64,000 nucleotides of DNA, taken from Pirellulales bacterium. Its GTDB lineage: Bacteria > Planctomycetota > Planctomycetia > Pirellulales > PALSA-1355. The notes under the pieces are model-generated. The model ran no database searches. It was not told the origin of the DNA and saw only the letters and a list, made by a program, of their open reading frames with translations. Shown piece after piece: positions 1 to 64,000 of the stretch. The position numbers and the translations under genes are program-made. The stretch covers positions 96,001-160,000 of the forward strand of contig CAVTBU010000007.1 of the NCBI GenBank assembly GCA_963733035.1, in the 5' to 3' direction. Numbering within the stretch: position 1 is the first letter of the stretch; each line of letters opens with the position of its first letter.

Positions 1-1
1 G

Positions 2-1239
2 GCAGTGATCACGTTCGTGCTGGGATTGGTGGCCGAGCCGCCGGCAGAGCAATACATCTACAAGGGAGATGCTCGTCGCCAGGCGATCATCGCCGGCAAC
101 GAGATCATCGAGAAGTACAACTGCACGGGCTGCCACACGCTCGAAATGGAGCGGTGGGACCTGGCTTTCGACCCTGAGACCTTCGGCGAGCCCGCGCCGG
201 TCGACGATTACAATTTCCTCCAGGCACACTTCACGCCGCAGGACATCGAAGCTTCGGAAAAAGTGGATGCGGCGGGCAAGCAGCACGCTACCGTCGTGGG
301 CATGCCGGCCATGAACGACCAGGGGCAGCCGGTTCGCGTCGATGAAGATGGCGCCCCGCTTGATCCGGAAGACACCGAGACGCCGGCTTCCTACGTGTTC
401 ACGCCGTGGGAGAATGTGCTGCTGGGCGGTCAAACCTGGCAGGCGGGCTTGCAAAACATTCTGATTCCCGAGGCGGTCATCAAGAAACGCTACGAGCCGG
501 TGGGCGGTTTCCTTGCCCGGCTGGCTTTCCCGGTAGTGATCGCCAACGAGCGTGTGACGAACCCCAATGCCAAGGCGGACGAAGCCTGGGGCTGGCTGCC
601 GCCGCCGCTCAAGGGCGAGGGTCGCAAGGTGCAGACCGAATGGCTGCACAGCTTCCTGCTCGATCCGCACATGATCCGCCCGGCCGCCGTGTTGCGGATG
701 CCGAAATTCAACATGTCGAGTGACGAAGCGACGAAGTTGGTGAATTATTTCGCGGCAGTCGACGGCGTCGACTATCCCTACGATTTCGACCCGCGGACGC
801 GCGAATCGCACTTGCGCAAGAGGAGATGCAGCACCCCAAACGGCTCAACGATGCGATGAACATCGTCACCGACAACAACTTCTGCATCAAGTGCCACTTG
901 CTGGGCGACTTCGCGCCCAAGGGATATGATTCGGCGAAGGCGCCGCAGTTGGGCAATGTCTACCGGCGGCTGCGTCCGGAATTCACGACGGACTGGATCG
1001 CCAACCCCAAGCGAATCTTGCCGTATACCGGCATGCCGGTGAACATTCCACCCGGCAAGCCGATTAGCGAGCAATTGTACAAGGGCAACAGCGTCCAGCA
1101 GCTCGATGCGGTCGTCGACCTGCTGCTAAACTACGACCGATTCATGGAAAGCAAGACCTCGATCCTACCGTACATCAAGCCGCAAGCTCCGGCCGCCGAA
1201 CAGCAGGCGGCGGGCGCAACCCAAGACGCGGCGCAATAG
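2..1239 (+). CDS. Multiheme cytochrome c, C-terminal part (starts upstream of the window; apparent 1-nt frameshift near 814)
   Basis: Frame is open from base 2. Heme motifs CTGCH (ORF 5..859) and CIKCH (ORF 826..1239), each followed by P...RP...MP distal-Met segments. The two ORFs join as RESHL-AQEEMQHPKRL if one base is added near 814. Confidence 0.85.
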
Positions 1240-1255
1240 AGGAGGGAACACCACG

Positions 1256-2209
1256 ATGACTCACACGACGCGCTTTACTTTCGCGGCGGTTCTGCTGGCA
1301 CTGCTTGTTGGCGTTTATGGTTGCGGTCAGTCGGCCTCACCGCCGCCGGGGGCTCCCGACGAGGCCGAAGCCCCCACCGTCGATCAAGGCCACGAGGAAT
1401 CGGCCGAAGCCGAACATGCTGATCACGAGCACGCCGCTGACGAGTCGGCGCCCCAGGGCGATGCGGCCGCGGAGACCACTGAAGAAACCAAGACCGCCGC
1501 TGCCGATGGTGACTGGGGCACGCTCACCGGCCGCATCATTTACGACGGCAAGGCGCCCGCGCCACAGCCGATCGACACGTCCAAAGATCCCAATTGCAAG
1601 ACCAAGCTGGAGACGGAAAACCTGCTCGTCGGTCCCGACGGTGGTCTGGCCAACGCCGTGATCATGCTCCGCACCAAAAACGTGAAGGTGAATCCGGAGT
1701 ACGACGCGACGGCCAAGGATGAGATCACGCTGGACAATAGGAATTGCCGTTTCGAACCCCACGTCGAAATTGTGCGGCTGTCGCAAACGCTGCTGCTCAA
1801 GAACTCCGACCCCACGGGGCACAACAGCAACCTCTCGCCGTTACTCAACACGGCGATCAACCCTGTGCTGGCCGCCGGTGGCGAGCCGGTTCCTTACCAC
1901 TTCACGACCGAGGAAGCCATTCCGGTCAAGGTGGGCTGCAATATCCATCCCTGGATGGGCGCTTGGATCGTAGCCCGCAAGGATCCCTACGCCGCAGTGA
2001 CCGACAAGGACGGCAATTTCACGATCAAGGATCTGCCGGCGGGCAAGGAATTGGAGTTTCGCCTCTGGCAGGAGTCGGCAGGCTATCTCAAGAACGCCAA
2101 GTTCAAGGCGGGCAAGACGGATACCCGCGGCACTTTCAAAATCAAGATCAAGCCGGGCAAAAACGACCTCGGCGACATCAAAGTTCCCAGCTCGATCTTT
2201 AAGAAGTAA
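1256..2209 (+). CDS. Lipoprotein with a cupredoxin-like (type-1 copper) domain and a carboxypeptidase-regulatory-like domain
   Basis: GGAGG SD at 1241, lipobox VYGC, acidic/His-rich linker, motifs CRFEPHV, NSDPTGHN, CNIHPWM and VTDKDGNFTI. Confidence 0.75.
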   Translation: MTHTTRFTFAAVLLALLVGVYGCGQSASPPPGAPDEAEAPTVDQGHEESAEAEHADHEHAADESAPQGDAAAETTEETKTAAADGDWGTLTGRIIYDGKAPAPQPIDTSKDPNCKTKLETENLLVGPDGGLANAVIMLRTKNVKVNPEYDATAKDEITLDNRNCRFEPHVEIVRLSQTLLLKNSDPTGHNSNLSPLLNTAINPVLAAGGEPVPYHFTTEEAIPVKVGCNIHPWMGAWIVARKDPYAAVTDKDGNFTIKDLPAGKELEFRLWQESAGYLKNAKFKAGKTDTRGTFKIKIKPGKNDLGDIKVPSSIFKK

Positions 2210-2263
2210 GTCGGCCGCGTGCCGTCCCGCGCGGGGCGGCGTTGGCCAGAGGAGATAACTCCG

Positions 2264-3166
2264 ATGCGTAAAGTCCTGCTTTCGACGTGTTTGGCGGCGA
2301 CCGCCTTGGGCACGCTCCTTTCCAGCGGTTGCGGCCGGTCGGTATCGGCCAGTCCGAATCCGCAACCCGCCGTGGCAGCCGAGATTCGCGAAGCCCTGCT
2401 CAGCGGCGCCAGTGCCGCGGCCACGGCCGAAGCCGAGCCGACCGGCACCGGCTGGGGAACGTTGCGTGGCAAGTTTGTTTATGCCGGCGATCCCCCGGCG
2501 CCCGGCACGATCTCGGCGACCAAGGACACGGAGGTGTGCACCTCGGCCGGCCCGCTGATTGACAACTCGCTGGTCGTCGGACCGGACAAGGGGATTGCCA
2601 ACATCGTGGTCTACGCGCGCGTCAAGCGCGTTCACGAGTCGGCGGCTCCGCTGGAGGCCGGCAGCGATGTCGCTCCGCTGGAGTTCGACCAGAAGCACTG
2701 CATGTTCCTTTCGCATGTCGTGGCTTGCCAGGTCAACCGCAAGGTCGACATCAAGAATAGCGATCCGATCGGCCACAATACGAAGATCGATCCGCAGAAG
2801 GGTCAACCGTTTAACCAGAATCTGCCCGAGGGACAGACGGTTGCCTACATACCCACGGGCGAGGAGGCGCTGCCCGCGTCCGTTTCGTGCAGTATTCACC
2901 CTTGGATGCGGGCTTACCTGCTGCCGCGCGAGGACAAGTACTTTGCCGTGACCACGAGCGACGGCTCGTTCGAGATTCCGAACCTGCCAGCTGGCGAGGA
3001 GATCGAGCTGCAAGTCTGGCACGAGCGCGGGACCGGCCCGGGCGGCGCTTTGGTGCTGCCTCGCAAGGACCTCAAATGGACCAGCAAGGGACGTTTCAAA
3101 GTCAAAATCGAGCCCGACGAATCAGTCGATTTGGCATTGGACGTACCGCCGAGCGCGCTGAAGTAA
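2264..3166 (+). CDS. Second cupredoxin-like lipoprotein, paralog of 1256..2209
   Basis: ATG 2264 (MRKVLL) after GGAG, lipobox LSSGC, motifs WGTLRGK, CMFLSHV, NSDPIGHN and CSIHPWM. Confidence 0.75.
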   Translation: MRKVLLSTCLAATALGTLLSSGCGRSVSASPNPQPAVAAEIREALLSGASAAATAEAEPTGTGWGTLRGKFVYAGDPPAPGTISATKDTEVCTSAGPLIDNSLVVGPDKGIANIVVYARVKRVHESAAPLEAGSDVAPLEFDQKHCMFLSHVVACQVNRKVDIKNSDPIGHNTKIDPQKGQPFNQNLPEGQTVAYIPTGEEALPASVSCSIHPWMRAYLLPREDKYFAVTTSDGSFEIPNLPAGEEIELQVWHERGTGPGGALVLPRKDLKWTSKGRFKVKIEPDESVDLALDVPPSALK

Positions 3167-3260
3167 CAGCGCTACACTCAGAACAACGACCATGTGCCGG
3201 TCGCGCGATCGCGAGCGGCAACAAATAAGAAACCGCTTCACAACTACGCCGTTATAGACG

Positions 3261-3280
3261 CCGGCACACGTGCCGGTTTT
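3261..3280 (+). terminator. GC hairpin plus T4, possible terminator or attenuator
   Basis: ccggcac-ac-gtgccgg-tttt, ending 4 nt before ATG 3285. Confidence 0.3.
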
Positions 3281-3284
3281 CGCC

Positions 3285-4538
3285 ATGAATTGGAACCCCG
3301 CAAACTCCGTGCGATTTTGGCCCTGTCTGGCTTTGTTGGCCCTGCTGGCCGGCTGCGGGCGCAACGCGCCGCCGCAATTCAAGCTCGACATGGTGGCCAT
3401 CGCCGAAAAGCAGATTCCGCCAGATCAGACGCAAGAGATCGCCAACATTCTGGCGGCCATGTTTGGCACCCCGGACGACCCCTACGTGCTGCCCGAGACG
3501 GGCCTGGACGCGGCGCTCGTGAAGATGGCCTCCGGACCCACGCGGAGTGATCAGTTCGGCCGCGAGACGGGACTTTATCGTCGGCACTGTGCCCACTGTC
3601 ATGGCACGACCGGCGACGGCCTGGGCCCCACGGCCATGTTGCTAAACCCCTATCCGCGCGACTATCGCCAGGGCAAATTCAAGTTCAAGAGCACCGAGCG
3701 GGCGGCCAAGCCCACGCAGCACGACCTAGAGTACATCGTCAGCGAGGGCGTGCAGGGGACGGCCATGCCGTCGTTTGGTCTATTGCCCGAGATGCAGATC
3801 AAGGCGCTTGTCGAATACGTCAAGTATTTGAGCATGCGGGGCCAAACCGAGATTCGGTTGTCCGACGCGATGCTTGATCTGAGCGAAGGCGAGAAGCTGC
3901 CGCTGACGCGCGAACAGTTGGTCGACGAGATTCTGACGCCGATCGCTGAAAGCTGGAGCACGGCCACCGAGAACATCATTCCCACCGATGGCGACAACGC
4001 GAAGCCGGAAGTGCAGTTGGCCGAATCGATCAAGCACGGCAAGGACCTGTTCTACAGCGCCAAAGCCAACTGCGCGAAGTGTCACGGTTGGAGCGCCTTG
4101 GGAGACGGCCAGACGAACGACTACGACGACTGGAGCAAGGCGATTGTCGAAGCGGAAGGCAACTTGACGGCCGACATTTCCACGCTCGACACGGCTGAGG
4201 ATATGTCGAGCGAGGAACGCGCGGTGCTGGCCCGCCATATCGACCGGCTGTCGTCGGCGCTAAAGACCGATGCCTTGCCGCCACGCCACGCCAAGCCGCG
4301 AAACCTGCGGCAGGGAATCTACCGTGGAGGCCGGGCACCTTACGATATCTACCGCCGCATCTACGCCGGCATCAATGGCACGCCGATGCCGGCCGCCGGG
4401 CCGCCCACGCCAGGGGCACCGGGCACGCTCAGCAACGACGAAATTTGGAATCTCGTGGATTACGTATTGTCGCTCCCCTATGAGCCGATCAGCGAACCGC
4501 CGCGTCAGCAGCGGGCCGTAAGTCGGGCCGCGTTGTAA
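3285..4538 (+). CDS. Diheme cytochrome c lipoprotein
   Basis: Lipobox LLAGC. CAHCH...PYPRDY...GTAMP and CAKCH...PRNL...GTPMP. Confidence 0.88.
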   Translation: MNWNPANSVRFWPCLALLALLAGCGRNAPPQFKLDMVAIAEKQIPPDQTQEIANILAAMFGTPDDPYVLPETGLDAALVKMASGPTRSDQFGRETGLYRRHCAHCHGTTGDGLGPTAMLLNPYPRDYRQGKFKFKSTERAAKPTQHDLEYIVSEGVQGTAMPSFGLLPEMQIKALVEYVKYLSMRGQTEIRLSDAMLDLSEGEKLPLTREQLVDEILTPIAESWSTATENIIPTDGDNAKPEVQLAESIKHGKDLFYSAKANCAKCHGWSALGDGQTNDYDDWSKAIVEAEGNLTADISTLDTAEDMSSEERAVLARHIDRLSSALKTDALPPRHAKPRNLRQGIYRGGRAPYDIYRRIYAGINGTPMPAAGPPTPGAPGTLSNDEIWNLVDYVLSLPYEPISEPPRQQRAVSRAAL

Positions 4539-4620
4539 CACCAAAAGGTACTGTCCGAGTCAATTCCGCCGCATTGCCAAAAGCATCATGCGGCAGAGCC
4601 GTCAGGCTGGAGAACGAGCC

Positions 4621-5436
4621 GTGGGAAAGTTTTGGGCTTTTGTGTTTCTGCTGGTACCCGTATTGGGCGTGGCCAGCTTTGTCTTCGCGCCCGTGTACAA
4701 GCACTGGTTGCCGGAGGACATTTCGCAGCACGGCCACACGATCGACCACTTGTTCTATTTCATTCTCTGGCTCACCGGCGTGGTCTTCGTGGTCACGGAG
4801 TTGGCTCTGTTCTGGTTCCTCTGGCGCTACGACGGCACGAAGGACCACAAGGTCGCCTACACCCATGGCAGCCACAGTCTGGAAATCATCTGGACGATCA
4901 TTCCGGCGGCCACGCTGCTGTTCATTGCGATTTATCAGATGAACGCCTGGGCCGAAGCTAAGATTCGCAACCCGGCCGCCGGACCCGATGGCATCTTGGG
5001 CACGGCCGACGACATGCCGCCCACGCTGGAGGTGACCGGCCGGCAATTCGAATGGCGGTTGCGATACCCGGGCAGTAATGGCGTGCTGGGCGATCAGGAC
5101 GATATTTTCGTCGTAAACGACCTGCATTTGCCGGTCAACGAGGAGATTCTGATCGAGCTGAAAAGCGCCGACGTGCTGCACAGCTTTTTCCTGCCCAACA
5201 TGCGGGTCAAGCAAGACGCGGTGCCCGGCATGAAGATTCCGGTTTGGTTCCGGGCCACCGAAAAGGGGACGTACGACATCGTCTGTGCGGAGCTTTGCGG
5301 TTGGGGACATTATAAAATGAAAGGCCGGCTCACCATCGAATCGCGTGAAGATTTCGAGGAGTGGCTGGACAAAAAATATCGCGAGCAGACGGCAACCGTC
5401 GACTCGCAGGCGTTGGCACAGGGGGAGAGTGAATGA
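4621..5436 (+). CDS. coxB: Cytochrome c oxidase subunit II
   Basis: LEIIWTIIP, DVLHSFF, DAVPG and the CuA motif CAELCGWGHYKM. GTG start at 4621 is inferred. Confidence 0.95.
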   Translation: MGKFWAFVFLLVPVLGVASFVFAPVYKHWLPEDISQHGHTIDHLFYFILWLTGVVFVVTELALFWFLWRYDGTKDHKVAYTHGSHSLEIIWTIIPAATLLFIAIYQMNAWAEAKIRNPAAGPDGILGTADDMPPTLEVTGRQFEWRLRYPGSNGVLGDQDDIFVVNDLHLPVNEEILIELKSADVLHSFFLPNMRVKQDAVPGMKIPVWFRATEKGTYDIVCAELCGWGHYKMKGRLTIESREDFEEWLDKKYREQTATVDSQALAQGESE

Positions 5437-7220
5437 GCTCGATCACCGCAGGTTCTCACGCACACGACGACCATGCCGCTCACGCGCATGCGGGCGGATT
5501 CCTTGGCACCTATGTGTTTTCCAGGGATCACAAGATCATTGGACTTCAGTTTTTGTTTTCCACGCTGATCTGGTTTCTGATCGGCGGGCTGCTGGCCCTT
5601 GGCATTCGCTGGCAAGTGGCCTGGCCCTGGGCCGAAATGCCGGTCATCGGCAAGATGCTATTTGCCAACGAAGGCGGCCAGATCTCGCCGGAGTTCTACA
5701 CGATTTTGTTCACCATGCATGCCACGGTGATGATCTTTTTCGTGATCATCCCGATTTTGGCCGGCGCGTTCGGCAACTACCTGATCCCGCTGATGATCGG
5801 TGCCGACGACATGGCGTTCCCAACGCTGAACATGCTCAGCTACTGGTTCATGTGGCCGGCGTTCGTGGCCATTGGAGGCAGCTTTTTCGTCGAAGGAGGT
5901 GCCGCCAAATCGGGCTGGACCTCCTATCCTCCGCTTTCACTGACGGACTGGAACGGCCAAACGCTCTGGCTGATGGGCCTCACGTTCGTCGGCGTCTCTT
6001 CGATGATGGGGTCGGTCAACTACATGACCACCATCATTCAGATGCGGGCGCCCGGCATGACGATGTTCCGTCTGCCGATGACGATTTGGGCCATGTTCAT
6101 CACGGCCATCTTGCAAGCGTTTGCACTGCCGGTCCTCACGGCGGCCGGTTTCATGCAACTTATGGACCGCCTGCTCGGCACCGGCTTCTTCATTCCCGAA
6201 GGCTGGTCAGCCGGCAATTCCGCCCTGGCCTCGGGCGGCGGTCAGCCGCTGCTCTGGCAGCACCTGTTCTGGTTTTATTCCCACCCGGCCGTGTACATCA
6301 TGATTCTGCCCGCCATGGGAATGGTCTCCGACATCATCGCCTGCTTCTCACGCAAGCCGCTGTTCGGATACAAGCCGATGGTCTATTCGATTGCGGGGAT
6401 CGCCGGGTTGGGCTTTATCGTCTGGGGTCACCACATGTTTGTCTCGGGCATGAACCCCGCGCTGGGCATGACGTTCATGATTTCGACGATGATGATTGCC
6501 TTGCCTAGTGCCATTAAGACCTTCAATTGGCTGGGCACGGTTTGGGGAGGCAACGTTCGCTTCACCACGCCGATGCTTTTCGCCCTGTCGTTCGTCGCGA
6601 TGTTCATCATCGGTGGATTGTCTGGCATCTTCATGGCCGCCACGCCGGTCGACATCTTCATTCACGACACCTATTTCATTGTGGCCCACTTCCATTACGT
6701 GCTGTTTGCCGGCACGGCGATGGGCGTGTTCGGCGCGATCTACTTCTGGTATCCGAAAATGTTCGGCCGCATGATGAACGAAACGGCCGGGAAGATTCAC
6801 TTCTTCCTGACGTTCCTGTTCCTCAACGGCACGTTCTTCACGATGCACATCCTGGGCGTTGTCGGTTTCCCGCGCCGCCTGGCCGATCCGTATCACTATC
6901 AGACGTTCCATCACTTGCAGCCGCTCAACGAATTCATGACGTGGTGTGCGATTGGCATGGTCGGCGTGCAGGTGATCTTCGCGGCCAATTTCCTGCTGAG
7001 CATGTTTCTGGGGCCCAAGGCTGGCCGCAATCCGTGGCACTCCAACGGCCTGGAATGGCAGGCGCCTAGCCCGCCAGGGCACGGCAACTTCGACTTCCAG
7101 CCGGTGATCTACCGGGGACCCTACGAATACAACTCGCCCGAGGCAGGCAAGGACTACTACCCGCAGAACGAGCCGCCCCCGGGAGCTCACCCCGAGCCGC
7201 CCTCGCCGCCGATCTACTAA
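5433..7220 (+). CDS. coxA: Cytochrome c oxidase subunit I, A2 type
   Basis: DHK (D-channel), TMHAT, FWFYSHPAVY (YS motif of type A2), WGHHMF, PSAIK, VAHFHYV and PRR. ATGA overlap with coxB. Confidence 0.97.
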   Translation: MSSITAGSHAHDDHAAHAHAGGFLGTYVFSRDHKIIGLQFLFSTLIWFLIGGLLALGIRWQVAWPWAEMPVIGKMLFANEGGQISPEFYTILFTMHATVMIFFVIIPILAGAFGNYLIPLMIGADDMAFPTLNMLSYWFMWPAFVAIGGSFFVEGGAAKSGWTSYPPLSLTDWNGQTLWLMGLTFVGVSSMMGSVNYMTTIIQMRAPGMTMFRLPMTIWAMFITAILQAFALPVLTAAGFMQLMDRLLGTGFFIPEGWSAGNSALASGGGQPLLWQHLFWFYSHPAVYIMILPAMGMVSDIIACFSRKPLFGYKPMVYSIAGIAGLGFIVWGHHMFVSGMNPALGMTFMISTMMIALPSAIKTFNWLGTVWGGNVRFTTPMLFALSFVAMFIIGGLSGIFMAATPVDIFIHDTYFIVAHFHYVLFAGTAMGVFGAIYFWYPKMFGRMMNETAGKIHFFLTFLFLNGTFFTMHILGVVGFPRRLADPYHYQTFHHLQPLNEFMTWCAIGMVGVQVIFAANFLLSMFLGPKAGRNPWHSNGLEWQAPSPPGHGNFDFQPVIYRGPYEYNSPEAGKDYYPQNEPPPGAHPEPPSPPIY

Positions 7221-7265
7221 TCCGAGTCGAATCGCCCGACGAACCTCCTTGATCGCTGAGCAATC

Positions 7266-8306
7266 GTGAACCAAACGCCACGCCAAGTTGAAAGCCCCTG
7301 GCCCCATCGCTGGGCCGTGGCCTTGGTCTGCGCCACGTTCCCGATGATCTGGATCGGCGGGCTGGTGACCACCGCGGGCGCCGGCATGGCCGTGCCCGAC
7401 TGGCCCAACACCTACGGTTACAACCCGTTCCTTTATCCCTTGGATACCTGGCTGTACGGACCTTGGAAGTTGTTCATCGAGCACGGCCATCGGTTGTTTG
7501 GCACGTTGGTGGGCATGATCACGATTGGCTTTTTGATTTCCACCTGGTGGTGCCAACGACGCACGTTGGTTCGCTGGCTGGGCGCCGCGGCGCTGGCGGG
7601 CGTGCTGCTGCAAGGCGTGCTTGGCGGACTGCGCGTGTTGGCCAACGAAGTGTTGATTGCCCAGATTCACGGTTGCGTCGGTCCGGCGTTTTTTGCATTC
7701 ACCGTGGCTTTGGCCGTGGTGACTTCGAAGCGCTGGCGCGAGGCCGAGCCGGTGGCCAACCCAGTGGTCGCAAAGATCGAACGCCTTGCATTGATCATCA
7801 CCTTCCTCGCATTTTTGCAGATCGTTCTCGGCTCGCAGCTGCGGCACCTGCCAGCCGGCGCACGGCCCGGAGAATTCCGCCTGGCCCTGTTCTTTCATCT
7901 GTTTGTGGCCGGAGCGCTGTGGGGGCACATCGTGATGCTCGCGGTGCGCGTTTGGCGTTCGATGCGAGATGAGCCCTGGCTGCTGCGGCCCGCGATTGGC
8001 CTGTCGGTGCTGATCGTGCTGCAAGTTTGCCTGGGGCTGGGAACCTGGGTTACCAAATACGGCTTTCCCGGCTGGCTGTCGGGATTCGACTTCGCCGCAG
8101 GGTTTCGGCCCACGGCCGACGCGCCCTGGCAAATGGCCTCGGCAACGGCGCACGTGGCCATCGGCTCGATGATTTTGGGAAACAGCCTGCTATTGGCGCT
8201 CCGTTCGGCGCGTCTGGTGGTCCGTCAGGCAGGCGTAATGAACACACAAACGCATCGTGTGCAAAACGAAAACGGCCATACCTTGCTGATGGAGGCCGCC
8301 CGATGA
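7266..8306 (+). CDS. ctaA: Heme A synthase (COX15/CtaA family)
   Basis: GGLVTT..AGMAVPDWP, EHGHRL, QGVLGGLRV, conserved histidines, about 8 TM helices. Confidence 0.88.
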   Translation: MNQTPRQVESPWPHRWAVALVCATFPMIWIGGLVTTAGAGMAVPDWPNTYGYNPFLYPLDTWLYGPWKLFIEHGHRLFGTLVGMITIGFLISTWWCQRRTLVRWLGAAALAGVLLQGVLGGLRVLANEVLIAQIHGCVGPAFFAFTVALAVVTSKRWREAEPVANPVVAKIERLALIITFLAFLQIVLGSQLRHLPAGARPGEFRLALFFHLFVAGALWGHIVMLAVRVWRSMRDEPWLLRPAIGLSVLIVLQVCLGLGTWVTKYGFPGWLSGFDFAAGFRPTADAPWQMASATAHVAIGSMILGNSLLLALRSARLVVRQAGVMNTQTHRVQNENGHTLLMEAAR

Positions 8307-9202
8307 GTATGCCTTCGTTGGCCATCGACCGCCGCACGAACCTGCTCGCGCGCGTGGCCGATTATGTTGAGCTTACGAAACCCAAGATCGCCGCGCTTGT
8401 GCTGGTGACCGTGGCCGTGGCGGCGTTTGTTGCCAGCTGGGGTCCGCCAAGCGGCTGGCTGCTCTGGCACACGCTGTTGGGCACCGCGCTGGTCGCCGCC
8501 AGTGCGAGCGCGCTGAACCAATGGCTCGAGCGCGACACCGATGCGTTGATGATTCGCACGGCCGATCGCCCGTTGCCAGCCGGTCGGCTATCGAACGGTC
8601 AGGTGCTGGCATTTGGCTTCGCGACGATCGTGCTGGGCACGGCCTACCTGGCCACCAGCGTCAGCCTGCTCACTGCGGCCTTGGGGCTGCTAACCTGGGC
8701 GATGTATGTGGTTGTTTACACACCGCTCAAACGCCGCACGGCCGCCAACACCGCCGTGGGGGCCGTCGCCGGCGCGCTGCCGGTCTTGATGGGCTGGACC
8801 GCCGTCGGTGCGCCGCTCGATTTGCGGGCCTGGTCGCTGTTCCTGATCGTCTTCTTGTGGCAGTTTCCGCATTTCATGGCCATCGCCTGGATCTATCGCC
8901 GCGATTACGACGGCGCCGGCCTGAAAATGCTTAGCACGGTCGATCCGAGCGGCGTGCGCGCGGGCACGCAGGCCATTTTGGCGGCAATGGTTTTAGTGCC
9001 GGTCAGCATCGTGCCGTGTTTGTCTCAGCCGGCCGGAAGCATCTTTCTGGTGTGGGCCCTGGTGTTGGGCGTGGGACAGTTGCTGTGCGCGTTTTCTTTC
9101 TTCCTGCAAAAAACCGATTCGGCGGCGCGGCGCTTGTTACTGGCGTCGCTCTTGTACTTGCCCGCCATGATGGGGCTGTTGGCCCTGGGGCCATTGGCCT
9201 GA
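8303..9202 (+). CDS. ctaB: Protoheme IX farnesyltransferase
   Basis: [33 protein letters not shown] and WQFPHF. ATGA overlap with ctaA. Confidence 0.95.
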
Positions 9203-9251
9203 TGAAACATTTGCGAATGATCGTGTCTTAGAAAGGTTGGATGAGCAAACG

Positions 9252-10241
9252 ATGGCCACGACCCATGCACCCGCCGAACACGCTGATCACGGCCACGTCG
9301 GATTGGAATACCATCCGGGCTTGCCGATTTCCAACGGCAAGTTGATCGTATGGCTGTTCTTGTCGACGGAAATCATGTTCTTCGCCGCGCTGATTGGCAC
9401 TTATATCGTGCTGCGGTTCGGTGCAGCGACTTGGCCCTTACCGCACGAAGTTCACCTCAGCGAACCGATCGGGGCGTTCAACACGTTCGTGCTGATCTGT
9501 TCTAGCGTCTCGATTGTGCTGGCTCTCGAAGCAGCAAAGGTCAATAAAGCGGCCGCGGCCAAGGGCTGGCTGCTGGTGACGCTCGCCTTGGGGAGCGTGT
9601 TTTTGGGGGTCAAACTGTACGAATACAACGCCAAGTTTTCGCACGGCATCTATCCCTGGAAGCCGCACAGCCAGATCTGGGAAAAGGCCGACTTGAACTA
9701 TGCCGCGGCCGTACGCGGGCGGCTCGACGCGCTCAATGCCGGGTTCGAGACAGAGAATTCCGCACTGACCGAAAAGTATGCCGACAACCCTGAATCGCTC
9801 GAGAAAGATCCCGCCGCCGTCGCATTGCGAGAAAAGCAGGCGCTGGTTGCCAAGCTGATCGAAGAGGAGAAAGCGGCCGAGATCGCCGCGGCTCAGGCAA
9901 CGAATGTCGCCGTGGCTCACGCCGCATTGGACGAACTGGCCGAAAAGATCATGCCTCTGGGGCACGCTCCCGGCGAGGAGCCGCACCATGGGCTTAACGA
10001 CCAGCACGCCTGGCTCCGCCTGCCGATCGTGATTCCGGGCGGCAACATGTGGGCGAGCACCTACTTTCTGCTCACCGGTTTTCATGCCATCCACGTGCTA
10101 GTGGGGCTGATCGTGTTCGCCATCATGATCCCGATGACCCTGGGCGTGATGGCGACCGGCTTCGTCGAGAACATCGGCCTGTATTGGCACTTTGTCGATT
10201 TGGTGTGGATCTTCCTGTTCCCGCTGCTGTATCTGTTCTAG
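9252..10241 (+). CDS. coxC: Cytochrome c oxidase subunit III (short form with a large soluble insertion)
   Basis: [28 protein letters not shown] and YWHFVDLVW. Confidence 0.92.
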
Positions 10242-10293
10242 TCCTTTACCCGATTCCTTTGCATTCAAGCCGCTCGAGCGGAGTAACTCAGCC

Positions 10294-10752
10294 ATGTCGC
10301 AACCCGGTCACAGCCACGCCCACGACGCCGACCACGGCCACGATGTGGGGATCGCCAAATACATCTACGTTTTCCTCGCGCTTTGCGTGCTGACCGGGGC
10401 GTCGTTCTTCACGTATTCGTCGTACTGGCCGTTTCACGCCCAGCCCAAGATCGGTTGGGCTTTCATGATGGCCGTCTCGTGCACCAAGGCAATGCTTGTG
10501 ATTTTGTTTTTCATGCACGTGAAGTACGAGGCGAATTGGAAATACGTACTTACGATTCCGGCCGGATTCATGGCGACCTTTCTGGTGCTGGCACTGGTGC
10601 CGGATATCGGCATGCGGGGGCACTGGCTTTCGGAAGAGCGCCGTTTGTACATGGCCGAGCCTCGCGATGCCGCCGCTGCGCCGGTCGTGCACCACGGCGA
10701 AGCCGATTCGCACGGGGATGCCGAACATTCCGCCCCGGCATCCGAACACTAG
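10294..10752 (+). CDS. coxD: Cytochrome c oxidase subunit IV family protein
   Basis: VFLALCVLT and KAMLVILFFMHVKYE, 3 TM helices, His-rich termini. Confidence 0.85.
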   Translation: MSQPGHSHAHDADHGHDVGIAKYIYVFLALCVLTGASFFTYSSYWPFHAQPKIGWAFMMAVSCTKAMLVILFFMHVKYEANWKYVLTIPAGFMATFLVLALVPDIGMRGHWLSEERRLYMAEPRDAAAAPVVHHGEADSHGDAEHSAPASEH

Positions 10753-10887
10753 GGTGCGCCACGAACGATCGACGACCGTCTCGGCGGCGTAAACATAAAA
10801 AGAGTCGCTTGCTCGAGTTGCCTGCGTGCAGACACCGCGGTCGTCCGTCTGCTGGCATTCCGAGGACCTCCGCCCGGGATTTGCAAA

Positions 10888-11622
10888 ATGAAACCTTCGG
10901 CCGCCACCTATTGGGTCGTGCTCGTCGCATTGCTTGCCGCGATTTACGGTTCATACACACTCTGGCGAACGTCCCGAGACACCGAGCCGTCCGCGCCGGC
11001 CCGCACTTCAACAGCTCGCAATGCGACTGCGAGTCCCGCGACCACGGCGATCTTGTCCGACAGTCCGATTGCCCAGTTCAAGCTGATCGACCAGGACGGC
11101 AACCCGTTCGATTCGGCCAGCCTTGAAGGCGAGGTTTGGGTGGCAAGTTTCTTTTTCACCAACTGTCCGGCCATCTGCTGGCGGATGAATCAGGCCCTGG
11201 CTGCCTGGCAGCACACGCATCCCGACAGCAAGATCCGCTTCATCAGCATTACCTGCGATCCAGACAACGATACGCCCGAAGCGCTGAAGAAATATGCCGA
11301 GCACTTCAAGGCCGATCCCAGGCGGTGGACCTTTCTCACCGGTGACATGAAAGACATCCAGAGCGTCGGCCAGGAATCGTTCAAAATCGCCGTTGTTAAA
11401 GGGGACCACACGGATCGGGCCTGCGTCGTCGACCGCACCGGCAAGGTTCGCGGACGCTTCCGGCTGACGGAGCCCGATCAGGCGGAAATGCTCGACCGGC
11501 TGCTGACCATGGTCGAGGCCGAGCCGGCCCTCCCACCGGCCGTCGAACACAAGGCTGCAGAGCATGTCGAGCGACCGGCCGACGATTCGTCCGCCGGCGC
11601 GCCGGATTCCGAAAAAAGCTGA
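10888..11622 (+). CDS. SCO1/SenC copper chaperone
   Basis: N-terminal TM helix, FKLIDQDG, FFFTNCPAIC (CxxxC), DPDNDTPE and WTFLTG. Confidence 0.92.
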   Translation: MKPSAATYWVVLVALLAAIYGSYTLWRTSRDTEPSAPARTSTARNATASPATTAILSDSPIAQFKLIDQDGNPFDSASLEGEVWVASFFFTNCPAICWRMNQALAAWQHTHPDSKIRFISITCDPDNDTPEALKKYAEHFKADPRRWTFLTGDMKDIQSVGQESFKIAVVKGDHTDRACVVDRTGKVRGRFRLTEPDQAEMLDRLLTMVEAEPALPPAVEHKAAEHVERPADDSSAGAPDSEKS

Positions 11623-11642
11623 CCCGTCCGAGACCCCACGCC

Positions 11643-12149
11643 GTGAACTTCAGCGTCGAGCAATTGCCCGCGGTCAACGCGACGCTGAACGGCGTCGCGG
11701 CGGTGCTACTGGTCGTCGGCTGGGCACTCATCAAGCAACGGCGCGAGCGGGCGCACAGGAACACGATGCTGGCCGCCTTTGCGGTCTCCGTGGTCTTTTT
11801 GGTCTGCTATCTGGTGTACCACTACCAGGTGGGCAGCGTGAAGTTCGCGGGCCCCAGCGGCGTGCGTGCCGTGTATTTGTCGATTCTGTTTAGCCACATC
11901 GTCCTGGCCGCCACGGTGCCGATTTTGGCCCTGATCACAATTTACCTGGGGTTGAAGGATCGGCGCGCAAGACATCGTCAATTTGCCCGCTGGACTTTTC
12001 CGATATGGTTATACGTATCCGTAACGGGGGTGGTCATTTACGTGATGTTGTATCACCTCTACCCACCGACCGAAGAGGCACTTATAATGAGGGCGTCGCC
12101 AGCCCCGGTGCAAAACGCACTCGGCAGCGACGGAGAGACAACGCCATGA
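11643..12149 (+). CDS. DUF420 (CtaM/YozB-like) oxidase assembly membrane protein
   Basis: LPAVNATLN, HRNTM, FLVCYLVYH, SHIVLA and PIWLYVSVTGV. Confidence 0.88.
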   Translation: MNFSVEQLPAVNATLNGVAAVLLVVGWALIKQRRERAHRNTMLAAFAVSVVFLVCYLVYHYQVGSVKFAGPSGVRAVYLSILFSHIVLAATVPILALITIYLGLKDRRARHRQFARWTFPIWLYVSVTGVVIYVMLYHLYPPTEEALIMRASPAPVQNALGSDGETTP

Positions 12150-12445
12150 AAACACCCCGCAAGACAATCCGATTCGCTCGTCTGTTTGTGCCCGCCGTTG
12201 CCGCGGCCTTGGTGTTGGGCGTTGCATCGGCGGCCTTGGCCTGCCCAAGTTGCCAGGCGGCGCTCGGCGGCGACAAGTCGCAAGGCGATTTAGTGACGGG
12301 GCTCTTCTATAGCATCCTGTTCATGATGTCGATGCCCTTTGCGATCGTGGGCACGTTCGGCACGTTGGCCTATCGCGCCGTAAAGCGTGAACAGCGCCGT
12401 CAAGCGGCTCAGAAGGCCGAACGAGAAGCGGGCCAAGACGTCTAA
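12146..12445 (+). CDS. Small exported, membrane-anchored CxxC protein
   Basis: ATGA overlap with DUF420. Signal peptide ending ALA, then CPSC, then a TM helix with MMSMPF. Confidence 0.75.
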   Translation: MKTPRKTIRFARLFVPAVAAALVLGVASAALACPSCQAALGGDKSQGDLVTGLFYSILFMMSMPFAIVGTFGTLAYRAVKREQRRQAAQKAEREAGQDV

Positions 12446-12861
12446 CCGGTCACGCCGCTCGTTGGCTTCTTGGCCGCGGCTTGTTCCTTCGGCAGCGGGT
12501 CCCAATAGTGATCGAAGCCCAGCCAAATGCTGCGCGCGTAGCGAAAGAACCACATTGGAAAGATCACTGCGAACGCGGCGACCAACGCGAGCGCTGCCTG
12601 CGGCGAAACCCATTCGCTGAAAAACAGCGAAAAGTACAGCGCCGTCACGAGCAGGGCGGTAAGCCCGTAGTTCACGTAAATCGATCCGAGGAAGTAGCCC
12701 GGCTCTCGCTCGTACTTCAGTCCGCACGCGTTGCATTTCTTGTGCATGCGAATCCAGTTGGCGAACAGCTTGGTCTGGCCGCAGGCTGGACAGCGCAACC
12801 GCCAGGCCCGGCTGAGCGTGGTGAAATACGATCGGCCGACCTGTTCCGTTTGCTCGTACAC
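12442..12861 (-). CDS. DUF983-like zinc-ribbon membrane protein
   Basis: LRCPACG..LF, CNACG.....EPGYFLG, 2 TM helices. GTG start at 12861 with GGAG upstream. Confidence 0.8.
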   Translation of the reverse strand: MYEQTEQVGRSYFTTLSRAWRLRCPACGQTKLFANWIRMHKKCNACGLKYEREPGYFLGSIYVNYGLTALLVTALYFSLFFSEWVSPQAALALVAAFAVIFPMWFFRYARSIWLGFDHYWDPLPKEQAAAKKPTSGVTG

Positions 12862-13044
12862 GCGATAGTCTCCGCAGCAACCAGGCGACGGCGTTGAACG
12901 GCCCAACGTGGACCTCGTTCGTGCATGGCACAAGTCGGCCGTCATCCACTATCATAGACGACGGGCGGCCCGGTACGAGTCGCACGAGTTGATTTCACCA
13001 TACACAGCTTCATCGATGCGCTGTATCGCATCACGGCTTCACTG

Positions 13045-13212
13045 ATGCGCAGTATCGCACGCCTCATGCAACTCTTGGGTCTGGCTCTGGTGCCATTGGC
13101 CGTCTTGCTGCAGCTCAACTTGACCATCAGCGAGGGACAACTCCTGCTGATGGGGCTGGCGGCCTTCTGTTTGTTCTGGATTGGCCGCATTCTAGAGGGC
13201 TATGCCCGCTAG
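13045..13212 (+). CDS. Small 55-aa two-TM membrane protein (not in the ORF track)
   Basis: Hand-translated: MRSIARLMQLLGLALVPLAVLLQLNLTISEGQLLLMGLAAFCLFWIGRILEGYAR*. Two hydrophobic helices; it fills an otherwise empty gap. Confidence 0.7.
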   Translation: MRSIARLMQLLGLALVPLAVLLQLNLTISEGQLLLMGLAAFCLFWIGRILEGYAR

Positions 13213-13450
13213 AATATGCCCGCTGGACGCGGCCCCGGCCCGTGCTGGCAAAGCCGGTACGATGCCCGTAGCTCTACCGGTGGGCCCCGATTTCGTTCTT
13301 TCCGCACTTTGGCCGCCGATCTATAATTAATGGCACGAAGAAAGACCGCGACTCTGTCGAGCTTTATCGGTGTTTCTGCCCCCCAGCACCCGGGCGGGGG
13401 TTTGGGCAACGGATCCTCGCGGCAGCCAACACGCGCGAAGGACGAGCTGC

Positions 13451-15877
13451 ATGAACCATCCTTGCCGAGCCACTACGGCAGCCTGGATGCGCACGCTCGC
13501 GAGACCACTCGCGAAGGTGCTCGTCTCGCTCGCGTTGCCCTTGGTTGCCGTGCCGGCCGCCGCCCAGTTCTCGAGCGGCCCGCTCGAGCTTTCGAGTTCG
13601 GTCACGCTCGACGAGGCCGATAGCGCCATTCGCACGCAGTTGGAGCGTGTCAAAGCGTACGTTGCCGACTCCCAGTGGGACGAAGCGGTCGAATCGCTGC
13701 GGCGGGTCATGGAGTCGGGCGGCGGCAAGATGATCGCCATCACTCCCACGCGATACGTCAACCTGGCCGACTATTGCCACGTGCAGATCGCCTCGCTGCC
13801 CGACGCAGGGTTGTCGCTGTACCGGCAACGCGTCGATGCATCGGCCCGGGCCGCCTACGAAGAGGCCGTCGAAACGCGCGACGCCAGCCGCCTGGCCGGC
13901 ATCGTCGATAATCTGTTTTGCAGTTCCTGGGGCGACGACGCCCTTTGGATGCTGGGCGAGATGGAACTCGAGCGTGGCCATTACAGTGCGGCGCGGCGAG
14001 CCTGGGAGATGCTCATCGAGTTGCCGCCCAGCCGCATACCGGCGCGGTTTTACGAAGCGTCCCGCAAGCTACCCAACATCGACGAGCTGACCGCGCGGAC
14101 GCTAGACAATTCATACATTCTCGAAGACTCTGGAGCCGAACCGTACTACCAGCTCCGTGTCAACGGGATCCTCTCGGACGCTGAATCGGCCGCGCTGGTG
14201 CGGTTTTGGAAGGCACGCGGTTTCCCGTTCGCCCGCCTGACGTACCCCGGCACTTCGCGGCCGCTGGCCGACGTTCGCGCGCGGCTGATTCTGGTTTCGG
14301 TGATGGAAGGCTCGCTCGATCGGGCTCGCGCTGAACTCGAGGCCTTCAATCAATTGCATCCGCAGGCGCGCGGTCGTCTGGCCGGACGCACCGTCGACTA
14401 TGCCGATACGCTCGGCGCGATGATTTCGGCGGCCGAGAGTTGGCCGGAACCCACGCCGCCTGATGATTGGCCCACGTTTGCCGGCGACTACACCCGAAAC
14501 CATATCACGCCGCGAAACTTGGATCTCGGTCCGGAAGCCTGGACCCCGATTTCGCTCGGCGAAGCGATTTCGGCCGATGCGGCAAACTCACGGGCGTTCA
14601 GTCTTCGTCGCATTGGCGAGGAGGCACAGCGGCTGATGAGTTATCACCCGGTCGTGGTCGGCGACCTGATCCTGGTGAACAATCAGAGCCAGATCTTCGC
14701 CTTTGATCGCAAGACCGGCAAACCCGCCTGGCCTGGCGATCCAATGCGTCCGCCCGGAGAAATCTACGCAGACGAAAGTGTGCGGCTCAGTAATACCCGC
14801 ATGAATCGTGGTTTGGGCGTGCCGCGATTCACGATGACCGTGCACGACGGCAAGCTGTTTGCCCGGCTAGGATCGCAGGTTACCGGACATCCGCTCGAAT
14901 CCTATGAAAGCCGCACCTCGGGCTACTTGGTGTGCCTCGATCTGTCGGCGCAAGGCCGCGTGATTTGGAAGCCCGATGGGCGCTTGATGCCAGATGACGA
15001 ACGCTGGGCATTCGAGGGCGCACCGGTGGTCGAGGGTCCAAATCTCTATGTTGCCATGCGGAAGAGCGACGTTCGTCCACAAGCGTATGTGGCTTGTTAC
15101 GAGGTGGAAACCGGCCGCCGTCGCTGGCGCACGCTGGTTTGCGCCGCCGAAACGCCTGGTGGCGGACAACTTCCCGAGATCACCCACAACCTGCTGACTT
15201 ACCACCAGGGTACGCTTTATTTCAACACGAACCTCGGTGCCGTTGCCGCGCTGTCGGCTCGCGAAGGCCGTCTGCAATGGGCCGCGCTTTACCCGCGAGC
15301 CAGGAAAGCCAGTCCCGACGGCAAGGACAAGCGGACGGCACATTTTTATCGCGATTTGAATCCCTGCGTCTACTACCGGGGCAAGCTGCTGGTGGCTCCG
15401 GCCGATTGCGAGTCGATCTTCGCCCTGGACGCCCTCAGCGGTGAGATGCTGTGGGAGAGCCGATTGCCGGAAGACGTGGTGCATTTGCTGGGAGTCGGAC
15501 ACGGCAACCTCCTGGCCAGCGGCGACACGTTGTGGTGGCTCGACGCCGAAGGGGGTAAGGTGCTTAAACGCTGGCCTGAAACGTCGCCGCTCGGTCACGG
15601 CCGCGGGGTTCTGATGGGCGACCAGGTCATTTGGCCGACCAACGAATCCTTGTTCGTCTTCGATCAGCAAGTCTCACAGACCGGACTGCCGCATTCGCCC
15701 ATTCTGCTTACCGAGCGCGGCGCGGCAGGGGGCAACCTCATCGCGGCCGGCGACCTCTTGCTGATCGCCACGCCGGAAAAACTGTTCGCCTTCCGCCAGC
15801 AAGGGCCAGCGCCGCCTCGGCGCATGCCTAACATGGCCCGAAATCCCGCCCGCCCACCTGCGCCGGCGAAACCCTAA
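13451..15877 (+). CDS. Exported TPR-like plus PQQ/BamB-type beta-propeller protein
   Basis: Signal peptide ending AAA-Q, helical N-terminal half, then DWPTFAGD and repeated AxDxxTG/SGxxxW blades. The start could instead be 13487. Confidence 0.8.
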
Positions 15878-15893
15878 CTCGATCGGAACCGCC

Positions 15894-16949
<1,056 letters not shown>

Positions 16950-17815
16950 GCTCCAGGGCTTGGAGCTTCGCGCCCGCTCGATCGTCGAAGGCTACGTCTC
17001 CGGCGTGCATCGCAGTCCGTTTCATGGTTTCTCGATCGAGTTTGCCGAGCACCGGGAATACAGCCCGGGTGACGACCTGCGGTATGTCGATTGGAAAGTT
17101 TTCGGCAAGAGCGACAAAATCTACCTGAAACAGTACGAGGAAGAGACCAACCTCGTCTCTTATCTGCTGCTCGATACCAGCGAGAGTATGCGCTACAAGA
17201 GCGACCGGGCGGCGCTCTCGAAGCTCGAATACGCCCAGTGCGTCGCGGCAGCCCTCTCGTACCTCATCTTGCAGCAGCAAGACAGCGTGGGCCTGGCAAC
17301 GTTCGACAGTGAAATCCGTTCGCTCGTCCGTCCCAGCAGCAACCCCTCGCATCTCAAACAACTCTTGCACGTGATGGAGCACGCCGAGCCGCAGCGCAAA
17401 ACGCACACTGGGCCGATCTTTCATGATCTGGCCGAGCGGCTCAAACGCCGTGGGTTGGTGCTGATCCTCAGCGACCTGTTCGACGATGTGCCGTCGATGC
17501 TGGCCGGGCTGAAGCATTTTCGCCACCGCCGTCACGACGTGATCGTGTTTCACGTGCTCGACCCGGCGGAACTCGAGTTCCCATTCCGTCAGACAACCTT
17601 GTTTCGCGGAATGGAACAAATGCCCGACGTGCTGACCGACCCGCATGCCTTGCGGCAGGCCTATCTGGACGAATTCGGCAAGTTCCTGCAATCGGTGCGC
17701 AAAGGCTGCCGCGGCCAGCGAGTCGACTATGTACTACTCCGCACGGATCACTCTTTGGAAGTGGCGCTTTCCAGCTACATCGCTTCGCGTATGAATCGGA
17801 TTGCTTGATCGACGA

Positions 17816-20020
17816 ATGTTTACCGGCGTGCCACTGTTGGCGTTTGGCTTCGGCAACCTCCTCATGTTGGGATGGTTGGCGGCGGCCGCTGCGCCGATTT
17901 TGATTCACCTTTGGAACAAGCGCCGCTATCGCGAAGTTTCCTGGGCCGCCATTGAATACCTGCTAGCCGCGATGCGGAAGAACTCGCGCCGCATGCGGAT
18001 TGAGCAGCTCATTTTGCTGATCATGCGCACGGCCATCATCGTGCTGCTGGTGCTGGCCGTGGCACAGCCGTTTTTCAACCAGATCGGATTGCCGTTTGTA
18101 CCGGGCCAGCGAACGCTCAAGGTGCTCGTGCTCGACGGTTCCTATTCCATGGCCTATAAGCCGACCGACAAGAGCCGCTTCGATCGGGCCAAGGAGCTCG
18201 CCGAACAGATTGTCGACGAGAGCGCACAAGGGGACGCGTTCACGTTGATTTTGATGGGCGATCCACCCCAGGTGGTCGTCGGCACGCCCGCCGTGGAACC
18301 GTCCGATTTCGTGCAGGAGATTGAAAACCTGTCGCTACCCCATGGCGGAGCCGATTTGCCGGCCGCATTGGATCAAGTCGAGCGGGTGTGCCAGTCCGCT
18401 TCGAGCGCCGGCTTGTCGCGGACCGAGGTCTATTTCCTCACAGATCTGGGCCGCAACACCTGGGTGCCCGAGGCAAAGGACGCGGCCGTGTCCGACTACC
18501 GGCAGCGACTGGATCGACTGGCCGCGCAGGCGTCCCTGGTCGTGCTCGACCTGGGACAGACCGGCTGCGAGAATCTGGCCGTCACGTCCGTTGACGCCGG
18601 CGCGCCTTTCATCACGACGGCCCACGAGGCAGCGCTGTCTGCTCAAGTTCGCAATTTCGGCGGCCAGGCCCGGGAGCATCAGTTGGTCGAATTGCACGTC
18701 GATGGGCGGCGCGTCAAGGAGAGCTATGTCGACGTTGCCGCGGGCGAGCAGGCGACAATTGCCTTCAACCATCGTTTCGACGCGCCGGGCGATCACGTGG
18801 TCGAGGTTCGCCTGGAAACCGACCTGCTCGACGTGGACAATCACCGCTGGCTTTCGGTACCAGTGAAAGATCACGTCCGTGTGCTGTGCGTCAACGGCAA
18901 GCCCGGCTCGGGGCCGATGACCGGCGCTACGGATTATTTGGCTCTGGCGCTCAATCCGGGCAGCGGCGATTCTCAATCGTCCAGCGTCGTGACGGCCGAG
19001 GTGATCGCAGAAAGCGCGCTGTTGGAGCGCGACCTAACGCAGTACGACTGCATTTTTCTCTGCAACGTGGCGCAGTTCACCTCGAGCGAGGCGCGATTGC
19101 TCGACGGCGTGTTGCAGCGCGGCGGAGGACTGGTATTTTTTCTCGGCGATCAGGTGTTGGCCGATCGCTACAATCGCGAACTCGGCGGCGAACAGGGAGT
19201 GCGGATCTTGCCGGCCAAACTCGGCAAGGTCGTGCGCAAAGCGCAATACCAATATCGCTTCGACCCGCTCGACTACCGGCATCCGCTGGTCGACGTATTC
19301 AAAGGTCGCGAACAATCGGGGCTGCTTACCACGCCGGTCTACACATATTTTCACCTGGACGTCGATCCCGACGCCAAGGCCCGCGTTGCGTTGGCCTTTG
19401 AAGGGGGCGATCCGGCAATCGTCGAAGAAGCGATCCATCGGGGCCGTTCGATTCTGGTGGCCACCGAGTGCTCGCGGTCGTCGGTCGATCCAACGAGCCA
19501 CGATCCCTGGACGACAATGCCCGTCTGGCCGAGCTTCGTGCCGCTGGTGCAGGAACTTGTGGGCTTGGCCGTCAGCGGACAGAAGGCCGAACACAACGTC
19601 GAGGTCGGCCAGACGCTTGGCGAATCGTTGGCCGCAATTGCCAGTCGGGCCACGGTCAGTGTTACCAACCCGGCCGGGGCGACCGAGGAAGTTCGCATGA
19701 CGCTCGATCCGACGAGCAGTCGGTGGTCGTACACCGACACACAGCAGAGCGGTGTCTATCAAGTTGCACTCGGCGCGCCGCTCGGCGGCGAAGAGGCCTT
19801 TGCCGTGAACGTGGACACGGCCGAAAGCGACCTGACCAAGATCGACCCCGACGAACTTCCTCGCCAGTTCGCCACGCATCGGCAGACAAACCTCGACGAT
19901 GTCGAGTCGCCCACGATTCAAAAACGCAGCGGCCTGCACAAATTGTTGCTCTACTGCGTGCTCGGTCTGCTGTTGACCGAAACGTTTTTCGCCTGGTGGT
20001 TTGGACGCGCAACGCGATGA
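17816..20020 (+). CDS. BatA N-terminal domain plus vWA membrane protein
   Basis: PILIHLWNKRR....WAA...L and LAVAQP (BatA-like), MIDAS DGSYS, CARDB-like and GATase-like regions, C-terminal TM helix. Confidence 0.88.
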   Translation: MFTGVPLLAFGFGNLLMLGWLAAAAAPILIHLWNKRRYREVSWAAIEYLLAAMRKNSRRMRIEQLILLIMRTAIIVLLVLAVAQPFFNQIGLPFVPGQRTLKVLVLDGSYSMAYKPTDKSRFDRAKELAEQIVDESAQGDAFTLILMGDPPQVVVGTPAVEPSDFVQEIENLSLPHGGADLPAALDQVERVCQSASSAGLSRTEVYFLTDLGRNTWVPEAKDAAVSDYRQRLDRLAAQASLVVLDLGQTGCENLAVTSVDAGAPFITTAHEAALSAQVRNFGGQAREHQLVELHVDGRRVKESYVDVAAGEQATIAFNHRFDAPGDHVVEVRLETDLLDVDNHRWLSVPVKDHVRVLCVNGKPGSGPMTGATDYLALALNPGSGDSQSSSVVTAEVIAESALLERDLTQYDCIFLCNVAQFTSSEARLLDGVLQRGGGLVFFLGDQVLADRYNRELGGEQGVRILPAKLGKVVRKAQYQYRFDPLDYRHPLVDVFKGREQSGLLTTPVYTYFHLDVDPDAKARVALAFEGGDPAIVEEAIHRGRSILVATECSRSSVDPTSHDPWTTMPVWPSFVPLVQELVGLAVSGQKAEHNVEVGQTLGESLAAIASRATVSVTNPAGATEEVRMTLDPTSSRWSYTDTQQSGVYQVALGAPLGGEEAFAVNVDTAESDLTKIDPDELPRQFATHRQTNLDDVESPTIQKRSGLHKLLLYCVLGLLLTETFFAWWFGRATR

Positions 20021-22398
20021 GCGGAACCTTGCCAGATTGGCTCGAGCGATGGCTCGGCGTGGACGCCGCCAGCCCGGGCGAGGGTACGGCCTGGACGCTC
20101 GAAAACACCTGGAGTTGGGCACCCTGGGCGACGTTGCTGTTCGTGCTGTTGGCCGTCGCTTGGGTCACCTTCATCTACGCGCGCGAGAGCACTTCGACGG
20201 GCCGCGCGGTGCGGGCCCTGCTGATCGCGATTCGCCTGGCGTTGGTGGCGATTGTGGTCTTCATGCTGGCCGAATTCACGCTCTCGCTTCGCCGCACGGG
20301 GCTGCCGACGGTGGCCGTGCTGGTCGACGACTCGGCCAGCATGGGAATTCAAGACCGCTACGACGAAAAGCGGCTGCAGTCGCTGGTGGCCAAGCGCATT
20401 GAATCGGCCGAGCTCGAGTCGCCCGATCGTCTCGGCCTGGCCAAGACCGTGCTGCTCAAAAAAGGCACGAACCTGCTCGAGTCCGTCGAGCGACGCTACC
20501 GTCTGAAGCTGTACTTTGTGTCCAGCGCCGCACGAGCGGAGGAAGGCAACCTGGCGGCGATGCGGAAAGCCGTTGAGCAACTGCAGCCGCAGGGAGAAAG
20601 CTCGCGACTGGGGGCCGGTGTGCGACGCGTGCTGGGCGATTTGCGCGGCTCGCCTCCCGCGGCCATCATTCTGCTTAGCGACGGTGTCAACACCGACGGC
20701 GAAAGCCTCGAAGACGCCGCTCGCTATGCGCGTCAAAAGGGAGTGCCGCTGTTCACCGTGGGCATCGGCAGCGAACAGCCGCTGCGCGATCTGGAACTGG
20801 CGGATCTATTGGTCGACGATGTCGTGTTCGTCGACGACGTGGTGAACTTCGAATACAAACTCACCGGCCGGGGACTGGCCGGCAAAACGGTCGAAGTCGT
20901 GTTGCATGAAAAAGACGACAACGTGGTGCTTGCTCGGATGAAAGTCGTCATCGACCAGGACGGTAAGCCGCAGCGGCTGCACTTGCCCTATCGACCCAAC
21001 CAGGTTGGCGAATTTGAATACGTGCTCGAAGTCGAGCATTTGCCCGACGAGGCCCAGCCCGACAATAACAGCCAGCTTCGGCTGATCAGCGTTCGCAAGG
21101 AGCAAATCAAGGTGCTGCTTGTGCAGGGTTATCCAAACTTCGAGTTCCGCTATCTCAAGCACATGCTCGAACGAGATAGCACGATTCAACTTAAAACGGT
21201 GCTTCAAGATGCCGACCTCGAGTATGCCGAGTTGGATGAGACCGCGCTGCGCGTGTTTCCGGTGCGCCGCGAAGAGCTGTTCGACTTCGACGTCGTGATC
21301 TTCGGTGACGTCAACCCGACGTATCTCAGCACGAGCGTAATGGCCAACCTGCACGACTTCGTTGAGAAGAAGGGGGGAGGTGTCGCCTTCATTGCCGGCC
21401 CGCGCCATATGCCACTCAGCTACGGCGGTACGCCCATCGAGCCGCTCCTGCCGATCGATCTGTCCAGCGTCAGCGTTCCCGATCCGAGCCAGCCGATCGA
21501 AGAGGGCTTCGTTCCCCGGCCGACGGACTTGGGGATGGTCAGCCCGCAGATGCAGTTGGGCGACAATGCCGCCGAGACGGCCCGCATCTGGGCGGACTTG
21601 CCACCGATGTTTTGGCTGGCCGACGTCCAGCAAGTGAAACCGGCCGCGCGCGTCCTGGCCGAACATCCGACGCGGTTGGCCGCTGATGGAGGTCCGCTGG
21701 GCGTATTCATCATGCAATATGTCGGCGCCGGCAAAGTGCTGTTTCACGCCACCGACGATACCTGGCGCTGGCGCTTTCGCGTGGGCGACGTGTACTTTGC
21801 CCGCTACTGGGTGCAGGCCGTGCGTTATCTTAGCCGGTCGAAACTGCTCGGCCAGGATACCGACGTCGAACTGACGGCCGACCGTCGCGAGTATCGACGC
21901 GGAGAGCCCGTGCAACTGCGCGTGCGATTCATCGATGAACGACAGGCGCCGGTAGCCGATGACGGAGTGACGGTCATCCTCGAGCGCGAGGGACAGCCGA
22001 ACCAGCGCGTCAAGCTGGTCCGCAACGCGACCAACCGCGGCATCTTCGAAGGTTCGTTCAACGAAGCGGTCGACGGCAAGTATCATGCCTGGGTCAGCAC
22101 GCCCACGCTCGAAGGCCAGGCCGCGGGAACCGACTTCCTCGTCGTTGCGCCCCCCGGCGAGTTGGAACGCATTCAGATGGATGCTGGGACGCTCAAGTTG
22201 GTGGCCGATGAAACGCGAGGTCGCTTCTACCGTATTCGTGACGTCGATCGACTACCCGGCGACTTGCCGCCCGGTAATCAGGTGCCCATTGAAACTCTGC
22301 CTCCCGAAGTGCTGTGGAATCGTTGGTGGCTCCTGGCAGCTTTCTTGGGTTTGATCACGTCGGAATGGATTCTTCGTAAACGCAAGGGAATGTTATAA
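20017..22398 (+). CDS. vWA plus glutamine-amidotransferase-like membrane protein
   Basis: ATGA overlap at 20017, 2 N-terminal TM helices, MIDAS DDSAS, LLSDG, DVVIFGD, TWRWR, C-terminal EWILRKR. Confidence 0.85.
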   Translation: MSGTLPDWLERWLGVDAASPGEGTAWTLENTWSWAPWATLLFVLLAVAWVTFIYARESTSTGRAVRALLIAIRLALVAIVVFMLAEFTLSLRRTGLPTVAVLVDDSASMGIQDRYDEKRLQSLVAKRIESAELESPDRLGLAKTVLLKKGTNLLESVERRYRLKLYFVSSAARAEEGNLAAMRKAVEQLQPQGESSRLGAGVRRVLGDLRGSPPAAIILLSDGVNTDGESLEDAARYARQKGVPLFTVGIGSEQPLRDLELADLLVDDVVFVDDVVNFEYKLTGRGLAGKTVEVVLHEKDDNVVLARMKVVIDQDGKPQRLHLPYRPNQVGEFEYVLEVEHLPDEAQPDNNSQLRLISVRKEQIKVLLVQGYPNFEFRYLKHMLERDSTIQLKTVLQDADLEYAELDETALRVFPVRREELFDFDVVIFGDVNPTYLSTSVMANLHDFVEKKGGGVAFIAGPRHMPLSYGGTPIEPLLPIDLSSVSVPDPSQPIEEGFVPRPTDLGMVSPQMQLGDNAAETARIWADLPPMFWLADVQQVKPAARVLAEHPTRLAADGGPLGVFIMQYVGAGKVLFHATDDTWRWRFRVGDVYFARYWVQAVRYLSRSKLLGQDTDVELTADRREYRRGEPVQLRVRFIDERQAPVADDGVTVILEREGQPNQRVKLVRNATNRGIFEGSFNEAVDGKYHAWVSTPTLEGQAAGTDFLVVAPPGELERIQMDAGTLKLVADETRGRFYRIRDVDRLPGDLPPGNQVPIETLPPEVLWNRWWLLAAFLGLITSEWILRKRKGML

Positions 22399-22454
22399 TT
22401 GCGGCGCTGGTGACGGCCCCACGACGTCGCCGGGCGCAAGAGGATGATTTGTGC

Positions 22455-25400
22455 ATGGCACATCCGCTGGAACAAAAGATCGGGCAAGTTCGCCGGCGAG
22501 CTCGTTGGCTACTGGGGCTATATGCCCTGGGGTGGACGTTCGGCATCGTGCTGGCCGCCGTGCTCGTGCTCACGCTGGCCGACTATCTGATCCGCTTCCA
22601 GGATCCCGGTGTGCGCGTGATGGCGTCGCTGAGCATGGTGGCCGTCTTGGGCTGGGCCGTTTATCACTTCGTGGTTGTCGGTTTTGCAGACTCGAAATTG
22701 GGCGACGTGCAGATCGCGCGCCGCATCGAACACCGGTTTCCGAGCCTCACCGACCGCCTGGCCAGCACCGTGCAATTTCTCAGACAACCGGAACTCGATC
22801 CGGCGGCGGGCAGCGTCGCGCTGCGCCGGGCGGTGATCCTGCAAACCGAACATGACGTGGCGGGGCTTGACGTCTCACAGGTCTTCGAACGGGGGCCCAC
22901 CCGCCGTGCGCTCGCCTTTGCAGGTGTACTGGCGCTGCTGTCCATGTTGTTAGTGGCGCTATCGCCCGGCAGCGCACGGATCGCGCTCATGCGGCTTACA
23001 CGTCCGCTGGGCGACGACGTCTGGCCGCGGTTCTATCACGTTGAATTTCGAACTCCTCCCTCGCGGTTGGCCGCCGGCCAGAATTTCGAAGTGGAGTTGC
23101 TGCAGGACGTTGGCCATCGCGTGCCCGACGACGTGCGGATCCACTACCGCTATAAAACCGGCCCGCAAACGTACGAGGAAGAGGTCGACGGCATGAAGTG
23201 GGTCAACGGCGCGCTGGTGGCCCGCAAAGATAACGTGCAGCGTCCGTTTTGGTATCGGGCCGAAGGGGGCGACGACTCGTCGATGGGCTGGCTCCGGCTC
23301 GAAGTGCTCGAAGCACCGCGGCTGGGTCCCACTCAAGTCACGCTGTACCCGCCTGACTACACCGGCTTGCCCGCGGAAGAAAGCGAGAAGAGCATTCATG
23401 CGCTGCGCGGTACGCGGATCGGACTGGCAGGTACCGTGACGAAGAAAGTCGTACGTGCGACGCTGCACCACGAGGATGGCAGCCAGCTGCCGCTGCAAGT
23501 GGCGGAGGACGGCTATTCGATCTCGCTCGCAGCCGACGCGGCCGAGCCGTTCGTAATCGACAAGACGGGACAATATTGGATCGAATTGGAAGACTCCGAG
23601 GGCCTTGTCGGCGGCGCGGAAGACCGCTGGGACATTCGCGCCATTCCCGATCTCGAACCGACCGTCACGATCGAAAAGCCGGGCACCAATGTTTACATTA
23701 CTCCGCAGGGTGAAGTCTCGCTGGCCGTCGCCGTGAAAGACGATCTGGCGATTCACAATATCGAGTTGCACTTTAGTCGCTCGGACCGCACGGACGTCGA
23801 GGACTTCGCCGTGTCGCTCTACCAGGGACCAGAGCGCGCGCCGCGTCAAACCGAAACCGGCCTACTGCTGGGCGGTAAGCTCGGCGAAAGTCGCGTCGTC
23901 GAGCATCGCTGGTTGCTCTCCGAACTAAAGCTGGAGCCCGGCGTCCAGCTGACCTTTTGGGCGAGCGCCACGGATTACCTACCTCAATCCGGCAAGAGCA
24001 CGGTTCGCAAGATCACGGTCATCACGCCGGACGAGCTCGAGGAGCGTCTGGCTCAGCGTCAGACGTTAGTCCTGGGAGAATTGCAACGCGTGCTGAAGCT
24101 TCAGCAAGATGCCCGCTCGCAGACCCGCTCCCTCGAAATTCAAGTGAATGACGTCGGTCGCATCGGCAAGAGCGACGTCGATCATGCTCAGTCCGCCGAG
24201 TTAAACCAGCGGCAAGTGACCCGCACGCTCACCAGTCCGACCGAGGGCATTCCGGCGCAGATTGCCGAATTCCTGGCCGAGTTGCGCAGCAACCATGTCG
24301 ACAGTCCGGGCGTCGAGCGGAACATGACGGGCATCCTCGACAAAATCGAGCGGCTCAATCAGCAGCACCTTGGCACGGTCGAGAGCGAATTGACGAGTTT
24401 CATCAAGGGATCGCAGGCCAAGCTGGCGGACGAATCGGTGCGCGACAGCGGCACGGCCGAGCCGGATTCCCAATTGAAGGAGTCGCTCGCGAGCGCCGGC
24501 CAAAATCAGGATCGGGTTGTTGAGTCGCTCGAACAGATGCTCAGCGAACTCGGTCGCTGGGACAGCTACCGCAGGTTCGCGCGTGATGTCTCGCAGCTCC
24601 AGCGCGACCAGGAAGAGATCGCGCGGCAGACCAACGAACTGTCGCCGCGGACGCTCGGTCGCGACTTCAAGGATCTCCCGGATCAGCAGCAGGCCGACCT
24701 GCGGAAACTCGCCAGCCAACAAGCCGAGTTGAGTCGGCGCCTCGAAAAGACGCAACAGCAAATGGCCGAAATGAGCCGCTCGCTCGGTGAAACCGACCCC
24801 ATCGCCGCGGCTACAATTTCCGACGGCTTGCACCAGGCTCGCCAGCAGGCCATCAGCGATTCGATGCGCAAGAGTGGCGATCAACTCGAAAAGAACCAAC
24901 TTGGCCAGGCCACCGGGCTACAGCAAAAAATCGCCCGCGACCTCGAGGACCTGCAGTCAATTCTGTCGAACCGCCGCGAACAGGAACTCGCCGCGGCTGG
25001 TAAAGCAACTCCGCGAAGCCGAGCAGGAGATGGCCAAACTCCGCCGGCAGCAGGCCGGCCTGCGCAAGAAGATGAAGGACGCCGAGAAAATCTCCGACCC
25101 CGCGGAGCGGAAACGCGAGTTGGAACGACTCACTCGAGAACAAAAGCAACTCGAAACAGAAACGGCGCGATTGGCGCGCAACTCCAGCGCTTGCAAGCCG
25201 AACAAGCTGGTAGCAGTACCTCGTCGGCCGCTGGCAAAATGGCCGGCGCCGGTCAGCAGGGCGAACAGGGCGACGCCGGCGGCGCTCAGGAGCAGGCCGC
25301 GCAGGCCGAAAAGGACCTCGAGGAAGCGGCCCAGCAGCTGGCCGAGCGCCGCAAACAGGCCGAACAGGACCTGGCCCGCGAACAGCTCGCGCGGCTTGAA

Positions 25401-26186
25401 GATTCGCTCAAGGGTTTGCTCGATCGACAGGAAAAGCTGATTCAGGAGACGCAACGATTGCAGCAACTCCGCGCCTCGGCAGGACGCCTTTCGCGGGCGC
25501 AATTGGCAACGCTCGGCGATTTGGCGCGACAGCAGTCGGGGCTTGGCGGAGAAACTTCACAGTTGGCCGAAAAACTCGAACTCACCGAGGTAATCAACTT
25601 GGCGCTGAGCGGCGCCGCCAGGCACATGGATCGCGCCGCCGAACTGCTCGAGCTGCGCGATACGGGCACGCAAGCCCAAGGCGCCCAAGAGGCCGCTCGC
25701 TTGCGTTTGGCGCAATTGATCGCGGCGTTCCAGAACAAAAACAAACCTGGCGACAAGGAGGGCGCTGGAGGCGGAAATTCGGGCGGAGGTGGTTCCGGCG
25801 GTCGCTCCGACGGCGGCTTCGTCCTCACGCAGCTCAAACTGCTCAAGCTGATGCAGGAAGATCTCAATGATCGCTATCGGGGCTTGGTTTCCGAGGGCGA
25901 CGAAAACCCGCGCGACGTGCGGCGACAACTCTCCGAGATAGCCGAAGAGCAGGGGCGGTTAGCCGAACTAACGCTTAAGCTTTCCGAGCCCGAGGTCGAC
26001 AATCCCGAAGATCATCCGGAGAAACTACCGGACGTACGCCAGGACGGCGATGCTTCGCCAGATGGTCTGCTGAAGGATCTGGAAGCGTTGCCGAATCTCG
26101 ATTTGGGAGAGCCGGCCGAAGCAGTTCCGGACGAAGTTCCGCCTCCCGATGCCGCAACCGATCCGGCCGTCAAGGAGCCTTCGTAA
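22455..26186 (+). CDS. Large membrane-anchored coiled-coil protein (DUF4175-like); compensating indels near 24992 and 25180
   Basis: 3 N-terminal TM helices, beta-rich region (PPDYTG, DLEPTV), then long Q/E/L heptad helices. Confidence 0.8.
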   Translation: MAHPLEQKIGQVRRRARWLLGLYALGWTFGIVLAAVLVLTLADYLIRFQDPGVRVMASLSMVAVLGWAVYHFVVVGFADSKLGDVQIARRIEHRFPSLTDRLASTVQFLRQPELDPAAGSVALRRAVILQTEHDVAGLDVSQVFERGPTRRALAFAGVLALLSMLLVALSPGSARIALMRLTRPLGDDVWPRFYHVEFRTPPSRLAAGQNFEVELLQDVGHRVPDDVRIHYRYKTGPQTYEEEVDGMKWVNGALVARKDNVQRPFWYRAEGGDDSSMGWLRLEVLEAPRLGPTQVTLYPPDYTGLPAEESEKSIHALRGTRIGLAGTVTKKVVRATLHHEDGSQLPLQVAEDGYSISLAADAAEPFVIDKTGQYWIELEDSEGLVGGAEDRWDIRAIPDLEPTVTIEKPGTNVYITPQGEVSLAVAVKDDLAIHNIELHFSRSDRTDVEDFAVSLYQGPERAPRQTETGLLLGGKLGESRVVEHRWLLSELKLEPGVQLTFWASATDYLPQSGKSTVRKITVITPDELEERLAQRQTLVLGELQRVLKLQQDARSQTRSLEIQVNDVGRIGKSDVDHAQSAELNQRQVTRTLTSPTEGIPAQIAEFLAELRSNHVDSPGVERNMTGILDKIERLNQQHLGTVESELTSFIKGSQAKLADESVRDSGTAEPDSQLKESLASAGQNQDRVVESLEQMLSELGRWDSYRRFARDVSQLQRDQEEIARQTNELSPRTLGRDFKDLPDQQQADLRKLASQQAELSRRLEKTQQQMAEMSRSLGETDPIAAATISDGLHQARQQAISDSMRKSGDQLEKNQLGQATGLQQKIARDLEDLQSILSNRREQELAAAGKATPRSRAGDGQTPPAAGRPAQEDEGRRENLRPRGAETRVGTTHSRTKATRNRNGAIGAQLQRLQAEQAGSSTSSAAGKMAGAGQQGEQGDAGGAQEQAAQAEKDLEEAAQQLAERRKQAEQDLAREQLARLEDSLKGLLDRQEKLIQETQRLQQLRASAGRLSRAQLATLGDLARQQSGLGGETSQLAEKLELTEVINLALSGAARHMDRAAELLELRDTGTQAQGAQEAARLRLAQLIAAFQNKNKPGDKEGAGGGNSGGGGSGGRSDGGFVLTQLKLLKLMQEDLNDRYRGLVSEGDENPRDVRRQLSEIAEEQGRLAELTLKLSEPEVDNPEDHPEKLPDVRQDGDASPDGLLKDLEALPNLDLGEPAEAVPDEVPPPDAATDPAVKEPS

Positions 26187-26980
26187 TGCGCGACATGGTG
26201 CAAATCAATTCTTGGCGACGATGGCGCCTGGGTCTGGCAATGGCGTGCCTGGCTGGCTTCGCAGCCATGCCTTTGAGTTCTATTGCACAGCCGCCCAAGG
26301 ACGCCGGGCAGTCGATCGACGATGCGCTGCTGGAAGATCTCGACAACGAACTGCTCGAGGGCGTTGGTGATCTGAAGAAACCAGCGCGCGAGAAACCGGC
26401 TGCCGATAAGCCGCTGGACGGCAAGCCTGCCGACGATGCGGGCGACCCGCGTCCACCGCTCGATGCCGCCATCGATGGAGAGGACGTGGGCATGCCCAGT
26501 GCCGACCGTGATCCGCTGGGGTACATCAGCCAGGAGATGCGGCAGGTCGAGCGACTGATTGCCGAGCAGGAAAAACGCCCCCACGCCGAGGAGCTGCAGC
26601 GACGCATCGTCGACGATCTGGCCCGCCTCATCGACCAGGCCGAGAAACAGCGCCAGCAGCAATCGTCGTCGTCTCAAAACCAAAATCAACAGCAAACCGC
26701 CAAACGGCAGAGTCCCAAGCAGTCGCAGCAACAGAGCCAGAAAGGCCCCGGGAAGGATTCCAGTCAGCCGGCCTCCGATAGCACCGATCGGCTGGGCCGC
26801 GCCGAGCAGGTCCGACCCGACCCGGAACTCCTGCGTGGTTTGATGAAGGACGCTTGGGGGCACTTGCCCGAGCGCGACCGCGAGCAGATGAAACAGATGG
26901 CTCCGGAGCGGTTCTTGCCGCAGTACGAACTAATGATCGAACGTTACTATCGGCGGCTGGCCGAGGAGCGCTCGCCGTAA
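26186..26980 (+). CDS. Exported hypothetical protein with a Gln/Ser-rich linker
   Basis: TAATG overlap, signal peptide, helical region, QQQSSSSQNQ tract, C-terminal WGHLP...IERYYRRLA. Confidence 0.75.
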   Translation: MRDMVQINSWRRWRLGLAMACLAGFAAMPLSSIAQPPKDAGQSIDDALLEDLDNELLEGVGDLKKPAREKPAADKPLDGKPADDAGDPRPPLDAAIDGEDVGMPSADRDPLGYISQEMRQVERLIAEQEKRPHAEELQRRIVDDLARLIDQAEKQRQQQSSSSQNQNQQQTAKRQSPKQSQQQSQKGPGKDSSQPASDSTDRLGRAEQVRPDPELLRGLMKDAWGHLPERDREQMKQMAPERFLPQYELMIERYYRRLAEERSP

Positions 26981-26995
26981 TCGCGAGGTCGGTCG

Positions 26996-28083
26996 ATGAC
27001 AAACGGCAAACAGGAAGACAGTTTCGCGCCGAGGGGATTCGCCGCCAGCCGCCGCCGGTTTCTGGTCGGCGCCACCGCTGCGTTGGCCTCCGGCCTTTGG
27101 GGGCGGAATCTTTGGGCCCAACAGCGCGATCCCGAGAAGTCGGCCGTCGACCTGATGACACCGGCCGCTGCCGAAGCGTCCGTCCGCGGCTTGAAGCTGT
27201 TGGCCTCGCGGCAGGACGAAGACGGCTCCTTCCACTCGGGCGGCTACAGTCGCAACGTGGCCATCGGCGCGCTGGCCGGCATGGCGTTCATGGCCGGTGG
27301 CAGCACGCCTTCGCGCGGACCATTTGGCACGAATGTCAATCGCGCGATCGACTACATCCTGACCAACACGCAGGAAAGCGGCTTCATCAACATTCCCAAC
27401 GCCAGCAGCCACGGACCCATGTACGGCCACGGCTTCGCCACGCTGTTTTTGGCCGAGTGCTACGGCATGACGCAGCGGGCCGACATTCGCGAAAAGCTGT
27501 CCAAGGCGGTCAACCTGATCGTCAACACCCAAAACGGCGAAGGGGGTTGGCGCTATCAGCCGGTGCGGCGCGATGCGGACATCTCCGTCACGATTTGCCA
27601 GGTGATGGCGCTCTGCGCCGCGCGAAACGCCGGGCTGTTCGTGCCTCGCGAAACGATCGATCGTTGCACCAGCTACGTCAAACGGAGCCAGAATGCCGAT
27701 GGCGGCTTCATGTACATGATTCAGGGTGGGCAGAGCGCTTTCCGCGCACGGCCGCCGGTGTGGTCGCCCTCTACAGCGCGGGTATCTACGAAGGGCCCGA
27801 GATCGCCAAGGGGCTCAAATACCTGATGGACTTCCTGCCGCAGGCCGGCGACGTAAATCGGGAGAGCCACTATTTCTACGGCCACTACTACGCGGTGCAG
27901 GCCATGTGGCATGCCGGCGGCGAACACTGGAACAAGTGGTACCCGGCCGTTCGCGACGCTCTGGTCGCACGCCAAAACGACGACGGTTCTTGGAGCGACT
28001 CGATCTGCGTCGAATACGGCACGGCCATGGCCTGCATCATTTTGCAAATGCCCAACAACTATCTACCCATCTTCCAACGCTAA
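26996..28083 (+). CDS. Tat-exported prenyltransferase/squalene-oxidase repeat (alpha/alpha toroid) protein; apparent frameshift near 27740
   Basis: SRRRFL Tat motif. QW-like repeats QDEDGSF, QNGEGGW, QNADGGF and QNDDGSW. MYGHGFATL and FYGHYYAVQA. The frames join as GQSAF-PRTAAG. Confidence 0.85.
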
Positions 28084-29277
28084 ATGTGTCTTCAAACTCT
28101 CTCTGTCGGTTGTTGGGTCATGCTGGCCGCGCTGGTCGCCCGGGGCGAACAGTTGCCGCTGGCCGTACCGGTCGACGGCGAGTCATTTCGCGCCACCCTC
28201 GCTGGAGCCCATGACGGTCAGTTCAAATTCTCGCTCGACGGCAAGGATCGTACGCTGCCCGCTCCCGATTTGGTGACCTGGGGCCACTTCGTCGATCCGG
28301 CGCCGGGCGTCCACGTCATCCTCTCGGGCGGCGGGCTGCTCGTTTCGGAAACGGCGCGGCTCGACGGCGAAAGTGTCACCGGCGAGTCGGTTACGTTTGG
28401 CAAGTGGAAATTGCCGATCGACCTGGTGGCCGGAATTCTATTGCGCCCGCCGTTCGACCGCGCGGCCGCCGACAAGCTTCTCTCGCGCGTCGAGTCGGCC
28501 GCGGGTCGCGACGACCGCCTGCTGCTGGACAACGGCGACCAGTTGACCGGCACGCTCACGGCCCTGGACGACAAGAAAGCCGTGCTTCGCGGCGAACATG
28601 GCCCGCTCGAAATCAACATCGACTCGCTGGCCGCGATCGTGTTCGATCCTTCGTTGGTCAGCCGTCCGCGCGCCACAGGGCTGCGGATGATCGTCGGCTT
28701 CCAGGACGGCAGCCGTCTCACGGCCACAAGCATCACCACCGACGGCGCCAACGCAAAACTAACATTGCCCGGGGGAGTCGAACTCACCTCGGCTACAAGC
28801 TGGATCGTGGCCCTGCAAACGCTCGGCGGCCGCGTCGCATACCTTTCCGACCGAGAACCGTCGAGCTATCGGCACATCCCATATCTCGAACTCAGCTGGC
28901 CCTATCGCAACGATCGCAGTGTTGGCGGCGCGCGACTCCGCGCGGGTGGACGGCTCTATCTCAAAGGGCTTGGCATGCACAGCCCGGCCCGCATCACGTA
29001 CAACCTCGACGGCGACTACCGCCGCTTCGATGCCGAGGTGGCCGTAGATGACGAGGCTCGCGCGCGCGGCAGCGTGCTGTTTCGCGTGTTCGTCGACGAC
29101 GGCAACGGCGATTGGCAGGAGCGAGCCACGAGCGCGATCCTCCGCGGCGGTCAGGCTCCGCACACGCTTTCCGCCGACCTGACGGGAGCCAAGCGAATCA
29201 GTCTGTTGGTCGACTTCGCCGATCGTGGCGACGAATTGGACCACGCCGACTGGCTCGACGCGCGACTGGTACCGTAG
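28084..29277 (+). CDS. NPCBM/NEW2 domain-containing exported protein
   Basis: C-terminal YLSD...DRSVGG..L....YLKGLGMH...ADWLDARL; hydrophobic N-terminus. Confidence 0.85.
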   Translation: MCLQTLSVGCWVMLAALVARGEQLPLAVPVDGESFRATLAGAHDGQFKFSLDGKDRTLPAPDLVTWGHFVDPAPGVHVILSGGGLLVSETARLDGESVTGESVTFGKWKLPIDLVAGILLRPPFDRAAADKLLSRVESAAGRDDRLLLDNGDQLTGTLTALDDKKAVLRGEHGPLEINIDSLAAIVFDPSLVSRPRATGLRMIVGFQDGSRLTATSITTDGANAKLTLPGGVELTSATSWIVALQTLGGRVAYLSDREPSSYRHIPYLELSWPYRNDRSVGGARLRAGGRLYLKGLGMHSPARITYNLDGDYRRFDAEVAVDDEARARGSVLFRVFVDDGNGDWQERATSAILRGGQAPHTLSADLTGAKRISLLVDFADRGDELDHADWLDARLVP

Positions 29278-29312
29278 TCGGTTTCTCGATCGCGGGCGAG
29301 AGTTCGCCGCAC

Positions 29313-30518
29313 TTACGCTCCGTACTTACCTAGTCGTTCCGCGTTTGCCAGCGCCAGCAGCATCAGGTATTTCGACTCGAATTGGCCCAAACCGCCGCGA
29401 ATGGCTTCATTTTCGCCAAACGTCTGGCAAGCGTCCGTGCGGCAGGCTTTCGACGCCAACAGAGTCGGCACGGGGTGCCAACTGTGGCTGCGCAGCAGAC
29501 TCGGCGTGCTATGATCGCCGGTAACTATAAGCACTGTGGGATTCAGCTTCGTGACGCGCGGGATCACCGCATCCAACTCCTCGATCTTCTTCACCTTGGC
29601 GTCGAAGTTGCCGTCCTCGCCCGTTGCGTCGGTGTACTTGAAGTGCACGAAAAAGAAGTCGTAATCGTCCCAACTCTTCTCCAGCACTTCGAGTTGCTCG
29701 TTCAGCGTTTGGGCTATGCCAACAATTTGCATGCCGACCAGTCTGGCCAGACCCTTGTACATGGGATACACGGCGATTGCGGCCGCCTTCAACCCATACA
29801 CTTCCTCGAACGTCGGCAGTGCCGGCCGGGCGGCAAACCCGCGGAGCGTCAGGCCGTTCGCTTTCTTTTGATCCTTCAGAAGTCCTCGCGCCTGCTCGAC
29901 GAATTGGGCTGCCACTTTGGCCGTCTTGCCGCTGGCGTCGTCCTCGGCCCGAGGTGCGTGTGGCGGCACGCCGGTTTCCTGGGGATCGGTATCGAGGACC
30001 TTATCTCCCAAGCCCTCGCCGCGAAACACCACCACGAAGCGATGCTCTTTCACCGGTTCGACGAACAGCTCGACGCCGGGAATCTTCACCTCGCGAAGCT
30101 TGACGGCCAACGGCGCGCTCTCTTCGCTGGGAATGCGCCCCGCGCGGCGATCGGAAATATTGCCGGCCGCGTCCAGCGTGCAGTAGTTGCCACGCACGGC
30201 GACGTCTTTCGGTCCGAGTTCAAAGCCGATGCCCGTCGCTTCGAGCGCGCCGCGGCCGATGCGATACTCCAGCGGATCGTAGCCGAACAGGCCCAAATGG
30301 CCGGGGCCGCTCCCCGGCGTGATGCCCGGTTTGACGGGTATGCTGCCGCCCGAGACGCCGATGCGCGCCAGTTCGTCAAGGTGCGGCGTGCGGGCCGTTT
30401 CCAATTCGGTCTTGCCGCCCGGTTCCAGGGGTAATCCGCCCAACCCGTCGGCCACCAGCATCACGATCTTCGAGTCGTTTTTGACTTTCAGTTCGCGGGT
30501 CAGTTCGTGCATATCCAT
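29313..30518 (-). CDS. apgM: 2,3-bisphosphoglycerate-independent phosphoglycerate mutase (ApgM type)
   Basis: VADGLGG, PGSGPGHLGLFGYDP, GRGALEA, FVHFKYTD..GEDG, TGDHSTP and HSWHPVP. Confidence 0.92.
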   Translation of the reverse strand: MDMHELTRELKVKNDSKIVMLVADGLGGLPLEPGGKTELETARTPHLDELARIGVSGGSIPVKPGITPGSGPGHLGLFGYDPLEYRIGRGALEATGIGFELGPKDVAVRGNYCTLDAAGNISDRRAGRIPSEESAPLAVKLREVKIPGVELFVEPVKEHRFVVVFRGEGLGDKVLDTDPQETGVPPHAPRAEDDASGKTAKVAAQFVEQARGLLKDQKKANGLTLRGFAARPALPTFEEVYGLKAAAIAVYPMYKGLARLVGMQIVGIAQTLNEQLEVLEKSWDDYDFFFVHFKYTDATGEDGNFDAKVKKIEELDAVIPRVTKLNPTVLIVTGDHSTPSLLRSHSWHPVPTLLASKACRTDACQTFGENEAIRGGLGQFESKYLMLLALANAERLGKYGA

Positions 30519-30760
30519 GTTCGAGGTTTCCTCATATTTTTTGCGCCGCCGGGCGATTATCTCGATACGTCTTGTGGTAGCATAAACGGCCGCAGACACA
30601 AGGGGCACAGCCACGGGCGCCGCGCCCAACACGAGTCGGCAGCGCCGTTTGGCTGTTTGGCTGTTCGGCCCCTTGGCGGTCACGTGCGACGTTTGTATCC
30701 TCTGGTGCGTTAGTCCCTCCCGCTCTCACGCCCACCGCGGCAAATGTAGGTGATCAAGTC

Positions 30761-32181
30761 ATGACGAGCCACGCGGTCACGCCGCTCGCATACGATGCCG
30801 CCGGTGCGATGATTCCCAAGACGGGGATCTCGAGTAACGATCTAGCCGAACTGCAGCCAGCGCTCGCGCGCGCAAGGATGAGGTTCTGGCCGATTTCGAT
30901 TTGTGGAAGCGCGGTGGCGATGTTCCCCACGACAAACAACCACTCGAGCCCGGGTTCATCGAGCTGCCCGCGCAACTACTGGGCGAATACCGCGAGTCGC
31001 GGCCGACGAGCCAGCTCAATCAGATCCTGGCCGCGGCCAACAAACTGGCCAACCTGGTCGACCGCGTGGTGCTGTTGGGCATCGGCGGCTCGTACATGGG
31101 TCCTCGGGCGATCTTCGAAGCCTGTTGCCATCCTCACTACAACGCGTTGAGCCGGGCGGAGCGCGGCGGGCATCCGCGGATTCACTTTGCCGGTCACAAC
31201 GTCGACAACGACTCCACGCAGGGTTTGCTCGACTTGCTTTCCGACAAGCCAACGCGCGACCTTGAAGGGCGGTGGGGAATCGTCGTCATCAGCAAGAGCG
31301 GCGGAACACTGGAAACGGCCGTCGCGTTTCGCCAATTCCTGACCGTACTCCGCCGGGCCTGCGTCGATGACTTGGAACTCGTCGCCGACCTGGTCGTTCC
31401 GGTCACCGGCTCGTCGGGCCGCCTGTTCGAATTGGCTCGCGCGCTTGGCTGCGAGGAGATTTTTCCGATCCCCGATGGCGTTGGCGGCCGCTACTCGGTC
31501 CTGTCGGCGGTGGGCTTGTTGCCGGCGGCCATCATGGGTGTGGACGTGATTCGGCTGCTCGAAGGCGCCGCGGCCATGACCGAACATTTCCGCGCGGCGG
31601 CGCCCGACGAGAACCTGGTACTGCGCTACGTTGGCGTGTCGCACCTAATGGAGAAGCGCCGCGGAGCGACGACCCGCGTGATGGCCTCGTGGTCCAATGC
31701 ACTGGAAGCGACTGGCCAGTGGTATGACCAGTTGCTCTCGGAAAGCCTCGGCAAGAATCAGCAGGGTGTGACGCCGTTGTCGGTGGTCAATACGCGAGAC
31801 TTGCATTCGCGCGCACAGCAGCACCAGCAAGGTCGTCGCGACAAGCTAATTACGAATGTAATGGTCGACTCGAACCGTCGCGAAAAGTTGCTGGTCGGTA
31901 GTTCCGATTTGGACGAAGACCAGCTGAACTCGCTGGCCGATAAATCGCTCGCCGATCTGATGGCGGCGGCGATCGCCGGCACAACACAGGCCTACGCCGA
32001 GGATGGTCGGCCGACCGCGGATATTCATTTACCGAAGCTTGACGAAGCATCGCTGGGACAGTTCTTTCAGATGATGATGCTGGCCACCGCGGTTGAAGGA
32101 CGCTTATGCGGCGTCAATCCCTATGGCCAGCCCGGTGTTGAAGGATATAAAAGGCACATGAACGCGCTGTTGCAGAAGTAG
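30761..32181 (+). CDS. pgi: Glucose-6-phosphate isomerase; apparent frameshift near 30876
   Basis: GIGGSYMG, ISKSGGTLET, VGGRYSVLS, QLLSESLGK, DLHS and NPYGQPGVEGYK. ORF 30761 joins as ARAR-DEVLADF. Confidence 0.9.
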
Positions 32182-32219
32182 CGCGCCGAACGAATGCGCG
32201 GCACGAAAGCGAGGTCATC

Positions 32220-32906
32220 ATGGCGACGACGTTACGTTGGCTGGGGCACAACACCTGGAGCCTCGATACCGGCCAGCACAAGCTGATCATCGATCCGTTT
32301 CTGAATGATTCGCCAACATCGCCGGTGAAAGCCGACGCCGTCGATGCCGATTTCGTGCTGGTCTCGCACGGCCATTTCGACCACGTGGCCGATGCGCTGG
32401 CCATCGTCAAGCGTACCGGAGCCACGGCGGTCTCGAACTTCGAGATCTGCGAATGGCTCGCCGGCCAAGGCGCTCAGAACACCCAGCCGATGAACCACGG
32501 CGGACAAATCGAACTGCCGTTTGGCCACGTGAAGTACACGCTGGCGTTTCATAGCTCGGTGCTTCCCGACGGCACCTACGGCGGCAACCCCGGAGGGTTT
32601 CTGCTCAGCCTGGCCAACGGCAAGAAACTTTACTTCGCCTGCGACACGGCCCTGTTCAGCGACATGCAGCGGATTGGCGCTGTGGGGCTTGACCTGGCCG
32701 TGGTGCCCATCGGCGACCGTTTCACGATGGGTATCGAGGACTCGGTCGACGCCGTCAAGTTGCTCGAACCGACTCGCGTGCTTCCCTGCCACTACAACAC
32801 CTGGCCGCCAATCGCGCAAGACGCCAAAGCCTGGGCCGCGAAAGTCAAAGCCGAAACCAACGCCGAACCCATCGTGCTGGAACCCGGCGAAACCGTGACG
32901 TTGTAA
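32220..32906 (+). CDS. Metal-dependent hydrolase, metallo-beta-lactamase fold (UPF0173-like)
   Basis: WLGH, IDPFL, SHGHFDH, HSS, PIGDRFTM and PCHYNTW. Confidence 0.9.
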   Translation: MATTLRWLGHNTWSLDTGQHKLIIDPFLNDSPTSPVKADAVDADFVLVSHGHFDHVADALAIVKRTGATAVSNFEICEWLAGQGAQNTQPMNHGGQIELPFGHVKYTLAFHSSVLPDGTYGGNPGGFLLSLANGKKLYFACDTALFSDMQRIGAVGLDLAVVPIGDRFTMGIEDSVDAVKLLEPTRVLPCHYNTWPPIAQDAKAWAAKVKAETNAEPIVLEPGETVTL

Positions 32907-32943
32907 CGTGGACTGCAACTCCTCCAGCCAACAGACGTGAACC

Positions 32944-33327
32944 GTGCGGAAAGTACACCTCGAACGGTCGCTGGCCCAATTTAGCGATTACTGGAATCCG
33001 CGAATCGTCGGCGAGTTGAATGGGCAACACGTAAAGCTCGCAAAGTTCCTCGGCGAATTCGACTGGCATCACCACGCCGACGAAGATGAAATGTTTTTGG
33101 TCCTGCGCGGTTCCTTTCGCATGGAGTACCGCGATCCGAATGGCACCCCGCAAAGCCTGCACTTGGAGGCGGGCGAATTCGTCACCGTTCCGCGTGGTAC
33201 GGAACATCGACCTTGTGCGGACACGGAGTGCCACGTCCTGTTGTTTGAGCCTGCCGGCACCCTGAACACCGGAAACGTTCGCAGTGACAAAACGATTGAA
33301 CATCCGCCCGAACTGCGAGTGGAATAA
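32944..33327 (+). CDS. Cupin domain protein
   Basis: WNPRIVGELN, GEFDWHHHADEDEMF, VPRGTEHRP and NTGN. Confidence 0.88.
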   Translation: MRKVHLERSLAQFSDYWNPRIVGELNGQHVKLAKFLGEFDWHHHADEDEMFLVLRGSFRMEYRDPNGTPQSLHLEAGEFVTVPRGTEHRPCADTECHVLLFEPAGTLNTGNVRSDKTIEHPPELRVE

Positions 33328-33360
33328 CGTCGCGACTCGTTGACGGACAGGCCGCGGCGG

Positions 33361-33675
33361 TTATTTGTCTACCCGTACTTGGATTTCATCCCCCACGACG
33401 CGGACTTCGAATGCGTCGGTTTTGATGCGAGGATTGTCGCACCAGGTGCCGTCCGAAGTGCGGAATCGCCAGGCATGCCAGGGACAGGTGACGATGCCGC
33501 CCTCTAGGTTGCCGTCGGCCAGCGAGGCGCCCATGTGCGGACACAAGTCGTTGATGGCCTGATAGACGCCGCCGCCAAGATTGAATACGGCCACCAGCTT
33601 ATCTCCCACCGGAAACGCCATCCCGGTCCCTTCGGCAATCGCGCCGACCTTGGCAACAGTCACAAATTCAGACAT
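33361..33675 (-). CDS. Rieske [2Fe-2S] ferredoxin (NirD/dioxygenase ferredoxin-like)
   Basis: CPHMG...CPWH Rieske ligands; 104 aa from ATG 33675. Confidence 0.9.
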   Translation of the reverse strand: MSEFVTVAKVGAIAEGTGMAFPVGDKLVAVFNLGGGVYQAINDLCPHMGASLADGNLEGGIVTCPWHAWRFRTSDGTWCDNPRIKTDAFEVRVVGDEIQVRVDK

Positions 33676-33874
33676 ACGAAACCCGGCGACTCCAGCGGTA
33701 GTTTGCCCCAACGAATACATGGCCGGCCCGCGTTGCCGAACCATGTGCAGTCTATCTTAGGAAGAGACGCCAGCGGCGAATAGGGCTCGGCGTTTCGCCT
33801 GTCCGGTCGCCGTGATTTTTGCGATATTTGTAGCTGGGGTTTCCCCGCTGCCTCTCGATACTGCCCCCGTCTTC

Positions 33875-34711
33875 ATGCCCAACTTTCGACTCCTGGCAAT
33901 CGACATCGATGGCACGCTCGTCAACAGTCAACACGAGCTGACCGAACGTACGCGCCAGGCGGTACTGCGGGCCAGGCGGGAGGGAGTTGAAATCGTGCTG
34001 GCCACCGGGCGGCGCTATAGCCGTGTGTTGCCGCTCGTCGAGCCGCTCGAATTGAACGTGCCGTTGATCACCGCCAGCGGCGCGCTGGTGAAACGGGCCT
34101 CCGACCATCAAACGCTGTTCCGCGCCGAGTTTCTGCCAGGCGCGCTCGAGCATTGTCTCGAGGTGGTAGGCCACGTTGGCTTCGAGGCCGTGCTGTATGG
34201 CGATACCTACGATGCGGGATTCGACTTTTACCACCGCGCGGAGGATTCGACGTCGCCCCTTTTGAGCGAATTCTTCGCCAAGAACGCCGGGTTTGGACGC
34301 GTGCACCCCGAGATCATGACGCGTCCGCCCGAGGGAGTCTTCGCTGGCTTCGCCATGGGCACCCGCGTGGAGATGTTGCACTTGCAGGCGGAACTCGCTC
34401 GACATCTGCCGGAGCTGCTTTACGTGCACGTGCTCCGCAGCCCCCGCTATGCCGGCTTCATGTGTGAGATTGCTCCCTACGGCGTGAGCAAATGGACCGG
34501 CGTTTATCGGTTGGCCGAGGAGTGGGGCATTTCGCCGGAGGAAATCTGCGCCGTGGGAGATGATGTCAATGATATTCCGATGATCCAGGCCGCCGGTCTG
34601 GGTATCGCGATGGGCAATGCCGTCGACGAAGTGAAAGCAGCCGCGGATCGCGTCGCTCCGGCCAATGATGAGGACGGATTGGCCAAGGTCGTGGAGTGGG
34701 TTTTGCGGTAG
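33875..34711 (+). CDS. Cof-type HAD-IIB hydrolase
   Basis: DIDGTL, LATGR, VSKW, GDDVNDIPM and AMGNA. Confidence 0.93.
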   Translation: MPNFRLLAIDIDGTLVNSQHELTERTRQAVLRARREGVEIVLATGRRYSRVLPLVEPLELNVPLITASGALVKRASDHQTLFRAEFLPGALEHCLEVVGHVGFEAVLYGDTYDAGFDFYHRAEDSTSPLLSEFFAKNAGFGRVHPEIMTRPPEGVFAGFAMGTRVEMLHLQAELARHLPELLYVHVLRSPRYAGFMCEIAPYGVSKWTGVYRLAEEWGISPEEICAVGDDVNDIPMIQAAGLGIAMGNAVDEVKAAADRVAPANDEDGLAKVVEWVLR

Positions 34712-34794
34712 AATGGGCTAGGCAAACCCGCACCCGCCCGGTTTGACCCAGACTATTGGTGTCGTTTGATCCTCAGCCGTTATCGAGAGTTGTC

Positions 34795-37641
34795 ATGCAT
34801 TGTTTTGTCCGTCGCTCCGCCACTCTGGCCGCGATCGCGGGCTTGATGCTGGCGGCGGCCGCGGCACGGGCTGTCGACCCCGAATCGCCCGACGCGGCAT
34901 CCGTGGCCCGGCGGCTACTTGATGAGGGCAAATACGCTGAGGCCGAAGAGAAGTTCCGCGGCCTGCAAGCCGAACAACCGCTGATCGCTGCCGTTGGCAT
35001 CGCGCGTTGCCAACGTGCCACCGGGCATCGCGACGCGGCGGCCGAAACCCTGACGGCGACCTTCCAAAAGCACGCCGAAGCGGCCGTGCTCCCGGCGGAA
35101 ATGGCCGCGATCGCACTCGAGCGCGGCGATTACCCGGCAGCCACCGAGCTACTCGAAAAGGCCCTGCGGCTTGATGCCGATCAGGTGCAAGCCCATTGGC
35201 TGCGTGGCGAACTACGCGCCTCCACCGGTCAGCTCGACCAGGCCAATGCCGACTACGAGTGGCTCGTCGAATTCTATAACGCCCACGATGTCGACGACCC
35301 CGACACGCTACGCTGGATCGGCTTGGGTGCGGCCCAATTTGCCCGTTGGAACCGACTTAGTGATCAGTTCGGGTTTTTGGTTAACGAGTACTTTTCCGAA
35401 CTCGCAGGGCGGGTTCCCAGCTATTGGCCTGCCCATTACGAAGCAGGTCGCCTATTTGCCGAAAAGTACAACGACGCCGAGGCGGCCAAGGAATTCAAGG
35501 CCGCCCAGGTTATCAATGGTAATGCCGCCGAAGTGCATGCGGCCATCGGCGCTCAGTCGCTCGATCAATTTGAACTTGGTCCGGCGTTGGCCTCCTGCGA
35601 GCAGGCCCTGGCAATCAATCCCCAGCTGCTCGCGGCGCATCAGCTGCGGGCGGATATCCACTTTGCGAATTTCGAGCCTCGCGCGGCTGCCGGAGTGCTG
35701 AGCGATGCACTGAAATTGAACCCGGTTTCCGAAGATACCCTCGGGCGCTTGGCCGCCGCGTATCTTTCGACCGACGGCACGGCCAATCGCGGTTCGGAAA
35801 CACGATTCGGCAAGATCGTCGCCGAAGTCAACGACCGCAATCCACACGCGGGCCGTTTCTACCTGGCTCTGGCCGACGCGCTCGATCGTCTGCGCCGCTG
35901 GCCGGCGGCGGCCGAATATTATCGTGAAGCCATGACGCGCATGCCCCGGCTGATCGAGCCCGCGGGTCGGTTGGGCATGATGCTGATGCGTTTGGGCGAG
36001 GAAGCCGAGGCCAAGCAAGTGCTCGACGCCTCGTTCGCGGCCGATCCGTTCAACGTTCGTGTGAACAACACGCTCAAAGTGCTGGAAGTGCTCGACGGCT
36101 ACGAGGTGCACGAGACCGAGCACTTTCGCATCAAGTTCGATCCGGAGAAAGATCGGCTTACCGCCCAATATATGGGGCGCTGGCTTGAGCAGGTCTATCC
36201 ACAGCTCGTCGGCCAATTGGGCTATGCTCCCCCGGAGAAGTCGCTGTTCGAAGTCTTCAATCATGCCCGAAATACGGACGGTCACGGCTGGTTTAGCGCG
36301 CGGATGGTAGGCCTGCCGCGGATTCATCCGATTGGAGCCTGTGCCGGCAAGATCGTGGCGTTGAAGTCTCCCAGCGAAGGAGACCAGCGATTCAATTGGG
36401 CACGCGTGCTCAAGCACGAGTTCGTGCACGTGATCAATCTGCAGCAAACCGACTTCAACATACCGCATTGGTTTACCGAAGCGTTGGCCGTTTTGAACGA
36501 GGGCTACCCGCGACCGCAGGAGTGGAACCAGTTGCTCGTCGCGCGGGCGACGCAAGGCAAGTTGTTCAATCTTGATACCATCAACTTTGGTTTCATTCGG
36601 CCGCAGTCGAGCGATGACTGGACGCTGGCCTATTGCCAGGCCGAGTTGTACGCCGAGTACTTGCTCGAGCGATTTGGCGACGATGCCATCGCCAAAATGC
36701 TCGCCGCCTATGCCGATAACCTGAGCACGACCGAAGCCATCCAGCGAAGCTTCAGCGTCAATCAGCCGGATTTCGAACGCGGCTATCAAGAGTTCGTCAA
36801 GAAAATCCTCGCCGATCTACCACCGGCCGAGTCAGACGGCGAAAAGTCGCTGGCCGAAATACAAAAGGCCCTGGCCGCGAACCCAGAGGATCCGCAGTTG
36901 CTCGCCGAATCGGCCCAAGCGCAGCTCAACCGTCGCAACTATCCCCAGGCGCGCCGGCAGGCCGACGCCGCGCTCGGCCGCGATCCGAAGAACCAGCTCG
37001 CCCACTATGTTCGCGCCCGGCTGCATCTGCTCGTCGGCGAAAACCGCGAGGCATTCGACCGGCTGGAGAAAAATCTCGACCGCGATCATCCGCAGTCCAA
37101 CCTGCTGGCGCTGCTGGCCGGGCTCAAGCTGCGGGCCCAGGACTACGCCGCGGCAGCCGATCTGTACGAGTTGGGGGCTGCTCACGATCCGGGCGGCAGC
37201 AAGTGGCTCAAGTCGCTAGCGGCCGTGTATTTGAAGTCGGGCGACAACGCCAAGCTGCAGCCGGTGTTGGAAAAGCTGGCCGGAATGGACCCCGATGACT
37301 TGCCGCTACGGAAAAAACTGGCTCAACTGGCCATCGAGCGCCAGGATTGGCCGGCGGCCGAGCGCTGGACGCTGGAAGGCTTGCATATTCAGGTCCAGGA
37401 TGCCAACCTGCATGTTTGGCGCGCGATGGCCCTGGCCGCCCAGGACAAGGCCGCCGAGGCGGCCGACGAATATGCCGCCGCCGTCGAGCTTTCGCCCGAC
37501 GACCCAAAGTTGCCGATCGAGTACGCCAGGACGCTCGTCCGGGCCGGCCGAAAAGCCGAAGCCCGCGGCGTTCTCGAAGAGTTGCTCAAGCGTGCGGGCG
37601 ATGATCCCGAAGCGCGGAAATTGCTGAAGACGTTGCAGTAG
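34795..37641 (+). CDS. Exported TPR protein with a central zinc metallopeptidase (peptidase MA-like) domain
   Basis: Signal peptide ending ARA; TPR-like arrays on both sides of HEFVH...PHWFTEALA (HExxH plus E). Confidence 0.85.
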   Translation: MHCFVRRSATLAAIAGLMLAAAAARAVDPESPDAASVARRLLDEGKYAEAEEKFRGLQAEQPLIAAVGIARCQRATGHRDAAAETLTATFQKHAEAAVLPAEMAAIALERGDYPAATELLEKALRLDADQVQAHWLRGELRASTGQLDQANADYEWLVEFYNAHDVDDPDTLRWIGLGAAQFARWNRLSDQFGFLVNEYFSELAGRVPSYWPAHYEAGRLFAEKYNDAEAAKEFKAAQVINGNAAEVHAAIGAQSLDQFELGPALASCEQALAINPQLLAAHQLRADIHFANFEPRAAAGVLSDALKLNPVSEDTLGRLAAAYLSTDGTANRGSETRFGKIVAEVNDRNPHAGRFYLALADALDRLRRWPAAAEYYREAMTRMPRLIEPAGRLGMMLMRLGEEAEAKQVLDASFAADPFNVRVNNTLKVLEVLDGYEVHETEHFRIKFDPEKDRLTAQYMGRWLEQVYPQLVGQLGYAPPEKSLFEVFNHARNTDGHGWFSARMVGLPRIHPIGACAGKIVALKSPSEGDQRFNWARVLKHEFVHVINLQQTDFNIPHWFTEALAVLNEGYPRPQEWNQLLVARATQGKLFNLDTINFGFIRPQSSDDWTLAYCQAELYAEYLLERFGDDAIAKMLAAYADNLSTTEAIQRSFSVNQPDFERGYQEFVKKILADLPPAESDGEKSLAEIQKALAANPEDPQLLAESAQAQLNRRNYPQARRQADAALGRDPKNQLAHYVRARLHLLVGENREAFDRLEKNLDRDHPQSNLLALLAGLKLRAQDYAAAADLYELGAAHDPGGSKWLKSLAAVYLKSGDNAKLQPVLEKLAGMDPDDLPLRKKLAQLAIERQDWPAAERWTLEGLHIQVQDANLHVWRAMALAAQDKAAEAADEYAAAVELSPDDPKLPIEYARTLVRAGRKAEARGVLEELLKRAGDDPEARKLLKTLQ

Positions 37642-37650
37642 GAATGCCCG

Positions 37651-37980
37651 ATGACGCCTGAGAATCCATCACCTCCAAACGTCTCGCTTGCTGATTTTCA
37701 GCAGCTAATTCGCGATATGTATTTCGAGAAAGACGTCGCCCGCGGAATCGATGGGACATTCATGTGGTTGATGGAAGAGGTTGGCGAGTTGGCGTCGGCA
37801 TTGCGCAACGGCACGCACGAGGAGAGGCTCGGAGAGTTCGCCGACGTGTTGGCCTGGCTGGCCACGATCGCCAACGTTGCGGGCGTCGACCTGAGCGAGG
37901 CCGTGGCTCTCAAGTATGGCTCGGGCTGTCCGGGTTGCGGACAATTCGCCTGCACCTGTGCCGACGCGGAGAAGCCATGA
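37651..37980 (+). CDS. MazG-like nucleotide pyrophosphohydrolase with a C-terminal Cys cluster
   Basis: EEVGELA...EFADV; tail CPGCGQFACTC. Confidence 0.88.
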   Translation: MTPENPSPPNVSLADFQQLIRDMYFEKDVARGIDGTFMWLMEEVGELASALRNGTHEERLGEFADVLAWLATIANVAGVDLSEAVALKYGSGCPGCGQFACTCADAEKP

Positions 37981-40271
37981 AAGGCGGCGCGATGGTGAGG
38001 CGGAACCTGGTGGCCCCCGTGTTGGTCGCTGTTTGCCTGGTGGCGTGGCTGCCGCGATCGCGCTCGGCGGTCGCTCAAGATAAGGCCGCTCCCGCGAAAC
38101 CAACGGCCGGCGTGGTCGAGGCGTCGACCGCTGCGACGCCGCGAATCGCCGCGCTTCGCCCCGGCTTCAAGGGTCACTTCAAGGTCGGCTATTGGACTCC
38201 TTTCGTGGTCGAGCTTGTCGGCGGCAGCGAGACCGTCGAGGGACGCGTGCGACTCACGGTTCCCGATAGCGACGGCGTGTTGAGCCGCGTGCACGCTCCG
38301 GCCTCCGGTCAATTGACCCTCGAGGCGGGTCAACGGAAGAGCGTGCGGCTGTACGCCAAGCTTGGGCAAATTACGGGCGACGTGACCGTCAGCCTGGTCA
38401 ACGAGTCAGGAGGTGTTCTGACCACCCGCCGCTTTCAGGCTGGCGACGAAGGCCCGCTATCTGGCGTCATGCCGTCGAGTTCAACCTTGCTGGTTTCCGT
38501 CGGGGCCAAATCCGAGCGAGCAGGTTCTTCAGCGGTTACTCGCGGCACTGAAATGATCCAACTTGCCGAGGTCGCCGCATTGCCAACCGAGTGGTGGGGG
38601 CTCGAAGGAGTCGACACGCTCCTGCTCAACACCAGTGATCCGCGCATCGGCGAGGAACTGTCTCGAGCAGAGGCTCAACTTGCGGCCCTGGAGCTTTGGG
38701 TGCGCATGGGAGGACGAATGGTGCTCAGTGTTGGCCGGCGCGGTGAGGAGCTGCTGGCGTCCGGATCGCCGCTCGCGCCGTTCGCTCCCGGCGAGTTCGA
38801 GTCGGTCGTGCCGCTGCGGCAGGGCACGATGCTCGAAACCTATGCCGAAAGTGCCGAACCACTGGCGGCGGGCGCAGCGCTCAAGCTTGACGTCACCAAA
38901 CTGCGGAACGTACGTGGGCGGGTCGATGCCTTTGCCGGCACGGGGCCCCGCGATTTGCCCCTCGTCGTTCGCGCGCCGCATGGCTTTGGGCAGATCGTCT
39001 TTGTGGCGTTTGAGTTGGATCAGCCCCCCTTGTCCGACTGGGTTGCCAAAGGTCAACTCCTGGAGAAGATCCTGGGCCGATTCGCTTCCAAGGCCAGCGA
39101 TGAAGACTCCAGCACGCTGGGCGCCGTCACTACTTTGGGATTTGTCGATCTGTCGGGGCAGTTGCGCGGTGCGCTCGATCAGTTTGACGAGGTGCGGCTC
39201 GTGCCTTTTTGGTTCGTGTCGATCCTGGTGACCTTGTATGTACTGTTCATTGGTCCGCTCGACTACTACCTGGTCAAGCATGTAATCAAACGGCCACGAC
39301 TCACATGGATTACCTTTGCGCTCACGGTCGTGGCGTTCTCCGCCGGAGCCGTGCTAATGGCCTTTGGGCTCAAGGGGCGCGAGTTGCGAGTCAATCAACT
39401 CGACGTGGTTGACTTCGACGCCGAAAGTGGTTTCGTGCGCGGCACCAGTTGGTCGAACCTGTTCAGTCCCGAAATCGAAACCTACGATCTTTCGCTCGCG
39501 CCCAGCGCCGGCCAGACATCCGCCGGGGACGCTCGAGGAGGAGTGCTTTTCTCCTGGTTTGGACTCACCGGAACGGGCTTTGGGGGCGTCGACGCGGTGG
39601 GAAGTGCAACCGGCGGCATGGGGGCAGCTTCCGGCAGCCTGCCGCTCTTTAGCGTCGCATACGACTACTCGGCTCAACTCGATCGCATCGAGCGCGTGCC
39701 GATTGCGCAATGGGCGAGCAAAGCGTTCGTGGGCCGCTGGTGGCAACTGGGCAGCGGCGGCGTCGAAGCCAAGCTTGCCGACGACGGCCGTTTGGTTGGC
39801 ACCGTGACCAATCACCTCGACGTGCCGCTGACCCATGCCGTGCTGGTTTACGACCGCTGGGCCTACGTGATTCACGATTTCGCGCCGGGCCGACAGATCG
39901 ACTTGGAGTTCGATATCGATCCGCAAACCGTCGACACCTATCTGCGGCACGTCACGGCCGTAGGCGATCGGAAAGTCGCGGCCGCGTATAATCAGGCCTC
40001 GTTCGACGTGGCACGGATCGTTGAGGTCATGACCGGTCAGGAACTCGTCGCCGGCGGAAAAGCCTATACCGGCTTGGCGAATCAGTACCAGGGTTTCGTC
40101 GAATTGAGTGATCTGGTGCGTCTGGGTCGAGCGGTCCTCATCGGGCGCGTTGCCAAAGCGGGCTCGACGCTCGAGCGGGACGGCAAACCGCTGGCCGGCG
40201 CCGACGTAGAAACCAACGCCTGGACCTTCCACCGTTATGTGTTTCCCGTGGCGGAGCAGGGCACTCCCTAG
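37977..40271 (+). CDS. Large membrane protein with an extracytoplasmic GATase-like domain
   Basis: ATGA overlap, signal peptide, KVGYWTP, WVRMGG, two central TM helices (YVLFIGPLDY...WITF). Confidence 0.75.
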   Translation: MKGGAMVRRNLVAPVLVAVCLVAWLPRSRSAVAQDKAAPAKPTAGVVEASTAATPRIAALRPGFKGHFKVGYWTPFVVELVGGSETVEGRVRLTVPDSDGVLSRVHAPASGQLTLEAGQRKSVRLYAKLGQITGDVTVSLVNESGGVLTTRRFQAGDEGPLSGVMPSSSTLLVSVGAKSERAGSSAVTRGTEMIQLAEVAALPTEWWGLEGVDTLLLNTSDPRIGEELSRAEAQLAALELWVRMGGRMVLSVGRRGEELLASGSPLAPFAPGEFESVVPLRQGTMLETYAESAEPLAAGAALKLDVTKLRNVRGRVDAFAGTGPRDLPLVVRAPHGFGQIVFVAFELDQPPLSDWVAKGQLLEKILGRFASKASDEDSSTLGAVTTLGFVDLSGQLRGALDQFDEVRLVPFWFVSILVTLYVLFIGPLDYYLVKHVIKRPRLTWITFALTVVAFSAGAVLMAFGLKGRELRVNQLDVVDFDAESGFVRGTSWSNLFSPEIETYDLSLAPSAGQTSAGDARGGVLFSWFGLTGTGFGGVDAVGSATGGMGAASGSLPLFSVAYDYSAQLDRIERVPIAQWASKAFVGRWWQLGSGGVEAKLADDGRLVGTVTNHLDVPLTHAVLVYDRWAYVIHDFAPGRQIDLEFDIDPQTVDTYLRHVTAVGDRKVAAAYNQASFDVARIVEVMTGQELVAGGKAYTGLANQYQGFVELSDLVRLGRAVLIGRVAKAGSTLERDGKPLAGADVETNAWTFHRYVFPVAEQGTP

Positions 40272-40294
40272 CACATTCACTGAGGGCGCAACCG

Positions 40295-41242
40295 TTGATC
40301 GAAGCACACGACCTGACCATGAAGTATGGCGAGCTGTACGCCGTCAAATCCCTGGAGCTCGACCTCCAAAAAGGGGACGTGTTTGGCTTCATCGGCCCCA
40401 ACGGCGCCGGCAAGACGACCACCATGCGGATGTTGGCCACGCTCTTGCATCCCACCTGGGGCGAAGCCTACGTTTGCGGACATTCGATCTATACCCACCC
40501 GCGCGACATTCGCCGCCTGGTGGGCTACATGCCCGATTTCTTCGGCGTGTACGACGACATGAAGGTGATCGAATACCTCGAGTTTTTCGCCGCGGCCTAT
40601 CGCATCAAGGGGGCCGCCCGCCGCAAGGTGTGCGACGAAGTGCTCGACCTGGTCGATTTGGGCTACAAACGCGAGGCGCTCGTCACCAGCCTGTCGCGCG
40701 GCATGACGCAGCGGTTGGGCCTGGCCCGCGTGCTGTTGCACGATCCGCAGGTTCTCTTGCTCGACGAGCCGGCCAGCGGCCTCGATCCCCGCGCTCGCAT
40801 CGAAATTCGAGGTTTGCTCAAGGAGTTGCGGGGGCTGGGAAAAACGATCATGGTTTCGAGCCACATTCTGCCCGAACTGGCCGATATCTGTAATAAGATC
40901 GGCATCATCGAGCGGGGAGAACTGCTGGTCAACGCCGACGTCGATGAAGTGATGAAGCAGGTTCGGCGGCAGACGATTCTCAATATTGGCGTCTCCGAAA
41001 AGCCGGACGCCGCGGCCAAGTTGCTCGGCGAACATCCCGACGTCGAGAAAGTCGAACCGCGCGCGAAGGCGCCCGCCGGCAAGAACCCGCCGCTGGTCGT
41101 GACCCTCAAACCCGACATCGTTGACTACAGTCCTCTGGCGACGCTGCTGGTGCACAGCGGTTTCAAGTTGACGCTGTTCCGCGAGGAAGAGCTCAACCTG
41201 GAAACGGCATTCCTGGCACTGACCAAGGGAATTACCTCCTAG
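40295..41242 (+). CDS. ABC transporter ATP-binding protein (ABC-2/DrrA-like)
   Basis: GPNGAGKTT, LSRGM, LLLDEPASGLDP, SSH and LETAF. Confidence 0.95.
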   Translation: MIEAHDLTMKYGELYAVKSLELDLQKGDVFGFIGPNGAGKTTTMRMLATLLHPTWGEAYVCGHSIYTHPRDIRRLVGYMPDFFGVYDDMKVIEYLEFFAAAYRIKGAARRKVCDEVLDLVDLGYKREALVTSLSRGMTQRLGLARVLLHDPQVLLLDEPASGLDPRARIEIRGLLKELRGLGKTIMVSSHILPELADICNKIGIIERGELLVNADVDEVMKQVRRQTILNIGVSEKPDAAAKLLGEHPDVEKVEPRAKAPAGKNPPLVVTLKPDIVDYSPLATLLVHSGFKLTLFREEELNLETAFLALTKGITS

Positions 41243-41270
41243 GCGGCCAAGCACATCTCCAAGTACGCGG

Positions 41271-41289
41271 AGCGAACCAACCGTTCGCT
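41271..41289. terminator. Hairpin between convergent genes
   Basis: agcgaac-caacc-gttcgct, 7-bp stem, no clear U-tract. Confidence 0.35.
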
Positions 41290-41302
41290 GCGGATACCTT
41301 CT

Positions 41303-41713
41303 TCATCCCTCGGACTTGATCCTTCCCTCCGCCCCTCCTCCGATTCGCGGCTTCGCCAGTTCACCCGTCGCATTGGCAATCAGTTGCTCGGGATTCGTCG
41401 GCATCGCGCCGGCCGGGCCGGCAAGCTTGTCGTGGTCGTTTTCTCCGCGGGGCTCCAGCATTTTCCAGGAGGTCGCGCCGCGCGGCGGGCCGTCGGCGCG
41501 TTGCCGCTTGCAGAGCTCGTCGAGCACGTGTTGCATGTGCTGCGAGGCGAGGTAGCCCTCCATGGTTACCCACTGCGGATGCGGACCGTAGTAAGCTGTC
41601 GGTCCACTCGAGCGCCGTAACAGCCGGTCCCACCAATTCGGCCGGCGATAGACCTTGAGCAGCAGATCGCCGCCGTTGCCGCTGGGCCCCACGGAAGTCA
41701 ATTCGTAATGCAC
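41303..41713 (-). CDS. Hypothetical protein
   Basis: AAGGAG SD 7 nt before GTG 41713; 136 aa; no family recognised. Confidence 0.55.
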   Translation of the reverse strand: MHYELTSVGPSGNGGDLLLKVYRRPNWWDRLLRRSSGPTAYYGPHPQWVTMEGYLASQHMQHVLDELCKRQRADGPPRGATSWKMLEPRGENDHDKLAGPAGAMPTNPEQLIANATGELAKPRIGGGAEGRIKSEG

Positions 41714-41747
41714 GAGTTGTCTCCTTAGGTTGGTCGCCCCTATGGAA

Positions 41748-42208
41748 CTACTCCAATGCATTATACGCGGCGCGGACAGCCTCCATCCGTCGGCGGTTTG
41801 TCCCTAGATCCGAATAGCCGATGCGCGAGGCCGAGCGAAAGTCGATTTGCTTCGTCTCCGGATCGACGACGAATTCCACGTCGTCGGTAAAACGAAACAG
41901 TGCCGTGCGGAATTCCACGTGCAGATAAGCTCCCTCCTCGGTGACAATCGTCGTTCGCGGCATCGACGCAATCGCCCGCTTCAACCGCGCGACGGCTTCC
42001 TCGGACGAACCGGTGAACTCGAGGGCGCAATCCCGTGCTCTTCGTCGGTGTCCTCGGTACACACGCAGTTCGGCGAGGCGGGGCAGCGCCGCAGCGTGCC
42101 GTCGACCAGCCCCAGGTCAGCGGGCCGTGTCGAGAGCGCACTGCGAACCGCGAGCGAACCAAAAAACAACACGAGCATAGCCAACAGCCCGACGCCGAGA
42201 TAAATCAT
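41748..42208 (-). CDS. DUF1499 family protein; apparent frameshift near 42024
   Basis: N-terminal TM helix and CPASPNCV (ORF 41981..42235) join FTDDVEF...RSASRIGYSDLGTNRRR (ORF 41748..42062). Confidence 0.85.
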
Positions 42209-42304
42209 GATTCTTCGCCAAATCGTGAAAGACACGTGGCTCTTGGTAACGTGAGAATGGGAGTAGCCGAGCGGCGAAGCGAAATCCTCCTCCGCACGCG
42301 GTGT

Positions 42305-43489
42305 TCAAATCCCCTTTTGCTTGGCGATGATGTCGTACATCACTTCGGTGGTGCCGCCGCCGATGCGGTCAAGGCGGATGTCGCGGTAGGCGCGCTGGAT
42401 GGGGTATTTGCTCAGGTAGCCCCAACCGCCGTGCAGTTGCAGGCAGTCGTCGATGATCCGGCAGGCGGCATCGGCGGCAAACGCCTTGGCCATTGCCACT
42501 TCCTTCAGGCTCGGAATGCCCCGCACCACGCGCCAGGCGGTGGCATAGACCAACTGCCGCGCGGCTTCCAGCTCCATGTAGCTCTTGGCCAGCCGCTGCC
42601 GGGTCACCTGCATGTCGGACAGATGCCCGTCACCGTATTCGCGGCCTTGTACATATTGCACGGTTTGATCGAGCGAGATCTCAGCCAACCCGACGCAACC
42701 GGCCGCGATCACGATCCGTTCGTGCTCAAAGCACTGCATGATCTGGTAGAACCCTTTGTTCTCCTCGCCGATCAACGCCGAGGCCGGCAGCTGGCAGCCG
42801 TCGAATCGCAGGTGGCCGGTGTCGCTGGCGCGGCGGCCCAGTTTGCCCTTCATCTCCTCGACGCTAAAGCCGGGCGTCGTCCGCTCCACCAGAAACATGC
42901 TGATGCCCTGGCGGCCCAGTGCGGGATCCGTCTTGGCGGCAATGAAGTACAGGTCGGCAATCACGCCGTTGGTGATAAACATCTTCTCGCCCGAGAGCGT
43001 CCAGCCGTCGCCCTGGCGCACTGCCGTGGTCTTGATGCCGGCCACGTTCGTGCCTGCGGTTGGTTCGGTAACGCCGAGCGCTCCCACTTTGCGCCCGGCG
43101 ATCATGTCGCGCAGATAACGGTCTTTCTGCTCTTGGGTTCCGAAGCGAACCAGGTGCGGCTTGGCAATTTCGTTGTGGGCCCCCAGGGCCATCCCCACGC
43201 CGCACGAACGCGACTTGGAAATCTCCTCGCTCATCACAATTGCCATTCGGCAATCGATGCCCGATCCGCCGTATTCCTCCGGTGCGCCATGCGCCAGCAA
43301 GCCCGCTTCGCCCGCCTTCAGGTATAGGTCGCGCGGCACGCGTTCGGCTTCTTCCCAGGCGTCGGCAAACGGATTGACGTGCTCCGCGACGAATGCCCGC
43401 ACCCGCTGGCGAAAGTCATGATGCCGCGGTTCGAAGAGGAAGTCGGCTTGTTGATCGGACGTCGGGGCAGCGGGCGCATCGGATTTCAC
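42305..43489 (-). CDS. Acyl-CoA dehydrogenase
   Basis: GVTEPTAGTN, GEKMFITNG, KLG, QLHGGWGY and RIGGGTTE. Confidence 0.95.
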   Translation of the reverse strand: MKSDAPAAPTSDQQADFLFEPRHHDFRQRVRAFVAEHVNPFADAWEEAERVPRDLYLKAGEAGLLAHGAPEEYGGSGIDCRMAIVMSEEISKSRSCGVGMALGAHNEIAKPHLVRFGTQEQKDRYLRDMIAGRKVGALGVTEPTAGTNVAGIKTTAVRQGDGWTLSGEKMFITNGVIADLYFIAAKTDPALGRQGISMFLVERTTPGFSVEEMKGKLGRRASDTGHLRFDGCQLPASALIGEENKGFYQIMQCFEHERIVIAAGCVGLAEISLDQTVQYVQGREYGDGHLSDMQVTRQRLAKSYMELEAARQLVYATAWRVVRGIPSLKEVAMAKAFAADAACRIIDDCLQLHGGWGYLSKYPIQRAYRDIRLDRIGGGTTEVMYDIIAKQKGI

Positions 43490-43599
43490 AACAAGGACCT
43501 CCTGGCACGAGGGTTTGGATGGGCGCCTGCTATTACAGCGGCCAGGAGAGTCGCGGTCAAACGATTCGCTGCGCGTTCAAGGAACTTGTGCCTCCCACG

Positions 43600-43842
43600 T
43601 CACATTCCGATGACCCACCACAGCAAGATCACCAGGCACAACACCACGCCCACGATCATCCACCACGGCTTCCGTGCCGCTGGCGCGTCCTCCGCCGAGA
43701 TATATTGCTCGCAATAGGGGCACCGCACCGCATCCTCATGGATCTCTCGCCGGCAATAAGGGCAGGGGACCGTCACATCGTCGTCATCCTCGTCGACGTC
43801 GTATTCGTCGTCGTCATCGTCGAAATCGTCGTCGTAGCTCAT
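43600..43842 (-). CDS. Small acidic zinc-ribbon protein with a C-terminal TM anchor
   Basis: D/E-rich N-terminus, CPYC-x10-CPYC, hydrophobic C-terminus. Confidence 0.8.
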   Translation of the reverse strand: MSYDDDFDDDDDEYDVDEDDDDVTVPCPYCRREIHEDAVRCPYCEQYISAEDAPAARKPWWMIVGVVLCLVILLWWVIGM

Positions 43843-44000
43843 GGCCGTTAGCGTAACCTGGAACGAAAGGGCAGGAAAGCCGAGCCATATTTGCAATGTC
43901 ATCGAAGCCTGGTTCCCATTGTCCCCAGGCGCACTAGAATACTCTTGGCCTCGTCACCTGCTCTCCATCATTGCATCATGATTCACTGCGAGGATTCTTC

Positions 44001-46069
44001 ATGCGCCGCTGTCTGCTTTCTTTCGTTTGCCTGGGAGGTTTGCTCTTGTCCACCGAACCAGTTGCTGTCGCCGGGCATCCGCTTTCGCTTGCCGACCTGT
44101 TTGCCATGCAGCGGATTTCCGATCCGCAGGTCAGTCCCGATGGCAAGAGCGTGGCCTATGTCGTCGGCGTGGTCGACAAGGAGAAGAATGCCAGTACTTC
44201 CACGATCTGGCTGGCGCCGACCGATGGCGGCCATCCGCGGCAACTGACCGGCGGACCAAAGCACGACAAGCACCCGCGATTCAGCCCCGACGGCACGAAA
44301 CTGTTGTTCGAGTCGGACCGATCGGGCGACACGCAGTTGTGGATACTCGATTTGGCCAGCGGGGGCGAGGCACGCCAGCTGACCACGATTGCCAGCGAAG
44401 CCAGTACCGGCATCTGGTCGCCTGACGGCAAGTGGGTCGCCTTCGTCTCGGCCGTCTATCCCGAGTACTCCGGCCAACCGTTTATCGAAAGCAATGCGGC
44501 TAACAAGAAGCGGAAAGAAGAGATCGAAAAGAACCCGGTCAAGGCGCGGATATTCGACAAGTTGTTCTTCCGCCACTGGGACTCGTGGGTGGAAGGCAAG
44601 CGGCAGCATTTGTTCGTGATGGCGGCCGACGGCGGTGAGCCCCGCGATCTGACGCCCGGCGATTTGGATGCCTATCCCACGTCGTCGACCTTTTCGATGG
44701 GGGACGACTTCACCTTCACGGCGGATAGCTCGGCAATCGTTTACACCGCGCCGGCCGTGCGCGATGAAGCCTGGAGCACGAATCACGATCTGTATCGCGT
44801 GCCGGTAGCGGGCGGAAAGCCGGAGAACCTGACTGCGGATAACCCCGCCGCCGACAGTTGCCCACGCTTCAGTCCCGATGGAAAGTGGCTGGCGTACCGC
44901 GTCAGGCGAAGGCCGGATTCGAAGCCGATCGCTGGCAACTCATGATCGCCCCGTCCGCTGGCGGCACGCCGCGCAGCATCACGGCGTCGCACGACCGATC
45001 GATCGACGCCTTTGTGTGGGCCGACAACGAGACGATCTATTGCACCTCGGAGCGAAACGCGAACATTCCCCTCTGCAAGATCGGCGTGAAGGACGGCAGC
45101 CTCACTGAAGTTGCCACTGGCGGCGTGTTCGGTTCGCCGAGTATCAGCCGCGACGGCCAGCATCTGACCGCGGCGCACGCATCGATGAACGCCCCGGCGG
45201 AAGTCGTGCTGTTCGCTACGGCCAGCGGCAAGCTGCGGAATCTTACCGAGGCGAACCAGGCCCTGCTCGCCGACGTCACCATGAACAAGCCACAAAGCGT
45301 CATGGTAAAAGGGGCCGGCGGCACACCCATGCAGATGTGGATCGTTACGCCGCCCGGTTTCGACGCGAAACAGAAATGGCCCCTGGTCTACCTGGTGCAT
45401 GGCGGGCCGCAGGGGGCCTGGGAAGACGGCTGGAGCTACCGCTGGAACCCGCAGCTATGGGCGGCCCAAGGTTACGTCGTCGCTTTGCCGAATCCGCGCG
45501 GCAGTACCGGGTTTGGTCAGCAATACGTCGACGAGATCAGCGGCGACTGGGGGGGAAAGGTCTTCGACGATCTGATGGCCGGTGTCGATTACCTGGAAAA
45601 GCTGCCGTACATCGACACCACGCGAATGGCCGCCGCCGGCGCATCGTTCGGTGGCTACATGATGAACTGGTTCGAGGGGCACACGGACAAGTTCAAGACG
45701 CTCATCACCCACTGCGGCGTCTACAACTTCGACAGCATGTACGCCACGACCGAGGAACTCTGGTTCGACGAATGGGAGCACGGCGGCCCCCCCTGGGAAA
45801 GCCGCGAGAGCTACGAAAAGTTCTCGCCGCACCTGTACGCCAAGAACTTCAAGACGCCGATGCTGATCATCCACAACGACCAGGACTTTCGCGTGCCAAT
45901 CAGCGAAGGCCTGATGATGTTTACCACGCTGCAGCGCCTTGGTATCCCCAGCCGGATGGTCAACTTTCCCGACGAGGGCCACTGGGTGCTCAAGCCGGCC
46001 AATAGCGAGTACTGGCACCAGGAAGTGTTCGACTGGCTGAAGAAGTACGTGCCGCCGGGACCGAAGTAG
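44001..46069 (+). CDS. S9 family exported peptidase (dipeptidyl aminopeptidase-like); apparent frameshift near 44901
   Basis: Signal peptide, PD40 repeats (SPDGK), VHGGPQG, NPRGSTG, nucleophile GASFGG, DFRV and EGH. Confidence 0.92.
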
Positions 46070-46108
46070 TGGCCCGCTCGTCACAGGCTTTGCCCGTCGC
46101 AGCCAATC

Positions 46109-46414
46109 CTACTGCTTGGCCGGCGACTCAGTCGGATTCGACGTGATGACGTGCTTTCCTGCTCGGAGCCGATAGACGCGATGCATCGGCTGCCACGGCG
46201 TTCGGAAAGCCGCGCGAATGCGTTGGGCATCGCCATTAAAACCGGCGGCTTGCAGTTTGTCCGCGGCTTCCAGGGCGAAATCCACCCGGTCACCGCCGAG
46301 GAAAGTCGGATAATCCAACAGGGTCGGCCGGGAATAGGGTGGAAAGTCGTCGTCGTTGGCGGTCGCGGCCGACAGCCATGTGAGTCCCATAAAACACGTT
46401 AGTAGAAATCGCAT
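46109..46414 (-). CDS. Small secreted hypothetical protein carrying the LxAAG helical motif
   Basis: GGAGG SD, signal peptide ending ATA. The segment EAADKLQAAGFNGDAQRIR matches the two upstream genes. Confidence 0.7.
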   Translation of the reverse strand: MRFLLTCFMGLTWLSAATANDDDFPPYSRPTLLDYPTFLGGDRVDFALEAADKLQAAGFNGDAQRIRAAFRTPWQPMHRVYRLRAGKHVITSNPTESPAKQ

Positions 46415-46549
46415 TTCGGCCTCCCCAAATCGAAATTCGCTTCGTCACGTGCTTCCGCCTACGCGACGAGGCGACCGGCTCGATCGCGACGCATGCGTAC
46501 CTGAATTGCACCACAGTGGCGGGTGTCAACCAGGCGAGCGAATGCCCGT

Positions 46550-47728
46550 TTAGCGATTTCCTTTCGCGTGTCCGTGCGCCGACGCCGTGACCGGCGGTTG
46601 GGCGGTGACCAGTTCCGGAGTCACCAGCACCATCAACTGCACCTGGTCCGCGCACGCTTCCTCGTTGCACGCCGCGCCCTGTTCCTTCCGCTTTTGCCGC
46701 TGCTGCAACAAGCCGCACAGAACGGTCGTGTGGCCTGGCTTGACCTCGAAGCCGGTATCGACCATCAGCGTTCGCAGACCAGGGACCTTCAGCCCCTGGT
46801 TTTCGGTATCGCGCGACGGGTCGTGTTCGGTGAACTCTCCTCGAAGTCCGACGCGGAGTTTCCCGTCCGCGGCGGGCGTCACGACCGCATCGATGGTGGT
46901 CCCGACATTTCGCAGGGTGTAAGTCAGGGTTCCGTCCGAGTGCGTCACAGGCACTGCAACTTCGTCGCCCACTTGATAGCGCGCAGCGCGGCCAAACACC
47001 GTTCCGACGGTCGGCGCCGAGAGCACTTTCAGACGCTTCTTCTTGCTCAACTCTTGAATCTCACTTGCAATTTCATCCGTCTTGCAGGACGTCAGCCGAA
47101 ACGGTTCCTGGCCGTCCGGTTGGCAATGGGACAGCGCGCGACCTGGTTTCCGCATTTCGGCCACCGGCACCTCGACGAATTCCAGCTTGAGCAGAACTTG
47201 TTGTCGACGGGCAACGCGCGTTTGCAGCGCTTCGATCTCCTTGTGAAGTCGGTCCAGCTCAGCAATCTTTTGCGCCAGCAATTCCGTTCGGACCTGTTCG
47301 GCGCGAACCGCCAATTCCTGGGCTTCGACCGGCAGGCCCGCCGCCAACAAGTGCTCGACGGCCTTGTCCAAATGTTCCAACTGCAGGGCGGTCAACGTTT
47401 CCGCATCGTCGCAACATGCGTCGGTGCAGCAATCGTTGTCGCTGGCCACGGCCTGATCGCAACACTCCGAATGCGGGCAATTCTCGTCCGACGCTTTGGC
47501 GACGCTGGTGCAACAGACGCTGTTTCGGACACCATGAGCTTGACAAGCCGACGCGACGTCCGTAGCCACCGCCTCGGGACAATCGCTCGCAAGCGGACAG
47601 TGCTTCGCCTGGGCGCAGGCCGATTTCTGACACGCCACTTCCTTTGGACACGAAGCACAGGGTTCTTTGGCGCCGCTGAGCGACGGCCACACCAACATTG
47701 CCATCAGTATGAAAGCAGCACAACGCAT
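46550..47728 (-). CDS. Cys-rich protein with a C-terminal CpaC/RcpA-like secretin domain
   Basis: GGAGG SD, signal peptide, Cys-rich region, coiled coil, then QVLLKLEFVEV...KVLSAP...VGDEVAVPV...VPGL...LVTPELV. Confidence 0.78.
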   Translation of the reverse strand: MRCAAFILMAMLVWPSLSGAKEPCASCPKEVACQKSACAQAKHCPLASDCPEAVATDVASACQAHGVRNSVCCTSVAKASDENCPHSECCDQAVASDNDCCTDACCDDAETLTALQLEHLDKAVEHLLAAGLPVEAQELAVRAEQVRTELLAQKIAELDRLHKEIEALQTRVARRQQVLLKLEFVEVPVAEMRKPGRALSHCQPDGQEPFRLTSCKTDEIASEIQELSKKKRLKVLSAPTVGTVFGRAARYQVGDEVAVPVTHSDGTLTYTLRNVGTTIDAVVTPAADGKLRVGLRGEFTEHDPSRDTENQGLKVPGLRTLMVDTGFEVKPGHTTVLCGLLQQRQKRKEQGAACNEEACADQVQLMVLVTPELVTAQPPVTASAHGHAKGNR

Positions 47729-47815
47729 TGAAGCACCTCCATGTTTCGAAGTCTCGGCGTTCCTAGGGCGCAATCACACCACGGGCGTGTCGTGCCATCG
47801 CCGAAAACGGGTTGA

Positions 47816-49399
47816 TTATTTTGATTCGTTGGCTTTCGGGAGCTTGGCCATTGCCGGAGCCGACGTGTCGATCAACTCAGGCGTCACGAGAAACAATGTT
47901 TGCACCTCGCTGCGAACCGTTTTCGTCTCCGTTGTGAACAGACCGACATGCTTTTCGGCCGTCACCCGCTGCTGCACCTGTCCACCCAGGACGGCGGTTT
48001 GGCCCAATTCCATGTCAAAACCGGTTTCGATCTCTTGAACCCGGAGACCTGGGACCTTGATGCCGACGGCCTTCATCCCAAAGTAAGGATCGAGTTGCGT
48101 CACCTTGGGGTGAATTGCCAGGCGGACCCGATTCGCGGCGATGAAATCCAGGGCGGCATCGATCCGCGTGCCGAAATCCTGGAGCTTGACTTCGATAGAC
48201 TTGTCGGGACGCACGACAGGAGTGGCCACGCTACCGCCGCTGGTAAATGATGCCGGTTGACCATCGAGCATCAGAAGGGTCGCTGACGCCAACTCCTTGG
48301 CCAGATTTTGATTCTGGAGCGCTGAAACCAATCCACGGATTCCCTCGGGGTCTCCCAACGTAAGCGTAATTCGTCGCCCCTTAATCGTTTCTTGGCCGTT
48401 CGTTGAATCGCTCGACTCGTTGAAGAGTGCCGCGGCAAAACCGAGATGATTCAAACTCGTCAATGAAACTTCGAGCACCTGGACACGAAGGGCAACTTGC
48501 TTTGATGCAGGTCTACTGACATGCAACTCCTCCAGTTCGCCCTGTAGCCGTGCAAGTTCGGCCGCCTGTTGCTTTACCAGCTCCTGACGTTGTCGTTCGG
48601 CTCGATGGCGAACCTTCTCGGCCTCGTCCAATAGCCCTGCCGCGGCCAGGTGCGTCGCGGCCTCGTCCAAGTGTTCCAACTGCTCGACGGTCATCGTCTC
48701 CTCGTCGGTACAAGTCGACTCAGCGCAGCACGTGCCCGCAGGGCAAACGGCCACGGTCGCGGCGCAGCAGGCGTCAGTAGCGACCTCTTGCTTACAGCAC
48801 TCCGATTGCGGGCACTGCTCATCGGAAGCTGTGGCAACGGCTTCACAGCTTCCTTTCTTGCAGCACTTGCCCTTCGTGCAGTCTCCGGCGACGTCGGTCG
48901 CGAGCGCCTCGGGACATTCACCACCTTCGCAGCACGCTGCGGTTTTGGCACAAACGCCCGCCGACTTGCAGCACGCTTGATCTTCCGCACTCGCACCTTT
49001 GCAAGCGCAAGTCTTGGCCTTCGCGGCCAGCTTGCCGCAGCTCGTCCCAGCGCCGCAAACGACCATGTCGCCGAACATCGCCCCACTGGTCTGGGTGTCG
49101 ATGGAACCGGCTTGGCAGGACTCGCCCTCACATGCTTTGTTCGCGTTGCACGCCTGCCGGGCTCCGCAAGCCTGGACTCGGCCAACAGTCGTCGGGGCTT
49201 CGTAGGCGGCCGCGTCTTGGCAGGCGGTGCCTTTGGCACATGCCTTCGTGTGGGCACGCGCCGTGTGGAACGCGGCCGCATTCGCCGAAGCCGCCGGGCA
49301 ATAGGCCTCTCGTGGACAGGCCGGCGCCCGGTCTCTGCCTTGGCCCAAGCACGGGTATGCCAAAAGCAGCGCGATCAGACATCCGAATGCAATCCGCAT
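47816..49399 (-). CDS. Longer paralog: Cys-rich protein with a CpaC/RcpA-like secretin domain
   Basis: GGAGG SD, signal peptide, 33 Cys in about the first 230 aa, then QVALRVQVLEVS...DGQPASFTSGG...FGTRID...GQTAVLGG...LVTPELI. Confidence 0.8.
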   Translation of the reverse strand: MRIAFGCLIALLLAYPCLGQGRDRAPACPREAYCPAASANAAAFHTARAHTKACAKGTACQDAAAYEAPTTVGRVQACGARQACNANKACEGESCQAGSIDTQTSGAMFGDMVVCGAGTSCGKLAAKAKTCACKGASAEDQACCKSAGVCAKTAACCEGGECPEALATDVAGDCTKGKCCKKGSCEAVATASDEQCPQSECCKQEVATDACCAATVAVCPAGTCCAESTCTDEETMTVEQLEHLDEAATHLAAAGLLDEAEKVRHRAERQRQELVKQQAAELARLQGELEELHVSRPASKQVALRVQVLEVSLTSLNHLGFAAALFNESSDSTNGQETIKGRRITLTLGDPEGIRGLVSALQNQNLAKELASATLLMLDGQPASFTSGGSVATPVVRPDKSIEVKLQDFGTRIDAALDFIAANRVRLAIHPKVTQLDPYFGMKAVGIKVPGLRVQEIETGFDMELGQTAVLGGQVQQRVTAEKHVGLFTTETKTVRSEVQTLFLVTPELIDTSAPAMAKLPKANESK

Positions 49400-49461
49400 C
49401 GTATTACCTCCATGGTTCCGGCCAATGAAACGCCGTTTCCGCCGAGAGCAGGCGGGCGAGG

Positions 49462-49490
49462 AGAGTATCGCCGAGCCCCTCGGGCGTCAA
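49462..49490 (-). promoter_or_regulatory. Sigma70-like promoter for the Cys-rich secretin genes
   Basis: Minus strand TTGACG-N17-TACTCT, about 60 nt upstream of ATG 49399. Confidence 0.5.
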
Positions 49491-49615
49491 TTCCAAGCCG
49501 AGGCCTTTTTCGCTCGCCAGCACCGCTACCGGTTCGTTGGTAGCTTGCCGCCTGGCGGGGAGTTACAATCGCGCCGGCCGATCGATTTCTCACCCCCGCC
49601 AGGAGCTTCCCCATC

Positions 49616-50806
49616 ATGCCTCGCCAGCCCGCTGCCTTCCGACTGTATTACTCGCTGCTGCCCCTTCTCGGAGCAACACTCCTGGGCACGAGCCTGTTTC
49701 AGTCCGCCGCCGAGGCCCAGTCGCCCAACGAGCTGCTGGTCTATGTCGGCACCTACAGCGGGCCCAACAGCCAAGGCATCTATGCCTATCGCCTGAACCT
49801 GAAGACCGGCAAGTGCACGCCGCTGGGGTTGGCCGCCGAAGTGAAGAACCCCTCGTTCCTGGCCGTGCACCCAACGCAAAAGTTTCTCTACTCGGTGAGC
49901 GAAATCGCCGATCTCGACGGCAAACCCACCGGCGGCGTCAGTGCGTTCACCCTCGACCGCTCGACCGGCAAGCTCGGCAAGCTCAATCATCAATCGTCCG
50001 AAGGGCGCGGGCCGTGCCACGTCACGGTCGACAAGACCGGCCAGGTGGCAATGGTGGCCAACTATGGCGACGGCAGTATCGCCTCGTTGCCCATCGGCCC
50101 CGACGGCAAACTCTCGCCTGCGGCTTCAGCCATTCAACATCACGGCAAGAGCGTGAACCCGCAGCGACAGGAAGGACCGCATGCCCACTCGATCAATCCT
50201 GCGCCCGACAATCGCTTCGCCGTCGCGGCCGACTTGGGGCTCGACAAGGTGTTCGTCTATAAGCTCGATCCGGCGGCCGGCACGCTCACGCCAAACGATC
50301 CGCCGTCGGTTTCGGTCGCGCCCGGTGCTGGCCCTCGGCACTTCGCGTTTCACCCCTCCGGTAAACACGCCTACGTGATCAATGAGATCGCCTGCACGGT
50401 CACCGCGTTCGACTACGATGCCAAAGACGGCGTACTAACCGAAATTCAAACCCTCAGCACGCTCCCCGACGGCGAGTCCGTGCGACCGGAATACAGTACG
50501 GCCGAAGTGCAGGTGCATCCCGGCGGACGCTTCGTTTATGGCTCAAACCGCGGCCACGATACGATCACCGTTTTTGCCGTCGATGAGAAGACCGGCAAGC
50601 TATCGCAGATTCAGAACATCTCCACGCAAGGCAAGACGCCCCGGGGATTCGGCATCGATCCAACCGGCCAGTACCTCTTGGCCGGCAACCAGGCCTCCGG
50701 CACGATCACCATTTTTCGAATCGACGCCGACAGCGGAAAACTCAAGCCGACCGGGCAGCAGCTGCAAGTTGGCTCGCCGGTCTGCGTGAAGTTTGTCAAT
50801 CCTTAG
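49616..50806 (+). CDS. pgl: Lactonase family beta-propeller (6-phosphogluconolactonase-like), with signal peptide
   Basis: YVGTY, NPSFL, VANY, RQEGPHAH, DLGLD, GPRH, SNRGHD and PRGF. Confidence 0.88.
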   Translation: MPRQPAAFRLYYSLLPLLGATLLGTSLFQSAAEAQSPNELLVYVGTYSGPNSQGIYAYRLNLKTGKCTPLGLAAEVKNPSFLAVHPTQKFLYSVSEIADLDGKPTGGVSAFTLDRSTGKLGKLNHQSSEGRGPCHVTVDKTGQVAMVANYGDGSIASLPIGPDGKLSPAASAIQHHGKSVNPQRQEGPHAHSINPAPDNRFAVAADLGLDKVFVYKLDPAAGTLTPNDPPSVSVAPGAGPRHFAFHPSGKHAYVINEIACTVTAFDYDAKDGVLTEIQTLSTLPDGESVRPEYSTAEVQVHPGGRFVYGSNRGHDTITVFAVDEKTGKLSQIQNISTQGKTPRGFGIDPTGQYLLAGNQASGTITIFRIDADSGKLKPTGQQLQVGSPVCVKFVNP

Positions 50807-50827
50807 CCCACTCGCAGGGTGTTCGCC

Positions 50828-52351
50828 ATGGCTCGCTCTCATCGATGGCCCGTCGGATTGGCAATTGCCGCGCTGGCGCTGGCAAGTTCGCCGGCGGCGC
50901 AAGCGGAAGACCAGTTCGACTCGGTTCGCCAACGCATCACGCGGGCGCTGGTCGACAGTAATCTCCCCTCGATCGCTCTGGCCGTCGTCCACAATGGCGA
51001 GATTATCTGGGAACAAGGTTTCGGGCTGGCCGACCGCGAAAACCGCACGCCTGCCAGTGAGCACACGATGTATTCGGTCGCCAGCGTCTCCAAGCCGGTC
51101 ACGGCCACGGGGCTCATGGTGTTAGTTGAACGGGGACTCATCGACCTGGACAAACCGATCGATGACTACCTGGGCGAAGCCAAGTTGCGGGCTCGCGTGG
51201 GCAATGCCGCCGACGCCACCGTGCGTCGCGTGGCTAACCACACCTCTGGCTTGCCGCTGCACTACCAGTTTTTTTATGAGGATGAGACTTTCGCGCCGCC
51301 CGGCTATGACGAGACGATTCGTCGCTACGCGAACCTCGTTACGGCGCCCGGCGAGCGCTACCAATACAGCAACCTCGGCTACGGTCTGCTCGACTATGTC
51401 ATCGAGCGGATCGGCGAGAAGAAGTACGCCGACTTCATGCGCGAGGAGGTCTTTCTGCCGCTGGGGATGACGCACACTTCGATTGACGTTGCCCCGGGCC
51501 TCGAGCCGCACGAGGCGATCCGCTACACGCCCGAGGGAAAGCGGATCCCGTTCTATACGTTCGATCACAACGGCGCCTCGGCCGTGTATGCGAGCGCCCA
51601 CGATCTGGCCCGCTTTGCGATGTTTCACATGAAGGAGCACCTGGCCGAGCAGCGGCCGATTCTCAGCGACGCTTCGATCGATGCCATGCAAGTGCCGACG
51701 GCCAGCAGCTCGTCCGATGCCGGTTATGGCATCGGTTGGGGCTCGTTCACGAATCAGCGGGGCTACGCCTGCGTGCAGCACACCGGCGGCATGCCGGGCG
51801 TGTCGACCTGCGTGCGGATGGTGCCGGCCGAGCGCTTGGCCGTGGTCGTGCTGGCTAACAGCCGCAGCCCGTTGGCCTATCGGCTCCCCGACCTGATCAC
51901 CGACATCCTCCTGCCGGAGAAACCCGATTCCGAAAAGCAGCCGGCAAGCGACAACACGAAGAAGGACGAGGAAGACGGCGCCGACTCCAAACCATTTGTA
52001 CCGAGCGCCGAACTGGTAGGTACCTGGAACGGCGACATCGCTACGTACGAAGGCCGCACGCGGCTGCGGCTGGTGTTCGAGGATGACGGCGACGTTCACG
52101 TGCGATTGGGCAAGCAGCTTGAAACCCTGCTCAGCAACGTCTCCTATCGCGACGGTTTCCTCCGTGGCCGCTTCGCCGGCAGGCTGCCATACGAGGACCA
52201 TCGAGGCCGCGACTACAACATTCAGCTCGAGCTGAAGCTGCGCGACGACAAACTCAATGGCTCGGCCACCACGCATACGCTTCCCGACGCCTGGGGCAGC
52301 AACGCCGTGACGCATTGGGCGGAAGTAAAGAAGCAGCCAGCATCACGTTAG
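50828..52351 (+). CDS. Exported serine hydrolase, beta-lactamase/PBP (class C-like) family
   Basis: SVSK (SxxK), HTSGL, YSN and HTGG; extra C-terminal domain. Confidence 0.9.
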   Translation: MARSHRWPVGLAIAALALASSPAAQAEDQFDSVRQRITRALVDSNLPSIALAVVHNGEIIWEQGFGLADRENRTPASEHTMYSVASVSKPVTATGLMVLVERGLIDLDKPIDDYLGEAKLRARVGNAADATVRRVANHTSGLPLHYQFFYEDETFAPPGYDETIRRYANLVTAPGERYQYSNLGYGLLDYVIERIGEKKYADFMREEVFLPLGMTHTSIDVAPGLEPHEAIRYTPEGKRIPFYTFDHNGASAVYASAHDLARFAMFHMKEHLAEQRPILSDASIDAMQVPTASSSSDAGYGIGWGSFTNQRGYACVQHTGGMPGVSTCVRMVPAERLAVVVLANSRSPLAYRLPDLITDILLPEKPDSEKQPASDNTKKDEEDGADSKPFVPSAELVGTWNGDIATYEGRTRLRLVFEDDGDVHVRLGKQLETLLSNVSYRDGFLRGRFAGRLPYEDHRGRDYNIQLELKLRDDKLNGSATTHTLPDAWGSNAVTHWAEVKKQPASR

Positions 52352-52352
52352 G

Positions 52353-52769
52353 CTACGGCGTGATCTCCAAATGTACGTCGCCGAGGGGGACGCCGGGGTA
52401 GGGGAGGTCGATTTCCAGTACGTTGTGCAGCTTGAGCTGCCGCGTGATGTCGTGGCGACGCGCCGTCGCCGAATCGGCGGCCACCGAGAGTTGCTCGCCG
52501 TTGAGCCGAACGACACCCCGCTCGTCGAGGCTGGCAAGGACCAGCAGCACCCGCTCGCGCGGATCGAGATTCGTCGGCTGGTTAAACCGCCGCGTCAGCC
52601 GCGCCCGGCCCGTAAAATCGTCGCCCAGTAGCTCGCGGCCGTCGCTGGGCATTTGAATCCGCCCGCCCGCGGGCAGATCCTTGGCAACTTCCTGCTGGCC
52701 GGTCGACGTTACGACCACGCGCGCCAGCGGCGTAAGTTCCCAAGGCCCGCGAAGACGAATCTGGTGCAT
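52353..52769 (-). CDS. Hypothetical protein resembling a stand-alone GH2-type sugar-binding domain
   Basis: IRLRGPW, RRF..P, VRLNG, HDIT..L..NVLEI and GDVHLE. Confidence 0.6.
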   Translation of the reverse strand: MHQIRLRGPWELTPLARVVVTSTGQQEVAKDLPAGGRIQMPSDGRELLGDDFTGRARLTRRFNQPTNLDPRERVLLVLASLDERGVVRLNGEQLSVAADSATARRHDITRQLKLHNVLEIDLPYPGVPLGDVHLEITP

Positions 52770-52770
52770 G

Positions 52771-52875
52771 GGGGAGAAGGCAGAAGTAGGAAGGATGAGA
52801 AAGAATCAGCGTCCAACGTAGCGGTGAATCCAAGTCTCACTCATCCTTCATCCATCCGCCATCATCGTTCACTTC
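52771..52875. repeat. Two inverted arrays of degenerate TCxxCCT heptamers
   Basis: Plus strand from 52841: tcatcct tcatcca tccgcca tcatcgt tcacttc. Minus strand from 52798: tcatcct tcctact tctgcct tctcccc. GAAGGATGAG (52790-99) is the reverse complement of CTCATCCTTC (52840-49). Confidence 0.7.
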
Positions 52876-54398
52876 TACTTCGAGTCGAACCGTTGGATCA
52901 CGACGGCTTCGCGAATTTGCTTGCTGTTGGGCTCATAGACGCGAATTGTTACGCGGACGCCGCGCAGCGGAGTTAGATAGGGAGGATGCGTATCGAATTC
53001 AGCCGCTTCATCTACAAGCCCGTTTCCGTTGTCATCCAATCCGTTCGTGCCGGCGTCCATGAATCCATCTCCATCTTCGTCTATACCGTTGTTTTCGTAG
53101 TGCAGGGACCACGTATCATAAACGCGCCATGCAGGGATAAACGCGCTGAGTGGCTTTCTGTCCGGATTCTGCGCCGAAAACTGGGAGTTCGCCGCAGAGT
53201 AATAGCCCAAATCGGCATATGCCCCCATGCTGATAACTGTACTGGCAGCCGGCCATCCTGGATCGCCAGGTTCTAATGCAACCGTTCCGGAACTGTCAAC
53301 TTTGACCGGTGCGTCAGCATCCCATACTCGCACATCAAATGCGAGGACGTTCGTTAGCAGTACGTCATCGCCAAGTCTCTGGCCAGCCATCGGTTTAAGT
53401 AGGGCATTTTCTTGCGGCGACGAGTTTAGTGACGCGGGCATCACCGGTGTTCCCGGCGAAGCAAATGGCACCGATGGTATCACGGCCGGGTCACCACTGA
53501 AGGGAAACGAGAAAGACGAAATTCCGTAGTGCGCGAACCTGTTCTCTCGCTTGGTAAGATCGCCAAGCGAGTTTGGAACCATCGTCGGCGTTCCTGAAAT
53601 TGTCTCGAACCGGGCTGATAGGTCATTGTCTGTTCTGAAACTGTTCAGCGGACTAGAAGTTTGCCCGACGTTCGGCGACACCAACAACACCCGTCGATAG
53701 AGCGTGCACAGTTTTGTCGGAACTGGATTATTCATTGAGTCCACGACGCTCGCGTCCATGATCGGCCCGTCTTGCACGAGGAAATAAATCACCTCGGCGA
53801 GCGGCGACTCAATCGTGGTGTTTACGCCACCAACGAGCGCTTTACCCACGAACGGCGCGCCTCGACTGCGAACCGTGAACATCAAAATGTCGTCTGTATC
53901 GCCAAACAGGGTCCAGCTCGCTGGAGGACTTACGCCGGATATGCTCGACTTTATGCCGTTTGCCTGCGCAATCCTTCGCGGATGATCGTCATTAGATGCG
54001 CCCTCAACGATCTCAAAATACCCCTCGTCCATTTCCGGGCGAAGCGGCGGGGCCATCGTTGCGGTGGCACCTTGCAAATCGCGTTGGATCTGGTCGCGGG
54101 CGGAGCCGAGGCGTTCGGACATTTCGATCAGCGTGCGGCTGGCCGAGACGCTATCGCTGAGCACGCCAAACAGCGTCACCACGGCCCCCATCATGATCAA
54201 CGTGATGGCCAGCGAGACCAGCATTTCAATCAGCGTAAAACCGCCCCGGCCGCTCGCGCCTCGCACGTTTAGCCCGAGCAGCATCGCTGCCGGCGCGTCC
54301 GCCCGAGCGTCGTTCGACAACTCGGCGCGAACCCGTACGGGCGGTCTGCCAGTCGATAGATTCCCCTGGGCAATTGGGGTGGGAAGATTCATGGCCAT
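52875..54398 (-). CDS. Prepilin-type N-terminal methylation domain protein (PilW/PulJ-like minor pilin)
   Basis: G|FTLIEMLVSLAITLIMM class III signal, IQRDL, C-terminal NGIDEDGDG/NGLDDNGNG loops and LRGVRVTIR. Start codon uncertain. Confidence 0.85.
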   Translation of the reverse strand: MAMNLPTPIAQGNLSTGRPPVRVRAELSNDARADAPAAMLLGLNVRGASGRGGFTLIEMLVSLAITLIMMGAVVTLFGVLSDSVSASRTLIEMSERLGSARDQIQRDLQGATATMAPPLRPEMDEGYFEIVEGASNDDHPRRIAQANGIKSSISGVSPPASWTLFGDTDDILMFTVRSRGAPFVGKALVGGVNTTIESPLAEVIYFLVQDGPIMDASVVDSMNNPVPTKLCTLYRRVLLVSPNVGQTSSPLNSFRTDNDLSARFETISGTPTMVPNSLGDLTKRENRFAHYGISSFSFPFSGDPAVIPSVPFASPGTPVMPASLNSSPQENALLKPMAGQRLGDDVLLTNVLAFDVRVWDADAPVKVDSSGTVALEPGDPGWPAASTVISMGAYADLGYYSAANSQFSAQNPDRKPLSAFIPAWRVYDTWSLHYENNGIDEDGDGFMDAGTNGLDDNGNGLVDEAAEFDTHPPYLTPLRGVRVTIRVYEPNSKQIREAVVIQRFDSK

Positions 54399-54523
54399 CT
54401 CTTTTCCGCGAAGTGAAGCGCCCCCCGCCCGAGCAGCACGCGTGATGGCAGCTTGCCCACTGCCGGCCCGCTCGATGCGGCAGATCCTATTCTACCCCCA
54501 GCCCCGGCAAATCGCCAATCGGA

Positions 54524-54847
54524 TCAAAAGTTGGTCGCCAGCACGTACCCGCCATAAAGGATCAGGCAAATGAGCGGCACGGCCAGAATATTCTTTACCA
54601 AGTCGGCAAAACGTTGGAGTTGCGGCGTCAGGCTCCAAAAGTAGTGGACATGAGCGAAGAGGGCCGCGCTGCTCACAAACGCGACCCAGGGGCTAATTCC
54701 CTGGCTCACCAGCTGCACGATGCTGTAAACGATCGCGGCGGCCGGGGCGGCAACTCCCAGCACGTACTTGTGCCACCAATCGTCCTCGGGCGGACCAAGC
54801 ATGCTGTCCGCGACGTCGAATGCGCCTCGATGGTAATTGCCGACCAT
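54524..54847 (-). CDS. Hypothetical membrane protein (3 TM)
   Basis: Three hydrophobic segments, HVHYFW. Confidence 0.6.
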   Translation of the reverse strand: MVGNYHRGAFDVADSMLGPPEDDWWHKYVLGVAAPAAAIVYSIVQLVSQGISPWVAFVSSAALFAHVHYFWSLTPQLQRFADLVKNILAVPLICLILYGGYVLATNF

Positions 54848-54932
54848 CTCTCTCGCCGAGTGAAAAGACCGACCTCGTCTATCCTCATGGTACTAGGTCG
54901 GCGGCGGCGCCGACACAAAAAAGCGGGGCGGT

Positions 54933-55283
54933 CTAGACACCTGTCGACTCCAGCAATCGCCCGATTTCGCTAACGGCGGCCGTCAACGAAGCAGCCGCCA
55001 TCTGGAAGTTCGTGTGCGAGGAGACCTCCGGCTGGATCTGGGCGAACGCCTCGGCTGTCGCCCGCAGCTTGGAGAATTTCTTACGCGCCAGCTTCAGGTA
55101 CTCAGCGGCATTCTGTTCGCGCCAGGCGCCGCCGACGGCGAGCTGATAGTCGTACAACGCCCGATGGATTTCCGCCAGTTCCTCGTCCTCGGCGGCTTCG
55201 TCGGAATGCTTGAGAAACGCGCGCACCATCCATACGTGGGCCAGTTGCGTTTCGATCCCCTGCATTGCCTCCCGTGGTTCCAT
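54933..55283 (-). CDS. Small all-helical hypothetical protein
   Basis: HVWMVRAFLKH and HTNFQMA. ATG 55283 preferred as start. Confidence 0.7.
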   Translation of the reverse strand: MEPREAMQGIETQLAHVWMVRAFLKHSDEAAEDEELAEIHRALYDYQLAVGGAWREQNAAEYLKLARKKFSKLRATAEAFAQIQPEVSSHTNFQMAAASLTAAVSEIGRLLESTGV

Positions 55284-55334
55284 GCCGCTCAACCTTCGCG
55301 CTTCGCTCGCTTGCCGTCTCAGCGTAAGACCTCG

Positions 55335-56423
55335 TTAGGCCGTGGCCGTTTCGGGATTTGGCTCCTCGCTGGGGGGCGGAGCATGCGGCGCCGGCTTGGG
55401 GGCGAACACCAGCACCGTCACGGCGCCGGCCACCACCACGATCAATCCGGCGAAAAACATCGCGTGTAAGTCGCCCCACTGGCCCGCCTGCGTAACGCTG
55501 ACAAACGTATTGATCACCGGCGCGCCGCCGAACACCAGCGGCATGACAAAGATCGGTTTGCCGCCGAAATTAAAGGCCATGATGATGCCCAGCGCGCCGA
55601 CCGCGCCGGCCGCGCCGCCAGCCAGACTCCAAAACGAACCGCTGACGGTAAACTTCCCGGGATCTTCCCACTGCAACAGGATCAGCGTGGGCACGATCAC
55701 CGCGATCAGAAAGTAGGCCACACCGACGCAAATGAACGGCCGCAGCCGGCTGCCGGCCATCCCCATCTGGCCACGATGCAGCGTCGGACCGTACACACCC
55801 CACGACAGCGCCGTCATGGCCGTGAACAGCATCACCATGCTGTAGCGTTCCCAAGTGGTCTCGCCGGCGCCCAGTTCGTGTTTGGCGGGCGTCTTTTCGG
55901 CCACGGCCGGCTTGCCCTCGGATTCCGTCGCCGCGGTTTGCTGCGGGGCCGGCCCGTGTCCGCCGTGCGGGCGAAAGATGAGTACCGTGACCGCGCCGAC
56001 GATCACCAGGATCAGCCCGGCGATGAAGATCGGATTGATTTGCTTGAACGACTTCGACCAGTACATCGTCAGAAACGTGTTCACCACCGGCGCGCCGCCG
56101 AAGACCAGCGGCATCACGTAAATCGGGCTGCCACGAAACGCCAAAGCCAGAATGATGCCCAAGGCTCCCACCGCGCCGGCCGCACCGGCCGCCAGGCTCC
56201 AGACGATGCCGGTGGTGCTCCAGTGCCCCCCTTCGCCCTTCAGCCGCAGCGTGATCACGGGTGCCAACACCGCGATCAGAAAATACGCGATGCCCACGCA
56301 GATGAACGGTTTGAGCGAGCTCCCCAGCATGTCGGCGCGGCCCACCGCCAGCACGGGTCCGTAAACGCCCCAGCAGATCATGGCCAGAAAGATCGACAGT
56401 AGCAGGGCGGCAAGGCCTTTCAT
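55335..56423 (-). CDS. Internally duplicated polytopic membrane protein (DMT/EamA-like)
   Basis: Two copies of WGVYGP...PFICVGxAYFLIAV...WSLAxGAAGAVGALGII...MPLVFGGAPVxNTF. Confidence 0.78.
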   Translation of the reverse strand: MKGLAALLLSIFLAMICWGVYGPVLAVGRADMLGSSLKPFICVGIAYFLIAVLAPVITLRLKGEGGHWSTTGIVWSLAAGAAGAVGALGIILALAFRGSPIYVMPLVFGGAPVVNTFLTMYWSKSFKQINPIFIAGLILVIVGAVTVLIFRPHGGHGPAPQQTAATESEGKPAVAEKTPAKHELGAGETTWERYSMVMLFTAMTALSWGVYGPTLHRGQMGMAGSRLRPFICVGVAYFLIAVIVPTLILLQWEDPGKFTVSGSFWSLAGGAAGAVGALGIIMAFNFGGKPIFVMPLVFGGAPVINTFVSVTQAGQWGDLHAMFFAGLIVVVAGAVTVLVFAPKPAPHAPPPSEEPNPETATA

Positions 56424-56506
56424 GGCGGATCGGCTCCAAAAAAATCGAGGAACGGCGGGGCAGGGGCGCATTATCGGCAACGATGCCGCAGGTTGCTAGA
56501 GGGAAG

Positions 56507-59500
56507 TTACTCTTCGCGCAGCGCGGGCAGCAGTTTCGCTCGTAGCGTCGCTCGCACGGCGAGCAGCCCGGCCAGCAAACCAACGACGAGCACCGTGGCC
56601 AGGGTCGCGGCCAGCGACAGCCAGGGCACGCTCGCACCGCCGCTGAGCCAATGCGGCAACACGGCCACCAGCGCCGCCAGAATGCCCACGCCGAGTCCCC
56701 CGACCAACAGTAGCGTGTTCTCGATCATCACCAGCCGCGCAAGCAGTGCGCGGCGGAAGCCGGCGGCCCGCATCAACGCGAGTTCGCCGCGGCGTTCGAG
56801 CACGCTGCGCAATTGCACCGTGGCCAGGCCGAACGTGCCTAGCAGCAGCCCCAGGCCGCCAAGGCTCTGGAACGTCGAGAGGTAAGTGTTCTGCACGGCA
56901 AAGAAACCGGCCAACCGCCCGCGGCTCGTTTCGGCGTCGAAGCCGTAATCACCCAGCGACTCTTCGAGCAATTGTTGCACCTTGTCGATTGGCTCGCCGT
57001 CTGTGTCAACCAGAAAGAAACGATAGCCGTTGACCTCGGGATACAGGTCGAGAAACGCCGTTTCGCCAATCAGCATGTCGCCCTGAAAGATACTGTTCTT
57101 GAGCAGGCCGACGATTTGCAGCCGCACGGTGTGGCCGTTGCCGTCGACGACGTCGATCACGTCGCCGAGCGCTTTGTGCAGGCTATAGGTGGCCGTGTTG
57201 AAGTCAACGACCGACGGTACGACGCGTACGCCGTCCGGCGCCGGCGGCAGCTTCTCGTCGAGCAACAACCAGGGATTCGCCGATTGCTCCGATGTTTTTG
57301 CTTGCGACGCTCCCCAGGTAAAACCGCCGCGCTGGATGAGCGCCTGCGGAACGCCCAGGATCCGTGGTTGGGTAGCCTGGTAGAGATTCAAGCAACTTGC
57401 GTCGTCGCCCGACTCGACGCGCAGCGAAAACGCCTGGCACTTGGCAAGCACTTCGTCGGCCTCCTGCGTCAGGCCGAGCTCTTCACGGCCGGCTGGGTCG
57501 CTTAGGTTCTGGTAAATCGGCGCATCGCTTTGCGCCACCAGCGAAAAACCACCGCTGCCGCTATGGGGCCCGCTGGCCAGCGACGCCGGGTCAAGCCGAA
57601 ACGCCGAGAGGGCCACGATCAGAAAACTGGCCGCCGCGATCAGCCCGATCGACAGCACGCTGCGGCTCGGATTGCGGGCGCCGTTGCGTGCGGCCAACCG
57701 TGCGATCGGCATGGCGCCCGCGGCAACGTTGCTGGTAATCGCGCCGCGGCGCATGCGGTTGGCCAGGAAGGTGAGCGCCGAGGCCAAGACCAACGCGCCC
57801 GCGCCAACAAAGGCCCCGGCCTGCGCCTCGCCGCTCAGCCAGGGAGCCATGCCGCCGGAGATGGCCGCCAGCGCCAACAGCGCCGCCGCAACCCACAACC
57901 CGGTGCGCGAGCTGCCGCGCGCGGCAAAGCGATCTTCTTGTGCCTGACCGGCCAATAGCCGCCGCACGGAGATTCTTTTCAGCCGCCGTAGCGTCCACAG
58001 CACGGTCAGCAGCGAAACGATCAGTCCACCCACGAAACCGATGACAAGACTGGTGGGTGTAACGTACAGCGTAAGAAACGGCGTGCTGATGGCGTCGACC
58101 CACCAGGTGGTCAGGCCCACGAGCATCAGCCAGGCGTAGCCCACGCCGGCGACGACACCTAGCAGCGAGCCGACTGCCGTGACGACGAGCGCTTCCACGG
58201 CGAGCACGACCAGAATCCGCCGGTTGCGCATGCCGACGGTTCGCAGCACGCCGATCTCTTCGGCCCGCTGCTCGATGCCCAGGCGAAACAACAGGGCAAC
58301 CAACAGCAGCGACGCGACCATGATGAACAAGCTGAACCCGATGAACAGCCCGTCGAAGGCCGTGGTGCCGCGCGAGGCCTCCAGCCCCAGCCGTTTGATC
58401 GGCCGGAAAATGAATCCCATCGAGGCCGGGGCCAGCACGAGTTGATCGGCCTGGGCTTGCAGCGTCGGTCCCGGCGGCGGCGCGAATCGCACCGCCGTGG
58501 TATCGCCAAAACGGCTCGACCACAACTTGCGTCCGGCAGCCAGCGAGATGAACGCCTTGGGCGTCGTGCGATGCTCGTCCCAGTACTGTTCGTCCTTGTC
58601 GCGGACGCGCGTCGGGTCGTACGGAAATGGCGGATCCCAATCGCTGATCGAAAGCTGATCGGTCACGCCGGGCAGCTGCGGCGTCAGGTCAGGATCGGCG
58701 GCCAAACCTGCGAGCGCGGCGACGTCCTTGAGCCGAAACGTCGCTTTCGCTTCGCGGACCTTGCCGTGCGTGCTCTCGGGTTCGAAGTAGGAGATTTCGA
58801 TCGTATCGCCCGGCTTCGCCCCCAAATCCTCGGCCGCCCAGGTGTTCAGCACGATTTCATCGTCGGCCAGCCGCGCGATCGGTTTGCCTGCGGAGTTGTT
58901 GAAGGGGCCGAGTGGCGGAGCGGTTTGAAAGTCGAGGGCGGAAATCGTCGAGTAGGGGATTTCCTTGTCGCCCAGGGCAATCGTGTTGGCCAGATAGGTA
59001 AACACCGCCTGCGGTTGGTCGGCGGCGAACGCTTTCATGGCCGCCTCGACCACCACCGGATCGACGAGCATGCGATTGCTGGTCAACTGCACATAACCCA
59101 AACGGTGCTGCTGAATCGTGATGCCGTAGTCGGCCAGTCTTGGCTGGAGCAACTTGACGAGTTCGGCGTGCGCCGCCGGCGTTGGCGTGAGTCCCTCGCG
59201 GCCAGCCACGAAGATCGCATTCGCCCGCTCTGGCTGCTCCAATGCGTCCTGCAGCGTTTCGACCGCCACGAAGGCATCGAGCGGCACCAATTGACTGGGG
59301 CTCAGCGCAAAGCGCCCCAATCCATCGGCCGGAATGATGGCCGAAACGGTGAGTCGGCGGTTGCGGATCGTCTCGGTCTTGCGTCCCAGGGCGCTATCGG
59401 CGGGAATCTGGCTGGCGCTGCCGATGCGCATCAGCACCTCGTCGCCAACCTTCGCGCCGATTTCCCGAGCTAGTGGAGCGTTGAGCACGATTTCGCCGCG

Positions 59501-59938
59501 CCCCGGCGCTGTCTCTGGCCCGCCTTCTCCCAGCTTCCAGAACGACGCATCGCTGCCGATCACCGCTACTTGTCCGGCGCGCAGCGCGCTTTCCGGATTG
59601 TCAACCGTCGCCTGCACGTAGATTGCCGGCACGGCCGCCGAGAAGTACTTGTTAAACTCCGCGCCGCCGGCCACTTCGGTGGCCAGTTCGGTGCGAAAGA
59701 ACCGATCGGTCACCAACACTTCGTCGATCTGCCCGAGTTGGTCCAGCAGCAGATGCCGCAGACTGCCGCGCATCGAGTCGCCAACCAGCAGGGCGCCAGT
59801 GAGCACGGCGCTCGAGGCCATCACGGCAAGCGCCACGGCCAGGTTCGTGCGCCAGTGATAGCGCAGCCCCGACCCGATCAGGCTGCCGAGCGAAAAACGG
59901 CCCGGGTTAGACGGCGGTGGGTTCGAGCTGACCTGCAT
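56507..59938 (-). CDS. ABC transporter permease, MacB/FtsX family (two permease modules)
   Basis: GALLVGDSMRGSL, EQRAEEIGVLRTVG, ERRGELALMRAAGF, large periplasmic domains. Confidence 0.9.
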   Translation of the reverse strand: MQVSSNPPPSNPGRFSLGSLIGSGLRYHWRTNLAVALAVMASSAVLTGALLVGDSMRGSLRHLLLDQLGQIDEVLVTDRFFRTELATEVAGGAEFNKYFSAAVPAIYVQATVDNPESALRAGQVAVIGSDASFWKLGEGGPETAPGRGEIVLNAPLAREIGAKVGDEVLMRIGSASQIPADSALGRKTETIRNRRLTVSAIIPADGLGRFALSPSQLVPLDAFVAVETLQDALEQPERANAIFVAGREGLTPTPAAHAELVKLLQPRLADYGITIQQHRLGYVQLTSNRMLVDPVVVEAAMKAFAADQPQAVFTYLANTIALGDKEIPYSTISALDFQTAPPLGPFNNSAGKPIARLADDEIVLNTWAAEDLGAKPGDTIEISYFEPESTHGKVREAKATFRLKDVAALAGLAADPDLTPQLPGVTDQLSISDWDPPFPYDPTRVRDKDEQYWDEHRTTPKAFISLAAGRKLWSSRFGDTTAVRFAPPPGPTLQAQADQLVLAPASMGFIFRPIKRLGLEASRGTTAFDGLFIGFSLFIMVASLLLVALLFRLGIEQRAEEIGVLRTVGMRNRRILVVLAVEALVVTAVGSLLGVVAGVGYAWLMLVGLTTWWVDAISTPFLTLYVTPTSLVIGFVGGLIVSLLTVLWTLRRLKRISVRRLLAGQAQEDRFAARGSSRTGLWVAAALLALAAISGGMAPWLSGEAQAGAFVGAGALVLASALTFLANRMRRGAITSNVAAGAMPIARLAARNGARNPSRSVLSIGLIAAASFLIVALSAFRLDPASLASGPHSGSGGFSLVAQSDAPIYQNLSDPAGREELGLTQEADEVLAKCQAFSLRVESGDDASCLNLYQATQPRILGVPQALIQRGGFTWGASQAKTSEQSANPWLLLDEKLPPAPDGVRVVPSVVDFNTATYSLHKALGDVIDVVDGNGHTVRLQIVGLLKNSIFQGDMLIGETAFLDLYPEVNGYRFFLVDTDGEPIDKVQQLLEESLGDYGFDAETSRGRLAGFFAVQNTYLSTFQSLGGLGLLLGTFGLATVQLRSVLERRGELALMRAAGFRRALLARLVMIENTLLLVGGLGVGILAALVAVLPHWLSGGASVPWLSLAATLATVLVVGLLAGLLAVRATLRAKLLPALREE

Positions 59939-60587
59939 TGAGTTCCACGCGTCGTTGGAGCATGCCGGCAAGTTCCAGGCTATGCGTCACCACAATGAGC
60001 ATGGTGCGTTCGTAAGCTTGAAGTTCGATGAGCAACTCGGCCACGCCGGTCGCGGTCGCGCGGTCGAGGTTTCCGGTTGGCTCGTCGGCTAGCAGCAGAA
60101 CCGGCCGATTCACCAGCGCCCGCGCGATGGCCGTTCTCTGGCGCTCTCCGCCCGAAAGCTCGGCCGGCAGATGGTCGAGCCGGTTTTGCAGCCCCACGCG
60201 CTCCAGCAGCATGCGGGCCCGTTCGACCGCCTCGGGCCGCGCCTGGCCGTCGGCCAGCGTGGGCAACAGCACGTTTTCGAGCACCGAGCATTGCGGCAGC
60301 AGATGATGGTCTTGAAAGACAAAGCCGATCTTGTGATTGCGAAAGGCCGCCAGCCGCCGCTCGTCGAATTGAAACGGATCGTCGCCGTCGAGCGTCACGC
60401 GACCCGACGTTGGCATGTCGAGCGTGCCGATGATGTGCAGCAGCGTGCTCTTGCCGCAGCCACTAGGACCGGTGACGGCCAGATTTTCGCCCCCGCTCAA
60501 CTGACACGACACGCCGCGCAGCACCTCGAGCGGCTCGGCCCGGGTGGGAAACGACTTGGTGACATTGTCGACGACGAGTTCAGCCAT
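59907..60587 (-). CDS. ABC ATP-binding protein (LolD/MacB-like)
   Basis: GPSGCGKST, GFVFQ, LSGGERQR, LADEPTGNLD and VTH. Confidence 0.95.
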   Translation of the reverse strand: MAELVVDNVTKSFPTRAEPLEVLRGVSCQLSGGENLAVTGPSGCGKSTLLHIIGTLDMPTSGRVTLDGDDPFQFDERRLAAFRNHKIGFVFQDHHLLPQCSVLENVLLPTLADGQARPEAVERARMLLERVGLQNRLDHLPAELSGGERQRTAIARALVNRPVLLLADEPTGNLDRATATGVAELLIELQAYERTMLIVVTHSLELAGMLQRRVELNAGQLEPTAV

Positions 60588-61527
60588 CGGGTGCCGTGCT
60601 ATCCATGTGCGGAGCCGCCAGCAGGCTCGTGGTGCCGATTCCGTAAAATGTGTATTCCACGTCGTCGCCGGTGTCCCAGGCGGCGCCGTGAAATCCTCCG
60701 TCCGCCAATTGTAGCGAATTGACGAGCCGCCGCGCACCCTCCAGATCGGCTTCGTGCATTGCACCCAGATCGGCCAGCGTCAGCAGCCCGGTAAACGTGC
60801 TGAGCAAGTCGGCAATGGGAATGCGAGAATTGGCCCGCAGGCCGCCGCCGTCGTCTTGTGCATCGAGCAGAAACTCGACCACGCCCTCGCGCGTTTCGTT
60901 GTCCACGGCGTCAAAGATTGTCAGCAGTCCCACGGCGGCGGCGGTGGGATTCGTGCCGCTGCGCTTCATGACGTTCATCTCGACAAAGCCCCCGTCATCC
61001 CGCCGGCGCGCGCGAACGAAGTCGACAAGCCGTTCAACCTGTGGAGTGGGCTGGCCGATCAATTGCTGGCACAGCACCACCAGAAACGTGTGATACACAC
61101 TGCTGGCCGCTCCCTCGGGCGTTTTGGCGTAGCCCCCGTCTTCGCGGCGCAGCGCTTCCAACGCTGCCGCGACACCGGTCGTCCAGGTGTTCGGCTGCCC
61201 GGCGAACACGTCGAGGCCAGCAACCATTTCCAGCGTCTTGGCGCTATAAATGAGCGACAGGAAATCGACAATCGGCACTTGCCCGGCCAACCGGCTTTGC
61301 AGAAACGCCGTCGCACGGCTGGCAACATCGCCTTCCAGTCCGCCCAGTAGCGCAAGCGAGCGAACCGCGAACGACGTGTAGTACAAATCGCTTTGGCCCT
61401 CACGGCCGGCAAAGCCCCCGTCGGCACGCTGCGCCGCGCGAAGATATTCGAGTTGCCGCGCGCGCCAATCCGTCTCGACATGTTCCAGGCCCGCGGCCAG
61501 ACGCAACGTAAGTTGTTCAAGATACAT
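60580..61527 (-). CDS. Prenyltransferase/squalene-oxidase repeat protein (geranylgeranyltransferase beta-like fold)
   Basis: Repeats QRADGGF, RREDGGY, RRDDGGF, QDDGGGL and QLADGGF; DLYYT and DVEYTFYG; no signal peptide. Confidence 0.82.
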   Translation of the reverse strand: MYLEQLTLRLAAGLEHVETDWRARQLEYLRAAQRADGGFAGREGQSDLYYTSFAVRSLALLGGLEGDVASRATAFLQSRLAGQVPIVDFLSLIYSAKTLEMVAGLDVFAGQPNTWTTGVAAALEALRREDGGYAKTPEGAASSVYHTFLVVLCQQLIGQPTPQVERLVDFVRARRRDDGGFVEMNVMKRSGTNPTAAAVGLLTIFDAVDNETREGVVEFLLDAQDDGGGLRANSRIPIADLLSTFTGLLTLADLGAMHEADLEGARRLVNSLQLADGGFHGAAWDTGDDVEYTFYGIGTTSLLAAPHMDSTAPDG

Positions 61528-61547
61528 GGGCGCCGGCCGGGAGGAGA

Positions 61548-61967
61548 TTACACGGTCACGGTTTTGAGTTTCTCGGCCATCCATGTGGGGATGGCGACCG
61601 ACTGCGGCGTGCCGTCTTCCTCAAAGCGGCAGCAGACGGTCGTGGTCTGGCCGCTGGCCACGGGTTTGCCGTCGTGGCTGAAATTGAATTCATAAGTGAG
61701 ACTTTTTTGCCCCAACCGTACGATCGAAACTTCGATCTCGAGCACGTCCTCGAATTTCACCGATCGCTGGTAATCGCAACGGGCGCCGACGCGCGGGAAC
61801 GAAAGCTTCCCGTCGTCGTCAATGTGCATCACGCTCAGCCCCAGGTGACGCAACAACTCGTGCTCGGCCTGCTCCATGTAGACAAAGAACACGGAAAAGT
61901 GCACGATTCCCGCGGCGTCGGTGTCGCGAAACTCGACGCGCCGCGTGGTTCGGTAGGGTTGCGTCAT
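61548..61967 (-). CDS. Acyl-CoA thioesterase (4HBT/YbgC hotdog family)
   Basis: RVEFRDTDAAGIVHF...MEQAE. Confidence 0.92.
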   Translation of the reverse strand: MTQPYRTTRRVEFRDTDAAGIVHFSVFFVYMEQAEHELLRHLGLSVMHIDDDGKLSFPRVGARCDYQRSVKFEDVLEIEVSIVRLGQKSLTYEFNFSHDGKPVASGQTTTVCCRFEEDGTPQSVAIPTWMAEKLKTVTV

Positions 61968-62052
61968 GAGAAGAGATTCCGCAAAGGTGGCTGCACAATC
62001 AGGCCCTGGATGCGCAAGCCACGGACGAGAACACTGCCAGCCACGCGCGCAC

Positions 62053-62103
62053 AAAAAGCGTCGTGCTGTACCGGTTGGAAACGACCCGGACTCGCCGACG
62101 CTT
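62053..62103 (-). terminator. Extended hairpin with U-tract downstream of rpsR
   Basis: AAGCGTCG (62056-63) pairs with CGACGCTT (62096-103). On the minus strand the stem ends in TTTTT. Confidence 0.5.
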
Positions 62104-62175
62104 CGAGGTGTTAGCCTTCAACTAGCATCAAACCCGTAGACTAGCTGCAAACCACGTCGAGACGCAAACAGCCTT

Positions 62176-62451
62176 TCAGTCGCCAACGTACGGCAGCAAG
62201 GCCATAAAGCGAGCCCGCTTGACTGCCAGCGTCACGGCGTGCTGGCTGGCCGCCGTGCAACCGCTCTTGCGGCGTCCGACGATCTTGCCCTGGCGATTGG
62301 TGAGTTTGCCGAGCAGGTCCAAATCCTTGTAGTCCACATACATCGGGCGCGGACGCTCGCCATCGACGAAGATGGGGTCCTTCTTCTTCGCCCGAACCTT
62401 ATTCTTGTTCGACCGCCGCTTCGGGGGCCCTTTGAATTTCTTGAATGCCAC
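62176..62451 (-). CDS. rpsR: 30S ribosomal protein S18
   Basis: VDYKD..LL......GKI..RR.SG.....Q.....AVKRARFMALLPY. Confidence 0.95.
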   Translation of the reverse strand: MAFKKFKGPPKRRSNKNKVRAKKKDPIFVDGERPRPMYVDYKDLDLLGKLTNRQGKIVGRRKSGCTAASQHAVTLAVKRARFMALLPYVGD

Positions 62452-62635
62452 GAGTGTAACCTGTACTTCCTAAGTCGAGTTGGAACCCCACTATCTGAGC
62501 CGCTTGGCGGCCAAAATGCAAGCCCTAACGCCAGCCGCCGCCGAGAAAGCAGCCCCTCCGCGGCACGCGCAAAATCGCAGGGCGAGCCGAATCAATACGG
62601 CGAACTCGTTTGACGAACGCTTCGCGGGTCGATTA

Positions 62636-62986
62636 TCAGTAGTCGCGGCGACCACCGCCGCCGCCGCCACGACCTCCACGGCCGCCGCCATAGCCACCGC
62701 CGCCACCCCCGTAGCCGCCGCCACCGCCCGTCCGGGGAGCCCGCTCACGGGCTTCGTTCACCGTAATGGCTCGGCCGTCGATTTCCGTGCCATTTAACGC
62801 GTCGATCGCCCGCTGGCAAGCGTCGTCGGATTCCATCTCCACGAACCCAAAGCCGCGCGAACGGCCCGTTTCGCGGTCGGAGATCACTTCGGCCGATTGC
62901 ACGGTGCCGTGGGCGCTGAACAGCGCCTCGAGTGAAGCCGACGTGGTCGACCAGGGCAGGTTTCCGACGTAAATCTTCTTCGCCAT
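62636..62986 (-). CDS. RRM RNA-binding protein with a glycine-rich tail
   Basis: RNP2 [21 protein letters not shown] (RNP1), VNEAR, GGGGY/RGG tail. Confidence 0.95.
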
Positions 62987-63113
62987 CACATAATGTCCTT
63001 TGCGCTCGTTTGGGGTGCGGTTTCTACCCGTACAAAGACTAATGACGCGTGCATCCGGCACCCCGCTCTTGTCGCCGCGTCAAGTCGGCCGGCTCCAGGG
63101 CTCAGGCAAGTTA

Positions 63114-63143
63114 AATGTACCTTTGCCGCTTAGCGCAATGCAA
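63114..63143 (-). promoter_or_regulatory. Sigma70-like promoter of the RRM gene
   Basis: Minus strand TTGCAT-N18-TACATT. Confidence 0.4.
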
Positions 63144-63208
63144 GCACTTATTGCGCTGGAAAAAGGGCCTGCCAAGCCCGACTGGCCGGGCCGGTTTGTT
63201 CCCCCTTT

Positions 63209-64000
63209 TTAAGCCCGAAAGTCGGCCCGCACACGCCGATAAAGCGCGCGGGTCTGCTCGGCCATGGCCGACGCGGTGAAACGTTCGAAAATCGCCTCCT
63301 GTCCGCTTTTCCCCAAATCACGGGCCAATTCGGGTTCAACCAGCAGCCGTTTGAGGGCGGCGGCCAGCGCCTGGGGGTCGTTGGGCGTATGCAGCAGGCC
63401 GCCCCCCGACTGCTCGATCGTTTCGGGAAAGGCCCCGTGATCGGGCAACACCACCGGCACCGCGTTGGCCAACGCCTCCAGCACGCTGATGCCCTTGCTC
63501 TCGCGATAGACCGTGGGCAAGCTCATCACGTCGAGTCCCTGCAAAAAGGCGATCTTCTCGGCGCGCGACACCTCGCCCACATACTCGAAGGCCCCGGGGC
63601 GGTTCCAGGCGTCGGTCCGCCGCTGGATCGTCTCCAGGTAGGGTCGGTCGAGCTTGCCCAGGTAGCCGGCCGCGCGAACCCGGAACGGCGGCACTTCCGA
63701 GTCAGCCTGCAGCAGTTCGGCCGCGGCCACCAGGTTGTGCAGCCCTTTGTCCGGACAAATCCGCGCCAAGAACCCGATCGTCCGTGGCTCGCCGGCCGCG
63801 GCGGGCCGCGTGCCGTGGCCGGCCAGATTCAGCCCGTGCGGAATCACGTGCACCCGCTCGCGCGGCACACTCAGGTAGTCGGCCATGTAGTCGGCGTAAT
63901 AAGTATTGAGCGCGACCAGGCCGTCGAGCTGGGCGGCCCGCTCACGCAGCACCTGCCGCGCGCGATCGTAGTGTGGCGGCGGCACCTTTTCCAGAAAGAT
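63209..64000 (-). CDS. Glycosyltransferase family 4 (GT-B), 5' end outside the window
   Basis: VIPHGL, FLARICPDKG and ESKGISVLEALANAVPVV. Frame is open to the window edge. Confidence 0.9.
   Translation of the reverse strand: MFLEKVPPPHYDRARQVLRERAAQLDGLVALNTYYADYMADYLSVPRERVHVIPHGLNLAGHGTRPAAAGEPRTIGFLARICPDKGLHNLVAAAELLQADSEVPPFRVRAAGYLGKLDRPYLETIQRRTDAWNRPGAFEYVGEVSRAEKIAFLQGLDVMSLPTVYRESKGISVLEALANAVPVVLPDHGAFPETIEQSGGGLLHTPNDPQALAAALKRLLVEPELARDLGKSGQEAIFERFTASAMAEQTRALYRRVRADFRA

Follow-up and report, generated by a model that had tools for sequence, protein, structure and literature searches.

Secretins belong to larger machines, namely those of type II and type III secretion, of Tad and type IV pili or of filamentous phage export. 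By the usual description, they are homo-oligomers whose conserved amphipathic loop mediates insertion into the outer membrane, where they form heat- and SDS-resistant rings of 12-15 subunits. The classic minimal secretin, pIV of filamentous phages (PDB 7ofh), carries an N0 domain and works with inner-membrane phage proteins. The secretin of Tad systems, RcpA/CpaC (PDB 8odn), combines a PF13629 domain with a PF00263 core, and this core is the closest to those of the two proteins analysed here. In the accessible parts of the literature, the amphipathic-helical-loop (AHL) motif is linked to membrane insertion and named as a hallmark of secretins.

The two proteins are encoded by adjacent genes, called A and B, in a 64,000-nucleotide stretch of a Pirellulales genome (the window). 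A sequence-only reading of this DNA had proposed tandem paralogues with a CpaC/RcpA-like secretin core. Both ORFs were confirmed, and their products are 37% identical across 377 columns (E 1e-58); the blocks CPEA[LV]ATDVA and ASDE[QN]CP[QH]SECC, pointed out in that reading, are among the shared stretches. The features of the locus are as follows.

46109..46414 (-): small putatively secreted ORF downstream of gene B, 101 aa, no Pfam match
46550..47728 (-): gene B, 392 aa from the ATG, orphan short secretin and paralogue of A (ORF list, Pfam, alignment)
46604..47200 (-): B N3-like unit and secretin core, with 5 extra Cys within (Pfam and alignment to A)
47201..47404 (-): B helix-turn-helix motif and coiled-coil candidate (aligned to the A helices; motif HMM E 5e-11)
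47405..47668 (-): B Cys-rich tract, 16 Cys in ~88 aa
47735..47740 (-): gene B ribosome-binding site GGAGGT, 6 nt ahead of the ATG at 47728
47816..49399 (-): gene A, 527 aa, orphan short secretin (ORF list, Pfam Secretin, AF2 model)
47864..48259 (-): A secretin beta-hairpin core without the AHL motif, residues 381-512 (Pfam, RcpA alignment, model)
48260..48508 (-): A N3-like beta-alpha-beta-alpha-beta unit, residues 298-380 (model; alignment with N3 and secretin regions from solved structures)
48509..48703 (-): A helix-turn-helix motif and long helix/coiled-coil candidate, residues 233-297 (AF2 model)
48704..49339 (-): A Ala/Cys-rich low-complexity tract, residues 21-232, 31 Cys (14%), Ala 23%
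49340..49399 (-): A predicted signal peptide, residues 1-20 (MR, hydrophobic core, ..CLG followed by QG; read by eye)
49406..49411 (-): gene A ribosome-binding site GGAGGT, 6 nt ahead of the ATG

The shared leader noticed earlier is present as CATGGAGGT..ATGCG in front of both genes, with GGAGGT 6 nt before each ATG. An alternative TTG start of gene B at 47773 would yield a protein of 407 aa (46550..47773, minus strand), but the ATG at 47728 is the more likely start. We took as B a 392-aa protein from the representative search, P0009, which matches the ATG-start form. Within the putative signal peptide of A, residues 2-14 are helical in the AF2 model. Lipoprotein anchoring of A is unlikely because its sole candidate Cys is preceded by Pro at position -1, and there is no standard lipobox. 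A promoter and terminator scan returned no promoter-like sites and two terminator-like sites, a number lower than in shuffled sequences; neither lies on the strand of A and B. A search of sequencing runs yielded no RNA run and seven runs with small shares (0.06-0.16) of the sampled words, a result without bearing on expression or habitat.

The assignment to the secretins was borne out by Pfam Secretin (PF00263), which scores A at 51 bits and B at 50.2 bits (gathering cut-off 27.5), although the matches span only profile positions 1-131 and 2-133, respectively, of 169. The AF2 model of A and its alignment to solved secretins display an N3-like unit followed by the long beta-hairpin fold. In the model, an alignment of only 16 sequences suffices for a core of high confidence, two helices (residues 238-253 and 257-295) reach a pLDDT of about 95, and residues 327-341 form a disordered loop in the N3-like unit. 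Foldseek TM-scores for the model are low (0.19-0.25), because nearly half of it is disordered and the hairpins of a monomer differ from those of assembled rings. Among 22 secretins compared by sequence, RcpA/CpaC is the nearest to the A core, and pIV is the weakest match (E 6.9e-5).

What sets A and B apart is what they lack. At E<=1, neither protein matches PF13629 or a VirB9-like N-domain, nor the Pfam models of N0, Secretin_N (PF03958) or AMIN, and the NCBIfam models for GspD, PilQ and MshL give 15-28 bits compared with cut-offs of 250-351. Both proteins end 15-17 residues past the core with Pro/Ala-rich tails, whereas planctomycete CpaC types are at least 50 residues longer. The sequence alignment has a 12-residue gap in A opposite the conserved loop of RcpA, and the model shows a tight hairpin (468-485/490-510) with no helix where the AHL is expected. 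We take the deleted segment to be the AHL because it is the most conserved secretin motif and fits the wording of the literature, rather than by coordinates. An AHL-type regular expression, relaxed in that a stricter version missed true CpaC loops, matches 1 of 132 short modules as opposed to 65 of 68 long, Tad-linked CpaC-type genes. In B, two of the five extra core Cys form a C-x4-C at the expected AHL position. A and B keep the N3-like unit and a double-hairpin secretin core, but they are devoid of an RcpA-type N-domain, of a C-terminal extension and of the conserved loop that we equate with the AHL. Losing this loop could mean that the proteins never enter the outer membrane. Relative to RcpA/CpaC, they also appear to lack the CpaC-type tail that binds the pilotin TadD, are encoded away from Tad genes as tandem or fused pairs, and add the helix-turn-helix motif, the long helix and the Cys-rich tail. 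They differ from GspD and PilQ of type II secretion and type IV pili by the absence of N0, Secretin_N, AMIN and S-domain.

Homologues were gathered by exhaustive profile search. By their sequences, A and B are paralogues within a large group of short 'orphan' secretins, a family that turned up here in Planctomycetia alone. Many of its members are intact and conserved, with invariant Gly, Thr and Pro columns, and two-gene or fused two-module forms recur. In the openly accessible literature, we found no description of such a family. In the tree, the short family adjoins the CpaC-type clade, with B on a long branch (1.25). Some family members sit in hopanoid operons.

The genomic context bears on whether A and B might be alternative outer-membrane secretins that serve the Tad (or T2SS/T4P) machine of the genome in trans, for instance conditionally. 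The sequence-only reading had stated that no T2SS, Tad or T4P genes flank the pair. No such machinery was found among the 41 window ORFs scanned, but that statement had passed over a gene for a prepilin-type N_methyl protein (52875-54398, minus strand), the sole related neighbour, 3.5 kb away and separated from A by two plus-strand genes. Elsewhere, the genome has a complete Tad operon, as well as GspD-like (1047 aa, T2SS-like) and PilQ-like (1307 aa) genes, each in a machine cluster. This Tad operon, the prepilin-type gene, the RcpA/CpaC-like core and the position of the family in the tree are all consistent with service in trans. However, the Tad operon already encodes its own secretin, a CpaC whose PF13629 domain scores 56.7 bits. 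A survey of gene neighbourhoods, a check proposed earlier, gave Tad probe matches for none of five motif-bearing short genes, compared with all 68 long CpaC-type genes, and a Tad gene cluster in none of 13 further family loci. Moreover, A and B are devoid of the N-domain by which, according to the available text of PMC10499894, RcpA and other secretins dock their periplasmic partners, of the C-terminal extension that the 68 surveyed Tad-linked genes carry and of the AHL motif present in 65 of them. We therefore regard a role in trans as unlikely.

The most conspicuous addition is the Cys-rich tract. Protein A has 33 Cys, all within residues 1-230, including two in the signal peptide and six CC pairs. 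B has 17 in residues 16-121 (numbered in the TTG frame), including one in the signal peptide and four CC pairs. These figures agree exactly with earlier hand counts, which had left out the five later Cys of B. The richest 100-residue segment of A contains 21 Cys and ranks joint fifth when the 41,973 six-frame ORFs of its genome with 80 aa or more are compared; this density is far from chance. The model gives the A tract pLDDT values under 50 and hardly any secondary structure. The tract is labile, with at least 13 gains or losses; in some close relatives it is replaced by a Pro-rich tract or missing altogether.

Such a tract might be a periplasmic metal-binding, metallothionein-like or redox domain, in which case the ring would be a metal store, a sensor or a metal-gated pore. 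The very high Cys density speaks for this, and three relatives (P0011, P0053 and P0077) harbour 7-11 CxxC in regular repeats, a pattern typical of metal sites. Like metallothioneins, the A and B tracts are Cys-rich and of low complexity, with CC pairs. Their Cys content (14% in A, 16% in B) is, however, about half that usually quoted for metallothioneins; they are also Ala-rich, and the Cys are spaced by 5-6 residues, with few His. The metallothionein signatures CxC and CxxC are nearly absent (no CxxC and one CxC in A, one CxxC and no CxC in B). Neither tract matches a Pfam or NCBIfam model at E<=1, a search in which low-complexity domains are easily missed, and querying the Protein Atlas with residues 21-300 of A produced no usable look-alike. 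The type of Cys motif varies between clades and Cys positions turn over (a comparison from which the tract of G003 against P0057 was left out because of mismatched segments), in addition to the lability mentioned above, and the oxidising periplasm, the predicted location of the tract, favours disulfides. A metal or redox function thus appears quite unlikely for A and B, whose tracts do not look metallothionein-like. The earlier interpretation is partly supported: its metal-binding option looks weak, while the absence of a machine in cis stands.

The locus varies within the genus. Housekeeping genes flank it at a position of conserved synteny throughout the genus, and in sister genomes this position contains a single fused two-module gene of ~1195 aa or the N-terminal module alone, as in G001. 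In the fusion of G003, module 1 is degenerate. The A core is nearest to module 2 of G003 and the A signal peptide resembles that of module 1; hence, the split pair does not simply correspond to the fused gene. This instability could mean relaxed selection and, together with the degenerate module, the long branch of B and a GC3 of A and B (0.67-0.70) below that of the neighbours (0.75-0.82), would fit a duplicated secretin gene that has no function and is decaying. Nevertheless, both frames are intact and have ribosome-binding sites and putative signal peptides, and the confident model of the core, obtained from so few sequences, and the conserved members of the family also argue against decay, which we consider very unlikely. 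A pIV-type secretin of an integrated filamentous phage is extremely unlikely and was rejected on gene context, since the flanks are housekeeping genes in a syntenic slot and no phage-like genes were seen around A and B; they also lack N0, and the similarity to pIV is weak.

On balance, we lean towards A and B forming a machine-independent, probably hetero-oligomeric ring with a disulfide-linked tail. Both proteins would be exported and co-assemble in one multimeric outer-membrane ring, the one pointer to A-B contact being gene fusion, and this ring would operate without a type-IV-filament machine. The helices may form a periplasmic collar. The Cys tail would be oxidised to disulfides, which would lend the ring stiffness or anchor it to the Cys-rich protein layer of the planctomycete envelope, and its role would more probably be such linkage than metal storage.

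Comparable proteins of the wall are the YTV proteins, which the accessible parts of PMC8567305 and PMC12673574 describe as secreted, very Cys-rich and restricted to Planctomycetia. YTV-type repeat ORFs are present in the same genome. A and B are likewise putatively secreted, very Cys-rich and from this class, but their translations contain no YTV tripeptide and their tract is fused to a secretin. Any physical tie to the wall layer is an inference of ours.

A more specific version of the ring can be put forward only tentatively, and we rather doubt it. The ring would be obligately hetero-oligomeric, with alternating A and B protomers and perhaps the small downstream protein, and it would lack the canonical insertion loop, function without a type-IV-filament or type III machine and be disulfide-stitched into the Cys-rich wall of Planctomycetia. 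It could then represent a structural envelope pore, such as part of a crateriform pit, or a conduit connected with outer-membrane lipid traffic, the latter idea stemming from the family members in hopanoid operons. To our knowledge, none of the solved secretins is a ring of two alternating protomers.

The short family appears to break three secretin rules, as it has neither a machine in cis nor an amphipathic loop and recurs in two-gene or fused two-module forms, and it is abundant in an environmentally important class with a poorly understood envelope. If the ring exists, it would offer a minimal secretin for assembly studies without pilotins or docking partners, and a concrete candidate for an unexplained structure of the planctomycete envelope. 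The Cys-rich and Pro-rich tails also link a defined protein to reports of a largely protein planctomycete wall with cysteine-rich proteins.

Finally, A and B are the only proteins of their own genome with the helix motif in its strict form (HL..AA.HL.AAG). In the 101-aa ORF downstream of B, the AAG helix motif recurs in diverged form, as the third-best match of the motif profile genome-wide (E 0.2). Its product may possibly be a third component of the A/B system, a suggestion that we regard as weak; all four genomes of the genus retain the ORF immediately downstream of the locus.

Two adjacent minus-strand ORFs are present where the sequence-only reading had placed a tandem pair of secretin genes. 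These genes, called A and B, and the neighbouring features are:

47816-49399, minus strand: gene A, ORF of 527 aa
46550-47773, minus strand: gene B, ORF of 407 aa from TTG or 392 aa from the ATG at 47728
46109-46414, minus strand: small secreted ORF with DDFPPY.RPT, then AAD.L.AAGF..DAQ.IR
43971-44945 and 44858-46069, plus strand: S9 peptidase, PD40/DPPIV_N part and Peptidase_S9 part in overlapping ORFs
52875-54398, minus strand: prepilin-type N_methyl protein, 507 aa, no other Pfam domain

A and B have in common the leader CATGGAGGT..ATGCG, with GGAGGT 6 bases ahead of an ATG in both genes. In B, the ATG carrying GGAGGT is that at 47728, which gives 392 aa; P0009, a 392-aa protein from the representative search, was taken as this form. 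The two proteins align over 377 columns with 37% identity (E 1e-58), and the two Cys-containing blocks previously noted as common to them lie inside this alignment. The earlier hand counts of Cys proved exact, with 33 in A, all within its first 230 residues, and 17 in the counted stretch of B, which has 5 further Cys in its C-terminal half. The densest 100-residue window of A, with 21 Cys, ranks joint fifth among the 41,973 six-frame ORFs of the genome.

The proposed secretin core was confirmed by Pfam Secretin scores of 51 bits for A and 50 bits for B (cut-off 27.5). Both proteins score far under the cut-offs of the machine-specific NCBIfam models MshL, PilQ, GspD, HofQ and SctC, and NCBIfam has no model specific to their family. 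Among solved secretins, a 16-member family profile first matched RcpA of a Pseudomonas Tad system (8odn, E 1.1e-36), with an alignment across the N3-like unit and core; the sequences of 21 further solved secretins came after it. One AlphaFold2 monomer model of A, based on an alignment of 16 sequences, has residues 238-518 at a pLDDT of about 90. In this part a short helix turns at AAG into a helix of 39 residues, after which come a beta-alpha-beta-alpha-beta unit and long beta-hairpins. The Cys tract (residues 19-232) stays under 50 and is almost devoid of secondary structure. A and B are very likely exported secretin-fold proteins of an orphan family.

A word-index search with A found only three proteins. 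Genome searches of relatives yielded short secretin ORFs alignable into the helical region, and an exhaustive profile search retrieved 29,964 representatives with E<=1e-3, of which 2,021 reach E<=1e-30; the top 150 are mostly 250-450 aa long and cover the whole profile. Members open with a signal peptide, which a low-complexity tract and a helix-turn-helix motif may follow (the motif precedes 61 of 172 modules). Then come a coiled-coil-like helix, an N3-like unit and the core, and the protein ends 10-35 residues beyond the ..VTPE.. strand; gene starts in relatives were picked by eye. In a tree of 171 core modules, built with FastTree only, A and B share a clade of 41 rows with strong support without being each other's sisters, and a 16-row CpaC-type clade that includes the CpaC of the same genome adjoins the short family. 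Of 121 sampled genomes of the phylum, 91 match the profile at E<=1e-10. Matches that are strong and extend into the helical part occur only in the window's genome and three genomes of the same class, and other classes have core-only matches. The literature searched contained no description of such an orphan family.

The family lacks a segment of the core. The Pfam Secretin match of A and B ends at profile position 131-133 of 169, and those of the CpaC and GspD types of the same genome run from 1 to 169. The HMMER alignment places a 12-residue gap exactly opposite the most conserved loop of RcpA, and a side-by-side print shows the same deletion relative to these CpaC and GspD proteins. A relaxed regular expression for the loop matched one of 132 short modules, 1/10 modules of fused proteins and 17 of the 29 long representatives; of the 12 long ones it missed, two carry clear spelling variants of the loop, and most others are short-family members with longer tails. 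In the model of A, this position is a tight hairpin without a helix. The amphipathic helical loop (AHL) is described as a secretin signature and the most conserved region, found in every solved secretin and linked to membrane insertion (PMC8134430, PMC6532946, PMC10499894). From these statements, we infer that the deleted segment is probably the AHL.

The genome (6.6 Mb, 10 contigs; the window is C7:96001-160000) has five secretin genes including A and B, and the remaining three each lie in a recognisable machine cluster. These are a Tad-like operon (A24 peptidase, RcpC/CpaB, a 590-aa PF13629 plus Secretin protein that is the CpaC, CpaE-like, T2SSE and two T2SSF), a T2SS-like cluster (T2SSJ, T2SSK, a PilM-like protein and a 1047-aa protein with five Secretin_N plus Secretin) and a PilM-linked secretin of 1307 aa. 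A and B are additional secretins outside any machine cluster; the genes around them encode a lactonase, a member of the beta-lactamase family, an S9 peptidase and an acyl-CoA dehydrogenase. The claim that T2SS, Tad and T4P genes are missing from the flanks thus holds for machine genes but overlooked the N_methyl gene, the sole pilus-type gene of the window, which lies behind two opposite-strand genes. The GC3 of this gene is unusually low (0.63).

We ran a pattern scan over named genomes and compared its 80 top loci, which all come from Planctomycetota (Pirellulales, Pirellulaceae, Thermoguttaceae, Botrimarina, Blastopirellula, Thermogutta and unclassified MAGs).

Secretin types in the survey, with matches to six Tad proteins of the window's genome within 6 kb and AHL-type motifs
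Long C-terminal extension (CpaC type): 68 loci; Tad match 68; AHL-type motif 65
Short with helix motif (orphan type; three of five from genomes already in the relatives set): 5 loci; Tad match 0; AHL-type motif 0
Short without helix motif (L052, L074; these look like truncated CpaC): 2 loci; Tad match 2; AHL-type motif 2
Cut by contig end: 5 loci; Tad match 4; AHL-type motif 5

In the Pfam annotation of 13 relatives' loci, the short secretins had no gene cluster of Tad, T2SS or T4P type next to them; pilus-type genes appeared there twice, as a convergent gene for a T2SSE-family ATPase in G019 and a DUF1559/N_methyl gene in G017. The sequence-only reading would have been refuted by homologs sitting routinely in Tad operons; this is not the case for the orphan family (0/5) and is the case for ordinary CpaC genes of the phylum (68/68). 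The genome does encode a Tad-like machine with its own CpaC, and use of A and B by such a machine in trans appears unlikely.

The tracts of the 14 Cys-rich members contain 18-30% Ala and 9-22% Cys. Cys-to-Cys spacings of 5 and 6 total 14 in A, where about 4.3 would be expected at random. Other clades have different Cys patterns, regular CxxC repeats among them, and some members have Cys-rich insertions inside the N3 loop instead. A dense tract precedes only 25/171 modules, and this label requires 13 changes on the tree (shuffled mean 23.7), at least six changes being forced by well-supported branches. Between sister pairs, tracts are 45-49% identical versus 61-74% for cores, and 60-68% of Cys columns are conserved in alignments whose matrix favours Cys matches. 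The description of the tract as metallothionein-like did not survive: A has no CxxC and one CxC, and in close relatives the tract is Pro-rich (G014, P0010, P0013) or absent (G016, G024, G028). The pattern looks like that of a flexible tail selected for its composition, not of a fixed metal-cluster fold, and metal binding, for all the Cys density, is quite improbable. As a separate observation, P0038, P0050, P0051 and P0053, of one clade, carry a Cys-rich low-complexity insertion inside the N3 loop besides the N-terminus, with regular CxxC or KCS repeats.

The genome also holds YTV-type and other extreme Cys-rich ORFs (C5:1014778-1015446, C5:2130820-2131680, C5:1754082-1754504 and C5:1088337-1090772), whose Cys content goes as high as 35 per 100 aa and among which are xxxxxCC heptads as well as YTV-type repeats. 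Such heptads and repeats are typical of planctomycete wall proteins. Cysteine-rich YTV proteins are reported from planctomycete wall preparations, and the YTV motif as confined to Planctomycetia (PMC8567305, PMC12673574).

The lactonase/S9-peptidase slot is kept across the genus, with variable contents there and elsewhere:

G000 (window): separate genes A and B, both with their own signal peptide
G003, L022 7866-11453: about 1195 aa in one open frame, with 82 Cys and a single signal peptide; a first module with degenerate core continues without a break into a second Cys tract, which motif, helix and core follow
G002, L021 plus L020: form as in G003, spread over two contigs
G001, L019 9849-11051: signal peptide, Cys tract, motif, helix (coiled coil), then stop; no secretin follows in the slot
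G007 (another genus), L024 8540-9766: N-module-only gene in the same slot, with signal peptide, Cys tract, helix motif and coiled coil
G016: 255-aa short secretin adjoining the S9 peptidase
G059 (a different family), L028 9316-12546: three consecutive same-strand secretin-like genes, two tandem short secretins without Cys tracts and an ORF with a weak Secretin_N match

Fused double modules occur in five more representatives (P0008, P0010, P0013, P0030 and P0109). The halves are sisters in two of the five; those of P0010 and P0013 are far apart in the tree, and fusion or duplication therefore happened more than once. By the usual gene-fusion argument, the fused forms support A and B acting in one assembly, though they do not prove contact. 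In each of the genus's four genomes, the small ORF at 46109-46414 is kept downstream of the locus; it is the third-best genome-wide match of the helix-motif profile, yet only at E 0.2. The S9 peptidase is a single 686-702-aa ORF in G003, G007 and G016; its split in the window may come from a frameshift or an assembly error, or may mark a pseudogene. Decay of the A/B locus, which the degenerate and secretin-less forms might bring to mind, is very unlikely, and a prophage origin can practically be set aside.

We somewhat favour, as a whole, an outer-membrane-associated ring that would have no filament machine of its own and would probably be built from A and B together. The helices would form a helical collar, and the Cys tail would be disulfide-bonded, possibly tying the ring to a cysteine-rich wall layer.

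In G014 (L025 8513-14039) and G024 (L027 8481-13321), a short secretin lies same-strand inside a hopanoid biosynthesis cluster, with squalene-hopene cyclase and hpnH-like radical-SAM/DUF3463 genes on one side and PNP_UDP_1 (hpnG-like) on the other. G006 (L017 146-2284) has shc and hpnH upstream, on a short contig that ends before any hpnG-like gene could appear. The short secretins at these three loci form one well-supported subclade. Elsewhere in the window, an aerotolerance-type operon (15894-26186, plus strand) encodes a MoxR AAA_3 ATPase, DUF58, BatA/VWA, VWA and DUF4175 proteins, and a cytochrome c oxidase cluster (3270-10241) lies upstream of it.
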